Source of the DNA: Squalus acanthias | Taxonomy: Eukaryota | NCBI GenBank assembly: GCA_030390025.1 | Contig: CM059432.1 | Location: 83,330,001-83,394,000, forward strand | Length of the DNA stretch: 64,000 nucleotides | Direction: 5' to 3' | Shown here: piece by piece, positions 1-64,000 of the stretch | Layout: each line of letters begins with the position of its first letter | Position numbering within the stretch: position 1 is the first letter of the stretch | Position numbers and translations under genes: made by a program | Notes under the pieces: model-generated | Seen by the model: the letters and a program-made list of their open reading frames with translations, nothing else | What the model was told of the DNA's origin: nothing | The model's database searches: none

Positions 1-220
1 CTTGTATTTATATAGCGCCTTTAACGTAGTAAAACATCCCAAGGCGCTTTACAGGAGTGTTAATAAACAAAGAATTTGACACCGAGCCACATAAGGAGAA
101 ATTAGGTCAGGTGACCAAAATCTTGGTCAGAGGTAGGTTTTAAGGAGTTTTAAGGTAGTGAGGCGGAGAGGTTTAGGCAGGGAATTCCAGAGCTTAGGGA
201 CTAGGCAACAGAAGGCAAAG
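1..220 (-). mobile_element. L2-type LINE/SINE 3' end fragment
   Basis: Starts with CTTGTATTTATATAGCGCCTTTAACGTAGTAAAACATCCCAAGGCGC. The same terminus occurs at 9181 and 21988, and the 9181 copy is attached to L2-like RT sequence. Confidence 0.65.
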
Positions 221-222
221 GG

Positions 223-880
223 GTGGAAGTTATGCTACAGTTGTATAAAGCTCTGGTTAGACTGCATCTGAAGTACCGCGTTCAGTTCTGGGTACCGCAC
301 CTCAGGAACGATAGATTGGCTTTGGCGGGGGGGTGCAGCGTAGATTCATCAGAATTATTACATACAATTTACAGCATAGAAACAAGCCATTCGGCCCAAC
401 AGGTCTATGCTGATATTTATGCTCCACACGAGCCTCCTCCCACCTTACTTCATTTCACTATATTATTCAACATATTATTCAATTCCTTTCTCCCTCAAGT
501 ATTTATCTAGCTTCCCCTTAAATGTATCTATGCTATTCGCCTCAACAACTCCATGTGGGAGTGAGTGCCACGTTCTCACCACTCTAAGAATTATCTCCTG
601 ATTCCTTTTTGGATTTATTAGTAACTATCTTATATCTATGGCTCTTAGTTCTGGACTAAGTGGAAACATCTTTACTACGTCTACCCTATCGAACCTCTTC
701 ATAATTTTAAAGACCTCTATCAGGTCGCCTTTTCTAGATAAAAAAGCCCCAGTCTGTTCAGTCTTTCCTGATAGTTGTTCTCTTTAGGTTTGGGTCTCAT
801 CCTTGTATTTGTTTTTGCACTTTCTCCAGTGCCTCTATATCCTTTTTGTAATATGGAGATCAGAACTGTGCAGAGTACTT
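223..880. mobile_element. Degenerate CR1-clade LINE fragments (both orientations)
   Basis: The ORF at 223 reads EVMLQLYKALVRLHLKYRVQFWVPHLR (CR1 ORF2 C-terminal motif). 358-880 resembles the reverse complement of the CR1 3' region seen at 27841-28400. Confidence 0.7.
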
Positions 881-2006
881 CTTGGCTTTTGAATTTCTCT
901 AGAAATGTTGTTTTGTTTGCATTTTTTATGGCTTTGTTATCCTGAATTGCTACTATTAATTTTTTTTAATTCGTTTATGGGCGTCGCTGGCAAGGCCAGC
1001 ATTATTGCCCATCCCTAATTGTCCTTGAGAAGGTGATGGTGAGCCGCCTTCTTGAAACGCTGCAGTCCGTGTGGTGAAGGTACTCCCACAGTGCTGTTGG
1101 ATAGGGAGTTCCAGGATTTGGACCCACCGACGATGAAGGAACAGCGATATACTTCTAAGTCAGGATGGTGTGTGACTTGGAGGAGAACTTGGAGGTGGCG
1201 GTGTTCCCATGCGCCTGCTGCCCTTGTCCTTCTAGGTGGTAGAGGTCGCGGTTTTGAGAGGTGCTGCCAAAGAAGCCTTAGCGAGTTGCTGCAGTGCATC
1301 TTGTAGATGGTACACACTGCAGCCACGGTACGCCGGTGGTGGAGGGAGTGAATGTTTAAGGTAGTGGATGGGGTGCCAATCAAGTGGGCTGCTTTGTCCT
1401 GGATGATGTCAAGCTTCTTGAGTTTTGTTGGAGCTGCACTCATCCAGGCAAGTGGAGAGTATGCCATCACGCTCCTCACTTGTGGCTTGTAGATGGTGGA
1501 AAGGCTTTGGGGAGTCAGGAGGTGAGACACTCGCCGCAGAATACCTAGCCTCTGACCTGCTCTTGTTGCCACAGTATTTATGTGGCTGGTCCAGTTAAGT
1601 TTCTGGTCAATGGTGACCCCAGGATGTTGATGGTGGGGGATTCGGCGATGGTAATGCCGTTGAATGTCATGGGGCGGTGGTTAGACTCTCGCTTGTTGGA
1701 GATAGTCATTGCCTGGCACTTCTGTGGCACGAATGTTACCTGCCTCTTATCAGCCCAAGCCTGAACGTCGTCCAGGTCTTGTTGCATGCGGGCATGGACT
1801 GCTTCATTATCTGAGGAGTTGGAATGGCGCTGAACGCTGTGCAGTCATCAGTGAGCATCCCCATTTCTGACCTTATGTTGGAGGGAAGGTCATTGATGAA
1901 GCAGCTGAAGATGGTTGGGCCTAGGACACTGTCGTGAGGAACTCCTGCAGCGATGTCCCGGGGCTGTGATGATTGACCTTCAACCAGCACAACCATCTTC
2001 CTTTGT

Positions 2007-2174
2007 TCTCTGTCTATATATACTGTGTAATCGATTTGTATTCCCTCACTGTACCTGAAGAAGGAGCAGAGCTCCGAAAGCTCGTAATTTCAAATAAAAC
2101 TGTTGGGACTATAACCTGGTGTTGTGTGACTTCTCATTTTTGTCCACCCCAGTCCAACACCGGCATCTCCGCAT
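2007..2174 (+). mobile_element. Penelope-like element terminal-repeat fragment inserted in the LINE
   Basis: Flanked by a 13-bp direct repeat CATCTTCCTTTGT (1994-2006 and 2175-2187). Contains a hammerhead core and AATAAA. Closely related to 57060-57154. Confidence 0.75.
2050..2090 (+). ncRNA. Minimal hammerhead ribozyme motif (Penelope-associated)
   Basis: CTGAAGA-A-GGAGC-AGA-GCTCC-GAAA-GCTCGTA: CUGAnGA core, stem II and GAAA. Confidence 0.7.
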
Positions 2175-4527
2175 CATCTTCCTTTGTGTTAGGTATGACT
2201 CCAGCCAGTGGAGAGGTTTCCCCCCCGATTCCCATTGACTTCAGTTTTACTAGGGTTCCTTGATGCCACACTCGGTCAAATGCTGCCTTGATGTCAAGGG
2301 TAGTCACTCTCACCTCACCTCTGGAATTCAGCTCCTTTGTCCATGTCTGGACCAAGGCTGTAATGAGGTCGGGAGCCGAGTGGTCTTGGCAGAACCCAAA
2401 CTGGGAATCAGTGAGCAGGTTATTGGTGAGTAAGTGCCGCTTGATAGCACTGTCGATAACACCTTCCATCACTTTGCTGATGATTGAGAGTAGACTGATG
2501 GGGCGGTAATTGGCCGGATTGGATTTGTCCTGCTTTTTGTGGACAGGACATACCTGGGCAGTTTTCCACATTGTCGGATAGATGCCAGTGTTGTAGCTGT
2601 ACTGGAACAGCTTGGCCAGAGGCGCGGCTAGTTCTGGAGCACAAGTCTTCAGCACGATAGCCGGGATCTTGTCAGGGTCCATAGCCTTTGCTGTATCCAA
2701 TGCGCTCAGCCATTTCTTGATATCATGTGGAGTGAATCAAATTGGCTGAAGACTGGCTTCTGTGATGGTGGGGACCTCAGGAGTAGGCATATATGGATCA
2801 TCCACTCGGCACTTCTGGCTGAAGATGGTTGCAAACTCTTCAGCCTTGTCTGTTGCACTCACGTGCTGGGCTCTGCCATCATTGAGGATGGGGATATTCA
2901 TGGAGCCTCCTCCTCCCATTAGTTGTTTAATGGTCCACCACCATTCATGACTGGATGTGGCAGGACTGCAGAGCTTTGATCTGATCCGTTGGTTGTGGGA
3001 TCGTTTAGCCCTGTCTATAGCATGCTGCTTCCGCTTTTTCGCATGCATGTAGTCCTGTGTTGCAGCTTCCCCAGGTTGGCACTTCATTTTTAGGTGCACC
3101 TGGTGCTGCTCCTGGCATGCTCTTCTACACTCTTTATTGAACCAGGGTTGGTCCCCTGGCTTGATGGTAATGGTAGTGAGGATATGCTGGGCAATGAGGT
3201 TACAGATTGTGGTGGAATACAATTCTGCTGCTGCTGATGGCCCACAGCGCCTCATGGATGCCCAGTTTTGAGCTGCTAGATCTGTTCTGAATCTATCCCA
3301 TTTAGCACGGTGGTAGTGCCACACAACACGATGGAGGGTAATGATTTGTGAATGTGTATCCTAGATCCCGAGATTTTTGTTAGGCAAGAGTATTAAGGGA
3401 TATGGAACCGAGGCGGGTAAACAGAGTTAAGATACAGATCAGCTATGATCTAATTGAATGACAAAACAGGCTCGAGGGGCTGAATGGCCGATTCCTGTTC
3501 CTATGGTGACTACAGGTCACCAACAGGTGGACTGAATATCATAATACAGATATCCAACAGGGAAAGGAAAGTCTGACATCCCCATTAAAATACCATGTCA
3601 CTCAACATAGCATAGATCTCTCTTGCACTTATCCAAAGTGACGCATAAGGTATTGTAATGTCTCAATCACAATATCCTGCTATCTGGTCACTAATTTGGC
3701 TCCCCAGGAGAAATGTGTCAGCTCATGAGGTTTCTTTCTTATGGTCCAGAAATGCAGCAATTTTTCATTACATGGTGTACAGCTAGATCAAATTCCAAAA
3801 GAACAAAAAGGTCCATTATCACAGATATCTGCATATGTAGAATTAGTTGATCACATTTGAAGTTTCAAATTTCACGCATGATGTGGGACTAACTATTATT
3901 TCACAAAAATGAAAAGCAAAGTTTTCTGTAATACCTAGAATACATGAAACTTTTTAAAAATAGACTGTAACTATAAATCAGATTAAATGGCAGGGTATAA
4001 CATTGTTTTAACATGATCAGAGGATAATTACAGATGAGGAAGGCCATTCAGTCCATCTTAGTTCATCCATCCAGAATGACCCTAAAGTCCTCCCACTGCA
4101 TGATCGAATTTTTTATTATAATGATTTCAGGGTTTTCATGTCCACTACCCTATCATTCATGTATTGGTCACTCTGTGTGAATTTCCTGATATCCGTCTTA
4201 TGTTTGCTTTTTAATAGTTTGAATCTGTGTTCCCTCTTGCAATTTAAAGTAATATTCCAGATTTAGTTTGCATTACGTTAAATATACTCTATAAGATCAC
4301 CTCTCAGTCGTTCTTCATAACGCAAACCTTTGACACTAGGGTTCAGTTTTGTGGTTCCCTACACTTCGGCCAGTGCTTGAATGTCTCCCTTGTGTATTAG
4401 TGACCAGAACTGGATACAGTACTTATGAAGTCTGACCAGAGCAGTGCAGTTTAATCATGACTTCCTGTAACTTTATTATTCTACTGCTTTGATGACTGCT
4501 GCTCTGCATTGGTTAGACATGGTGGGG

Positions 4528-4976
4528 TCATAGAATCATGGAAATTTACGGCACAGAAGGAGGCCATTCGGCCCATCGTGTCCATGCCGGCTAAAAAAAG
4601 AGCTATCCAGCCTAATCCCACTTCCCAGCTCTTGGTCCGTAGCCTTGTAGGTTATAGCACCTCAAGTGCATATCCAAGTACTTTAAATGTGATGAGGATT
4701 TCTGCCTCTCCAACCCTTTCAGGCAGTGAGTTCCAGACTCCCACCACCCTCTGGGTGAAAAAAGTTCTCCTCAGCTCCCCTTTAATCCTTCAACCAATTA
4801 CTTTATATCTATGCCCCCTGGTTATTGACCTATCTATCCACTCTACCAAGGCCCCCTCATAATTTTATACACCTCAATCAAGTCTCCCCTCAGCCGCCTG
4901 CGTTCCAAAGAAAACAGACTATCCAATCTTTCCTCATAGCTAAAATTCTCCAGTCCTGGCAACATCCTCGTAAATT
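4528..4976 (-). mobile_element. CR1 LINE 3' fragment
   Basis: The minus translation includes FTRMLPGLENFSYEERLDSLFSLERRRLRGDLIEVYKIMRG. CATAGAATCAT-type tail at the left end. Confidence 0.8.
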
Positions 4977-5251
4977 TTGACTTTTGGGTGGTTAGCTGGT
5001 GGAGTACATTGCTCGGCCACTCATTCGGCAGCGAAGAGACGGCTGCGATTTTGAGGCCCAAGCCTCATTTGAACTTGGCAGACAAGCTGCGGATGGCAAA
5101 CAAGCGTCCTGATGTATCTTGCTGCTCTGCAGCCTCAGGAATGTCAGCCGACTACAGCTGACTAGAATGCTGGCAGAGGCCCACAAGTAGGTGCTCGGAG
5201 GGAATGGACACGATGCCAAGGCGGGGCGAGGCTGGTCAGGCAGCAGCCTGC

Positions 5252-6403
5252 ATTTTAAAAAATTCATTAATGGGATGTGGATATTGCCCATCCCTCGTTG
5301 CCCTTGAGAAGGTGGTGGTGAGCCGCCTTCTTGAACTGCTGCAGTCCATGAGGTGAAGGTACTCCCATCGTGCTGTTAGGGAGTTCCAGGATTTTAACCC
5401 AGTAACGATAAAGGATCGGCGATATACTTCCAAGTCAGGATGGTGTGCGACTTGGAGGGGAACTTGGAGGGGTGGTGTTCCCATGCGCCTGCTGCCCTTG
5501 TCCTTCTAGGTGTAGACGTCGCAGATTTGGGAGGTGCTGTCGAAGAAGCCTTGGCGAGTTGCTGCATTGCATCTTGTATATAGTACACACTGCAGCATGT
5601 TGCGCCAGTGGTGGAGGGAGTGAGTGTTTAAGGTGGTGGATGGGGTGCCAATCAAGCGGGCTGCTTTGTCCTGGATGGTGTTGAGCTTCTTGAGTGTTGC
5701 TGGAACTGCACTCATCCAGGCAAATGGAGAGTATTCCATCACACTCCTGACTTGTGCCTTGTAGGTGGTGGAAAGGCTTTGGGGAGACAGGAGGTGATTC
5801 ACTCGCTGCAGAATACCCAGCCTCTGACCTGCTCTTGTAGCCACAATATTTATCTTGCTGGTCCAGTTAAGTTTCTGGTCAATGGTGACCCCCAGGATGT
5901 TGATGGTGGGGGAATTCAACTATGATAATGTCAAGGGCAGGTGGTTGGACTCTCTGTTGTTAGAGATTGTCATTGCCTGGCACTTGTGTGGTGCGAATGC
6001 TACTTGATACTTATCAGCCCAAGCCTGAATGTTATCCAGGTCTCGCTGCATGTGGGCACAGACTACTTTATTATCTGAGGAACTGCGAATGGAACTGAAC
6101 ACTATGCAGTCATCAGCAAACATCCCCACTTCTGACCTTATGAGGGCGGGAAGATCATTGATGAAGAAGCTATAGATGGTTGGGCCTAGGACACTGCCTT
6201 GAGGAACTCCTGCAGCAATGTCCTGAGGGTGAGATGGTTGGCCTCCAAAAACTACAACCAGTTTCCTTTGTGCTAGGTATGACTCCAGCATGTTAAGAGT
6301 TTCCCCCCGATCCCTATTGATTCAATTTTCCTCAGGCTCCTTGGTGCCACATTCGGTCAAGTGCTGCCTTGATGTCAAGGCAGTCACTTTCACCTCACCT
6401 TTA
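5252..6403 (-). mobile_element. 5'-truncated LINE family A copy
   Basis: Minus ORFs 5920-6291 (GVPQGSVLGP, FADD) and 5506-5919 are collinear with the other family A copies. Confidence 0.9.
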
Positions 6404-6902
6404 AGTGGAATCAGGAGGAGCACTCCTGTTCCTTCTAATTTCCAGCCGATTCCTGATCAGAATGCCAGTACACATGAGCAGAATGTTCGTTCTCGCAAGT
6501 TCTACCCATATTTTCCTTACAATTACATGGGAAAGAGGCCTACCGCTTATTTCAGGTAGGCGCTTCGGATGGCCAACAGTAGGCCTCTGTGAAAGTTACA
6601 TACGGCCGATCGTCGAGGTTAACAGGGCGGTTAGGATACTGACCCTATTTCAAGGCCCATACCACCCGTTAACGCCGATGTTCCCTAGGCCCTGTAAAGT
6701 CTTGAGTCTATTATGATTCCTAGGTCTCTTTCAACTTCATCCTTTTAATTACTGCATTTTACAATGATTTACATATTATGCTGTTAATTCAGACTCAAAT
6801 AATTCTTTGTGATTTCTATCAGACGTAATATGCATACATTTACAGATATAAAAAGAATCAAAAACTTGCTCATTAAAAAGGAAACATTATGTCCAAGAAT
6901 AC

Positions 6903-7029
6903 CTCAGTGTGGCTCCCTCAGTCTCCAACACATCTCCATCCTTTAGATATGTGTACTGACTCTCACCTTTTCCGATTGTCTCTTTTTGAGGTGGCCTGTG
7001 TGAAAGTTTGCTAATTTGAACATCACCAC
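6903..7029 (-). CDS. LACTB2: LACTB2 coding exon 3 (metallo-beta-lactamase-fold endoribonuclease); not in the ORF track
   Basis: ataag|GT GGT GAT ... translates to [43 protein letters not shown]|gtattc, matching vertebrate LACTB2 (...YLKDGDVIKTEGATLR). 127 nt, phase-compatible with exon 2. Confidence 0.93.
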
Positions 7030-7808
7030 CTTATAAAATTCAAACAGACACATTAAAAAACAGCAGTGGTCTAATTTATTTACAATTTTAGAGGATATCG
7101 TAGACCTAGTTAAGATAATGTAGACTGTTTACAAATCTGAAAACACTCAAGGAATTAGATATACAGTATGTACAAACGAGCTAATCTCTAGATATATAGA
7201 CAACAGCACTATATTTATTATTCTTTTCAGATTAAAGAAACATTCTATATTAAGATTCACTAATGGTGCTTAACAAACAAGTCATGTACTTGTACAAATA
7301 AGCCTTGAATGCTCAAATAGAAAATAAAAGTATTAGTAATTTGCAGTTTGCTTTAGTTTCAGTTACTAGCACTGTACAATTTGCTGTCCCTGGAGTCTCA
7401 CTCTTATTATAGAACTGATATAGAAAATACACAACAGGAGACCATCATTTGGCCCAGCTTACCTGTGTCGGTTCAGCTCCACTTTGGAGCTATTCACAGA
7501 ACTTGCATTTGTATAGTGCCTTTAATGTAGAAAAACATTCCAAGGCATTACTCAGAGTTATAATCCAAAAAGGATGACTAACCAAAGGATGAGGCATGTC
7601 TCATGGGCGAGATGAGCTCGGACAGGGCATAGAGAGAGGCAGGAGAGAAACGAGTGAAAGGCAAAGAACATCACATAACATTATTAGTAATCTCTGCAAT
7701 GAGTTTTATGTGTCACTTTTTAAAAGAGAGCTTTAAAGTCCAGATATACCACATCCACAGCATTCCCTATTGTCTATACGTTTGGTAGTCTCCTTTAAAA
7801 ACGTCAAT

Positions 7809-8497
7809 GGCCCGGATTTTGCAGTGGTAATGACGGCAAACTGTCAGTGTTCGCCGTCATTACCTCTCTGAAACTGACCGTAACTTCAGGATTTAGCGCA
7901 TGCGCAGCTCAACGCAGAAATCCTGAAATTGCAATCAGTCATTCACTGTTCCGCCACAGGCTGCGCTGTGGAAAACCCCGTAGCCGGCAATCAGTGAAAT
8001 CAGTTGAACTGATAAAAACTTAGGCTTTTTTGCTTTAATAGCGCTGTTAAACACCCCATAAACAGTTAAGCCTTGTTGGAATAGGTGTAACTGGGGTTTT
8101 AACGACATATTGACTGCTGAACAACCGTTCTGGCTCTGAAAAACAAATTTTATATTTGTGGAATGTCAAATATCTCTATTATGCTACCTTAACCCCATGT
8201 GTATGTCCCAATCTTTATTTTGCTCTCTGTAAAAAATTTTAACAAGTGAATTGATAATCAGTGATTTTTATTTCCTGATTTGCTGTCTGAGAACTCTTCA
8301 ATGTGATTGGCTGCTTAGACAAATTGATGACATCACTGCTGTTCTATGCTGGGATCCCCTTTTGACAGTGCTACAATCAACTTAACATCGAGAAACCTCA
8401 AGTTTTCGCCATAGAGATCGTGAGATCTTTGTGGGTAGTTTTCTTCGTGGTCAGTGGCGATCACTGTCGTTTCGCCGCTGACCGCAAACTCCAGGCT
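7809..8497. mobile_element. Non-autonomous Harbinger-type MITE
   Basis: Imperfect TIRs GGCCCGGATTTTGCAGT / ACCGCAAACTCCAGGCT. 3-bp flanks AAT/ATT. Subterminal hairpin GTAATGACGGC...GCCGTCATTAC, AT-rich core, GATTGG box. Confidence 0.7.
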
Positions 8498-9180
8498 ATT
8501 AAATTATTCGAGTGACTTGCCCTTTACAAATCAGTTTTGACAAATAAAAACTTAATCGTTGCCTTGTCCCCATACTGCAAGCTGTTCACAAAAAGGTTTT
8601 GCCATGTTTTAATGGAACAAATCCAAACAGAAAAACAGGTTACTTCAATTAACTAAATTTGATTTAAACCAATACTCTCTAATTTTGACTTCAAGTAAGC
8701 TTTCTGATTGAAGTTTAAAAATGACCTAAGGTTTCCTATCATCACCATTATAGCTCCTAAATTCTGATGCTTCACTATTGAAAGTTACCAATGACATTTG
8801 AGTTCTGAATGCAGTTTTGCTTCACTTGACTTTCTTCATATTATACAGAAAATATTTTGGTAAATATATAGTTTCATAGTAAAAACTAACACGATAGAGC
8901 AGTGCTGTCTCTATTTCTGCTATATTGGGCCTGCATACGTATATTTATACCAGCTACATCCAATCCATTAAAATATAACTGAATTTTGAATTACATTGTG
9001 ACAAACAAATTCCTGCTGATACTACAAATTATTTTTCTGGTGTTAATTTTTATAATACTGCATTACAGATTTACTGTAAAATCCAGTGTTTTAAACCCCC
9101 TCTATTTTACAGCTGTAGTTTTGGTAAACCACCTACAAGTTACTTGGCATCTGAGTTACTCCTGTTCCTGGAGAATATAA

Positions 9181-9990
9181 AAACAACAACTTTATTTATA
9201 TAGCGCCGTTAACGTAGTAAAATGTCCCAAGGCGCTTCACAGGAGCGTTATCAAACAAAACTTGACACTGAGCCACCGAAGGACATATTAGGACAGATAA
9301 AGAGGTAGGTTTTAAGTCTTAAAGGAGGAAAGAGAAGTAGAGAGGAGAGATTTAGGGAGGGAATTCCAGAGCTTAGGGCCTTGGCAGCTGAAAGCACGGC
9401 TACCAATGGTGGAGCAATTAAAATCAGGGATGAGCAAGAGGCCAGAATTGGAGGAGCGCAGAGATCTCGGAGGGTTGTAGGGCTAGAGGAGGTTACACAG
9501 ATAGGGAGGGGCAAGGCCGTGGAGGGATTTAAAAACAATGATGAGAATTTAAAAATCGAGGCGTTGCTTAACTGGGAGCCAATGTAGGTCAGTGAGCACA
9601 GGGGTGATGGGTGAACGGGACTTGGTGCGAGTTAGGGCACAGGCAGCAGAGTTTTGGATGACCTCAAGTTTATGGAGGGTGGAAGATGGGAGGCCGGCCA
9701 GGAGTGCGTTGGAATAATCAAGTCTAGATGTAACAAAGGCATGGATGAGGGTTTCAACAGCAGATGCGCTGAGACGGGGCCGAGTCGGGTGATGTTATGG
9801 AGGTGGAAATATGTAGTCTTAGTGATGGCGGACAAGCAGTTAGACAATTTAGTGGAGAGGTCGAGAAAGGTGGTGGTGAGGTAGAGCTGGGTGCTGTCAG
9901 CGTACATGTGGAAACTGACACTGTTTTTGGATGATGTCGCCGAAGGGCAGCATGTAGATGAGAAATAGGAGGGGGCCAAGGATAGATCAT
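9181..9990 (-). mobile_element. L2 LINE 3' portion (degenerate)
   Basis: The minus translation contains SFHMYADSTQLYL (L2 YADDTQLY-like) and TYFHLHNITRL. (TTG)n tail at the left end. Confidence 0.8.
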
Positions 9991-10275
9991 GTTCAAAGGC
10001 ACATTGGTGCTTCAACATATTGTACCAGAGTTCTGCATCTGTGATTCCACATAGTGAGCTTCTCAGGAAGATGCTAATCACCATCTAGAGCTACAGGCAA
10101 AATTTTAATAGCACTGTCCCCCCTTTCCCATTAAAAGCACATAGCAATATAGTTATCATATTACTAGTTAGCATTTATTTCAGCATGAAAGTTTATTCAG
10201 CACAAAGCTGGAAATACATATGGCTATATTTTCAATTACTAGTGACTGGGAGATCATTTACCTCAGCGTACTCAC

Positions 10276-10439
10276 CTTCAACAACACTTAATAATACATC
10301 TGGTATGCCTCCAACATGATCGATGTGCCAGTGAGTCACCAGAATTTCTTGAATACTAGCATTCAATTGGGTCAAAGTTTCTTTTAAACAGCTGATGTAT
10401 TCGGGTACTGCTGGATCGCCTGTGTCAATCAAGAATCGT
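10276..10439 (-). CDS. LACTB2: LACTB2 coding exon 2
   Basis: cctacag|A CGA TTC TTG ... [55 protein letters not shown]|gtgagt. Contains the HxHxDH metallo-beta-lactamase motif. 164 nt. Confidence 0.96.
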
Positions 10440-11344
10440 CTGTAGGAAAAATATTACGGTATTCAATATCAACTTGAAATTTCTTTTTAACTTTACATTG
10501 CCTGGTTGACTTTTTTCACCTCTTATACTAACTGCAGGACCACTTCCTAAAATAATGTTGCAATATAAACACGCTATAATGTTTAAAAAGTCAGAAGGAA
10601 GGATTAACTTCATTGTAGCTCCTTTTTTATTCTTTGAAGATGCATCTTCCACTGGGTGCTGGCGCTGAACCAGGTCTGGATCACATTCTAGGGATACCAT
10701 GTGGGCACCCGGTTATCACGTTTTATATGATGTGTGCTGAAGTCAGCTAATGCTGACCCTTGGTCCTGTTCCACTGCTTAAAAGTGCTGTACATGAAATG
10801 GATCGGCAATTTGTTTTGATCAATGCTAACTATTATATAATTACTACATGCACTCACCACAAGCCCCGAGGGGGCAGTCAGGTAGGGTTGCATTGTGTGG
10901 GCAATGCATGCTTGAAGAAAGAAGACCTTCATTCAGTTTTCTCACACACCACAGAAAACTAACTTAGAAGAACTAAGGATGTGGAGGAAGGAGAGCCTAA
11001 CCAGGTGGCAGAGACCAAGTCCAAACAGCAGTGCTTGGTGAAAGTATATGAATTACTTCATGTAATAGCTTTGCTGATACAGTACTATATGGAAATTTGT
11101 CTTAAAAATGCACAAGCTTCATCTGTGGAATAGATAGCGTGAGCTCCAAGAGCCACTGGTTCAACTACAAGATAGATGGTAACAGTGTAGAATGCATTCC
11201 ACTATCCAGAGGTTTGATGGAGTTGGGGGGTGAAATACAATAGCTGCTGCAAAACTAAATTAAGATCCCAATTTGGTGCTTCATTTTCAAAATGCCTTTG
11301 TGAAATGAGACAAGCATATGCCCTCCTAATGAGCCTATACAAAA

Positions 11345-11740
11345 AAGACTTACATTTAGATAGCGCTTTTCATTTGCTCAGGACATGCCAAAGCACTCTG
11401 CAGTCAATGAATTACTATTAGCGTACTCACTGCTGTTATGTAGGTAAACACAGCATCCAATTTGCACACAGCAAGGTCCCACATATACAGCAATGAAATG
11501 ATGACTAGTTAATTTATGTTTTCTGGCGTTAGTTGAGGATAAATGTTAGCCACGATACCAGGAGAACTTCTCTGTTCTTCTTTGAATGGCTCCATGGGAT
11601 CTTTTATGTCCACCTGAACAGGCAAATGGGGCCTCGATTCATCATCTCAGCTGAAAGACAGCATCTTCACAATGCAACACTCCTCAGTACTCCACTAAAG
11701 TGTCAACCTAGATTATGTGCTCAAGCCCTAGAGTGGGGTC
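11345..11740 (-). mobile_element. DeuSINE-type SINE with L2-derived tail (degenerate, 5' truncated)
   Basis: The reverse complement contains a Deu-domain-like CAGGTGGACATAAAAGATCCCATGG...GAAGAACAGAGAAGTTCTCC. Similar to 38311-38757. Confidence 0.7.
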
Positions 11741-14044
11741 AAGATGACTGTACATGCCAACCTAGGAAATTAACAAAAGCTAACAGTTTCAAAAAAGCAG
11801 GCAGTCGCAAAAACACTGACTACTCAAGAACATCCCTGATATACAAAAACAAGTAGTTACACAGGCTTTGTAATTTAAGTTGTAGATATGCACAACATTT
11901 TTCACCTATATTGGATGAAAAAAACTCTTGTATGTGAAAGACTGAAGGGGCAATCCAAGTGTTGAAGGCACAAAGTTGATTGTACATTTCTAGAGGGATT
12001 GGGGACATGCTCCCTTAATTTTGAATTTTTACACTATAACTAATGCATTCTGGTTCATTTTAAGCACTTTTATATATGGCAATTCGGATTTTCAACAGAC
12101 CAACCAGACCATCACATCTCTGAAATTGACCTCAATGATCATTCTCTCGTATCCAAACCCCCACCCCCACCTCCCCCCCCCGCCCACTGTTCCAGTCCAG
12201 AAAGATACTCTCGGCAGAATTTTAACTTTGCCCAAAATGGGCATGAAATTGGTGGTTTATCTATGGCAGGCCGCTGTAGATTTGAGAGGCCTGGAAGAAC
12301 ACTCCTGCTTCTCTGGGACCTAAAATAATCCCCCCCCAAAAAAACTTCCAGACTGTTTTTGGAGTGTCCTCCAGCGTCTCTTTTAGGACCACTGGTTAGG
12401 CTCCATTACACCTGGTACAACTGGGCCGAGCATGCAATGTGGATTCTCCACCCATTTGTACATGAAAATGGCAATTGGGGTCCTTTAACCAGTGTAGGAT
12501 CCTGATTTGTATACTTAAACAGCCTCCCGAGTCCCATTTGTTTTGGGCGGGAGAACTTGGTGCCCATTTAAAGGCCCATCTGAAAATTGAATCAGACAAG
12601 CTTTGGGAATGAAAGGGGTCTCCAATGTGCCCCTCCGATCTTCCTCTGCTGGTCGCCCATTTTTTAAACAAGAAACAGGTGCGTGGCAGTTGAAAATAAT
12701 CTCCTCAATCTCTTTTGGATCCAGTTCACAGAGACAATGCATCACACAAACTCTCCAACATTGCAGATACACTTTCTTCTCCAACTTTTCCAGTTCATAC
12801 TGGCACTCTTCTAACTCTCTGCTGTCAATTCAACATGACACATTTCTTCCACTCTCCTCCATTCAAGTTGGTATTCTTCCTGCACCCTCTCCCCTATAAT
12901 TCATGCTGATACTCTTGTCTCTCTACCCATTCCATTCATGTTGGCTCTCCCTCTCCATACATCCTCTCAGTTACTGCTGGTACTTTTTTTCTTCCCCCAC
13001 CCCAAAGTGTTGAGAAGTTTCTGCCCTTATCCTCTCCCTTTTCTCTTTCACTGCCATCCACTCCCCTTTCTCCTCTTAGCACTTTTCCATCTCTAAGAGA
13101 GCAGGATTGCTGAGAGAGCAGGATCAACCAGACTCAAGAGGGGCTGGAGTTGGGGAGGGCGGGCAAGGTCACGAGGGGCCTGAGTGGGTGGGGGCATGGT
13201 CAAGAAGGGCCGGAGTTGGCTGTGGGGTGGGGGAGCAAGAGACGCAATTTCTGAGTGAAATAAAGCATCAGTTGTGATGGAACTCCTAAATCTTGGAATT
13301 TTTTTTGGATTTGTGCCGAACGCCTGTGTCAATTCGCTGATTTGCACAAGCGTGAAAAAAAATTCACCGATTTGAGCATGCGTGAAAAATACGTCAAAAG
13401 GTCGGGCTCTGTGAATCGACACTGGCCGAATTCTATTCTTTTGGCAGTTCTTTCTTGATGAAAGGCATTTAGAAAGAATCCAATTTATTTTAACAGTTCT
13501 CAACAGCCAAAAGTCTGGGAGCATATTATACACAGGTACTACATTTATTGAAGATTTGTGGTGCAAAGTGTGAGGATGATGTATTGCATGGAGGTGTATT
13601 ATACTCAAAGATTTATGGTAATATTCAGTGTGTCATACAGTAAAAAATAAATCCAAGTGTCCTTTGTATTATCTCCAGTAGGAAACCTCATTAACCAGGT
13701 GGGTTGAGCTCCGAGCTCAGTCTGCTGACTTCAATCACGGCAACTAATGTTCTGGGCCTGTTGGAGAGCTAGGCCATGGTATTAGCATTTCTACTTCAAA
13801 GTTAGAGAGGATGTTTGCTCATAATTTTGTGTTTTCAAGGGAGCTAGGAGTGATGTGATAGAGGGAGCTTTGACTCCAGTGTCTCTGTAAGGTCTGACGT
13901 AGCTTAGAACACTGTACAGCTCTATTTTACATCTTGCTGCATCCAGCAGATTCCCTGTAGCCTTTACATAAAGGGAGGAGAGATTGGAGTGCTCAGGATT
14001 ATACTGGAGAAAGTTATGTTTCGGAAAGTGTAATGGTCAAAAAC

Positions 14045-16718
14045 CAATGTCCCAAACTCCTCCATCACCATCCCTGGATATGTCCTGTCCCACCGGCAGG
14101 ACAGACCCACCAGGGGTGGCGGCACAGTGGTATTACAGTCGGGAAGGAGTGGCCCTGAGAGTCCTCAATGTTGACTCCACACCCCATGAAGTCTCATGGC
14201 TTCAGGTCAAGCATGGGTAAGGAAACCTCCTGCTGATTACCACCTATGGCCCTCCCTCAGCTGATGAATCAGTACTCCTCCATGTTGAACACCACTTGGA
14301 AGAAGCACCAAGTGCAGCAAGGGTACAAAATGTACTCTGGGTGGGGGACTTCAATGCCCATTACCAAAAATGGCTCGTAGCACCACTACTGACCGAGCTG
14401 GTCGAGTTCTGAAGGACATAACTGCCAGACTAGGATTGCGGCAGGTGGTGTGAGAACCAACACGAGGGAAAAACCTACTTGACCTCGTCCTCACCAATCT
14501 ACCTGTCGCAGATGCATCTGTCCATGACAGCATTGATAGCAGTGATCACTGCACAGTCCTTGTGGAGACAAAGACCCGTCTTCACGCCATCGTGTGCTAA
14601 ATGGGATAGATTCAGAACAGATCTAGCAGCTCAAAACTGGGCATCCATGAGGCGCTGTGGGCCATCAGCAGCAGCAGAATTGTTTTCCACCACAATCTGT
14701 AACCTCATCGCCCAGCATATCCCTCACTCTACCATTACCACCAAGTCAGGGGACCAACCCTGGTTCAATAAGGAGTGTAGAAGAGCATGCCAGGAGAAGC
14801 AATAGACATACCTAAAAATGAGGTGCCAACCTGGGGAAGCTGCAACACAGGACCACATGCATGCTAAAAAGTGGAAGCAGCATGCTAGACAGGGCTAAGC
14901 GATCCCACAATCAATGGATCAGATCAAAAATCTGCAGTCCTGCCACATCCAGTCGTGAATGGTGGTGGACCATTAAACAACTAATGGGAGGAGGAGGCTC
15001 TATGAATATCCCCATCCTCAATGATGGTGGAACCCAGCACGTGAGTGCAAAAGACAAGGCCGAAGCGTTTGCTGTCATCTTCAGACAGATGTACCGAGTG
15101 GATGATCCATATCGGCCCACTCCCGAGGTACCACCATCACAGAAGCCAGTCTTCATTCAATGTGATTCACTCCATATATCAAGAAACAGCTGAGCGCACT
15201 GAATACAACAAAGGCTATGGGCCCCGACAACATCCCAGCTGTCGTGCTGAAGACTTGTGATCCAGAAGTAGCTGCGCCTCTAGCCAAGCTGTTCCAGTAC
15301 AGCTACAACACTGGCATCTATCCGACAATGTGGAAAATTGCCCAGGTATGTCCTGTCCAGAAAAAGCAGGACAAATCCAATCCAGCCAATTACCGCCCCA
15401 TCAGTCTACACTTAATCAGCAGCAAAGTGCTGAAACGTGTCGACAGTGCTATCAAGCGGCACTTACTCACCAATAACCTGCTCACTGATGCCCAGTTAGG
15501 GTTCCGCCAAGACCACTCGGCTCCAGACCTCATTACAGCTTTGGTCCAAACATGAACAAAGGAGCTGAATTCCAGATGTGGGGTGAGAGTGACTGCCCTT
15601 GACATCAAGGCAGCATTTGACTAAGTCTGGCATCAAGGAGCCCCAGTAAAACTGAAGTCAATGGGAATCGGGGGGAAAACTCTCCACTGGCTGACACAAA
15701 GGAAGATGGTTGTGGTGGTTGGAGGTCAATCATCACAGCCCCAGGACATCGCTGCAGGTGTTCCTCAGGGCAGTGTCATAGGCTCAACCATCTTCAGCTT
15801 GTTTATCAATGACCCTCCCTCCAACATAAGGTCAGAAATGGGGATGTTTGCTGATGACTGCACAGTGTTCAGTGCCATTCGCAACTCCTCAAATAATGAA
15901 GCAATCTATGCCGCATGCAGCAAGACCTGGACGACGATCAGGCTTGGGCTGATAAGTGGCAGGTAACATTCGCGCCACAGAAGTGCCAGGCAATGACTAT
16001 CTCCAACAAGCGAGAGTCTAACCACCACCCCTTGACATTCAACGCCATTACCATCACCAAATCCCCCACCAACATCCTGGGGTTACCATTGACCAGAAAC
16101 TTAACTGGACCAGCCACATAAATACAGTGGCCACAAGAGCAGGTCAGAGGCTAGGTATTCTGCGGCGAGTGCCTCACCTCCTGACTCCCCAAAGCCTTTC
16201 CACCATCTACAAGGCACAAGTAAGGAGTGTGATGGAATACTCTCCACTTGCCTGGATGAGTGCAGCTCCAACAAAACTCAAGAAGCTCGACACCATCCAG
16301 ACAAAGCAGCCCGCTTGATTGGCACCCCATCCACCATCTTAAACATTCACTCCCTCCACCACCGGTATACCGTGGCTGCAGTGTGTACCATCTACAAGAT
16401 GCACTGCACAGGCTTCTTCGGCAGCACCTCCCAAACCCACGACCTCTACCACCTAGAAGGACAAGGGCAGCAGGCGATTGGGAACACCATCACCTCCAAG
16501 TTCCCCTCCAAGTCACACACCATCCTGACTTGGAAGTATATCGCCGTTCCTTCATTGTCGCTGGGTCAAAATCCTGGAACTCCCTAACAGCACTGTGGGA
16601 GTACCTTCACCACGCGGACTGCAGCGGTTCAAGGCGGCAACTCACCACCACCTTCTCAAGGGCAATAAATGCTGGCCTTGCCAGCGATGCCCACATCCCA
16701 TGAACGAATAAAAAAAAT
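14045..16718 (+). mobile_element. Longest LINE family A copy (APE endonuclease + RT remnants), in LACTB2 intron 1, antisense to the gene
   Basis: Endonuclease-like TIPGYVLSHRQDRPTRGGG and WVGDFNAH; RT motifs NYRPISL, GVPQGSVIG, FADD. Multiple stops and frameshifts. Ends CCCACATCCCATGAACGAAT(A)n. Confidence 0.9.
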
Positions 16719-17799
16719 TTGTGACACCATGATTTCTCTACATTGCAGCAGATCCTGGAGGCAGCGTGTGGCATCTCCAGGCCAATCTGCAAGGGAGCCC
16801 CTCCACCACAGATGCTCATAGAGGCCTGAGGTGTCAGCTTTCTCTCCCAACCTCCAAACAATGCAAGCTGAGAAAGAGACAAGTATCTCTTCAGAACTTC
16901 ACTGATGTCATGATACCATTAGTTCTGCTTTCCTGCAGATCAGTGGCCATGCATAGGCATTGCCCAGTACTGATGGCATGGCAGGAATGTGCTCACGATG
17001 TTGCTGTCTCTCAGAATAGCAGCACGTGCATACCTGCTGCCAGCACCCTCACAAGCCTGCGCATATGGCAGAAAGGAGAGAAAGTAGAGCTGTAGCAAGT
17101 AGAAAGGTGCAGTCTGCAGGAGGTCCATCTCTGGACAATGCTCCTGTGACAAGAGGGTGATCTCAAATCCAAGGCTCATAGTGACATAGCAACTGGCCAC
17201 CTCTTATATTCCTACTTCTTCATTAGATTAGATTTGAAAATTCAAACATCATATACTGGCACCAAGGGGAAGCACAATGCTAAGAAGTAGCTACATCCAC
17301 AAAGTATGGATTGTAAATAAAATTGTAGTTTAATCGGCCGACATTGTTTTTGGCAAAATTGAAGAGTGGCTTCGCGAAGGTGGCAATGTATGAGAGTGAT
17401 GTGAATTGTTGCACACAAAGAAGGGGCTGTAGATGATGTTTGCAATGAAAAGGGGGAAGATGTAGACAGGACCAAAGTTAACTCTAATTTTTTTTGTGCG
17501 CGGTCCCTTTAAGTGGCTGCGAGATCCATTCATATTTACACGCATGTGCGTTCTTTTCCATTTAAAAGCCGGTGAGCAACCTGCATGGGATCTCCAGACC
17601 GCTGTGCGGTCGCGAAGCTTAGCAGGAACGTTGGACAGGACTATTGTACTGCGTAGATGTGGTAATCAAGGGATGGTCTCTTGCATCAGATTGGAAAGAA
17701 TGTTTCTGGCAGTTAGCAATGAGTTGTCCTTTGTATCCCCTTCAGGCTGTTACTGCTCCTCTGGTTAATCCCTCTACTGTCCTTGAATACCTTGATCTC

Positions 17800-17930
17800 T
17801 GGATCCTCCATGATGAGGCCTTTTTGTAAAGCAAAGTTGTGCAGCAGGTAGCACTCAACCATGATCCTCGAGACTCATGGTGAACTATAATGCAGAGCAA
17901 CTGCAAACCGATCTGAAGCACGCCGTCCAC
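17800..17930 (-). pseudogene. Ancient Harbinger transposase C-terminal remnant
   Basis: The minus frame reads DRFAVALHYSSP*VSRIMVECYLLHNFALQKG, homologous to DHSGGALQYSPERVSNFVVVCCMLHNMAI of the intact copy. Confidence 0.6.
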
Positions 17931-17989
17931 ATTCTAATTGTGCGCTCCAGGAAAGTGGAAAATGGCACTCACTACAGTGGTACTCAACT

Positions 17990-18240
17990 GCTTAAACATT
18001 CACTCCCTGCACCATCGGCACAGCGTAGCTGCAGTGTGTACCATCCACAAGATGCACTGCAGCAACTCACCAAGTCTTCTTCGACAGCACCTCCCAAACC
18101 CACAACCTCTACAACCTAGGACAAGGACTGCAGCAGTTCAAGGCAATGGCTCACCACCACCTTCTCAAGGACAATTAGGGATAGGCAATAAATGCTGGCC
18201 TTGTCAGCGACGCCCACACATCCCATAAACAAATAAAAAG
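17990..18240 (+). mobile_element. LINE family A 3' fragment with internal deletions
   Basis: LNIHSLHHRHSVAAVCTIHKMHCSNSP, followed by the family 3' UTR GGCAATAAATGCTGGCCTTG. Confidence 0.8.
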
Positions 18241-18754
18241 CGAGGCCAGCTTGTGAGTGACACGACAGCAGGGCCTGATTCATCTACTCCTGCTTCTATT
18301 TCTTATGTCAGTATTTGGTTAGTGACGGCCGAATGCACTTCCTGTCCGGGAGCAAAGGTCGGCTAGGAGTTGGGTCCGGAAAAAAATAGTAACTCATGAT
18401 TTTTATACCAAATCTCTTGATTTTTAAGAGCTTGTCTCTTGACTTATGAGATGGTGGGGTTGGCATTACTGAGCGAGGCCGGAGATTGGCATGCCCCTTA
18501 TTTCCCTGAACGGGCTCTCAAAACAATTTGGAGACCGAGACTGACATCACACAAATGTAGCTGGGCTTCAATATGCAGCTATTCGACCACCGAAGGCCCA
18601 TCGGGGCGAGTGTCACTGGATCAACCCCACCGACAGGGCTACATTCCCGGGAGGTTTGGACAAGCCCATAGGGGGCAGCGGACCCACGGGGCCGCCTCGC
18701 TCTGCCCCCCGGCTTTCGTGCCTGTCCCGCCCGGCGGCCTCAGGGTTCACTCAC

Positions 18755-18876
18755 CGGGGGCCGACCCCCACCAGGTAGGTGTTGGTCCCCTGCAGAGTCA
18801 TCGGGCCCGGGTTACAGCCCAGCACCCGCACCACGCGCGACGACAGCCGCTGCACCTTCGGAAGAGCCACCGCCAT
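18755..18876 (-). CDS. LACTB2: LACTB2 first coding exon
   Basis: ATG at 18876: [42 protein letters not shown]|gtgagt. Nearly identical to the vertebrate LACTB2 N-terminus. 122 coding nt in a GC/CpG-rich region. Confidence 0.97.
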
Positions 18877-18892
18877 CCAACCACTAGGCCGC

Positions 18893-20314
18893 GGAGTCCG
18901 GACTCGCTCTCCTGTTCGGGGAAAGGGAGGAGAGTGCAGCAAAATATAAAACACGGAGTCCGGATTCACTCTCCTGTTCGGGGAAAGGGAGGAGAGTGCA
19001 GGGAAAGATAAAACACGGAGTCCGGACTCACTCTCCTGTTCGGGGAAAGGGAGGAGAGTGCAGCAAAATATAAAACACGGAGTCCGGATTCACTCTCCTG
19101 TTCGGGGAAAGGGAGGAGAGTGCAGGGAAAGATAAAACACGGAGTCCGGACTCACTCTCCTGTTCGGGGAAAGGGAGGAGAGTGCAGCAAAATATAAAAC
19201 ACGGAGTCCGGATTCACTCTCCTGTTCGGGGAAAGGGAGGAGAGTGCAGGGAAAGATAAAACACGGAGTCCGGACTCGCTCTCCTGTTCAGGGAAAGGGA
19301 GGAGAGTGCAGAAAAAGATAAAACACGGAGTCCGGACTCACTCTCCTGTTCGGGGAAAGGGAGGAGAGTGCAGCAAAATATAAAACACGGAGTCCAGACT
19401 CGCTCTCCTGTTCGGGGAAAGTCAGGAGAGTGCAGCAAAATATAAAACACGGAGTCTGGGCTCGCTCTCCTGTTCGGGGAAAGGGAGGAGAGTGCAGCAA
19501 AATATAAAACACGGAGTCTGGGCTCGCTCTCCTGTTCGGGGAAAGGGAGGAGAGTGCAGCAAAATATAAAACACGGAGTCCGGACTCACTCTCCTGTTCG
19601 GGGAAAGGGAGGAGAGTTCAGGAAAAGATAAAACACGGAGTCCGGATTCACTCTCCTGTTCGGGGAAAGGGAGGAGAGTGCAGAAAAAGATAAAACACGG
19701 AGTCCGGGCCCGCTCTCCTGTTTGGGGAAAGGGAGGAGAGTGCAGAAAAAGATAAAACACGGAGTCCGGACTCGCTCTCCTGTTCGGGGAAAGGGAGGAG
19801 AGTGCAGAAAAAGATAAAACACGGAGTCTGGACTCTCTCTCCTGTTCAGGGAAAGGGAGGAGAGTGCAGCAAAATATAAAACACGGAGTCCGGACTCACT
19901 CTCCTGTTCGGGGAAAGGGAGGAGAGTGCAGCAAAAGATAAAACACGGAGTCCGGACTCACTCTCCTGTTTGGGGAAAGAGAGGAGAGTGCAGCAAAAAA
20001 TAAAACACGGAGTCCGGATTCACTCTCCTGTTCAGGGAAAGGGAAGAGAGTGCAGGAAAAGATAAAACATGGAGTCCGGACTCGCTCTCCTGTTCAGGGA
20101 AAGGCAAGAGAGTGCAGCAAAAGATAAAACACGGAGTCCGGGCCCGCTCTCCTGTTTGGGGAAAGAGAGGAGAGTGCAGCAAAATATAAAACACGGAGTC
20201 GGGGCCCGCTCTCCTGTTAGGGGAAAGGGAGCAGAATGCAGCAAATTATAAAACACGGAGTCAGGGCCCGCTCTCCTGTTCGGGGAAAGGGAGCAGATTG
20301 CAGCAAAAGATAAA
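18893..20314. repeat. Minisatellite, ~23 x 62 bp, directly upstream of the LACTB2 ATG
   Basis: Unit GGAGTCCGGACTCACTCTCCTGTTCGGGGAAAGGGAGGAGAGTGCAGCAAAATATAAAACAC. Unit starts at 18893, 18955, ... 20257 fit an exact 62-bp period. Confidence 0.97.
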
Positions 20315-20844
20315 TTAACAGCGGCAAAGTGCTCAGTTAAAACTGCTGGGAGCAGCTGGTGTGCAGCAGCAGGTGGGAGGACGGGACTTCTTGGGGAGAG
20401 AAGGATGTTGAAAGTGGTCGAGGAGGCAAGTGAAGGGAGTGAGAATTAAGTTTTAGGAACAAAATTATAAAATAAAAATGAAAGTTTACAGAACTGAGAA
20501 AGGAGGAACAGAGCCACCTAAGGCCAGGAATAATTGATGTGGCAGATATAGTTTGGAGGCACAACAGTGCTACCTGGTGTCTCGAGGCCTGAAAGGTGAG
20601 TATAACGTATACATGCTTTCGTGTTTATTTTGTAGGTTAAAATTACAACGCCTCCTGTTCACACAGAATCGTGATGAAAAGAGTCATGGCTCAAAATTAA
20701 TGAACAAGAAGTCTACACAGATAAAAGAATTTTTAATATACTCATCGATCTCCTGAGGCTTTGCTGGGTTGGGGGGTAATTTTGACTGGTAGTATAAAAT
20801 GCATGATAGTGAATATCTGTTTTATACTATGGAGTGACTGCTAC

Positions 20845-20900
20845 CAACGAACCGGAAGCTGCGCAGAAGTGTGCTGCGCACTCTAACAACCGGAAGCATG
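20845..20900. promoter_or_regulatory. Candidate housekeeping/bidirectional promoter element cluster (ETS x2, TGCGCA x2)
   Basis: ACCGGAAG at 20851 and 20889, CTGCGCA at 20859 and 20874. Lies between the divergent LACTB2 and XKR9 genes. Confidence 0.4.
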
Positions 20901-20914
20901 ATGTTTCTGCTTTA

Positions 20915-21445
20915 AAACAGAAAATGCTGGAAACACTCAGCAGGTCAGGCTGAGAGAAACAGAGTTAACATTTCAGGTCGATGACCTGTCATCAGAACTG
21001 GAAAAAGTTAGAGATGTAACAGATTTTTAAGCAAGTGTCGGGGCAGGGAAAGGGGGAAGGGGAGAGGAGGGGAGGAAAGAACAAAAGGGAAGGTCTGTGA
21101 TAGGGTGGAAGGCAGGAGAGATTAAAAGACAAAAGGGACGATGGTGCAAGGCAAAAAGAGATGGTTAAGAAACAAAAGATGACTTTAGATGAGGTGTAAA
21201 TGGAAATGGCAGAATCATCAAGAGCTGCCATGTGAGAGGAAAAAAAAAGAAAAAAGTAATATGGGGGCCGAGGTCGGAGACATCAGAGTGGCAGTGGAGT
21301 AGAGAATTAAAGTGACAGGTGACCGGAAGTTCGGGGTCACGCTTACGGACTGAACGGAGGTGTTCCGCAAAGCGGTCACCCAATCTGTGTTTGGTCTCGC
21401 CAATGTACACTTCACTCCCACTCTGATCTCTCCATCCTCAGCCTG
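20915..21445 (-). mobile_element. Penelope-like element 3' fragment (GIY-YIG remnant + terminal repeat with hammerhead)
   Basis: Minus ORF YIGETKHRLGDRFAEHLRSVRKRDPELPVTCHFNS (GIY-YIG endonuclease). Minus-strand CTGATGA-C-AGGTC-ATC-GACCT-GAAA-TGTTAAC at 20995-20964. Confidence 0.85.
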
Positions 21446-21987
21446 CCATATAACTGCAGTGCATTAAATTTAGCACATAAAATTGTGAATATTGATTTAA
21501 AAATGGATCCTTTTGCTTTTATTGCTCTTAGATTTACTTTTGTTTTAAATCTCCAAACATGAATCAATATCTATTTATTGCACAACTTAGGCAGGCTTCA
21601 AACCTTCTCACAGGGTATGTGCTCATAGTAAACAAAATGATAAAGAGATGGTATATTGGTGAAACTGAAATATTTCATCCTAACTACTGCATTAATACTG
21701 TCAAATAAACCAGTTGCAGGGATTTAACCAGCTATCAGAATGCGCCCAAATGTACAAAAATAGAAACACAATAAAGGAAGTCGTTTTCAGTGCTGCAGGC
21801 AATTTTATGTTAAAGATCAAGGTTCAATGATTGATCAAAGTGCTTTTGAATTCAGCAGTACTACTAGGGTCAAGAATCTGAACCATCAACATGTATCATC
21901 TGTATAAAAAAAATACAGACCTAATTAAAAATACTGGACTGCACTGTGCTGGTTTGCAATAATCTCAGTTATTGTATCCCATCCATA

Positions 21988-22370
21988 ACAATAACTTGCA
22001 TTTATATAGCACCTTTAACATAGAAAAACATTCCAAGATGCTTCAAAGAGGTGTAATCAGACAAAAATGCATATGAGCCTATGAAGGAGATATTAGGAGG
22101 GGTGACCAAAAGTTTAAGAGGTGGTTTTAAGGGAACTCTTAAAGGAGGAGAGGGAGCTGAAGAGGCGGAGAGGTTTACAGAGGGAATTCCAGAGCTTAGG
22201 GCCTAGATGGCTGAAGGTACATCTGCCAGTAGTGGGGCGAAGGGAGTAGGGATGGTAGGAGGCTAGAGTTAGAGGAGTGCAAAGTTCTCAGAGGGTTGTA
22301 GGTCTGGAGGAGGTTACAGAGATAGAGAGGCGTGAGGCCATGAAGGAATCTGAACCCTAGGATGAGAGTT
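21988..22370 (-). mobile_element. L2 LINE 3' fragment
   Basis: Same terminus and body as 9181-9550. Confidence 0.7.
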
Positions 22371-22649
22371 TGAGACGTGAGAGAGTGAAGATGAGGGCCA
22401 TACCATGGGGATTGACTGGGAAAGGAGAGAGTAACGGTTTTGCTGGGGAAAGGGCATCAAAGTTGTATGTGAAGGAATTGGAACAATTACAACATATCAC
22501 AGAAGAATCTGGGATGCATCTTTGCTCTTTGTTGAATCATTTTGTCTGTGGGAACTACATAAGGGAAGTGATACAAGTTTTTCAATAGTTGTCGAATAAA
22601 CCAGTCTGTGATTGAAAGTAACATCTATTCTGTTCTCATGCAGAAAAAT

Positions 22650-25356
22650 ATTGCACGTAATTTGCGGGAACAACAGGAGAAGAAATGACAGACCTTTTCA
22701 GTCAACTCAGCAGGAGGAGGAGGCAATTGAGATTTGGGATTCCACTCAGCTGAAGTGATACAGGCATAAGATGTGGGAGGTTCTGCACCCACAGTTGGGT
22801 CATGCAGAACAAGTGTTGATATTCAAAAATCAAGAAAAGATTTTAATTTCTGAAACTCGGTGCATTTCTCTTGTTCTTTTCTCTCCACATGAGTTGTAAG
22901 CAGGATAGAAGGAGAAAGAAAATGACCCAATGATTGGACCCTGAACAGCAGAGGCAGCCAACAGAAATTTGCTCACACCCTCTCAAAGTCTCACTAGCCC
23001 AGATAGAGTTTCTCGGGGATATAGATAGTTTAGATGAGGAGTGGACATTAGGTGTTGCATGATGCACAAGAAGCTAGATGAAGTTGTGGGAGAATGTTCC
23101 TGAGTGGAGGCTAAGGAAATATCAGCCCATGGCTGAAGAGCATTTGGATAATAATATCAGGGATCATACCATGAAAAGAAGGATGCTAGCAGAAGATCAA
23201 ACTCATATGAAGACAGTGCAAAGTCTTGCTGACCATGTGCAGCAGATGTCAGGACTGGCAATGGAGTTCAATGCTGTATTTTGCTGCAACATCAGAGAAA
23301 CCTCCTTAATAATGCAGAGCAGCCTGGAATGAGTGGCAGCTGCAGGAATTTCTTATGTCTCACAAAACAGAGGCCTATAAGTAAGTCAGCATCTCTAAAT
23401 GCTGGCGTTGACTTGTGGCATTGAGGCCTGGGGTGATGGAATGGACAGAATGGAGAGAGCAATATCTACTGGATACTGAGATCTCCAGAACACCATATTG
23501 AAGGATTTTCAGGATATTCAGTATACGCTTCGAGGGATTAAGAGATATTAGTAATTCCATAAGGTCTGTTTTTCACAGATCAGTGGAAACCAACAGCCTG
23601 ATCTCATGCCTAGTGGGAGACCAGGAGATGGCTCAGAGGATTCTGCCTTTCCTCTGGACAGCAGCGCCAAGAATCCTCTGCTCAAGAATCATCCCCTCAG
23701 ATGCCTGCCCAGGTAGAAGAAAGTCACGAAGCCATGGCTGTGTAGATTCCCAGTTCAGAGAAGCAGTCTGTCATGGGACCATCCCTGGACTCAGCAGCCC
23801 TGAGACAAGGGCCACCTGCATTCCAAGAGGCTCATAGTCACATAAAACAGTTGTTCACATCTCACACCCAGGCCCTCAGGTTGCACTTGGAAGAAGTGTT
23901 CGAATAGGAATGAGGAAAAAGTGTAAAGTCACAAGGGGAGTGCACTAAATGACTTCTAAATTATGAAGTTCCAGAAACCTTAAATGATTGTTGTCAGAAA
24001 TGTTGTTAGATGTGGTATAGCTATAATAAGATCTGACATTAACAAAAGTCTCTCTGCTGAGTTTGTCTGACTAGGGTTGATAACCCTCTCCAACAGGCTT
24101 ATGTCCAACCAGAGTTGGCAGCCCTCTATGTCACAGCTCTTTCACAGAAAATGCCTGTGATCCTGCTGTGTCTTCCTCATGACTGAGTTTCTTTCTCTCT
24201 CTCTCTCTCTCTCTCTCTCGGAGGGGGGGGTGTAATTCAGCTTCTGACTCAATCTCCTCCTCGGGAATCATAACTTCCAGGCCATTTGAAGAATAAAGCT
24301 ATGGAGGACGCAGTAGGCCTCCAAAATTCATGAGGTATCATTGGGAGCATATTGGAGCGAGCTGCTGACCTATCCTGCCATCCTTTCCCGGTCTGCCTTA
24401 TATTTGACTCCACTACCCAACCAACATGGTTGATTCAAACCACTTAGTTCAGGGCAACAAGGGATGGGCAATAAATACTGGCCTTGCCAGTGATGTCCAC
24501 ATCCCAAGAATTAATTAAAACAAATCTAGGTGCCTGAATCTTCCCTTCAGTGTGCCAAGGGCATCCTCAATTTTAATTCAAGGGCAGATATAACACTTGT
24601 TGCATTGTTTCTCTAGTGGTCCTTTTTAATATTGTTAGAAACCAAGTTAGCATTGGACAGCCCTTGTCTACAAGAAGATAAGTTCTTGATTCTGAAAGAG
24701 TGCAGGGAGGGTGAACTGCCGAAGGATGGATGAATCATTGCAGCTGTCTGTATACTGGGAATTGACATACAGAAACATATGCCTGTGGTCACAAGCTAAT
24801 TGGACATTAAGGGAATGAAGTATCTTTTGGTTCACATAATGGTGTGTGTTGACAATAGGGGTTTGTATGGCTACGAGTGCAATCTGTAGCTTCAAGCACA
24901 TGTGGAAAGCCTGTGATCCAATAAAAATGAATGGCTCACTCACCCATTGATCCTGCATAAAATGTAATAAACTGGACTTCCTTGGCAAACAGGGCGTTAA
25001 TTACTTACCGTATACAGGAAAGGGTAGCAAATAGACCTGGGAGAAGTCACTTGTTGCCATTTAGAAGGATCCAGGGGCCAAGAAATCAAACATAGTATTG
25101 TCTTTCAGTGCCATAGCAAACACTGTCCTGCTTCTTGAGCAAGTTTGTAGAATTCCCTTTCGAAGGTGCAAAGCTTTTCCACAGCTTCTGAGCTGAACCA
25201 CAGCCCCCTTATGCATAACTCTAGGGATACATTCAAATAACAAGTTCTGAGTCTACACACCCTGGTGACTTCTCTGGTGTTCCACTGGAACTAAATACCA
25301 GGCGTGGCGTATAATGAGCAGGCAATGGGATACTGCCCAAGATGAATTTCTACTCC
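22650..25356 (-). mobile_element. Old degenerate Harbinger element (transposase remnant on minus; probable partner-gene remnant on plus)
   Basis: ORF 24668-24988 reads NQKILHSLNVQLACDHRHMFLYVNSQYTDSCNDSSILRQ, equivalent to NRKGFHSLNVQLVCDH...YPGSCHDAFILRQ. TIR-like GAATTTCTACTCC near 25344-25356. A small LINE 3' fragment is inserted near 24380-24520. Left boundary uncertain. Confidence 0.65.
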
Positions 25357-25494
25357 TTTATGTACACTGACGCAGGAGAGCTACTAGTAAAATATTACAA
25401 GTCTTGCATACAACACACATTTCCTGTCCATATTAACTGCGTCATGATTTTTCAGTCACGCCTTTTAATGTCAACATGTCAACATTTTATATAA

Positions 25495-25620
25495 AAACAG
25501 AAAATGCTGGAACTACTCAGCAGGTCAGGCAGCATCTGTAGAGAGAGAAACAGAGTTAACGTTTCAGGTCAATGACCCTTTGACGCTGAGTATTTTAGCA
25601 TTTTCTGTTTTTAGTTCAGA
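25495..25620. mobile_element. Inverted Penelope terminal-repeat fragment
   Basis: AAAACAGAAAATGCTGGAACTACTCAGC...GCTGAGTATTTTAGCATTTTCTGTTTT. Related to 20915-20990. Confidence 0.65.
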
Positions 25621-25623
25621 TCG

Positions 25624-26525
25624 TGTAAGATTAGAGTCAATTTACTTATTAATTTGTCTATTAACACTTACTTTCTTTATACATATATATTCATGCAGGT
25701 ACTAATTTGTTTGTTAACACTAAAACACACACACGCGTATATGTAATAATTAGAATTAGCTCACAAAGCAAAGTATATATAATTAGAATTAGCTCACAAA
25801 GCAATGTAACCAATCATAAACAGCTTAGCAAAAAGGCTGATGGGGAAAACACTGATCAACTTGACATTTTTATCCGAGTAGGCTATAGCTGAACAAGACA
25901 CAGTAAAAAAAAATGAGGTCACAGACCTTGAAAAGACAGGAGTTTAACAACTTGGGGAAAAACAAGGCACAGCTGGGGCTAGAGTCTATGCAACCATAGG
26001 AACCAGACTGATATGGGAGGTTCACTCGACAGATAAGAAGGGGCCATTTATCACAATAACATCTCTTGAAATAAGGTGCTTTTCAGTGTAAAGTAACGGA
26101 AGGGTAGGGACGGTATGAGATGAGGGGACAAGAGAGAGGACCTATCAGGAGAAAGGGAAGTTGAGCGATAGATTCGAGGGAAGTTCCATAGGCTTGAATT
26201 TAAATAAATGGTATAAGAAAGGGACACCAGCAGGGGTTAAGTGTAGACGTTAACAGAGGAGGATTCAAGTAATTCTAGGGGACACTCAGAAGCTAAATGG
26301 GCCAGGAGGCACGGCTAGAGATGGGTGCAGATAACTCTGACCATGATTTTCACTCAAGGCATAAATGGGGTAGTATGACTCTTAATTATATCTTGTAAAC
26401 TGCTGCGTAAGATACAGTAATTGTGTTGCTCCTTGCTTGTGCTGAATAAAGTTTTAACCAGTGCCACCAATATGGGTCAGTGTTAAATCATTTAGAATCA
26501 AAGATCTCACGAAGAGATTCTCACA
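25624..26525 (+). mobile_element. Solo LTR (~0.9 kb)
   Basis: TGTAAGA...TCTCACA termini, TATA-like GGTATAAGA at ~26211, AATAAA at ~26445, internal duplication TAATTAGAATTAGCTCACAAAGCAA. Flanks ATCG/ACCA match only partly. Confidence 0.6.
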
Positions 26526-26828
26526 ACCATATGCCAGCATTTGGTTGTCATGCTGTAATTGAAGGCTTCATGACACTAGTTGGCCCTGCTATGTCAACCT
26601 GGTCACATCGCAGCTTTGCCTGTCATTTTTTGTTTTTCACATTTACCCCTTCCCTCCACCTGAATTTTGGGCTGCTCAATTCTGACATGGGGCTAGGCAG
26701 AACTATTCGCCTGTTTAATTTATGCGTTTGCTGCGATTCGATTCTCGGCACCTTGGACCATGGTCTACCTGCTCCCCTCCCCGCAGCTGACCCTTTTGCA
26801 ACTGCCTCCAAGGAATTCATTAAATAAT

Positions 26829-27571
26829 GGCCCGAAAATTAGACCTAATACGCGAGAGTACGCACTGTGTACTCTCGCGTTTTAGGTCTCCAATTGCCGG
26901 TTTCCAGCATGCACTGTGCATGCGCGGGAAACCGGCACTTCGTGAATTCAAAAGGGGGCGGTTCCTAAGTGAACCGCGTGCGCGCTACAGGCTGTGCGCA
27001 CGCAGTGCACTTAGTGCTTTGAACGCGCAGGTAAGCATGGAAGATTTTACACATAAAGAAAGGAGGCGTAAGACCCTCTTTTAACAAGGTAAGTAGTTAA
27101 TTAAGTATTATTTTAAATTTTTTTCAACAGGTTTATCTTTTTTAGAGACTTTAAAGAAAAGTAAGTTTATTTTTATAACTTAAAAAGATTTTAAATTTTT
27201 TCAAAAATTTTATTTTTTGTTTAAAGTGGTTAATTTATTTAACTATACTTATTTTATTAATGTGATGGCTTTTTAAAAAAATTTAATTGAGGTTTAGCTG
27301 TTCTTTTGGGGGGGTATAGTATTCATAGCTTTGACAGCTCTTGCTGTGAAAACTATGAATGAAAGATGGTGTGCTGCCATTGGCTCTAACTGAATCACGT
27401 GATCCCAGAGCTCGCACGAACTAATTGCGTCTCTGGGTCACGCAAGCACTGCACAGCTGCAGCCTTGAAACTAAAGTTCGTGTGGGCCTGGAGGAAAAAG
27501 GTAGGCGCGGAGTGAGATATCGCGGGGAAGCCTTACCCCCGCGTGAACACTCAGTGTTTAATTTCTGGGCC
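26829..27571 (+). mobile_element. Harbinger-type MITE (copy A)
   Basis: TIRs GGCCCGAAAATT / AATTTCTGGGCC, perfect TSD AAT (26826-26828, 27572-27574), internal hairpins, AT-rich core. Confidence 0.88.
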
Positions 27572-27840
27572 AATATGTGTATCTGTTTCCCACCACCCGG
27601 TTTATTCTTTTTCGATGACACAATTCTCGGACTTTTGGCCATGCCTATCCACAATCCTATCCACTTGGTTGGATTACCTTTTTGAAGTCCCTTCCCCGTG
27701 TTGTGGACTGAATGCAATCCAGCAAATCGATTGGTGAGTCAATTGAATCCACCAAATTATTTAAACTACGTGTGACTGACTGAAGAGAATCCAGCAAATC
27801 TATTAAATAATGTGTTGGTGAGTCAATAGATGCCAACAAA

Positions 27841-29690
27841 TTACATAGAATTATTCGGCCCAACCAGTCCATGCCAGCGTTTATGCTCCCCTCGAGCCTC
27901 CTCTCGTCTTTCCTCATCTAACTCTGTTAGCATAACCCTCTATTCCCTTCTCCCTCATATGTTTATCTAGCCTCCTCTTAAATGCATCTATACTATTTGC
28001 CTCAACTACTCCCTGTGATAGTGAGTTCCACATTCTCACCACTCTCTGGGTAAAGAAGTTTCTTCTGAATTCCCTATTGGATTTCTTGGTGACTATCTTA
28101 TATTGATGGCCTCTAGTTATGCTCTTCCCCACAAGTGGAAACATTCTCCCTGTATCTACTCTTTCAAAACCTTTCATAATTTTAAAGACCTCAATTAGGT
28201 CACCCCTCAGCCTTCTTTTTTTAAACGAAAAGAAACCCAGCCTGTTCATGCTTTCCTGATAGGTATACCCTAGCATTTCTGGTATCATCCTTGTAAATCT
28301 TCTCTGCACCCTCGCCAGTGCCTCTATATCCTTTTTATAATATGGTGACCAGAATTGTACCTCCAAGTGTGGTCTAACCAAGGTTCGATACACGTTTAGC
28401 ATATCTTCACTACTTTTCAATTCTATCCCTCTAGAAATAAATCCTAGTGCTTGGTTTGCTTTTTTTATGGCCTTGTTAACCTGTGTCGCTACTTTTAGTG
28501 ATTTGTGCATTGATACTCCGAGATCCCTTTGCTCCTCTACCCCACCCAGACTCACACCCTCCAAGTAATAAGTGGCCTCCCTATTCTTCCTACTAAAATG
28601 TAATACCTCATATTTATCTGTGTTGAATTTCATTTGCCAATTATATGCCCATTCTGCAAGTTTATTAATGTCTTTCTGTAATTTGTTGCAGTCTTCCTCA
28701 GTATTAACTATCCCCCCCAATTTGGTGTCATCCGCAAATTTAGAAATTGTGTTTTTGATTCCAAAGTCTAAATCATTAATATAAATTGTGAACAACAGTG
28801 GTCCCAGCACTGATCCTTGTGGAACACCACTACCCACCTTCTGCCACTGTGAATAGCTACCCTTTACCCCCTACTCTCTGCTTTCTGTCTTGAAGCCAGC
28901 TAGCTATCCACTCTGCTACTTGTCCCCTGACTCGACATTCTCTGACCTTATTCATTAGTCTATTATGTGGTACCTTATCGAAGGCCTTTTGAAAATCTAG
29001 ATAAATTACATCTACTGCATTACCCTTGTCTATTCTCGCTGTTACCGCTTCAAAAAATTCAGTGAGATTGGTCAAGCAAGACTTTCCCTTTTGAAATCCA
29101 TACTGACTATTCATTATTATATTTTTGGCTTCTAGATGTTCTTCTATTTTCTCCTTTAGTAGGGATTGCATTATTTTTCCTACCACCAATGTTAAGCTGA
29201 CTGGTCTATAGTTCCTTGGACATGTTCTATCTCCCTTCTTAAATATAGGTATTCTGTTAGTTATCTGCCAGTCGTCTGGCACTACACCTTTTTCTAATGA
29301 ATTATTAAATATTTAATCCATCTGGACCAGGGATTTTTTCCTCTGAGTTTGATTATTTATTTAATATACCTCCTCTTTTTATTTTAAATGCAGTTATTTC
29401 ATTACTAATCTCATGATCCCATGTCATGTCCACCTGTTCTATCTCCCTGGTAAATACTGAGGCAAAGTAATTATTTAATATTTCTGCCACCTCTATCGTT
29501 GCCTGTGGTATTATCCTGTCCATCCCTTAGTGGCCCTATTCCAATCCCAACCTTCCTTTTTTTTATTGATGTGCCTGTAAAATATTTTACTATTTTGTTT
29601 TATGTTCCTTGATAATTTAATTTCATTGTTCCACTTTGCCTTCCTAATTGTTTTTTTAACTTCTCTCCTAATCTCTTTGTATTTTCCCTT
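27841..29690 (-). mobile_element. CR1 LINE, 5'-truncated RT region
   Basis: ORF 28857-29282 (NYRPVSLT, YLDFQKAFDKVPH) and ORF 27914-28837 (GVPQGSVLGPLLF, FADDTKL, RNFFTQRVV). Confidence 0.92.
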
Positions 29691-29709
29691 TAGAGCTTCT
29701 TAACACATT

Positions 29710-30474
29710 GGGCCAGAAATTCGGCTCTTGTCGGGTGAGTACGCGCTGTGTACTCACCCGTAAGGCCACCTGAAGTGCCGGTTTCATGCATGCACTGCAC
29801 ATGCGCGGGAAACCAGAACTTCCGTTCCCCTGAAGGAAGGGGTTCAGAAGTCGAATGCGTGCGCAGGAGAGGCAGCGTGCACGCAGCGAACTTCATTTTT
29901 TTTTTCAGGCTTCTCCGTGAGGGTAAGTATGGAGAAGTTGCACATTTAAAAAGGAGGTGCAAGGCCTGTTTTTAACAAGGTAAGTGGTTAATTAATTACA
30001 ATTTAAACATTTTTTCAACAGGTTTATCTTTTTTACATAATTTAAAGAAAGGTAAGTTTATTTTTAGCATCATTAAAAAGTTTAATTAATTTTTTCAAAA
30101 ATTAAAATTTTTGTTTAAAGTAGTTAATTTATGTAATTTATAGTTATTTTAAAAATGTGATGGTTTAAAAAAAAATTATTTGAAGTTTTAGAGTGGTTTT
30201 GGGGCCGATCTCTATTCATAGATTTGACAGGTCTTCCTGTCAAATCTATGAATGAAAATTCCCTGCTACGATTGGCTCTCCATGGCCCACGTGATCCCAG
30301 GGGACGCTTCGAACTAACTGCGCCCCTGGGATACGCAAGCACTGTGCGCCGGCAGCTGCAGGAGGCCCAGGAGCTGAAGTCCTCGTGGGCCCGAAGCACA
30401 ACGGCAGGCGCAGTAGGTAAGTACGCGCGCAATGCTTGCACCCGCAGGAAGCCGGAGAGCCGAATTTCTGGCCC
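29710..30474 (+). mobile_element. Harbinger-type MITE (copy B)
   Basis: Perfect 19-bp TIR GGGCCAGAAATTCGGCTCT, perfect TSD ATT (29707-29709, 30475-30477). Confidence 0.92.
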
Positions 30475-31835
30475 ATTATTTGCATTATCAATAAATTCTA
30501 AAACTCAGTGATTATTTTTCCTGTCAAGGAAGTTACATTTGTATGACTTTCTAGATACTCCACAATTACAAAATCTATGGAGAGTGAGTATTTTGGGAGA
30601 GCCAATTCCTTAACAGAAAATACAGTAAGATATATTTCTATTCACATTTGTGCAATACAGGAAGAATGTAATAACTATCAGGTTTAATACATTTGGAAGT
30701 TGTAAAATCATATAAGAGTTTCTATTTTTGTGTAAAACTCTACAAAGTATTTCTTTGTGAAGGCAGAGCAAACATACATAATGCATTGTGTTAAATTTGT
30801 AATGCACTGTAACTTACCCTCTTTTAATAAGGAATGTGTCACGCCAAATTCTGGCCTTCTTATTTGAACAGAATCTGTTTCCTGGTTTCTGATTAATTGA
30901 ATAATGCCTGGCTCAGTGAATGAAGTCCAGTGAAATCCCCCTCAACTAATCATTACATCAATACCCACTAACTTTCCACCACATACAGACTACTCCCTCT
31001 CCAATTTCTCATTTCCCCCATCCAAATTCTTCTTACCCAAAAGGGTCTCACTTTGTTAATCCCCTCTCTACCCGCCCCCCACCCCCCCCCACACACCAGT
31101 AATCACTACTGTGGATGCTGGGTCACTTGAAATTTACAAGACCGAGATTGATAGATTTTTGTTGGGTAAAGATATCAATGGATATAAAACAAAGGTGGGT
31201 AAATGGAGTTGAGGTACAGATCAGCCACAATCTAATAGAATGGTGGAATAGGCTTGAGGGGCTTAATTGGCCTACTCCTGTTCCTACGTTCCTACTTACA
31301 GTACTCCCTTCCACCCCCCCCCACTACTCACAGCACCCCTCTATCCCTTCAGTATCCAGTACTCCACCTCAAATACAATTCCCAAATCCTTTTCTCCACA
31401 ACTGCTTTCTACTCCCATGAAACTGCTCACTACCCGAAAATACATCTCACTTCCCCATCCTCTAAACGACTCCCACACCATTTCCCAAACAACACATTCT
31501 CCCATTTACCATCACGAACACCACATTATTTCTACTTCCTTATAAAACAATACATCTTCTGACTTCCTGTCAGCAACATAACCCTCTTGTTTTATGTATT
31601 CATTTTAATGTTCCATATTAATTTATTTTAACTCACATTCCCCATTTCATAAATCTCTACAGCTATATATAAACCATCCAATCTTTAATTTCATCTTATT
31701 TTTCAATTAACTAAATTAATTTAATTTGAATATTTATATAATTTCTCTCCATCATTTACTCTGCACTCACTTCTTTATTTTAAACCAACATTCCTTTTAT
31801 TCTCAACAACAGCTAGCATATACCAGCACAGTAAT

Positions 31836-32125
31836 GGCTCAAAAGTTGCGGTCGGCGGCGTAGCTATGGAGTATGCCGCCGACCTTCGAAAAGAATACGT
31901 ACTTACCTTGTGTGAGGCCCAGAACGGAGACTTGCTCTTCAGCGCTGCAGAGTTGTGCGCAGCATATTACATCACTAAGGCCAGGAGCGCAGCGTACAGC
32001 CTATGCGTAAGGGAAGACACGCCCACAAAATCTGTCAAAACTAAGCCACGCCCACAGAAACCTCTTTCAGTCTCTTCCATAGAAATTACATTCTATAAAC
32101 TTTTAAAAACATGTATTTTATTGTG
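31836..32125. mobile_element. Truncated MITE end
   Basis: AAT then GGCTCAAAAGTTGCGG (TIR-like), hairpin GGTCGGCGGC...GCCGCCGACC, and ACTTACC. No partner end found. Confidence 0.5.
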
Positions 32126-32935
32126 AAGTGATACCAGAACGGTTAACAATCCTTTCAGATGCACTTAAATGGGCTCCAATGTTTTCCTGCAAGGGCAACT
32201 AACACATTCGACCATTTAATAAGTAGGTTTTAAGAGGACACTGAATGATCTTAAAAAGGTTTACGTGTCACACCAAAGTTCAATGTGAATTAAAGTTTGT
32301 GGCTACATCAAAAGTGCAGTGATTTGTCAGCAGGTCATTTCGCAATCATCCTCACTGTACAACTTCTATTAGATTTTGGAAATAACCCGATACATAATTT
32401 TGCTTTTTTTTCTTCCAAACTCATAGGGGGAAAAATTCAGTTGGTTGCGCCTCCCGTTAGCGCCTTAAGAGGGCGCTAATGGGGCGCAAAGCAACTAGCG
32501 CCCGGGCGCAGCGATGTTTGCGCCGCTTGCGAAATTAACTAGACATTTTGCGGCGGCGCTAAACTTTACTGCCGCGATCTCCTGCGCACGCAGATCTTGA
32601 TGTCATACGAGGGTGTAACGCCCTTGTGGCGCCCCGGAGCGGAAATTGAGTGGCACCCCCATCCTTTCCGCCTGGCGCAACCAACGACCGGAAGACTGGA
32701 ACGCTCCCCAGTCGCTGTGGGGCTGGGGGGCGCTATTTAAAGGGGGCCTCTTCCTGTCTTTCTCTGTGGTTAACATTTTTGCACCACTCGTTCTGAGAGA
32801 GAGAGAGAGATTCGGAGAGAGAGGAAGAGAGACTTCTGCATTGAGTCAACGTTGTGTGAGGTAGTTTTGGCTACTGATCATAACTTTGCAGGTACTTTGG
32901 TTTTTGACCTTCATAACTTTAATTGCCAAGAGACT

Positions 32936-34092
32936 ATGGGGGCTGCACTGATTGGGGGCGTCGTCCTGCGCCACCAGAATTGGAGAACACAGAGATGCAG
33001 AGAGAGAGTGGCAATCATGGCCAGACGGAGGAGGGCCAACAGGCCTCTGTACAGGAGACCTTACCCTCCCAGGGTATATCGCCAACAATTCACATATATT
33101 AATATGTCTGAGGAGCAGTGTTTGCGAAGGCTGCGCTTCAGCAAGGAGGTAGTCACTGAGCTCTGCCACCTGCTGCAGCCAGATCTGCAGCCTCAACTGA
33201 GGTCCAGGACGTCTCTGTCGGTGGCAGTGAAGATCACAGTGGCTCTGAACTTTTATGCCACTGGCTCATTTCAATCAGCTACTGGGGACATCGCCAATAT
33301 CTCCCAGTTTGTGGTGCATTTCTGCATCCGTCAGGTCACAAATGCCCTCTTTAAAAGGAGACGAGAGTACATCTCTTTCCCCATGACCCCAGACAAGCAG
33401 CAAGAACGCGCAATGGGCTTTGCTAGGATAGCGGGCTTCCCCATGGTGCAGGGCGCCATTGACTGCACGCATGTGGCTTTGCGTGCTCTGCATGAGAATG
33501 CCGAGGATTTCCGCAACAGAAAGGGGTTCCATTCCTTAAACGTTCAGTTGGTCTGTGACCACAGACAGCTGATACTCGCTGTCAATGCCCACTATCCTGG
33601 CAGCTGCCACAATGCATTCATCCTGCGCCAGACTACTGTGGCAGAACTTTTCGAGGCACCGCATCAGCCAGTTGGTTGGCTTCTCGGGGACAAGGGATAT
33701 CCACTGAGCACCTGGTTGATGACACCGCTCCGTACGCCCAACACCCCTGCTGAGCTGCGGTACAACGAGAGCCATCAAGCTACCAGGAACATCGTTGAGC
33801 ACACAATCGGCGTGCTGAAGCAACGGTTCCGCTGTCTGGACCATTCTGGAGGAGCCCTGCAGTACTCGCCTGAGCGAGTTTCCCACTTCGTAGTTGTGTG
33901 CTACATGCTGCATAACCTGGCAATCCTCAGGACCCAGCCAATGCCACCAGGCCTTGGAGCACCACCAGAGAGGAGGAGGAGAGGAGAGAAGAGGAGGAGG
34001 ATGATCATCAGCAGCACCAAGGCGGGAGGGAGGCCCACAATGTAGAAACTGGAAGGGCCGTCCGTCAACGGCTGATAGCAAGCCGCTTCTAG
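32936..34092 (+). pseudogene. Harbinger (HARBI1-like DDE) transposase, copy 1
   Basis: GAIDCTH, GDKGY and VEHTIG motifs present. The conserved CHD has become CHN, and a frameshift in the poly-Glu tail (~33970) diverts the ORF to a stop at 34045. The homologous stop is at 34090-34092. Confidence 0.88.
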
Positions 34093-34391
34093 GCCCCTGC
34101 TGAGGAAATGGCTTCTGCCATTGAGAACAACATGAATGAAACCAACCCGCAACCCCTAAGCCGGCCAAGGCAGCAATAATTCCAAAGACCAAACATGTAC
34201 ATTTTGAATACAAAATCTTATTTATTTCACAAACTCTGTGTGTGTCATTTCCTCATGACAAACTAATAGAAAGAAACACAAAAACACAGTCATTAACATA
34301 ACTGGTTCTCATAACCTGGAGATAATGTTCAAAAGTTTGACCACGAACCTCGGCCTTTAATAAAAAAATTACCAACATTTTGTCACACCTC

Positions 34392-36256
34392 CTACTTTTT
34401 GCCCTTCGAGGGTGATCTCCTTCCCTTGCGCACTTCCCCCCTTCCCACCCTACTGCTCCTCCGTAATGGGACCTCAGTGGCTGCAGCAAGGCTGGTGGAA
34501 GGCTGTTGATTGTCAGAACCTGAGACTGCAGATGCCCTTGAAGGACGGCTCGACCAGCTCTGGGCCTGGAGGGCCCGGTTGCAGACTGCACCAACTCTGC
34601 ATGGGCGGCAGCAGTCTGTCCTACAGGTGGTGGCAAGTGCAGTGGAGAAGTGACAGTGGTGGCAGCAGGAATGCTGTCATCTTGAGAGAGGACAGCAACT
34701 CCCTGCTCGACCGACACACTGGCACTCCCACGGGGCAGCACTTCAGCATCCGGAGCAATCTGCTGGAGCACAGATTGCTGGCCTGCTGCGGCGCGGTGAG
34801 AGCCCCGGGAAAATGTGTACGAACCAGCGAGGATGGCAGCAGTCAGTGCTCACGTGGCCTCAATCTGAGTCTGCAGGAGAGCAGTCAGAGATGGGGTCAC
34901 GGCAACCAGTGATTGAATTGCAGCACTAAACATTTGCGTGGCATCCGCCTGTGCTACAGCGAAGTGCTCCACACTCCTTGCCAGTGATTCAATGCATTCG
35001 GGCACCCTTCCCACTACACCCATGAGCTCAGTGTGCATGTCCACTGCCTGGGTGTTCATTTCAGCGATGAGCCACTCCTCCTCTGCGTCCAGTGCAGTAG
35101 GACTCGCTGGCATACTCTCCCTCCGGGGAGAAGGCCCCCGAGCTTCCCTACCCCCATGGCGTTGCTGCAGCCCGCTGGGTCCTGGAGCTTCACCCTCATC
35201 AGACCCTTTCCCCCTGCTCCCCTCCAGGGAAGGCGTGTTCCCAGTGTGGGTATGGGCTTCCTCGGGAGAGGGTGGCGCTGATGCTCCGCCTTCATCTTCC
35301 TCCTCGGCTGCAGCTTCACTCCCACTGGCAGCTTGAGGGCCCGTCTCCTCAGCTGGTGAATCACCATCTGAAAGCAGGGAGGTACAAGAGTGGCTTTAGC
35401 GTGAGGACAGGGGGGCAGTAAGGGAGGAATGAGTGCAGCGATTTAGTAAGTTGGATTGAAAGTGTCAAAGGCTGGTGTTGTGAGGGACAAGTGGAAGGAC
35501 AGAGGACAAAAAGGTGATGACCTTACCATTGCTGTCCAGAACGGGGTCGGCGTCTGCAGTGGCGACGGGACCGATCACCCGACTTTTCACAATCCTGTGG
35601 ACGCTTGCCTCAAGATCACTGAGGGGTTGCAGCTGAGGCCGCCCTCCACCCGTCCGTTGCTGCTGTCTCCTATTATGAGATAGCTTGGCCTGCAAGAAAA
35701 AGGACGGCGTCTGAGTAAATATACAGCCATGGTCTTGCCTGATGTGTCTCCCATAGGTGAGTAGCCCTTACTGTATGCAGCCATGGTCTTGCCTGATGTG
35801 CCTCCCATAGGTGAATAGCCCTTACTGTATGCAGCCATGGTCTTGCCTGATGTGCCTCCCATAGGTGAATACCCCTTATTCTATGCAAAGTGTGGAATGT
35901 GCGCGTGTGTTTCATGAGAGGGTCATAGGTGTTGGATGAGTGTTGTGCATTGGGGTTTTAAGACCCTCTGGCCATAGAGTGAGGTTGAGATGGAGGGATG
36001 GAGAGGTATTGAAAAAAAGCCACTCACCCTGACGATCCGAGTGAGGTCGTTCTCGACATTGTATATGGGTCCTGGGCACCATGCTCCTGGAGGAGACGCT
36101 CTGAGCCACCTCCCTCCACACTCTTCTGTGCTCGCGTGGCAAAGGCCTCCTGCCACTCTCAGGGAAGAGTATAGATCTTCTGCGCTCCACCGCGCCAACC
36201 AGAGCATCCAAGGCCCGCTCGCTGAAGTGCTGAGCTCGTTCTCTCACCCTCTCCAT
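34392..36256 (-). pseudogene. Harbinger Myb/SANT-like DNA-binding partner gene, copy 1 (exons 36256-36028, 35689-35527, 35367-34392)
   Basis: MERVRERAQHFSERALDALV...WREVAQSVSS. An 8-bp deletion relative to copy 2 near 36052 shifts the frame. Further stop and indel in exon 3. GT-AG introns. Confidence 0.85.
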
Positions 36257-36703
36257 AGTCCTTGGCTGGAAGATTTAGGCACAGGTCTTTCCAGGCCGAG
36301 ATTCAAGGCTCCAATGAGCAGGGTGTGGCTGGAGTGCAAGATCGACCCTCCCCATTAAGAACTGTCCGGCGCCAGTGTGTCTGTGTTCCATCGCTAACTG
36401 ACAGCACCTGCGCTGCGCCCGCGCTCTGAGTTAGCGCCTCGCTCCTCAGCCTTTGCGCCTTAAGACAGGTGTGTAGTGCCTGATTTAGCGCTCAAATCAC
36501 CTCCAGGGGCGATAAAAGTCAAGTTTGCAGTCGGAGGCGATAATTAGCGCCAGGCGCCAATCTTTGCGCCCGGCCGATAATTGCGCCCCAAATGGGGCGA
36601 TACTGAATTTCTCCCCCATAATTTATTAGTCTCTATGTATGCAACTTCCTGTTTTTGATACTCAGTAAAGTTCTAACAATGTTTTATATCTCCTACAAAT
36701 CAT

Positions 36704-37403
36704 GGGCCAGCAATTCGGCTCCCTGGCTTCCCGCGGGTGCAAGGATCGCGCGCGCACCTACCTACCGCGCCTGCCGTTGACCCCTGGGCCCGCGGGGGAT
36801 TCCGGTCCTGGGCCTCCTCCAACTGCCGGCGCGCAGTGCTTGTGTATCACAGTGGCGTAGTTAGTGCGATGTGCCCCCTGGGATCACGTGGGCCATGGAG
36901 AGCCAATGGCAGCAGACCATCTTTCATTCATAGATTTGACAGGACTTTTTTTTAAAAACCACATTTTTAAAATAACTATAAATTACATTAATTAACTATT
37001 TTAAACAAAAATTAAAATTTTTGAAAAAATTAATTACACTTTTTAACGGGGCTAAAACTAAACTTACCTTTCTTTAAAGTAATTTAAAAAAATAAATCTG
37101 AAAAAAATGTTTAAATTTTAATAAAATCAACACTTACCTTGTTAAAAGGCCTTGCGCCTCCTTTTTCAATGTGCATCTTCTCCGTGCTTACCCTCACGGA
37201 GGAACCTGTAAAAAACCCGAAGTGCGAGGCGAACGCGCTGGCCCTCCGGCATGCGCGTTCGACCTCTGAACCCCTTCCTTCAGGGGAACGGAAGTGCCGG
37301 TTTCCCGCGCATGCGCAGTGCATGCAAGAAACCGGCACTTTCGTTGGGCCTACGGGTGAGTACGCAGTGTGTACTCACCCGTAGAGACCCGAATTTCTGC
37401 CCC
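36704..37403 (-). mobile_element. Harbinger-type MITE (copy C, inverted relative to A/B)
   Basis: TIRs GGGCCAGCAATTCGG / CCGAATTTCTGCCCC, flanks CAT/AAT. The reverse complement aligns with 29710-30474. Confidence 0.88.
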
Positions 37404-38310
37404 AATGTTGTTGAACTTCAGAAAGAGATTCCCAGCTATATATTCAATGTTAATTTTCAGGATTAAAATATATTATTCATATACTGCCTTAGGATTTCGT
37501 AGACCTTGTTAGGGCTGGAGTCTCCAACCCTTAGAAAGCCAGTGGTGTAAGAGGGGTTGGGTCTGGACTGAGGCTGCGCCAGGGACTCCCAACATCAGGA
37601 TTTCTCATGTCCTGAACACTCAATGGAGCTGACGTGGATCAGCGGTGATAGGGCTACCATGCTGCCAAATGAAGGAAGTGTGCCCAATCTGAGGAATCCA
37701 GACTGGCATCATGAGGTATCAGGCATCTGCCATTATCTCTTCTCAATGCCATTAATGGCAATGATCCTGCCTTTGATTACTATAGATGGGAATTATCATG
37801 CAAATAGGAGTTGCTGCCTAAAATATATAGTGGGAAGAATCGTTTCATGTAGCAGCAGGAGTGGCATTGAAGAGAGATAACCCCCACCCCCCCTCCACCC
37901 AGTCCATTAGCAGGACTCAGGTCAGAACGGGATGAGAGTAGCAGATAGAATGAAGGGAGAATGAGTGGCAAAAGAGCAGGGAAGTGAAGAGCAGGGGCAA
38001 CAGAAGGTGATGAAAGGGCATTGAATGGTAAAGATAGGGATAAATTGCATTTATATTGCACCTTTCATGACTTCAGGACATCATACATGCAATGAAGGAA
38101 GTAATGAAGTGAGAGGGGATGGGAAGGATTAATGGATGGCAATGAAAGAGCAATGAATGGTAATACAGGGAGCAATGAAGGCCAGCAAGGATGGGAGAGG
38201 GAATGGATGGCAAAGAAAGGAGAGACAGAAGGGGTAGAAGCTGGAGTAGCACTTCAGGATGGTGGAGAAGGAGAATTCCAGTATAACCAGTGGAAGAAAG
38301 AAGGAAAGAA

Positions 38311-38757
38311 AAACTTGCATTTATATAGCATCTTCTATGACCTCAGGATGTCCCAAAGCACTTTACAGCAAATGAGGTACTTTTGAAGTGTAGTCACTGT
38401 TGTAATGTAGGAAACGTGGCAGCCAATTTGTGCACAGCAAGGTCCCACAAACATCAATTTGATAATATTTTTTAGTGATGTTGCTTGAGGGATAAATATT
38501 GGCCAGGACACTGGGGATAATTCCCCTGCTCTTCTTAGAAATAATGCCATAGGATCTTTTATTGCCACCTGAGAGGGCAGACAAGGCCTCAGTTTAACGT
38601 CTCACCCTAAAGACGACACCTCCAACAGTGCAGCCCTCCCTCAGTACTCAGTACTGCGCTGGTGTCAGCCTAGATTTTGCATTCAAGTTCCTGGAGTGGG
38701 ACTATGAACCCAGATCCTTCTGACTCAGAGGCAGTAGTGCCACCACTGAACCATGGC
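38311..38757 (-). mobile_element. tRNA-derived DeuSINE (SacSINE1-like) with L2 tail
   Basis: Minus strand: A-box TGGTTCAGTGG, B-box-like GGTTCATAGTCCC, then Deu-domain-like GAGACGTTAAACTGAGGCC...CTCTCAGGTGGCAATAAAAGATCCTATGGCA...AGAAGAGCAGGGGAATTATCCCCAGTGTCCTGGCCAATATTTATCCCTCAA. Confidence 0.8.
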
Positions 38758-40474
38758 TGATGTGAGAAGAAAGGGTGCTATCATTAATGGAGAGAGGGGA
38801 GGGAATTCCCGCAAGAACTTGTGGAAATGATTGCCAGCTTGAACTGAGAAAGTTGAAAAGAGTGCCAGCTTGAAGTGGGGTGGGAGGAAGAAGAGCGCCA
38901 GCTTGAATAGTAGAATGAAAGAAGAATGCTAGTTTGAACTGGATTAGAGGAGAAGAAGAGTGTCAGGTTGAATTGAGGGGGAAAGGGAAAAGGGTGCCAG
39001 TATGAACTGGGAGAGCTGGACATGAACAGGATGTCCCAAAGTGTAATGAAGGGGGGAATGAAGTGGAGAGGGGTTGGGAGGGATTAATGAATGGCAATGA
39101 AAGAGGACTGGATGTCACTGAAGGGGCATGGATAGTAATAAAGGTGTTGGGTGTTGGATTGAGTACAATGTCTGGGATTTTCCTTAGCTCGGCAGATCCA
39201 TGGCAGGCGACGTCGTTGGCAGTGAATGGTGAGACATAACGGTACCCCCCGCAATGGTGATGTGAAAGGAATGGCTTGGGCATTGTAGGGATGCTTTATG
39301 GTGTTGGTGTGGGGTGGTGCCAACCTGGCGCATCATGTGGCAGCCAGGGTGTACAGCATCAAGTGAAGTAAATCTGGCCATGGTGAGGCCATCCTTGGCC
39401 TCCCGGGCAGCAATGTGGTCGGGTGCTGATGCCCTCTGTCCTGTGCAGCATCAGATGGTTGAGGAGAAAGTTGGTGGTGTTGTTGCTGCTGGTGTGCCTG
39501 TTGCTGTTGGTGTTGGGGCTGATCGTGGTCAGATTCTGAGGACCAAGGTGAGAGAATGTAAATGGTACCCATGCTGATGGAGTAGATGGCAGTTGAAGTT
39601 GAGATGACAGAAGCAATCTGTCAGTGGTGAGAGAGGTTGTTGCAATGAGGTGACACTGGCTGGAGAATTTACTCCAAACACTTGCAGCCTGCATAAAGCT
39701 CAATCTGTGTTCCAAAGGGAGAAAGCAGCAGCCTCTGCGCTTGGAAAGTGAACAGGTGTGAAGTGGGAGCTTTTATACTACATTTCAAGTTGTCACTCAT
39801 CAGCTGATTCAATGGCCACTCAACTTCTGCCTCAGATTAACAGACGGGGTCCAGCAGCAGTGTGGAAGCCATGGGCAAGCTGTTAAGATCAAAAGGTAAG
39901 GTTAAATGTCAACAAGCCAATAATTGTTTAAATTAGGTACCCCGCTGCTGCCGGTTGGGTCTGCTCAGCACTGGTAGAACCGACATTGGGAAAGGCAAGT
40001 TTGTGCGATTTGACAGCGGGTTCCCGACCCGCAATCAATCTAATCAAATTTCACTGCTGACCCGCCACCGATCCGTCCACTGAGCACCGACAAAATTCGG
40101 GCCATTGTCATTGTAAACTGGCCTGGAAGGGATAGAGTGCCTCTGTGGACTGGGGTCTGCAGTGGGATTGATGTGGGACTGTGATTATTGAGGTAACTTT
40201 TGGAAAACTGATGATTTAGTTGGTTTGTTAAAAAAAAATCTATTAATTGTGAAGTATTAAAGTAATTAAAATAAATCAGAATGCATCATTTGTAATATAA
40301 AAATTCTATTTTTTTCCCAGGGAGCATGCCGCTGGACCCACTAGAAATGCATCATAATTTTGTGTCATCAACACTTGGATTTCCTTTTTTAGGTTTTATG
40401 TACTTATGTTGTTTTCCTCCAGTACAAGTGTAGGAATGTTAGTTATACCCACCGCTTAAGTTACACAGCCCTTT

Positions 40475-40611
40475 GGGCGCCAATCCGGCAGAGTGGATCT
40501 CCCGCCTGTTGAAGAACCGGCCTGTTTTTCATACCATTGATTTCATGAAAAAGGCCGGTTCTTTCACGGGGGGGGGGGGGGGGGGGGCAGCCGCTCTGCG
40601 GATTACTGCCC
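40475..40611. repeat. Short palindromic element (MITE-like)
   Basis: GAAGAACCGGCCTGTTTTTCA...TGAAAAAGGCCGGTTCTTTC and outer GGGC..AATCCGGCAGAGTGG / CCGCTCTGCGGATT..GCCC. No TSD match. Confidence 0.6.
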
Positions 40612-41156
40612 AGGCAGTGAAAACGAAAATTAACTTCCTTGTTTTCAGGTCATAGTCAGGGTGCTTATTGAGGTAGAAAGTTTGACATTTAGCATTACTA
40701 ACACAGCAATATTGTATTGTTAGCAAAACTACATCATAAGCTTGTCAGAAGACCATCAACACGTGAATGAGAACCTTGGGATGAGTGGTGTGGTGATCTT
40801 ACTACATTTCAGTATGATCTGACGGAAGTTGAGGATATCGAAAGTTGGCAGCTCCAGCTTTAGAGTCTCGGCCACTCCCCCAGCTATTCTCCGAGGGACT
40901 TCGCTCTTAAACACTGACAGTCATTCGCGTTATTGGCCAGTCATTGGGACTGTTTCGCCATCAAATCAGACGATGATTAATAGTTTCCACCCAAATAACA
41001 AACTACATTTAACATTGGATTAATTCGAGTGACGTTTCCGGACACCTGATTTAATGGAAAAGTGAAAGAGAAAAAGCACCTCCCCGAAGTTGGGGAATTT
41101 ATGCGGCTTCAGGGAAGCCAGTATGGATTGACAGTAAGAAGAATTAACAGTTGACC

Positions 41157-41479
41157 ATGGCAACTGAGGACAAGTTCAGCAAGTGCGATTTTCTATTGAC
41201 CCTAGCTGGATTCCTGCTGTATTTAGCAGACATTGGAACCGACCTTTGGGTTGCTGCAGTGTTTTTAATCGAAGGACATGTTACCTGGTGTGTTATGGTT
41301 TTGACGGTGACATTTGTTTCTGCATTGACACTTCAGAGCTTCAGCTGGTCTTGGTATCAAGATGACGAGAAAAGTCAGCAGGACAGTTCAGAAAGACAAC
41401 CTTCCCACAAGCAAGGCTGTAATAGCAGCTGCTCGTATCTCTGTGTGTTGCATTTTTTTCAGTTGGGAATGCTGGTAAG
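41157..41479 (+). CDS. XKR9: XK-related protein (phospholipid scramblase family) first coding exon, XKR9 by synteny with LACTB2
   Basis: Kozak ACCATGG. MATEDKFSKCDFLLTLAGFLLYLADIGTDLWVAAVFLIEGH...QSFSWSWY...LHFFQLGMLVR carries XK-family motifs (DxxxDxW, SWSWY, LHxxQxG). Phase-2 donor AG|GTAGGT. No next exon found in the window. Confidence 0.88.
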
Positions 41480-41649
41480 GTAGGTACTTTCCGATTACAT
41501 ATTCTGCACCATTGCAGAAAAATCAGATACAGAAAAAATGCGAATTTTCCAGTCCGCCTCCATCCGTTCTGCATTCGCGCAGCTGGTGCAAATGACCCAG
41601 AATGACAGGATTATGGAAAGGAACGAACTCAGACCCAGTTCATACAAGA

Positions 41650-41797
41650 ACAGAACACTGCGATGCTGGAAATCTGAAATAAAAACAGAAACTGCAGCAG
41701 GTCAGGCAGGTCGACCTGAAACGTTGACTCTGTTTCTCTCTCCACAGATGCTGACTGACCTGCTGAGTATTTCCAGCACTTTCTGTTTTTATTTCAG
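41650..41797. mobile_element. Inverted Penelope terminal-repeat fragment
   Basis: TCTGAAATAAAAACAGAAA...TTTCTGTTTTTATTTCAGA inverted arms. Internal GACCTGAAACGTTGACTCTG is related to the hammerhead-containing repeat at 20960-20995. Confidence 0.65.
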
Positions 41798-42099
41798 ACC
41801 CAGCTCATTTCACGTGTGGGCCGCAGCACTGGTAGTTGCTTTTTGTCAATTACTAATTCCCTAGCCCATCCAGTCCCACTTTTCTTTCCAGTGAAGGTTA
41901 TTTTTTCTCGTGAATAAAATGTAACTTCTAGCTATGTCGCAATATGTGTTGTATATAAATACTTAAGCCCCATTCATTTTAAATGTGTCACTGTTTTCAT
42001 CAAAACAGCTCAGTTTCCAGTGGACTGTCTATAACTGTACCACCACCTTTCCAAGTTATTCTTTTTACACCATGCATTGTGGTAATATTTATATATTAC

Positions 42100-42345
42100 A
42101 AAGTATTTACAGCACAGAAACAGGCCATTCAGCCCAACAGGTCCATGCCAGTGTTTATGTTCCACACAGAGCCTCCTCCCACCCTTCTTCATCTAACCCC
42201 ATCAATATAACCTTCTATTCCTTTCTTCCTCATGTGCTTAGCTAGCTTCCCCTTACATGCATCGATGTTATTCGCCTCAACGACTCCTTGTGGAAGCAAG
42301 TTCCACATTCTTACCATTCTGGGGAAAGAAGTTTCTCCTGAATTA
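42100..42345 (-). mobile_element. CR1 3' end fragment
   Basis: Same sequence type as 358-600 and 27841-28080. Confidence 0.7.
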
Positions 42346-43349
42346 CAAATCTATCTATTTAAAAATGTTTTTGCTAAATCTGAAAAGACTCTAATGTAGG
42401 TGTACTGAGAAACAGTGGAGTAACCTCACTTGAAGCAGTCAAGTTGAAGTTACAACACTCTTAAATTTAAAGCTGTATTCACACTGCTATGTGGTGTTGT
42501 TTCAAAGCGGTTTTGCTTCACACCAAAGCGAAACAGTTGTGCACATCAGCAGTCAGGGCTTGACCTGAGTCCAGAGAGAAGCAGAGCAAGACTCCCTTTT
42601 CTAGCTAGTCTCACTCGGGTTCGCTCTGGAATCAGGAATTGACGTATAATACATTTTTAGCATTTACCAAAGCAAAATCATGTTGCACTGATGCAACGGT
42701 TGTATTGTAAATGTCGCTAAAATGTGGATGTCATTGAGTGAATATTCATTAAATGCATTAGCATTTACAGTTGTTATGGTTGCTATGCGATTGCTGCTGA
42801 TGGGATCTTGTGATGCACTGGTTGAAAAGTAATTTTACAGTGGCTTGTTGGAGGAGTAACACATCACAGTATATAGTATAAGACTCCTATTGTACAAATG
42901 ACGCACATTCAAGACATGAAAAATGGGAAATTGAATATTTGTGGGATCTAACTCATACACAGCTGATAAAGATGGGCTGTATTAGTTACATCCTGACTGA
43001 TATATTTGCTGCAATTTCTTTTCTAATAAATATTATCTTCACACAGCATTTTCTCACGTCTTAGTTTTTAAAGAGATTAACATTTTTAAATTTAAATTTC
43101 CTAAATTTGTATTGCATCCTATGTTATGTGGAGGACAGATGATTTCTCTGGGGTAGAGTGCACATTTATCCACAGTTCACATCAGTAAGCTCTGTAAAAG
43201 TGAAAGTATCCTGGTGATCAGCAGGCAGAGGAAAAGGCCAAGACAGAAACCCAGCAACAAGGATAGGAAAGGCCAGGTCAAAAGGAGAACGGAGAAGAAT
43301 TTGGTCTCTAGTACAAAGCTGCACAATTGCTTTTATGAGCAATATTAAA

Positions 43350-44555
43350 AGTCATATTGAGAGAGAGTCGACATGGATATGTGAAGGGCAAATCATGTCT
43401 GACTCATCTAGTTCAATTTTTTGAGGAGATCATTAACATGGTCGATAAGGGAGTGTCTATGGATGTTGTCTGTATGGACTTCCAGAAGGCATTTGATAAC
43501 CTTCCACACAAGAGATTTTTAGCAAAAATGAAAGCACATGGAATTGGAGGCCATCTTACAACATGGGCTGGAGATTGGTTGGGAGATAGGAGACAGAGAG
43601 TTAGGATAAAGATTACGTACTCTGATATGCAGGATTATCCGCATTACCCGATTATCAAAATCCACGACAAGGCCTTGGACAACATGGACCACTTTCCATA
43701 CCTCGGGAGCCTACTGTCAACAAGGGCAGACGTCGATGACGAAGTCCAACACTGCCTTCAGTGTGCCAGTGCAACCTTCGGTCGCCTGAGGAAGAGAGTG
43801 TTTGAAGATCAGGACCTCAAACCTGGCACTAAGCTCATGGTCTACAGAGCAGCAGTGATGCCCGCCCTGCTGTATGACTCAGAGACATGGACCATGTACA
43901 GCAGGCACCTCAAAGCACTGGAGAGGTACCACCAATGCTGCCTCCGCAAGATCGTGCAAATCTATTGGCAGGATAGGCATTGGACTCATCAGTCACCTGA
44001 GAACTCATTTTTAATGTGGAAGCAAGTCATCCTCGGTTCCTAGGGACTGCCTAAAGAGGAGGAGGAGGGACAAGTGATGTTCCCCAGAGATTTGTATGGG
44101 AGCATCAGCTTTTAACCATATATATTAATGACTTGGATGAAGAAAAAGAGAGTTGTATATCCAAGTTTGCAGATGAAACTAAGTTGGGAGGCATAGTAAG
44201 TTTTGCTGATAGGAACAGAAGTTACAAAGTGTCATAGATAAATGAGTAGACAAAACTGGCAAATGGATTTCAATGTGGGGAAGTGTGAGATAATCAATTT
44301 TGGATGCAAGAACGACAATTTTTTCTTAATGGTGAGAAAGTAAAAACTGTGGAGGAGCAAAGAAAGTTGGTTGTCCATGTATATAGATCACTAAAAGCTA
44401 GTGGACAGGTACAAAATGTAATTGAAAAGTCTAATGGAATGTTGGCCTTATCACAAGGGGACTGGAATACAAAGGGGAGGAAGTTATGGTTTAGTTGTAT
44501 AGATCCTTGGTCAACTCCATCTGGAAAGTGTTCAGTTCTGGGGACTGCACCTCAG
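43350..44555 (+). mobile_element. Degenerate CR1 LINE interrupted by an RTE LINE
   Basis: HGYVKGKSCLTHL...MDFQKAFDNLPH before 43635. CR1 RT sequence resumes after ~44070 (AAGTTTGCAGATGAAACTAAG). Confidence 0.75.
43640..44068 (+). mobile_element. RTE-clade LINE 3' fragment
   Basis: FPYLGSLLS...ASATFGRLRKRVF...TKLMVYRAAVMPALLYDSETWT...LERYHQCCLRKI (RTE C-terminal signature). Ends in a (GAG)n tail. Confidence 0.8.
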
Positions 44556-47194
44556 TGCCCGTGTTGCTGTTTTAGATTGCATATGAGGCTACTGAACTGA
44601 CTTGCAGGTTACAGTACAAAATATTGGGGCTAGTTGCATTACTAAAAGTTTGGTGAACTCACTTGTGAGCTAATCTTGAACCGTAGTGACTAATAAGTAG
44701 ATCCTTGTTATAGCATGCTATTTGTAAATCAGCCGAAAAGATCAAATTTCAAAATAGGCATATTAGAATATAAACAAGAGTCTATTGGCCATTGAAGCAG
44801 CTATTTGTAGGCTTGGGTAGACTAGTGAAGACATCAATATCCCACATTCTTGTACCCATTATAAATTTTCTTGTAGTTTTACTGCGAACTACAACTCATT
44901 CGAAACATTGCAACCCTTGCCTGCACCGAGGCCCACACACTTATTACTGTCATTGTTATCAAACTTCACTGAGCTGCAGCCATGTGAATGTTAAGATGCT
45001 TATCTTTGTCTTCGATCCCTTCACAGCCTCACCCCACCCTACCACAGCAAACTCCCCCAGGCCAACACCCTTGCACACAATCACCATTCCTTTGACTCCT
45101 TATTTACCACTCTCTCTGCTCCTTCTTCCACTATGCCCTTTGCCTATTGGAACTTTCTTCCCCAGCAACTCCACCTTATCACCTCCCCCTTGCCTTCAAA
45201 AGTCTTCTTAAGACTCTTCTCTTTGACTTTGCTTCGCCGTCCACTACTTTTTTTTCCTTTTTTTCTCTTGCTTGGAGTCCACTCTTTGCCCACCGCCCTT
45301 TAAAGCACTCGGAGAAATCTCTCTGTATGTAAGGACCACTGCAGGAATGCAAGTTGTTATTGTTGTATACAACTTAGGCAGAATGCATAATTAGTGACTG
45401 TTACATTTCACAATTTGATTGGTAAATTAAATTTCTACTTCTAAATGTGTGCAATTATTGTCACAGTTGATTTTTACCTTCTTGCTCAGCTGAAAATCCA
45501 ATGATAGTATTGATTTTCAACTGTAGCTTTAATTTACCAATTTAATATATGTAATGTTAAATTTAAGGTGTGGTCTTAGTAACTAAAAATGTCCTATCTT
45601 TTTAAGGATGTGCATACCTAAATTTGTTGCAACAAAATCTGGAAGCTCTGAAGAAAAATGAAATTTCATTCTGATATTTTAAAGCCTCCATTTTCTTGCA
45701 GCCCACTCACATATCCAATAATGATCATAACAATTAACTTTTTAATCTAATTTTTTAAATCTAATTAAATCTCAAAAACAGCAAGTACAAGAGGTTCAAA
45801 GATTAATATTAAATTAAAGTTTCTTTCTTAAATTAAATTCAATCAGACTTAGCTCACAGCATTCCATATTGAGGAACATCAATTTTAATTCAATGTAAAA
45901 ACTGATCTATAGTTTGGTAGCAGTACCACACAACTCCTACTTTTATACAGTAAGTGAGAGTTTCAGCAGTGCCTTATTTAGTATATCTTATGAGCTGCCA
46001 CTAACTCTTTTATTTCCTCAGTTGATACACTGGAGAGTATATTTTCTGACTAGTAACAGCCTAATTTTGAGTGTAAAGTGGTCAATATGGATTGGAAAAT
46101 GGGCCAGAGATTTGTTTCACCTGACCTCTGCTCATTTTGCGCATCGTGCACAATTCTGGTGGGAGACTTGTTGGGCGCAGGAAGCTGCCGCCTGAAACAG
46201 CTGGGAGCATCATGTCAACATTCAGATGATTTTCTGATGTCTCTTTGGTCACATAAATTCTCAATGTTCGTGCTGCATTACACTGAGTGAACTAGGCAGC
46301 CATATAAATTGGGAGCCAACTGTTGCAAGGGACTGCAATATTTACCAAAGTTTATTCAAAGAGCCCTGAAAGAAGTTTCTTTTAACTATTTTCAGGAAAT
46401 TGCTGTATTGTTTTTTCTTGCTTTTTTTCCTGCTGCTTTCATGTAGCTTTTCAGAACCCTTGTGGCAATTATGGTGGTGCAGCCTTTTTTCCCAACAGCT
46501 GCAATGTTGCCACAATAGGTTTCCCCATGGGAATTTTCCTATAACTCTGCTTTTTGATGATTAGATTGTACTTTTTGTTAAACCTGTTTAAAGCAGGGGT
46601 TACTGCACCTGTCATGGGTCATTGTTGTCTAAATTTGAAGATTTTTCTATACTGTTGGTGACAGTTTGCGTTCAAGCATGAGTAGCTAGTAAGCTGAAGA
46701 TGGGCTGATTTGCATTTTAAAATGGAAATGTTCAATGGGTTTAAAGAATTCTTTCAATGCTTGCATGACATTTTATTACTGTCTATTCTTACCAATGCTT
46801 ATTTTTTATTATTTTACTTATTATATATGGGTGTTGCTGTTGGGTGGAGCAAATAGCTGCGATGCATTTCATTATTCATTACCTGACTGTGCCATGACTC
46901 AACTCAAAAGCTCATTCAAAGTACATCCAGATAATAAGAATAAATCGCATTACTGTCAGTTGGTTAGGAACACAGGAATGTACCCGACCAGAAGAAACTA
47001 TTGTGGTATATCTGATTGGTTCTGAAATTCAAGAATACCAAAACAATATTTTATCTCTCATACTCCTCAATCACTTTGTGCCATATATCTGTCCAGTTCC
47101 CTCTTGAGTATGCAGCAACTAGCTGGCTCTACTGCCTTCCCAGGCAATCTTTTTCTAATATTCACCACCCTTTGTGCTAAGTAATTAAATTTAA

Positions 47195-48370
47195 TCTGTC
47201 TAGATTTCCAAAAGGCATTCGATAAGGTGCCACATAAAAGGTTGTCACCCAAGATAAGGGCTCATGGGTTGGGAGTAATATATTAGCATGGATTGAGGAT
47301 TGGTTAATGGACAGAAAACAGAGAGTAGGAATAAACGGGTCATTTTCTGGTTGGCAGGCTGTAACTAGTGGGGGTACTGCAAGGATCGGTGCTTTGGTCT
47401 CAGCTATTTACAATCTATATTAATGATTTAGATGAAGGGACTGAGTACAATGTATCCAAGTTTGCTGACGATACAAAGCTAGGTGGGAAAGTAAGCTGTG
47501 AGGAGGACAGAAAGAGCTTGCAAAGGGATATAGACAACTTAAGTGAGTGAGCAATAAGGTGGCAGATGGAGTTTAATGTGGGGAAATGTGAGGTTATTCA
47601 CTTTGGTAGGAAGAATAGAAAAACAGAATATTTTTTAAATGGTGAGAAACTATTAAATGTTGGTGTTCAGAGAGATTTAGGTGTTGTCGTACAGGAAACA
47701 CAGCAAGTTAGCATGCAGGTACAGCAAGCAATTAGGAAGGCAAATGGCATGTTGGCCTTTATTGCAAGGGGGTTTGAATACAAGAGTAAGGAAGTCTTAC
47801 TACAATTGTACAGGGCTTTGGTGAGACCACCCCTGGAGTACTGTGCACAGTTTTGGTCTCCTTATCTCAGAAAAGACATACATGCCTTAGAGGCGGTGCG
47901 ACGAAGATTCACTAGATTGATTCCTGGGATGAGAGGGTTGTCCTATGAGGAGAGATTAATTGGAATGGGCCTATATGCTCTGGAGTTTAGAAGAATGAGA
48001 GGTGAGTTCATTGAAACAGATAAGATTCTGAGGGGGATTGACAGGATAAATGCTGAGAGATTGTTTCCCCTGGCTGGAGAGTCTAGAACTAGGGGGCATA
48101 GTCTCAGGATAAGGGGTCGGCTTTTAAGACTGTGATGAGGAATTTATTTACTCAGAGGGTTATGAATCGTTAGAATTCCCTACCCCAAAGGGCTGTGGAT
48201 GCTCAGTTGTTGAGTATATTCAAGGCTGAGATAGATAGATTTTTGGACTCTAGGGGAATCAAGGGATATGGGGATCAGGCGGGAAAGTGGAGCTGAGGTC
48301 GAAGATCAGCCATGATCTTATTGAATGGCGGAGCAGGCTCGAAGGGCCGTATGGCCTACTCCTGCTCTGA
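47195..48370 (+). mobile_element. CR1 LINE, 5'-truncated
   Basis: ORF 47368-47550 (FADDTKL) and ORF 47566-48135 (LYRALVRPPLEYCAQFWSP). 3' UTR ends GGCCTACTCCTGCTC. Confidence 0.9.
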
Positions 48371-48647
48371 ACTCTTATATTTTTATGTTCACATTCCTTC
48401 TCCTGAGTTTGAACCATGCTCCTTCTTAACAGAGTTTGTAAGAATGTCAAATATATTATCAGAGCTCAATTTATCTGTACCTCTTAGCCTTCCCTTTATC
48501 ATAGTAAATACTTCAAGTTTCCTTAGCCTGTCCTCATAGGTGCCTAATTCAAGGTGTCACTTTTGTTGTTAGCTGTGCCCTTGCAAATACCAGGATGTTC
48601 CTGTTGTAGCATGGTGACCTGGGTTCATAGGATATAGATTGCAGCAC

Positions 48648-50350
48648 TGAAGGACGCCATTTGGTGAAGGGATAATTACAAGTCCTAGCCCTTTCAGACT
48701 TCCCCAGATCAGGCGTATTCCCCAGATGTTTACCTTCAACTAAAGTTAGCGGTAGCTGGATCCCATAAGACGATTAATTGGGTCTAAAGGTCAGACTACC
48801 TCTCCCTAAAGGAAAGAAACGGTCTAAAGATGTTACCGTCCTCCGGATAGTACTTTTAGTAAGTTTAACTAGACTGTAACCTTCCGGATATTATGAGGGT
48901 CTGGAATACCCCCCTAGAATTCTGCATCTCCTTTGAGTGTATAGAAATTGAGTTCGCAAGATGATACAGAAATACTCTTTGAGATAATTCTAAAAATATA
49001 TAGATTTATTAAAAAAACGACATTTAGATAATATTTATTATGACAATCGCAACTTTAACCGTTCAAAATACAAATAGCTTACATTTCTTATCAGAGATCC
49101 TTATTCTCAAATCTTAACTTTGTTACATTTCCACACTTCTACTTATTTCTTAATCCAGAATATCTTAAGTCAATCGCGACTTTAATAGTTCAAAATACAA
49201 ATAGCTTTTATTTCTTAATCCAGAATATCCACCAAAATCAAATACCTTGATTACCCGAGACTCAAAATTGAAAACTTACAGAGAGTGTCTGTGAAGTTGA
49301 GAAACGCTTTTTTGTCTTCCCAGCGACTTCTGACTTTCTATCTGAAAAGCTCATATTTTTATATCTTTTTTGCAGCGGTTTATCCTTTGAAGTATTCATG
49401 CTGATGTAAGCTAATTGTGTTTATTGATATCTCTGTTGAATGCTTTCTGTCTTTACTGTCAATTTAGCCATTGCATGCATAATTATGTCTCTACCTTAGA
49501 TGTTTCAAAAACCATCATAAACACAATGACAGCAATGGTTTCTGTTTGATGCAATTCTTAGGAAGTCTTTCTATTGAATTTCTAATACTACTTTAACTGG
49601 TTATTATCAGACATTGTGACTCTGTGGTATTCCAAGTTCAATACAAGAACAATGTAATTGCTTGGTGCATCCATTGAAGTAATATTTTCAAAGTCGTCTT
49701 GTTTGTGTACCTTTTACAACTTGTAAATACTTTATCTAGGGTGTTCCATACATTTCTTATTTACTTCAATTGGTTTTTATCAGACCTCGGGACTCCATAT
49801 TTCAAGCTTAACATTAAAACTATTTGCTTAGCAGGCGTTTCTTTTACTTGATGTCATTTCTTCAAAGCCTTCTGTAGGTATCATATTTACAATATGTAAA
49901 TTGAAAACACTTTAACTCAGTGTTTACTTGTTTTCTAGCTATCTCAATTGGTTGCATATTTAATCGTGTTTCCTGTCTTATTTGATGTTATATTATGAAG
50001 GCTTATGGTTGTTTAATATTCTAAGTTTCTGTTTGCATCAGTGTTAGCTTTTGACACTTTAAATTGGGTGATTCCATTGTTTTGGTTCCAATGTTCAGAC
50101 ATAGAGGAACCTTCAAATGGTTTGCTTCAAAGGGCATTGTTTTAGTATTTTTAACTAATTCCCATTTCAAAGCTTGTGGTGTTTTACAACTTTGTTTAAC
50201 AACTGATCTTATCTCGTAAGCCTGTATTTCTGTTTTACGGCCTGTGTCGTCGAGGCTTTTAGATTTTTAAACCCAGTATGTCTTGTATTAATAATTTCAG
50301 AAATCTGTTTTTAGTATCGTGTATTTTTCTGAATCCTGGCTATTCCTTCA
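48648..50350 (-). mobile_element. Candidate long solo LTR (~1.7 kb)
   Basis: 7-bp inverted termini TGAAGGA...TCCTTCA, minus-strand TATA (GATATAAAAA, ~49360) and AATAAA (~49010), internal direct repeats, no long ORFs. TSD ambiguous. Confidence 0.5.
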
Positions 50351-51523
50351 CATTGGCTCATTATTTCTGTGCTGGTGCTAACTTTTCAACTGAAGCTACC
50401 TTTTCTAATTCAATTTTTCTTCCCTTTTTTCATTTATTTTGTATTTTTCCTTTGCAAATACGTATCCTATTCCCTTTTAGATGATTGTAAGCTTTTTATT
50501 TTGACTGGCATTAAATTGACAGCAAGACCAATTCTTTTGAAACAATTCGAGTAAGTTTATTAAACACACACACATGACATGGCCTATTGGACAAAACAAT
50601 CAGTTTACTGGTATCCTATGGACTCTACTTGATTACAACAGGTAAGGTAATGGGTTACAGATTTAAACAGACTTATACTTCCCTCTAAGTCAAGCAATGC
50701 ACGCGGCCTTCTTCCTTGGTCTGATCTGTAGAGGGGGGCTTCCTGCTTTTCCACGTGGTCATCAAGAGAGAGAGAGAGCTTTTGGTTTCCTTCTTTTATA
50801 TCTTTTGAAGTCCATTGTCTCTAGTATAAATTGCTAAGACCCCAGGATTGGGTCTTAGTTTCATGGCAGTTCTTGTTTGGCTTTCCTTACTCATGTGACT
50901 GTCTGCAGCGGCTGGTGCCATTTCTTGATTAAGTTAATCGTTTTGTTAACACCTTTTAATGGCTCTGAGTTTCGATGGGTTTTCGATGGGTTTGTTTACC
51001 CTGAAAGTCATAGGGGTAAAAATTCAGTTGGTTGCGCCTCCCGTTAGCGCCTTAAGAGGGCGCTAATGGGGCGCAAAGCCGCTAACGCCCGGGCGCAGCG
51101 ATGTTTGCGCCGCTCGGGAACTTAACTAGAGATTGTGCGGCGGCGCTAAACTTTACCGCTGCGACCACCTGCGCGCGCAGATTGTGACGTCATTCCATGG
51201 TGCAACACCCTTGTGGTGCCCCGGAGCGGAAATTGAGTGGCGCCCCCTACCTTACCGCCTGGCGCATCCAACGACCGGAAGACTGGAACGCTATCAATCG
51301 CTGTGGGGCTGGGGGGGGCGCTATTTAAAGGGGGCCTCTTCCTGTCTTTTTCTGTGGTTGACATTTTTGCACCACTCGTTCTGAGAGAGAGAGAGAGATT
51401 CGGAGAGAGAGAAAGAGAGACTTCTGCATTGACTCAATGCTTTGTGAGGTAATTTTGCCTACTGATCCTAACTTCGCTAGTACTTTAGTTGCTGTCCTTC
51501 ATTACTTTGCTTGCAAAGAGACT

Positions 51524-52684
51524 ATGGGGGCTGCACTGATTGGGGGCGTCGTCCTGCTCCAGCTGAATCGGAGGACACAGAGACGCAGAGAGAGAGTGGC
51601 AATGATGGCCAGACGGAGGAGGGCCAACAGGCGTATGTACAGGAGAGCTTACCCTCCCAGGGTATATCGTGAACAGCTCTCCTACATTCATATGTCTGAG
51701 GAGCTGTGTTTGCGAAGGCTGCGATTCAGCAAGGAGGTGGTCACTGAGCTCTGCCACCTGCTGCAGCCACATCTGCAGCCTCAACTGAGGTCCAGGACGT
51801 CTCTGTCGGTGGCAGTGAAGGTCACAGTGGCTCTCAACTTCTACGCTACTGGCTCATTTCAAGCTGCTGCTGGGGACCTCGCCAATATCTCCCAGTTCGC
51901 GGTGCATTGCTGCATCCGGCAGGTCACAAATGCCCTCTTTAAAAGGAGACGAGAGTTCATCTCTTTCCCCATGACCCCAGACAAGCAGCGTGACCACGCT
52001 CTGGGCTTTGCGAGGATAGCGGGCTTCCCCATGGTGCAGGGCGCCATTGACTGCACGCATGTGGCTTTGCGTGCTCCACATGAGAATGCCGAGGAATTCC
52101 GGAACAGAAAGGGGTTCCATTCCTTGAATGTTCAGTTGGTCTGTGACCACAGACAGCTGATACTCGCTGTCAATGCCCACTATCCTGGCAGCTGCCACGA
52201 TGCTTTTATCCTGCGCCAGACTACTGTGGCAGAACTTTTCGAGGCACCGCATCAGCCAATTGGTTGGCTTCTCGGGGACAAGGGGTATGCATTGAGCACC
52301 TGGCTGATGACACCGCTCCGTACGCCCAACACCCCTGCTGAGCTGCGGTACAATGAGAGCCATCAAGCTACCAGGAACATAATTGAGCGCACAATCGGCG
52401 TGCTGAAGCAACGGTTCCGCTGTCTCGACCATTCTGGAGGAGCCCTGCAGTACTCGCCTGAGCGAGTATCCAACTTCGTAGTTGTGTGCTGCATGTTGCA
52501 TAACATGGCAATCGTCAGGACCCAGCCAATGCCACCAGGCCTTGGAGCACCACCAGAGGAGGAGGAGGAAGAGGAGGAAGAGGACGAGGAGGATGATCAT
52601 CAGCAGCACCAAGGCGGGAGGGCGGCCCACAATGGTCAAACTGCAAGGGCCATCCGTCAACGGCTAATAGCAAGCCGCTTCTAG
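51524..52684 (+). CDS. Harbinger DDE transposase, open 386-aa ORF
   Basis: MGAALIGG... with FPMVQGAIDCTH, NRKGFHSLNVQLVCD, YPGSCHDAFIL, LLGDKGY, RNIIERTIGVLKQRFRCL and CCMLHN. No stops. Upstream TATTTAAA (~51322), CCGGAAG and TGACGTCA (51185). Confidence 0.92.
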   Translation: MGAALIGGVVLLQLNRRTQRRRERVAMMARRRRANRRMYRRAYPPRVYREQLSYIHMSEELCLRRLRFSKEVVTELCHLLQPHLQPQLRSRTSLSVAVKVTVALNFYATGSFQAAAGDLANISQFAVHCCIRQVTNALFKRRREFISFPMTPDKQRDHALGFARIAGFPMVQGAIDCTHVALRAPHENAEEFRNRKGFHSLNVQLVCDHRQLILAVNAHYPGSCHDAFILRQTTVAELFEAPHQPIGWLLGDKGYALSTWLMTPLRTPNTPAELRYNESHQATRNIIERTIGVLKQRFRCLDHSGGALQYSPERVSNFVVVCCMLHNMAIVRTQPMPPGLGAPPEEEEEEEEEDEEDDHQQHQGGRAAHNGQTARAIRQRLIASRF

Positions 52685-52996
52685 GGCCCCTGCTGTGGAA
52701 ATGGCTTCTGCCATTGCTAACAACATCAATGAACCCAGCACGCAACCCCTAAGCCGGCCAAGGCACCAATAATTGCAAACGCCAACCATGTATATTTTGA
52801 ATACAGAAACGTATTTATTTTACAAACTCTGTGTGTGTCAATTCCTCATGACAAACTCATAGAAATAAACACAAAAAAACAGTCAATAACATAACTGGTT
52901 CTCACAACCTGGAGATAATGTCCAAAACACTAAACAAAAGTTGGACCATGAACCTCGACCTTTAATAAAAAAATGACCAGCACTTTGTCACACCTC

Positions 52997-54816
52997 CTAC
53001 TTTTTGCCCTTCGAGGGTGATCTCCTTCCCTTGCGCACTTCCCCCCTTCTAACCCTACTGCTCCTCCGTAATGGGACCTCAGTGGCTGCAGCAAGGCTGG
53101 TGGAAGGCTGCTGCTCGTCAGACCCTGACACTGCAGATGCCCCTGAAGGACGGCCTCGACCAGTTCTGGGCCTGGAGGGCCCGGCTGCAGACTGCACCAA
53201 CTCTGCATGGGCGGCAGCAGTCTGTCCTACAGGCGGTGGCAAGTGCAGTGGAGAAGTGACAGTGTTGGCAGCAGGAATGCTGTCATCATGAGAGAGGACA
53301 GCAACTCCCTGCTCGCCCGACACACTGGCACTCCCACGGGGCAGCACTTCAGCATCCGGAGCAATCTGCTGGAGAACAGATTGCTGGCCTGCTGCGGCGC
53401 GGTGAGAGCCCCGGGGACATGTGAACGAACCATCGAGGTTGGCAGCAGTCTGTGCTCGCGTGGCCTCAATCTGAGTCTGCATGAGAGCAGTCAGAGATGG
53501 GATCACGGCAGCCAGTGACTGAATTGCAGCACTAAGCGTTAGTGTGGCATCCGCCTGTGCTACAGCGAAGTGCTCCACACTCCTTGCCAGTGACTCAATG
53601 CATTCGGGCACCCTTCCCACTGCACCCATGAGCTCAGTGTGCATGCCCACCGCCTGCGTGTTCATTTCTGCGATCAGCCGCTTCTCCTCTGCGTCCATTG
53701 CAGTAGGAGTCTCTGGCATACTCTCCCTCTGAGGAGAAGGCCCCCGTTCTTCCCTACCCCCATGGCGTTGCTGCAGCCCGCTGGGTCCTGGAGCTTCACC
53801 CTCATCAGACCCTTCCCCCCTGCTCCCCTCCAGGGAAGGCGTGTTCCCAGTGTGGGCATGGGCTTCCTCGGGAGAGGGTGGCAGTGATGCTCCGGCTTCC
53901 TCTTCCTCCTCAGCTGCAGCTTCACTCCCAGTGGCAGCTTCAGGGCCCGTCTCCTCAGCTGGTGAATCACCATCTGAAAGCAGGGAGGTACAAGAGTGGC
54001 TTTAGCGTGAGGACAGGGTGGCAGTAAGGGAGGAATAAGTGCAGCGAGTTAGCAAGTTGGATTGAAAGTGTCAAAGGCTGGTGTTGTGAGGGAGAAGTGG
54101 AAGGACAGAGGACAAAAAGGTGATGACCTTACCATTGCTGTCCAGAACGGGGTCGGCGTCTCCAGTGGCGACGGGACCGATCACCCGGCTTGCCACAATC
54201 CTGTGGACGCGCTACTCAAGATCGCTGAGGGGTTGCAGCTGAGGCCGCCCTCCACCTGTCCGTTGCTGCTGTCTCCGATTATGCGCCAGCTTGGCCTGTA
54301 AGAAAAAGGACAGTATCTGAGTAAATATACAGCCATGGTCTTGCCTGATGTGCCTCCCATAGGTGAATAGCCCTTACTGTATGCAGCCATGGTCTTGCCT
54401 GATGTGCCTCCCATAGGTGAATAGCCCTTACTGTATGCAAAGTGTGGAAAGTGTGTGTGTGTTTCATGAAAGGGCCATAGGTGTTGGATGAGTGTTGTGC
54501 ATTGGGGTTTTAAGACCCTCTGGCCATAGAGTGAGGTTGAGATGGAGGGATGCAGAGGTATTGAGAAAAAGCCACTCACCCTGACGACCCGAGTGAGGTC
54601 GTTGAACTTTTTGCGGCATTGAGTATGGGTCCTGGGCACCATGCTCCTGGAGGAGACGCTCTGAGCCACCTCCCTCCACACTCTTCTGCACTCGCGTGGC
54701 AAAGGCCTCCTGCCACTCTCAGGGAAGAGTATACATCTTCTGCGCTCCACCGCGCCAACCAGAGCATCCAAGGCCCGCTCGGTGAAGCGATGAGCTCGTT
54801 CTCTCACCCTCTCCAT
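52997..54816 (-). pseudogene. Harbinger Myb/SANT-like partner gene, copy 2 (exons 54816-54580, 54295-54133, 53973-52997; 458 codons with one in-frame TAG)
   Basis: Exon 1 encodes a Myb/SANT-like domain (RFTERALDALV...WREVAQSVSS...QCRKKFNDL). Canonical GT-AG introns, phases 0 and 1. Single TAG at 54214-54212 (codon 107). Confidence 0.87.
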
Positions 54817-55418
54817 CCTTGGCAGCAAAATGGATTCACAGGTCTCTCCAGGCCGAGATTCAAGGCTGCAATGAGCAGGGTGTGGCTGGGGAGCAAGTTG
54901 GCCCCCCCCGCTTTAAGAAGTGGCCGGCGCCAGTGTGTCTGTGTTCCCTCGCTAACTGGCAGCACCTGCGCTGCGCTCGCGCGCTGAGTTAGCGCCTCAC
55001 TGCTCGGCCTTTGTGCCTTAAGACAGGTGTGCAGCGCCTGATTTAGCGCTCCACTCACCTCCCGGGGCGGTAAAAGTGAAGTTTCCAGTCAGTGGCGATA
55101 ATTAGCGCCAGGCGCTAATATTTGCATCCAGACAATATTTGCGCCCCAAATGGGGCGCGACCTAATTTTTCCCCCATACTGTCTCTGGGGGTTATCTTGT
55201 TAATGCAGGTTTCTTTTGTTCAGTTTCACGCCATTTCCTTGAGCCCCGCCCACCCAGAGGAGAACCATACACATTTAATTCATCTTTATTACATACATCT
55301 TATATTAATAGTCTCGAGTCCATCATACATCATAATTTTAACAAAACATACATTTTTATTCTTACATGATGTTGTAGTTTCTGTCTCAATTGCCACTTGT
55401 CATAAAGCATTCTGTTCT

Positions 55419-56445
55419 ACATAGATACATAGATACATAGATGATAGGAGCAGGAGTAGGCCATCCGGCCCTTCGAGCCTGCTCCGCCATTTAATGAGAT
55501 CATGGCTGATCCTCCAATTCAGTATCCCGTCCCCGCCTTCTCTCCGTAACCCTTAACCCCTTTTGCCTGTAGAAATATATCTAATTCCCTCTTAAATATA
55601 TTTAATGAGCTGGCGTACACTGCCCTCTGTGGCAATGAGTTCCACAGGTTCACCACCCTCTGAGTGAAGAAATTCCCCCTCATTTCTGTCCTAAATGGTT
55701 TAGCCCTTATCCTTAAATTATGTCCTCTAGTTCTGTTCTCACCCGCCAAGGGAAACATTCCTTCTGCATCTAGCCTGTCTAGACCTGTCAGAATTTTATA
55801 CACTTCTATGAGGTCCCCTCTCAATCTTCTAAACTCCAGTGTGTACATCCCTAAACTACATAGTCTCTCCTCATAGGTCAATCCCGCCATTCCTGGTATC
55901 AGCCTGGTGAATCGCCGCTGCACCCCCTCCATGGCAAGAACATCTTTCCTCAGATGAGGCGACCAAAACTGTACACAGTACTCGAGGTGTGGTCTCACCA
56001 GTGCCCTGTACAGCTGCAGCAAGGTATCCCTGTTCCTGTATTCCAACCCTTTTGCTATGAAGGCCAGCATACCGTTTGCCTTCTTGACCGCCTGTTGCAC
56101 CTGCATGCTCGCCTTCAGTGACTGGTGTACAAGAACACCCAGGTCTCTCTGTACTTCCCCCTCTCCCAATTTATTGCCATTTAAATAATAATTTGCCCTC
56201 CCGTTCCTGCACCCAAGGTGGATAACTTCGCACTTGTCCACATTATAGTGCATCTGCCATTTATCCGCCCAATCACCCAGTCTGTCCAAATCGCTCTGGA
56301 GCTTCCTGGTCTCCTCCTCTGAGCCCACCCCCCCTCCTAGTTTAGTGTCGTCTGCAAATTTGGAAATGCTGCATCCGACTCCCTGATCCAGGTCATTAAT
56401 GTAAATTGTGAACAGCTGGGGACCCAGGACAGATCCCTGTGGTAC
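55419..56445 (-). mobile_element. Young CR1 LINE 3' portion
   Basis: Open 269-aa ORF 55519-56328 preceded by FADDTKL. 8-bp tandem tail (ACATAGAT)n at 55419-55442. Confidence 0.92.
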
Positions 56446-56798
56446 CTGTGTGAAATCTGTGAAAACATTTCTTTCAATTTACCTCTTCATTCTACCAGTG
56501 ATAATCTTTTGTGCCTATGTCCGCTTGTTACAGATTTGTCAACCAATAGAAACAACCTTTCACTATTTAACCTCTCAAAACCTTTCTTAATTTTGAAAAC
56601 CATTATATTCCCTATTAACCTCTCTGATCCAGTGAAAAAAGACTCAGTTTTTGAGCATTTCATTATAACCATAACCTTTATCTCAGTATTGTTCTAGTTA
56701 ATCTTCACTGTACCCTTTTGATACCCTTCCTATAATGGAGTACCCAGAACTGCACGTAATATTCCAATAGTGGCTTAACCAATACCTTCTACAAAATC

Positions 56799-57154
56799 GG
56801 GTTCATGTCACGATACAGAACGTGACTTGACATCATGGCCGGTCTTCCCAGGTGTTTTTTTTTTTTTTTTTTTGTTTTTTTTTTAAAAAGGCTAACACAA
56901 AAACACAAATTGACAGGATATGCAGCCAGCAGGTGGTTTGACACGTTGGACCCCCTGGGACACATCTCATTGTCTTGGCTGTGCTCTTTGTTGTAGCGAA
57001 TAATGTGAATAGATTTTGTCTGGGTTTAAATTGTGAATTCTGGGAGATTCTCTCATTGCTAACTTACCTGACGAAGGAGCGACAGCTCCGAAAGCTTGTA
57101 AAATTAAATAAATCTGTTGGACTATAACCTGGTGTTGTGCGACTTCTCATTTTT
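56799..57154 (+). mobile_element. Penelope-like terminal-repeat insertion with hammerhead motif
   Basis: 12-bp direct repeat TTCTACAAAATC (56787-56798, 57155-57166). CTGACGA-A-GGAGC-GACA-GCTCC-GAAA-GCTTGTA at 57068-57100. The 3' part matches 2050-2140. Confidence 0.78.
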
Positions 57155-57369
57155 TTCTACAAAATCAGCATCTTGTTTTGTATTCACTGCCCATTGTGAT
57201 GGGGCAGGTATCTCTCACAACTCACTGCTACCAGTATGATTTAACTTTTGGGTATTTTAAATGAGGCTAAATTTCCTCTTGCAACAGCCTTGTCAGACTT
57301 CTCACAAGTGGTCCATATGTTCCCTAGGTACCTGCAGTTTTATATCCCTGCAGAGACCTTGTATCCTTG

Positions 57370-59188
57370 GGACTAGGTTCTTCTCCCGTGGTGGTTTAGC
57401 AGTGGGCGGGACTTCAGCTTGTCCATGTCATTGTGCCGCTAACCCACTGCCTTTTGCTCCAGAGTCCCGAATTACGTATGTGAGGGAGGGAGGGGAGTAG
57501 TTGCTGCAGCATTTAAAATGCTGCAGTTAATTAAAGGGCCACACAACTTTTCAGAGATCAGAAGCCATAATGACTAAGCGACTAGCAGCCTTAGGAAGGG
57601 AGGGTTCAGCAGCAGGAAGAGATCCCCAGATTCCCAGAAACATCTGTAACTGATTAACTAGGTGAAGTAAGGGTTAGAAGTAAGGCCTGTCAGGGACTTT
57701 TGGGAAGAGTGTTTTTGGGCTATATGGAGGGAGGTTGCAGAAGCAGTGAGTGCAACTTCCACCACCCCAGAAACATCTACACCGTACAGAAAGAGGTTCA
57801 ATAAACTCACAGGATGGCCAAAGTAAGTCAAGACACTCTTCCTAATGCACATACCGTACAAATGATAAAGGCTTCATGCACCCCCTCACCTCTCACATTC
57901 TTTCTGTATCATCACCTTGGTGTCAAAGAAACTGATTCATGCAAAGAGAAACCTTTGGAAACAGAGAAATACTATGCTAACTCACAACCATTCTGTGAAT
58001 TCACTTGCATACGATAAGGGGTTCTGCTAGTCTTGAAGGACGGTTGATTTAAAGGGACAATGCATCATCAGCTCTCATCACCAAGGAATACATGCGCACA
58101 TGGGTTAAAAGAAGTGTCCTTGCCAGTCACATTTTCATCAACATTGTGTTCTATCCTTGCAAAAGGGAAAAGTTGCACATAACCAGCGCCAGAGTTCAAC
58201 TGGGGGAGTAACACCACGACCAAAAATTCTGAATCCGCATGAAGAGGAAGCTCTGCAAGTAATACACAGACAGACATGAGAGACTGGGGGATTCAGTGAG
58301 GTTAGAAGTAAAGTGGCAAGCGAAGTCTGATAAAAGCTGAGCAAGGCTCAATACAAGTATTGTCAGCTTCATGTGCTTTCTTGAAGTATTGAAATGCCTT
58401 CACACTCAGCCATTATTTCTTCAAGGGGAAATATCACTGTGTGCACAGCTCAACAAGGTCTTCTGTTTTCACTTGCTGACTGGGATCCTCCAACTTATCT
58501 ACCATCTGCACCACATGCATGGAAACAGTATCTGCACATGAAATCAATGCTTCATGATAATTTTTCTCTTGGGCTGCTGAGATCTGGGTATCTAGGTTCC
58601 TTAGCCAAGGGCAGTCATTTTTCTACCATCTGGTGAGGCATGGCTGGTCTCTCCTCTTCCCCTGCCAGATCTTCCTGCTCACTTGTGCTTGGTGCATCAC
58701 TTGAGTGGTGGTATCTGAGCTGGTGCTCAAGTAATTAAAGTGCCCTCAAAGAGATGGTCAGTCTGGTGCATGAATAGTCACTGTGGAGGTGCTGTGTTGC
58801 TCTTCAGACAGTTATCTTCTGGCTAAGCATCACCTAGGAGGGTTACAAAAGATACCCATGCAGATCCTGAAATAATGCTGGAAGCATGAGTCACCTCCAT
58901 ACCTATCATGCCCTTATTGTGTAAATGAAGAGAGGGATGTGACAGTTAATATTCACCTGGGTGGGCGGAGGTCCTGTCCCAACATGTTTACAGGTGGCAG
59001 AGGAATATTCAGTCTACACTGTTTATTTTATGTTCCCATTGCTTATTCCCCTTCCCCAGTCTTATCTCTCTGCATTTATCCACATTAAAAAACTTGACAG
59101 CCCAACTGCTTAACCTTTCAAATCCTTCTGTATTTGATGCCTTAGTTTCCTGTTATCCGGGCAGGTGGGAAACGGGAAAATCCCAGCC
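57370..59188 (+). mobile_element. Old degenerate Harbinger derivative with Myb/SANT exon remnant
   Basis: ~57720-57825 reads IWREVAEAVSATSTTP...RKRFNKLTG followed by a GTAAGT donor. TIR-like GAAAATCCCAGCC at 59176-59188. Confidence 0.55.
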
Positions 59189-59428
59189 GTGGTGAGTCGT
59201 GTTCCCCAGGGAACTGGGTCAGGGACACTCTTACGGAAGTGATACAGCATAGATACACTAGAATGTTACCAGGGCTGACGGTTTACAGCTCCGGAGAGAA
59301 GTTGAAGCATTTTTTAATCTGATAAATTTAAGGGGAGACCTGATAGAGGCCTTCATGATTACAAAGGGTTATGATTGGATAAATGGATTGAATTTTTCCA
59401 CTGGCCAACAAGACAGTAACAAGAGGGC

Positions 59429-60117
59429 ATAGAAACATAGAAGCATAGAAGATAGGAGCAGGAGTAGGCCATTCGGCCCCTCGAGCCTGCTCCGTCATTT
59501 AATGAGATCATGGCTGATCATCCAAATTCAGTACCCTGTCCTTGCTTTCTCCCCATATCCCTTGATCCCCTTAGCCTTAAGAAATATATCTAACTCCTTC
59601 TTGAATATATTTAATGAATTGGCCTCAACTGCCTTCTGTGGTAGAGAATTCCACAGGTTCACCACTCTCTGGGTGAAGAAATTCTTCCTCATTTCTGTCC
59701 TAAATGGCTTACCCCTTATCCTTAGATTATGACCCCTGGATCTGGACTCTCCGACCATCGGGAACATTCTTCCTGCATCTAGTTTGTCCAGACCTGTCAG
59801 AATTTTATATGTTTCGATGCGATCCCCTCTCATTCTTCTAAACTCCAGCGAGTATAAGCCCAATCGACCCAATCTCTCCTCATATGTCATTCCTGCCATC
59901 CCAGGTATCAGCCTTGTGAATCTTCGCTGAACTCCCTCCATGGCAAGAACATCCTTCCTCAGATAAGGCGACCAAAACTGCACACAATACTCAAGGTGTG
60001 GTCTCACCAAGGCCTGTACAACTGCAGCAAGACATCCTTGCTCCTGTACTCGAATCCTCTCGCTATGAAGGCCAACATACCATTTGCCTTCTTAACCGCC
60101 TGCTGCACCTGCATGCT
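59429..60117 (-). mobile_element. CR1 LINE 3' portion nested in an older plus-strand CR1 fragment
   Basis: ORF 59528-60010 VRPHLEYCVQFWSPYLRKD...KGYGEKARTGY. (CATAGAA)n tail. Confidence 0.9.
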
Positions 60118-60319
60118 TAAGGGCACATATTTAAGGTAATCAAAAAATAATTAAAGGGGAGGTTAGAAAAAAGTCTTTTCACAGAGGATAATTAGAATAT
60201 GGAATTATCTATTACAGAACAGTATTGAAGCAAAGTTCATAAATTCTTTTGAAAGGGAATTAGTTGCTTAAAAAAGAGGAATAGATTCATTAGAAGAAAA
60301 ACAGCGGCACACCCGCACA

Positions 60320-60850
60320 GCAGGAGTTCCTCATGGAACTGTCCCTGGTCTAATCATCCTCAGCTACTCCATCATAAAGTTAGGAGTGGGGTTGTTTGAT
60401 GTCGATTCCACACTGTTGAGCCCCATTTATAATTCCTCTGATAAGGAAGCAGCTCATGTTAACCTACAGCAGGACCTGGGTAACATCCATACTTGGGCTG
60501 ACAAGTGGCAGGTAACATTTGCATCACAAGTGCAAGGTAATGACCATCTTGAACAATAGAAAGCCCAGCCACCTCTTTTTGACCTTCAGTGGCACCGTCA
60601 TCACCGATCAACCACCATCAACATCCTGGGCTTCACACTTGCCCAGAATCTGAACTGGACCTGCCATATTAACACGGTGGCTACAAGAGCAGGTCAGAGG
60701 CTGGGTACTCTGTGATGAGTGGCTCACCTCCTGACCCCTCAAAGCCTTTCCACCATCTACAAGGCTCCATTCAGGAGAGTGTTAGAATACTGACCATTCA
60801 CCTGGATAGGTGCTGCCGCAACAACACTTAAGAAGCTCGACACCATCCAT
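60320..60850 (+). mobile_element. Degenerate LINE family A fragment
   Basis: Aligns by eye to 61870-62415 (GACAAGTGGCAGGTAACATT, ACAAGAGCAGGTCAGAGGCT). Confidence 0.75.
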
Positions 60851-60997
60851 TCTATGCTTCCACTCCACCAAAATTCTTACATAGAAAATACATTAAATGA
60901 TATTCATTGACTAGTTTCTCTGACATGGTACTTCTTATTTGCTCTCAATCATAAAATTTAGGGCTGTTGTGCATAAAGTAAGTACTTAATACAACTT

Positions 60998-63900
60998 GGG
61001 GGAGAAATTCGGTTGGTTTGCGCCTCCCATTAGGCCTCCGGTTTGCGGTGGTGCTAACCACTACCGCCACGATCTCCTGCGCTCGGAGATCGTGATGTCA
61101 TCCAGCCGCTCATCGCCCCGGTAGCGCCCCGGACCGGAAATTCATTTTCGCCTCCTGTCTCTGCGCCTGCTGTTAGGAACGACAGGTAGAGGAGGCGGTT
61201 TGCAGTCGGCTGGGAGCTGCAGGAGCGCTATTTAAAGGCGTGCACTTCCTGTTTTTTTTGTCGGCAAACAATGCTGCCTTGTCACTTTGACAGAAGCAGA
61301 CAGGCGTTTTGACCCATTTGAGGTTTTCCTACTTGAAGGAGTTTTGCTCCTGACAAAAAGTTATCAGCTTCATTTGTCTTACTTTTGATATTGCAACATT
61401 TCCAACACTTAATGGGGGCTGTACTGGCACGGGACCTCACCCTCCAGCTTCACCGTCGGAGGCAGCGGAGGCAGAGAGAAAGATTGGAAAACGTAGCCAG
61501 AGGGAGGAGTTCCAAAAGGGCTCTCAACAGGAGAACTTACCCTCCCAGGGTATTCCGAGAGCAGTTCTCCTACATTCATCTGTCAGAGGAGCAGTGCCTT
61601 AGATTCTGCCAAGACCACTCGGCTCCCGACCTCATTACAGACTTGGTCCAAACATGGACAAAGGAGCTGAATTCCAGAGGTGAGGTGAGAGTGACTGCCC
61701 TTGACATCAAGGCAGCATTTGACCGAGTCTGGCATCAAGGAGCTCGAGTAAAATTGAAGTCAATGGGAATCGGGGGGAAAACTCTCCACTGGCTGGAGTC
61801 ATACCTAACACAAAGGAAGATGGTTGTGGTGATTGAAGGTCAATCATCACAGCCCCAGGACATTGCTGCAGGAATTCCTCAGGGCAGTGCCCTAGGCCCA
61901 ACCATCTTCAGCTGCTTCATCAATGACCTTCCCTCCATCATATGGTCAGAAGTGGGGATGTTCACTGATGATTGCACAGTGTTCAGTTCCATTCACAACT
62001 CCTCAGATAATGAAGCAGTCCATGCCTGCATGCAACAAGACCTGGACGACGTTCAGGCCTGGGTTGATAAGTGGCAGGTAACATTCGTGTTACATAAGTG
62101 CCAGGCAATGACTATCTCCAACAAGCGAGAGTCAAATCACCGCCTCTTGACATTCAACGGCATTACCATCGCTGAATCCCCCACCATCAACATCCTGGGG
62201 GTCACCATTGACCAGAAACTTAACTGGACCAGCCACATAAATACTGTGACAACAAGAGCAGGTCAGAGGCTAGATATTCTGTGGCGAGTGTCTCACCTCC
62301 TGACTCCCCAAAGCCTTTCCACCATATACAAGGCACAAGTCAGGAGTGTGATGGAATACTCTCCACTTGCCTGGATAAGTGCAGCTCCAACAACACTCAA
62401 GAAGCTCGACACCATCCAGGACAAAGCAGCCTGCTTGATGTGCATCCCATCCATCACCTCAAACATTCACTCCCTCCACCACCGGCGCACTATGGCTGCA
62501 GTGTGTATCATCTACAAATGCACTGCAGCAACTCGCCAAGGCTTCTTCGGCAGCACCTCCCAAACCCGCGACCTCTTCCACCTAGAAGGACAAGGGCAGC
62601 AGGCACATTGGGAATACCACCACCTCCAAGTTCCCCTCCAAGTCACTCACCATCCTGACTTGGAAGTATATCGCCGATCCTTCATCATCGCTGGGTCAAA
62701 ATCCTGGAACTCCCTACCTAACAGCACTGTGGGAGTACCTTCACCACACGGACTGCAGCGCTTCAAGAAGGCGGCTCACCACCTCCTTCTCGAGGGCAAT
62801 TAGGGATGGGCAATAAATGCTGGCTTTGCCAGCGACGCCCACATCCCATGAATGAATTTTATAAAAGGCCCCGCTTCAGTAAGGAGGTAGTCACAGAGCT
62901 CTGCCACCTCCTGCAGCCAGAGCTCCAGCCTCAGCTCAGGACCAGGACGTCTCAGTGGCAATGAAGGTCACAGTCACTCTCAATTTCTACGCCAGTGGCT
63001 CCTTCCAAGCTTCAACAGGGGATATTGCAAGCATTTCACAGTTCGCCGTCCATTGCTGCATCCTGGAGTTGACAGATGCACTGTACAGAAGGAGAAGGGA
63101 GTACATCTCATTCCTCATGACCAGAGACAAACAGCATGAACGCTCATGTGGCCTCGCAAGGATAGCGGGCTTCCCCATGGTTCAGGGCGCCATTGACTGC
63201 ACCCACGTGGCATTGCGGGCACCTCATCACAATGCAGAGGTGTTCCACAACCACAAAGGCTATCACTCTCTGAATGTGCAGCTGTTGTGCGACCATAGAC
63301 AGCGCATCCTCTCCGTCAATGCCCGCTATCCTGGCAGCAGCCACGATGCATTCATCCTGCGATAGACTGGTGTCCCAGCACTGTTCCTCCCACCACATGG
63401 AACTTGCGGCTGGCTGCTCAGAGACAAGAGTTATCCTCTCGCCACCTGGCTGATGACACCCCTCCGCAACCCCAACACTCCTGCTCAGCACGCATAAAAT
63501 GAGAGCCATAGCGCCACCAGGAACATGATCGAACAGACTATCACCATGTTAAAGCAACGGTTCCACTGTCTTGACTGCTCTGGAGGAGCTCTGCAGTACT
63601 CCCCTGATCGAGTCTTCGTTTTCGTTGTTGTGTGCTGTGTGCTGCATAACCTGGCTATTGCCACCAGGGATTGCAGGTCCACCTCAGGAGGAGGAAGAGG
63701 GACAGGAGGAGGAGGAGGCGGAGGATGAGGATAAAGAGGAGGAGGAGCCGCACCAACATAGGAGGGAGCCGCTCAATGTTGCTTCTTCAAGGGCTGTTTG
63801 TGAATGCCTCATTACACAGCGCTTCTAATAAATGAGATAGCACAAGGCATTTGCACAGAACAACCACATCATTACAGCCAGCTCGCAGCCCCTATGACCA

Positions 63901-64000
63901 GGCAAAGCTCAAATGAGAAACATCACAAAATTTGCTCCATCGAAATAAACATTTATTATTCTGCACAACTTTATCTTATCAAACACAACCAATAATAAAC
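60998..64000 (+). mobile_element. Harbinger copy 3 (related subfamily), LINE-interrupted, continues beyond the window
   Basis: Left TIR GGGGGAGAAATTCGG. Transposase pieces at 61412-61603 and 62866-63828 (GAIDCTH, HSLNVQLLCDH) carry stops and frameshifts. Confidence 0.9.
61604..62865 (+). mobile_element. 5'-truncated LINE family A inserted in the Harbinger 3 transposase
   Basis: Transposase ...GAGCAGTGCCTTAGA | TTCTGCCAAGACCACTC (LINE) ... CCCATGAATGAATTTTATAAA | AGGCCCCGCTTCAGTAAGGAG (transposase resumes). Confidence 0.92.

Follow-up and report, generated by a model that had tools for sequence, protein, structure and literature searches.

The transposon at positions 51013-55175 (4163 bp, hereafter copy 2) of the window, that is, of the whole 64-kb stretch analyzed, is a full-length, canonical two-gene PIF/Harbinger cut-and-paste element that is now non-autonomous via a single stop codon. 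It probably belongs to an abundant elasmobranch family whose expansion dates back millions to tens of millions of years. Because copy 2 has drifted approximately 1-2% from the family and has lost its helper gene, it is an ordinary ageing copy and no sign of a currently active element. The initial annotation of a near-intact two-gene Harbinger, with an ATA target-site duplication (TSD), terminal inverted repeats (TIRs), an open 386-aa DDE transposase, and an in-phase Myb gene, was borne out. The features are listed by position, copy 2 first.

51010..51012: left TSD, ATA
51013..51027, plus strand: left TIR, 15 nt
51044..51149: left subterminal TTAGCGCC motifs at 51044 (plus), 51059 (minus), and 51142 (minus), candidate Myb sites
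51322..51328, plus strand: TATA-like box ahead of the transposase gene, called by motif match only
51437..51439, plus strand: private in-frame ATG of copy 2, preceding the homologous start by 29 codons
51524..52684, plus strand: DDE transposase ORF, 386 aa, no stop (PF13359 DDE_Tnp_4, E = 1.1e-39)
52814..52969: convergent poly(A) signals (motif match only)
52997..53973, minus strand: Myb exon 3, 977 nt, open
53974..54132, minus strand: Myb intron 2, 159 nt, GTAAGG..TTTCAG
54133..54295, minus strand: Myb exon 2, 163 nt
54212..54214, minus strand: premature TAG (codon 107), lying 79 nt before the final exon junction
54296..54579, minus strand: Myb intron 1, 284 nt, GTGAGT..TTACAG
54580..54816, minus strand: Myb exon 1, 237 nt, Myb/SANT-like domain at residues 7-75 (PF13873)
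54989..55118: right subterminal TTAGCGCC motifs at 54989 (plus), 55102 (plus), and 55111 (minus), candidate Myb sites
55161..55175, minus strand: right TIR, 12/15 match to the left TIR
55176..55178: right TSD, ATA
32426..36617, plus strand: copy 1, a full-length element flanked by an ATA duplication that differs from copy 2 by 7.5% substitutions
60998..64000, plus strand: copy 3, a more distant Harbinger (approximately 76% in the transposase) that runs off the window
26829-27571, 29710-30474, and 36704-37403: three local Harbinger-type MITEs of another family

Anatomy of the element and its two genes

Copies 1 and 2 (90.7% BLAST identity over 4163 nt) both show the 3-bp TSD of PIF/Harbinger elements. 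Chance was excluded because the second full-length copy sits in unrelated flanks and has an ATA duplication of its own. Segmental duplication as the source of the two copies was rejected: their likeness breaks off only a few bases from the TSDs. The TIRs of copy 2 match at 11 of the first 12 bases and at 12/15 overall (14/15 in copy 1); position 5 of its left TIR is T, vs. G in the left TIRs of copies 1 and 3 and at both right ends. They are in keeping with PIF/Harbinger, though shorter than the usual 25-50 bp (PMC9179366; papers are cited here from excerpts). The motif TTAGCGCC had 11 matches in the window (0.64 expected), all within the ends of copy 1 (5) and copy 2 (6), and these subterminal motifs are putative binding sites of the Myb protein. 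Matches to AATAAA, as motifs only, lie at 52814 on the minus strand for the Myb gene and at 52864 and 52964 on the plus strand for the transposase gene.

The transposase is of the DDE_Tnp_4 type found in PIF/Harbinger. Its likely catalytic triad is D176/D252/E288, an assignment made by convention. The structure model (mean pLDDT 74) places D176 within strand 171-182, D252 after strand 248-250, and E288 in helix 271-297; among 12 aligned homologs, D176 and D252 were each kept in 10 and E288 in 2. Two changes are private to copy 2, D83H and R158H, at positions that are Asp in 8/12 and Arg in 9/12 homologs, respectively. At 51438, copy 1 and 89-100% of the aligned depth carry C, vs. the upstream ATG of copy 2. 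Most homologs listed (111/120) came from named sharks and rays, and the first 74 matches formed a shark-and-ray series. A sequence-profile search for a solved structural relative gave 0 matches, and Foldseek gave none at E ≤ 0.001, with weak DDE transposases and integrases only. Complex prediction for transposase residues 40-340 with Myb exon-3 residues 85-190, run without an alignment, was uninformative (score 0.00).

The second gene expected of PIF/Harbinger is present: Myb_DNA-bind_5 (PF13873) matched exon 1 (E = 2.8e-09), and predicted splicing joins three exons in phase through GT..AG introns into 458 codons with one internal stop. The sawshark protein P0008 is collinear with the gene across the exon 1/exon 2 junction, and a full-length Myb relative was found once among 151 candidates. 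Intron 1 contains a 54-bp tandem repeat (2 units in copy 2, 3 in copy 1). Exon 3, which had no significant match in Pfam, encodes an acidic stretch, a middle predicted by eye to be helical, and a basic C-terminal tail. None of the listed runs that contain the family is recorded as RNA. A contig at 53945-54144 from run X8, which is only guessed to be RNA, crosses intron 2 unspliced, and none of the 15 joints listed of 63 was a Myb splice joint, results compatible with expression as well as with its absence.

With the stop at Myb codon 107, the two genes of an autonomous Harbinger are not both intact in cis. P0008 has Glu at this codon, and a Glu codon is one base away from TAG. The copy alignment confirmed the GCA initially reported at this position in copy 1; it differs from TAG at all 3 bases and lies within a run of four neighboring differences. 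Calling the TAG the one visible lesion is correct as regards stops and frameshifts but leaves out the missense and TIR changes private to copy 2. The predicted truncated protein keeps the DNA-binding domain and loses the 351 C-terminal residues. Nonsense-mediated decay follows a 50-55-nt rule, by which the transcript of copy 2 would likely be degraded because the stop lies 79 nt upstream of the last junction. Splicing around the stop was rejected, since skipping exon 2 breaks the frame, as was an alternative acceptor past it: the sole remainder-1 candidate is the AG made by the stop itself and lacks a pyrimidine tract.

The Myb gene of copy 1 is broken three times, by an 8-nt deletion in exon 1 and by a stop and a 1-nt deletion in exon 3, and its transposase carries a 4-nt C-terminal deletion, D226N, P185L, and C323Y. 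Differences between copies 1 and 2 are patchy along the element (chi2 = 95.6, df = 40). Because it is 7.5% diverged with a dN/dS of 0.28 in the transposase core, copy 1 appears in part to be a separately selected lineage. The initial proposal that a functional system could be rebuilt from copies 1 and 2 is not supported, with GCA three changes from TAG; the product would be a chimera, since copy 1 is distant, partly of another selected lineage, and more broken. Nor did the suggestion that the element mobilizes the local MITEs find support. None of the three contains TTAGCGCC, their TSDs are AAT, ATT, and CAT/AAT (vs. ATA), their TIRs differ from those of copy 2, and BLAST of the element against them gave no match. 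Their TIRs are of the same general type, and weak cross-mobilization is conceivable. Copy 3 is interrupted by a LINE at approximately 61597-62864, and the host-gene context comprised four long, non-repeat-looking ORFs, none with a Pfam match.

Divergence, abundance, and age

Distances were measured against consensus-like contigs from the public sequencing runs X8 and X18. Copy 2 differed at 35/2156 nt (1.6%) from those of X18, which bears another organism label, and at 14/823 nt (1.7%) from those of X8. Shared-word shares of 0.54-0.57 in 11 of the 23 listed runs imply 1.8-2.0%. Thus, the near-identity to the family sequence that recent activity would leave was not found. At 12 of 32 listed in-element sites, at least 95% of the aligned depth of run X1 differed from copy 2 (55% of X1 covered); because copy 1 carries the majority letter at all 12, these changes are private to copy 2. 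When polarized with copy 3, the copy 2 branch had 10 replacement and 9 silent changes, equal to 0.8-1.6% neutral-like change, and departed from neutrality (p = 0.02).

At 1.7% drift, the probability of at most 1 stop or frameshift in 2538 coding nt was 0.23-0.61 for indel:substitution ratios of 0-0.05 and 0.08 for a ratio of 0.1; this last value favors the younger end of the age range. Drift of 1-1.7% is expected to produce 0.8-1.4 stops, and the single stop is the expected load. The recently active family that the first reading drew from copy 2 is therefore not supported by this copy, 1.6-1.7% from the consensus-like contigs and with one lesion as expected. Calibrated with shark rates calculated from PMC9826928 (1.6e-10 to 1.1e-9 per site per year), this drift corresponds to an age of about 7-106 Myr; CpG sites may evolve faster than the rates used.

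The number of X1 contigs aligned to the element was 39,866; likeness was 99% or more in 20%, 95-99% in 34%, 90-95% in 39%, and less than 90% in 7%. The fifth that are at least 99% alike count against an ageing copy, though these contigs are short. Six organism labels in 10 studies held at least half of the sampled words (18/23 rows); the best holder may be the source of the window. Raw reads of organism H (run X21, approximately 6% covered) were without the family, and those recovered lay mainly on the GA microsatellite. The small shares of X19 and X20 were left out of the analysis. No empty-site joint was found among the 15 joints listed of 63, and the flanks are themselves repetitive.

Origin and present state of copy 2

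The cut-and-insertion chemistry of Harbinger elements is knowledge of the family, to which copy 2 adds the anatomy alone. In the ancestral element, the Myb/SANT protein would have bound the ends, most likely at the repeated TTAGCGCC motifs, and, as known from the zebrafish system, would also have bound the transposase and brought it into the nucleus. The DDE transposase would then have cut at the GGGG..CCCC ends and inserted the element at a cut staggered by 3 bp, from which the ATA duplication results. After insertion, copy 2 would have gained an estimated 1-1.7% neutral change, one such change stopping the Myb gene at codon 107, whereas the transposase frame would have stayed open by ordinary luck, with its private missense changes. 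Copy 2 would be mobile only if an intact sibling gave Myb protein in trans. Counted against this account, part of the distance from the majority may be lineage divergence under selection and not decay, since the branch is non-neutral and the differences between copies 1 and 2 are patchy.

The reading of the initial annotation is unlikely. On that view, copy 2 inserted very recently, its source sub-lineage is active or was so until recently, its distance from the majority reflects divergence between lineages, and the stop alone postdates the insertion. Such a history would fit the perfect TSD, the single stop with no frameshift, the trace of purifying selection on the branch, and the X1 contigs at least 99% alike; Harbinger families can persist, since one sea-krait species retains 269 intact copies of such a family (PMC8437027). 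However, essentially no X1 depth has the copy 2 letter at the 12 private sites, so that no large sibling group shares these letters; R158H and D83H fall at conserved positions; and the TIRs of copy 2 are less symmetric than those of the more broken copy 1. We consider it very improbable that the locus was retained as a trans-acting transposase donor, with Myb from other copies, or is an early domesticated HARBI1-like gene. The uninterrupted transposase frame with its likely triad, the TATA-like box, and the polyadenylation signals would suit either role, and a Caenorhabditis inopinata Harbinger family has been described in which the supply is split and works in trans (PMC13668399), but an open frame is expected at the age of copy 2, the private changes hit conserved residues, and the intact TIRs, TSD, and many siblings are unlike a single-copy domesticated gene.

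Recent horizontal transfer among the holders of the family, which would make cross-species likeness uninformative on age, has an equally small probability. The spread over six labels, the absence from the sampled reads of organism H, and the transfer documented for the sea-krait Harbinger (PMC8437027) are consistent with it; against it, the nearest transposases are the shark-and-ray series, the slow shark clock allows related species one family at 98%, and the private changes date copy 2 by any route. Least credible is a locus that is really intact, with the TAG reflecting misassembly or a polymorphic allele. A single base separates TAG from a Glu codon, and its site lies outside the 40 variant rows listed of 290, but the window has no N, the 2538 coding nt show no frameshift-type errors, there are dozens of like private changes, and about one stop is expected anyway. 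An ageing copy of an older expansion thus accounts best for copy 2.

Related systems and meaning for the family

That Harbinger transposition needs both proteins, as first stated, is backed by excerpts of PMC9392472 and PMC8437027 citing Sinzelle et al. 2008. The reconstructed zebrafish Harbinger3_DR (Sinzelle et al. 2008, as cited in PMC3016246, PMC9392472, and PMC9179366) shares with copy 2 a DDE transposase, a Myb-like gene, TIRs, and a 3-bp TSD. Around the two local insertions, the flanking sequence agreed with its published 15-bp target consensus at 8/12 and 7/12 positions (n = 2; window background 0.4% and 1.8%), whereas its central triplet is CWG, vs. ATA in the shark family. Copy 2, compared here by features and not by sequence identity, is a decayed genomic copy of that family. 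Harbinger-Snek of sea kraits is likewise a vertebrate Harbinger present in many copies; it encodes both proteins and is accompanied by variants with a solo ORF and by non-autonomous derivatives; its intact copies number 269 in one species and 1 in the other, with reads over an intact copy, and it arrived by horizontal transfer, whereas the nearest relatives of copy 2 are sharks and rays (PMC8437027, excerpt).

Elasmobranch proteins named "putative nuclease HARBI1" fall in the same transposase clade; since they are at most 67% identical (best, Pristiophorus japonicus), they form a separate family. One of them, P0008, also has collinear Myb exons 1-2. The likely catalytic Glu is missing from many of these records (2/12 aligned have it), and such proteins may be decayed or domesticated. 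The domesticated HARBI1 and NAIF1/MSANTD genes encode the same two protein types, but are single-copy host genes without TIRs (PMC9392472, excerpt), whereas copy 2 is a TIR-bounded, TSD-flanked repeat with two such full copies in 64 kb.

Harbinger elements are among the commonest DNA transposons of the grey reef shark genome (PMC12498223, excerpt). The superfamily is already known in sharks, the family itself is possibly already named in Repbase/Dfam-type libraries, and copy 2 as it stands matters little. Near-intact Harbinger copies are expected in sharks because the molecular clock is slow; the lesson is that, in a shark, one codon from intact does not equal young. At the drift of copy 2, 6-26% of full-length copies are expected without stops or frameshifts in both genes, and therefore an abundant family should contain many naturally open two-gene copies. 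That the family, as distinct from copy 2, is still alive, with some open copies young and germline-expressed, has a small but appreciable chance. If true, it would provide a natural, unreconstructed vertebrate Harbinger whose target preference spans approximately 15 bp around a central ATA and whose Myb-binding code, TTAGCGCC, can be read. Such an element would also be, within the literature searched, the first active DNA transposon described for cartilaginous fish and, given that profile and Foldseek searches found no solved relative, a handle on the structure of a two-component transpososome. Live copies would thus offer a semi-specific-target, two-protein transposon useful for transposon tools and structural work.

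Structure of copy 2 and its two genes

The anatomy of copy 2 was as the initial annotation had described it, with an ATA duplication, terminal inverted repeats (TIRs), an open 386-aa DDE transposase and a correctly phased three-exon Myb gene carrying a TAG. All four defining features of PIF/Harbinger elements were present.

Harbinger-type features of the window
51013-55175: copy 2, complete element, ATA on each flank
51524-52684, plus strand: copy 2 transposase ORF, 386 aa, open, PF13359 match (E = 1.1e-39)
54214-54212, minus strand: premature stop (TAG), codon 107 of the copy 2 Myb gene
32426-36617: copy 1, second full copy, own ATA duplication, flanks unrelated to those of copy 2
60998-64000: copy 3, more distant Harbinger, candidate left TSD CTT, transposase split by a LINE fragment
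26829-27571, 29710-30474, 36704-37403: Harbinger-type MITEs, 700-765 bp, 15-nt TIRs

The end inverted repeats of copy 2 matched at 11/12 and 12/15 bases. The likely triad of the transposase, D176/D252/E288, followed the RNase-H-like order of strands and helices, and we take these residues, by convention, to be the catalytic ones. The Myb gene (minus strand) had GT..AG introns, and its three exons (237, 163 and 977 nt) joined in phase to give 458 codons with one internal stop. Exon 1 matched the Myb/SANT family PF13873, and P0008, a sawshark (Pristiophorus) transposase homolog, was collinear with the Myb gene across the first exon junction. P0008, annotated HARBI1, combines Myb exons 1-2 and the full transposase in 523 aa and is either a gene-model artefact or a genuine Myb-transposase fusion. 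A 54-bp tandem repeat in Myb intron 1 had two units in copy 2 (54326-54439) and three in copy 1 (35720-35887).

Harbinger movement requires both proteins, as the initial annotation held and as is stated in PMC9392472, PMC9179366 and PMC8437027 (citing Sinzelle et al. 2008); according to the same papers, the Myb-like protein binds the element ends and the transposase N-terminus and mediates nuclear import of the transposase. The TAG at codon 107 would leave the Myb domain and remove 351 residues, including the basic tail. Nonsense-mediated decay depends on the distance of the stop to the last exon junction; the TAG lies 79 nt ahead of that junction, which suffices, so decay of the copy 2 Myb transcript would be expected. 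Because its Myb gene is truncated, copy 2 is non-autonomous and would depend on help in trans to move, as described for C. inopinata (PMC13668399). The flanks of both insertions agreed with the Harbinger3_DR target consensus (PMC3016246) at 8/12 and 7/12 positions (window backgrounds 0.4% and 1.8%), and these two sites hint at a similar target preference.

Damage in copy 2 and divergence from copy 1

The description of copy 2 as one codon from intact held for the single stop, but further damage was found: the transposase carries the private replacements D83H and R158H (homologs have Asp in 8/12 and Arg in 9/12), the transposase start is preceded, 29 codons upstream, by a private in-frame ATG, and the TIR match is poorer than in copy 1. 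Single TIR changes reduce mPing transposition (PMC9921582). For 2538 coding nt at 1.7% drift, the expectation was 1.4 stops, or 2.8 lesions if indels equal 5% of substitutions. The probability of at most one lesion was 0.61 without indels, 0.23 with indels at 5% and 0.08 at 10%; that of no lesion was 0.26, 0.06 and 0.01, respectively. Being one codon from intact is unsurprising at this drift, and given these odds an abundant family should contain many copies equal to or better than copy 2.

The proposal that a functional system could be rebuilt from copies 1 and 2 was not supported. Codon 107 was GCA in copy 1 and TAG in copy 2; since all three bases differ, and do so inside a stretch of four consecutive mismatches, GCA is not the codon that copy 2 lost (P0008 has Glu there, one change away from TAG). 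Copy 1 was also distant (312/4134 aligned sites, 7.5%) and more broken: its Myb gene is interrupted three times, and its transposase is frameshifted at the C-terminus and carries amino-acid replacements at two residues that are invariant in 12/12 homologs. Transposase dN/dS between the copies was 0.40 (core 0.28, P = 1e-5), so their divergence stems partly from separate working lineages; that of the Myb gene was 0.73 (not significant). The differences were patchy (chi2 = 95.6, df 40), reaching 16-18 per 100 nt at 51113-51212, 51415-51514 and 55042-55141 and falling to 2-5 per 100 nt in some stretches of exon 3 and the introns of the Myb gene, and this clustering suggests mosaic copies. A rebuild would start more soundly from a copy that is naturally open or from the majority sequence of the family.

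Abundance of the family and age of copy 2

Transposase homologs numbered 423 at E ≤ 1e-20; among the best 120 of 423, 111 came from named sharks and rays, the first 74 were all elasmobranch, and the closest showed 67% identity. The host is accordingly taken to be a shark or ray. In A1, an alignment of these homologs, several shark and ray "HARBI1" proteins formed near-identical cross-species pairs (P0004/P0005, P0027/P0029), one partner of each pair without a likely catalytic Asp; these may be transposase genes that cartilaginous fish have domesticated.

Half or more of copy 2's sampled words were present in 18 of the 23 listed public-run rows (10 studies, six organism labels and one unlabelled), the best word-holding run possibly being the source of the window itself. 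In run X1, 39,866 contigs were placed on copy 2. Summed depth, which does not equal copy number, was 2.3e5-1.7e6 in bins within copy 2 and 1.1e3-4.5e3 in flank bins, and from it the family is read simply as abundant. X1 contigs also connected 55175 to 51013, separated by 1 or 11 letters and with a depth of 45-47, like other single joints; tandem copies arranged head to tail at other genomic sites are the probable explanation, excised circles being less likely.

Four sequence measures concurred in placing copy 2 roughly 1-2% from its family. In run X18 (organism F), seven long contigs of greater depth differed from it at 35/2156 nt (1.6%), an eighth listed piece (depth 5.9, 10% off) being excluded as another subfamily; in run X8, three deep contigs differed at 14/823 nt (1.7%), with three shallower pieces inside the element (6-12% off) and two from the flanks excluded. 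Word shares of 0.54-0.57 in 11 of the listed rows would correspond to 1.8-2.0% if the runs contain only the family's common words. The copy 2 branch held 10 replacement and 9 silent changes (282 codons, copy 3 as outgroup, 10 sites unpolarised), which would amount to 0.8-1.6% neutral-like change once the selected part is allowed for. Among the 40 of 290 X1 variant rows listed, 32 fell within copy 2; at 12 of these 32 sites at least 95% of X1 depth differed from copy 2, and copy 1 had the X1 majority letter at 12/12 (23/32 overall), so the copy 2 letters there are private. These letters and the distances to X18 and X8 contigs argue against copy 2 as a sign of recent activity.

At shark per-year rates of 1.6e-10 to 1.1e-9, derived from PMC9826928, 0.8-1.7% change corresponds to 7 to 106 Myr; at a pedigree-based rate of 7e-10 per generation (PMC10587355), 1.2% corresponds to more than ten million generations. 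Against such an age, CpG-rich repeats may mutate faster, lineage divergence accounts for part of the distance (the branch departed from neutrality, P = 0.02), and 20% of X1's short contigs were at least 99% alike. Copy 2 was neither autonomous nor nearly identical to its family.

Local MITEs and the place of the family

Mobilisation of the three MITEs (3-bp duplications AAT, ATT and CAT/AAT) by this family, as once proposed, was not supported: BLAST of copy 2 against them found no likeness, and the octamer TTAGCGCC was absent from all three. In the window TTAGCGCC occurred 11 times (0.64 expected; 0/100 shuffles reached 11), always in the terminal regions of copy 1 or copy 2. It is probably the binding site of the Myb protein, and the MITEs probably belong to another family; weak cross-mobilisation may occur, since their TIRs are of similar type. 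In this MITE family the core is A/T-rich, the subterminal palindromes are its own and AGGTAAGT donor-like motifs occur several times; the third MITE lies 83 nt from the right TSD of copy 1.

Elsewhere, a 488-codon open frame (61337-62803) starts in the 5' end of the copy 3 transposase and runs on into reverse transcriptase. The window is rich in LINE fragments (55420-56478 and elsewhere), one with an open 319-codon reverse-transcriptase frame (55519-56478, PF00078), and contains a 62-bp tandem repeat (18768-20431, >20 units, ~93% alike) and an inverted 102-nt fragment 73% like the transposase gene (24716-24817).

Among the papers searched, none described the family or a Harbinger active in sharks; Harbingers are common shark DNA transposons (PMC12498223). 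The family is probably unnamed so far, and copy 2 is a real, ordinary, ageing copy within a known superfamily.
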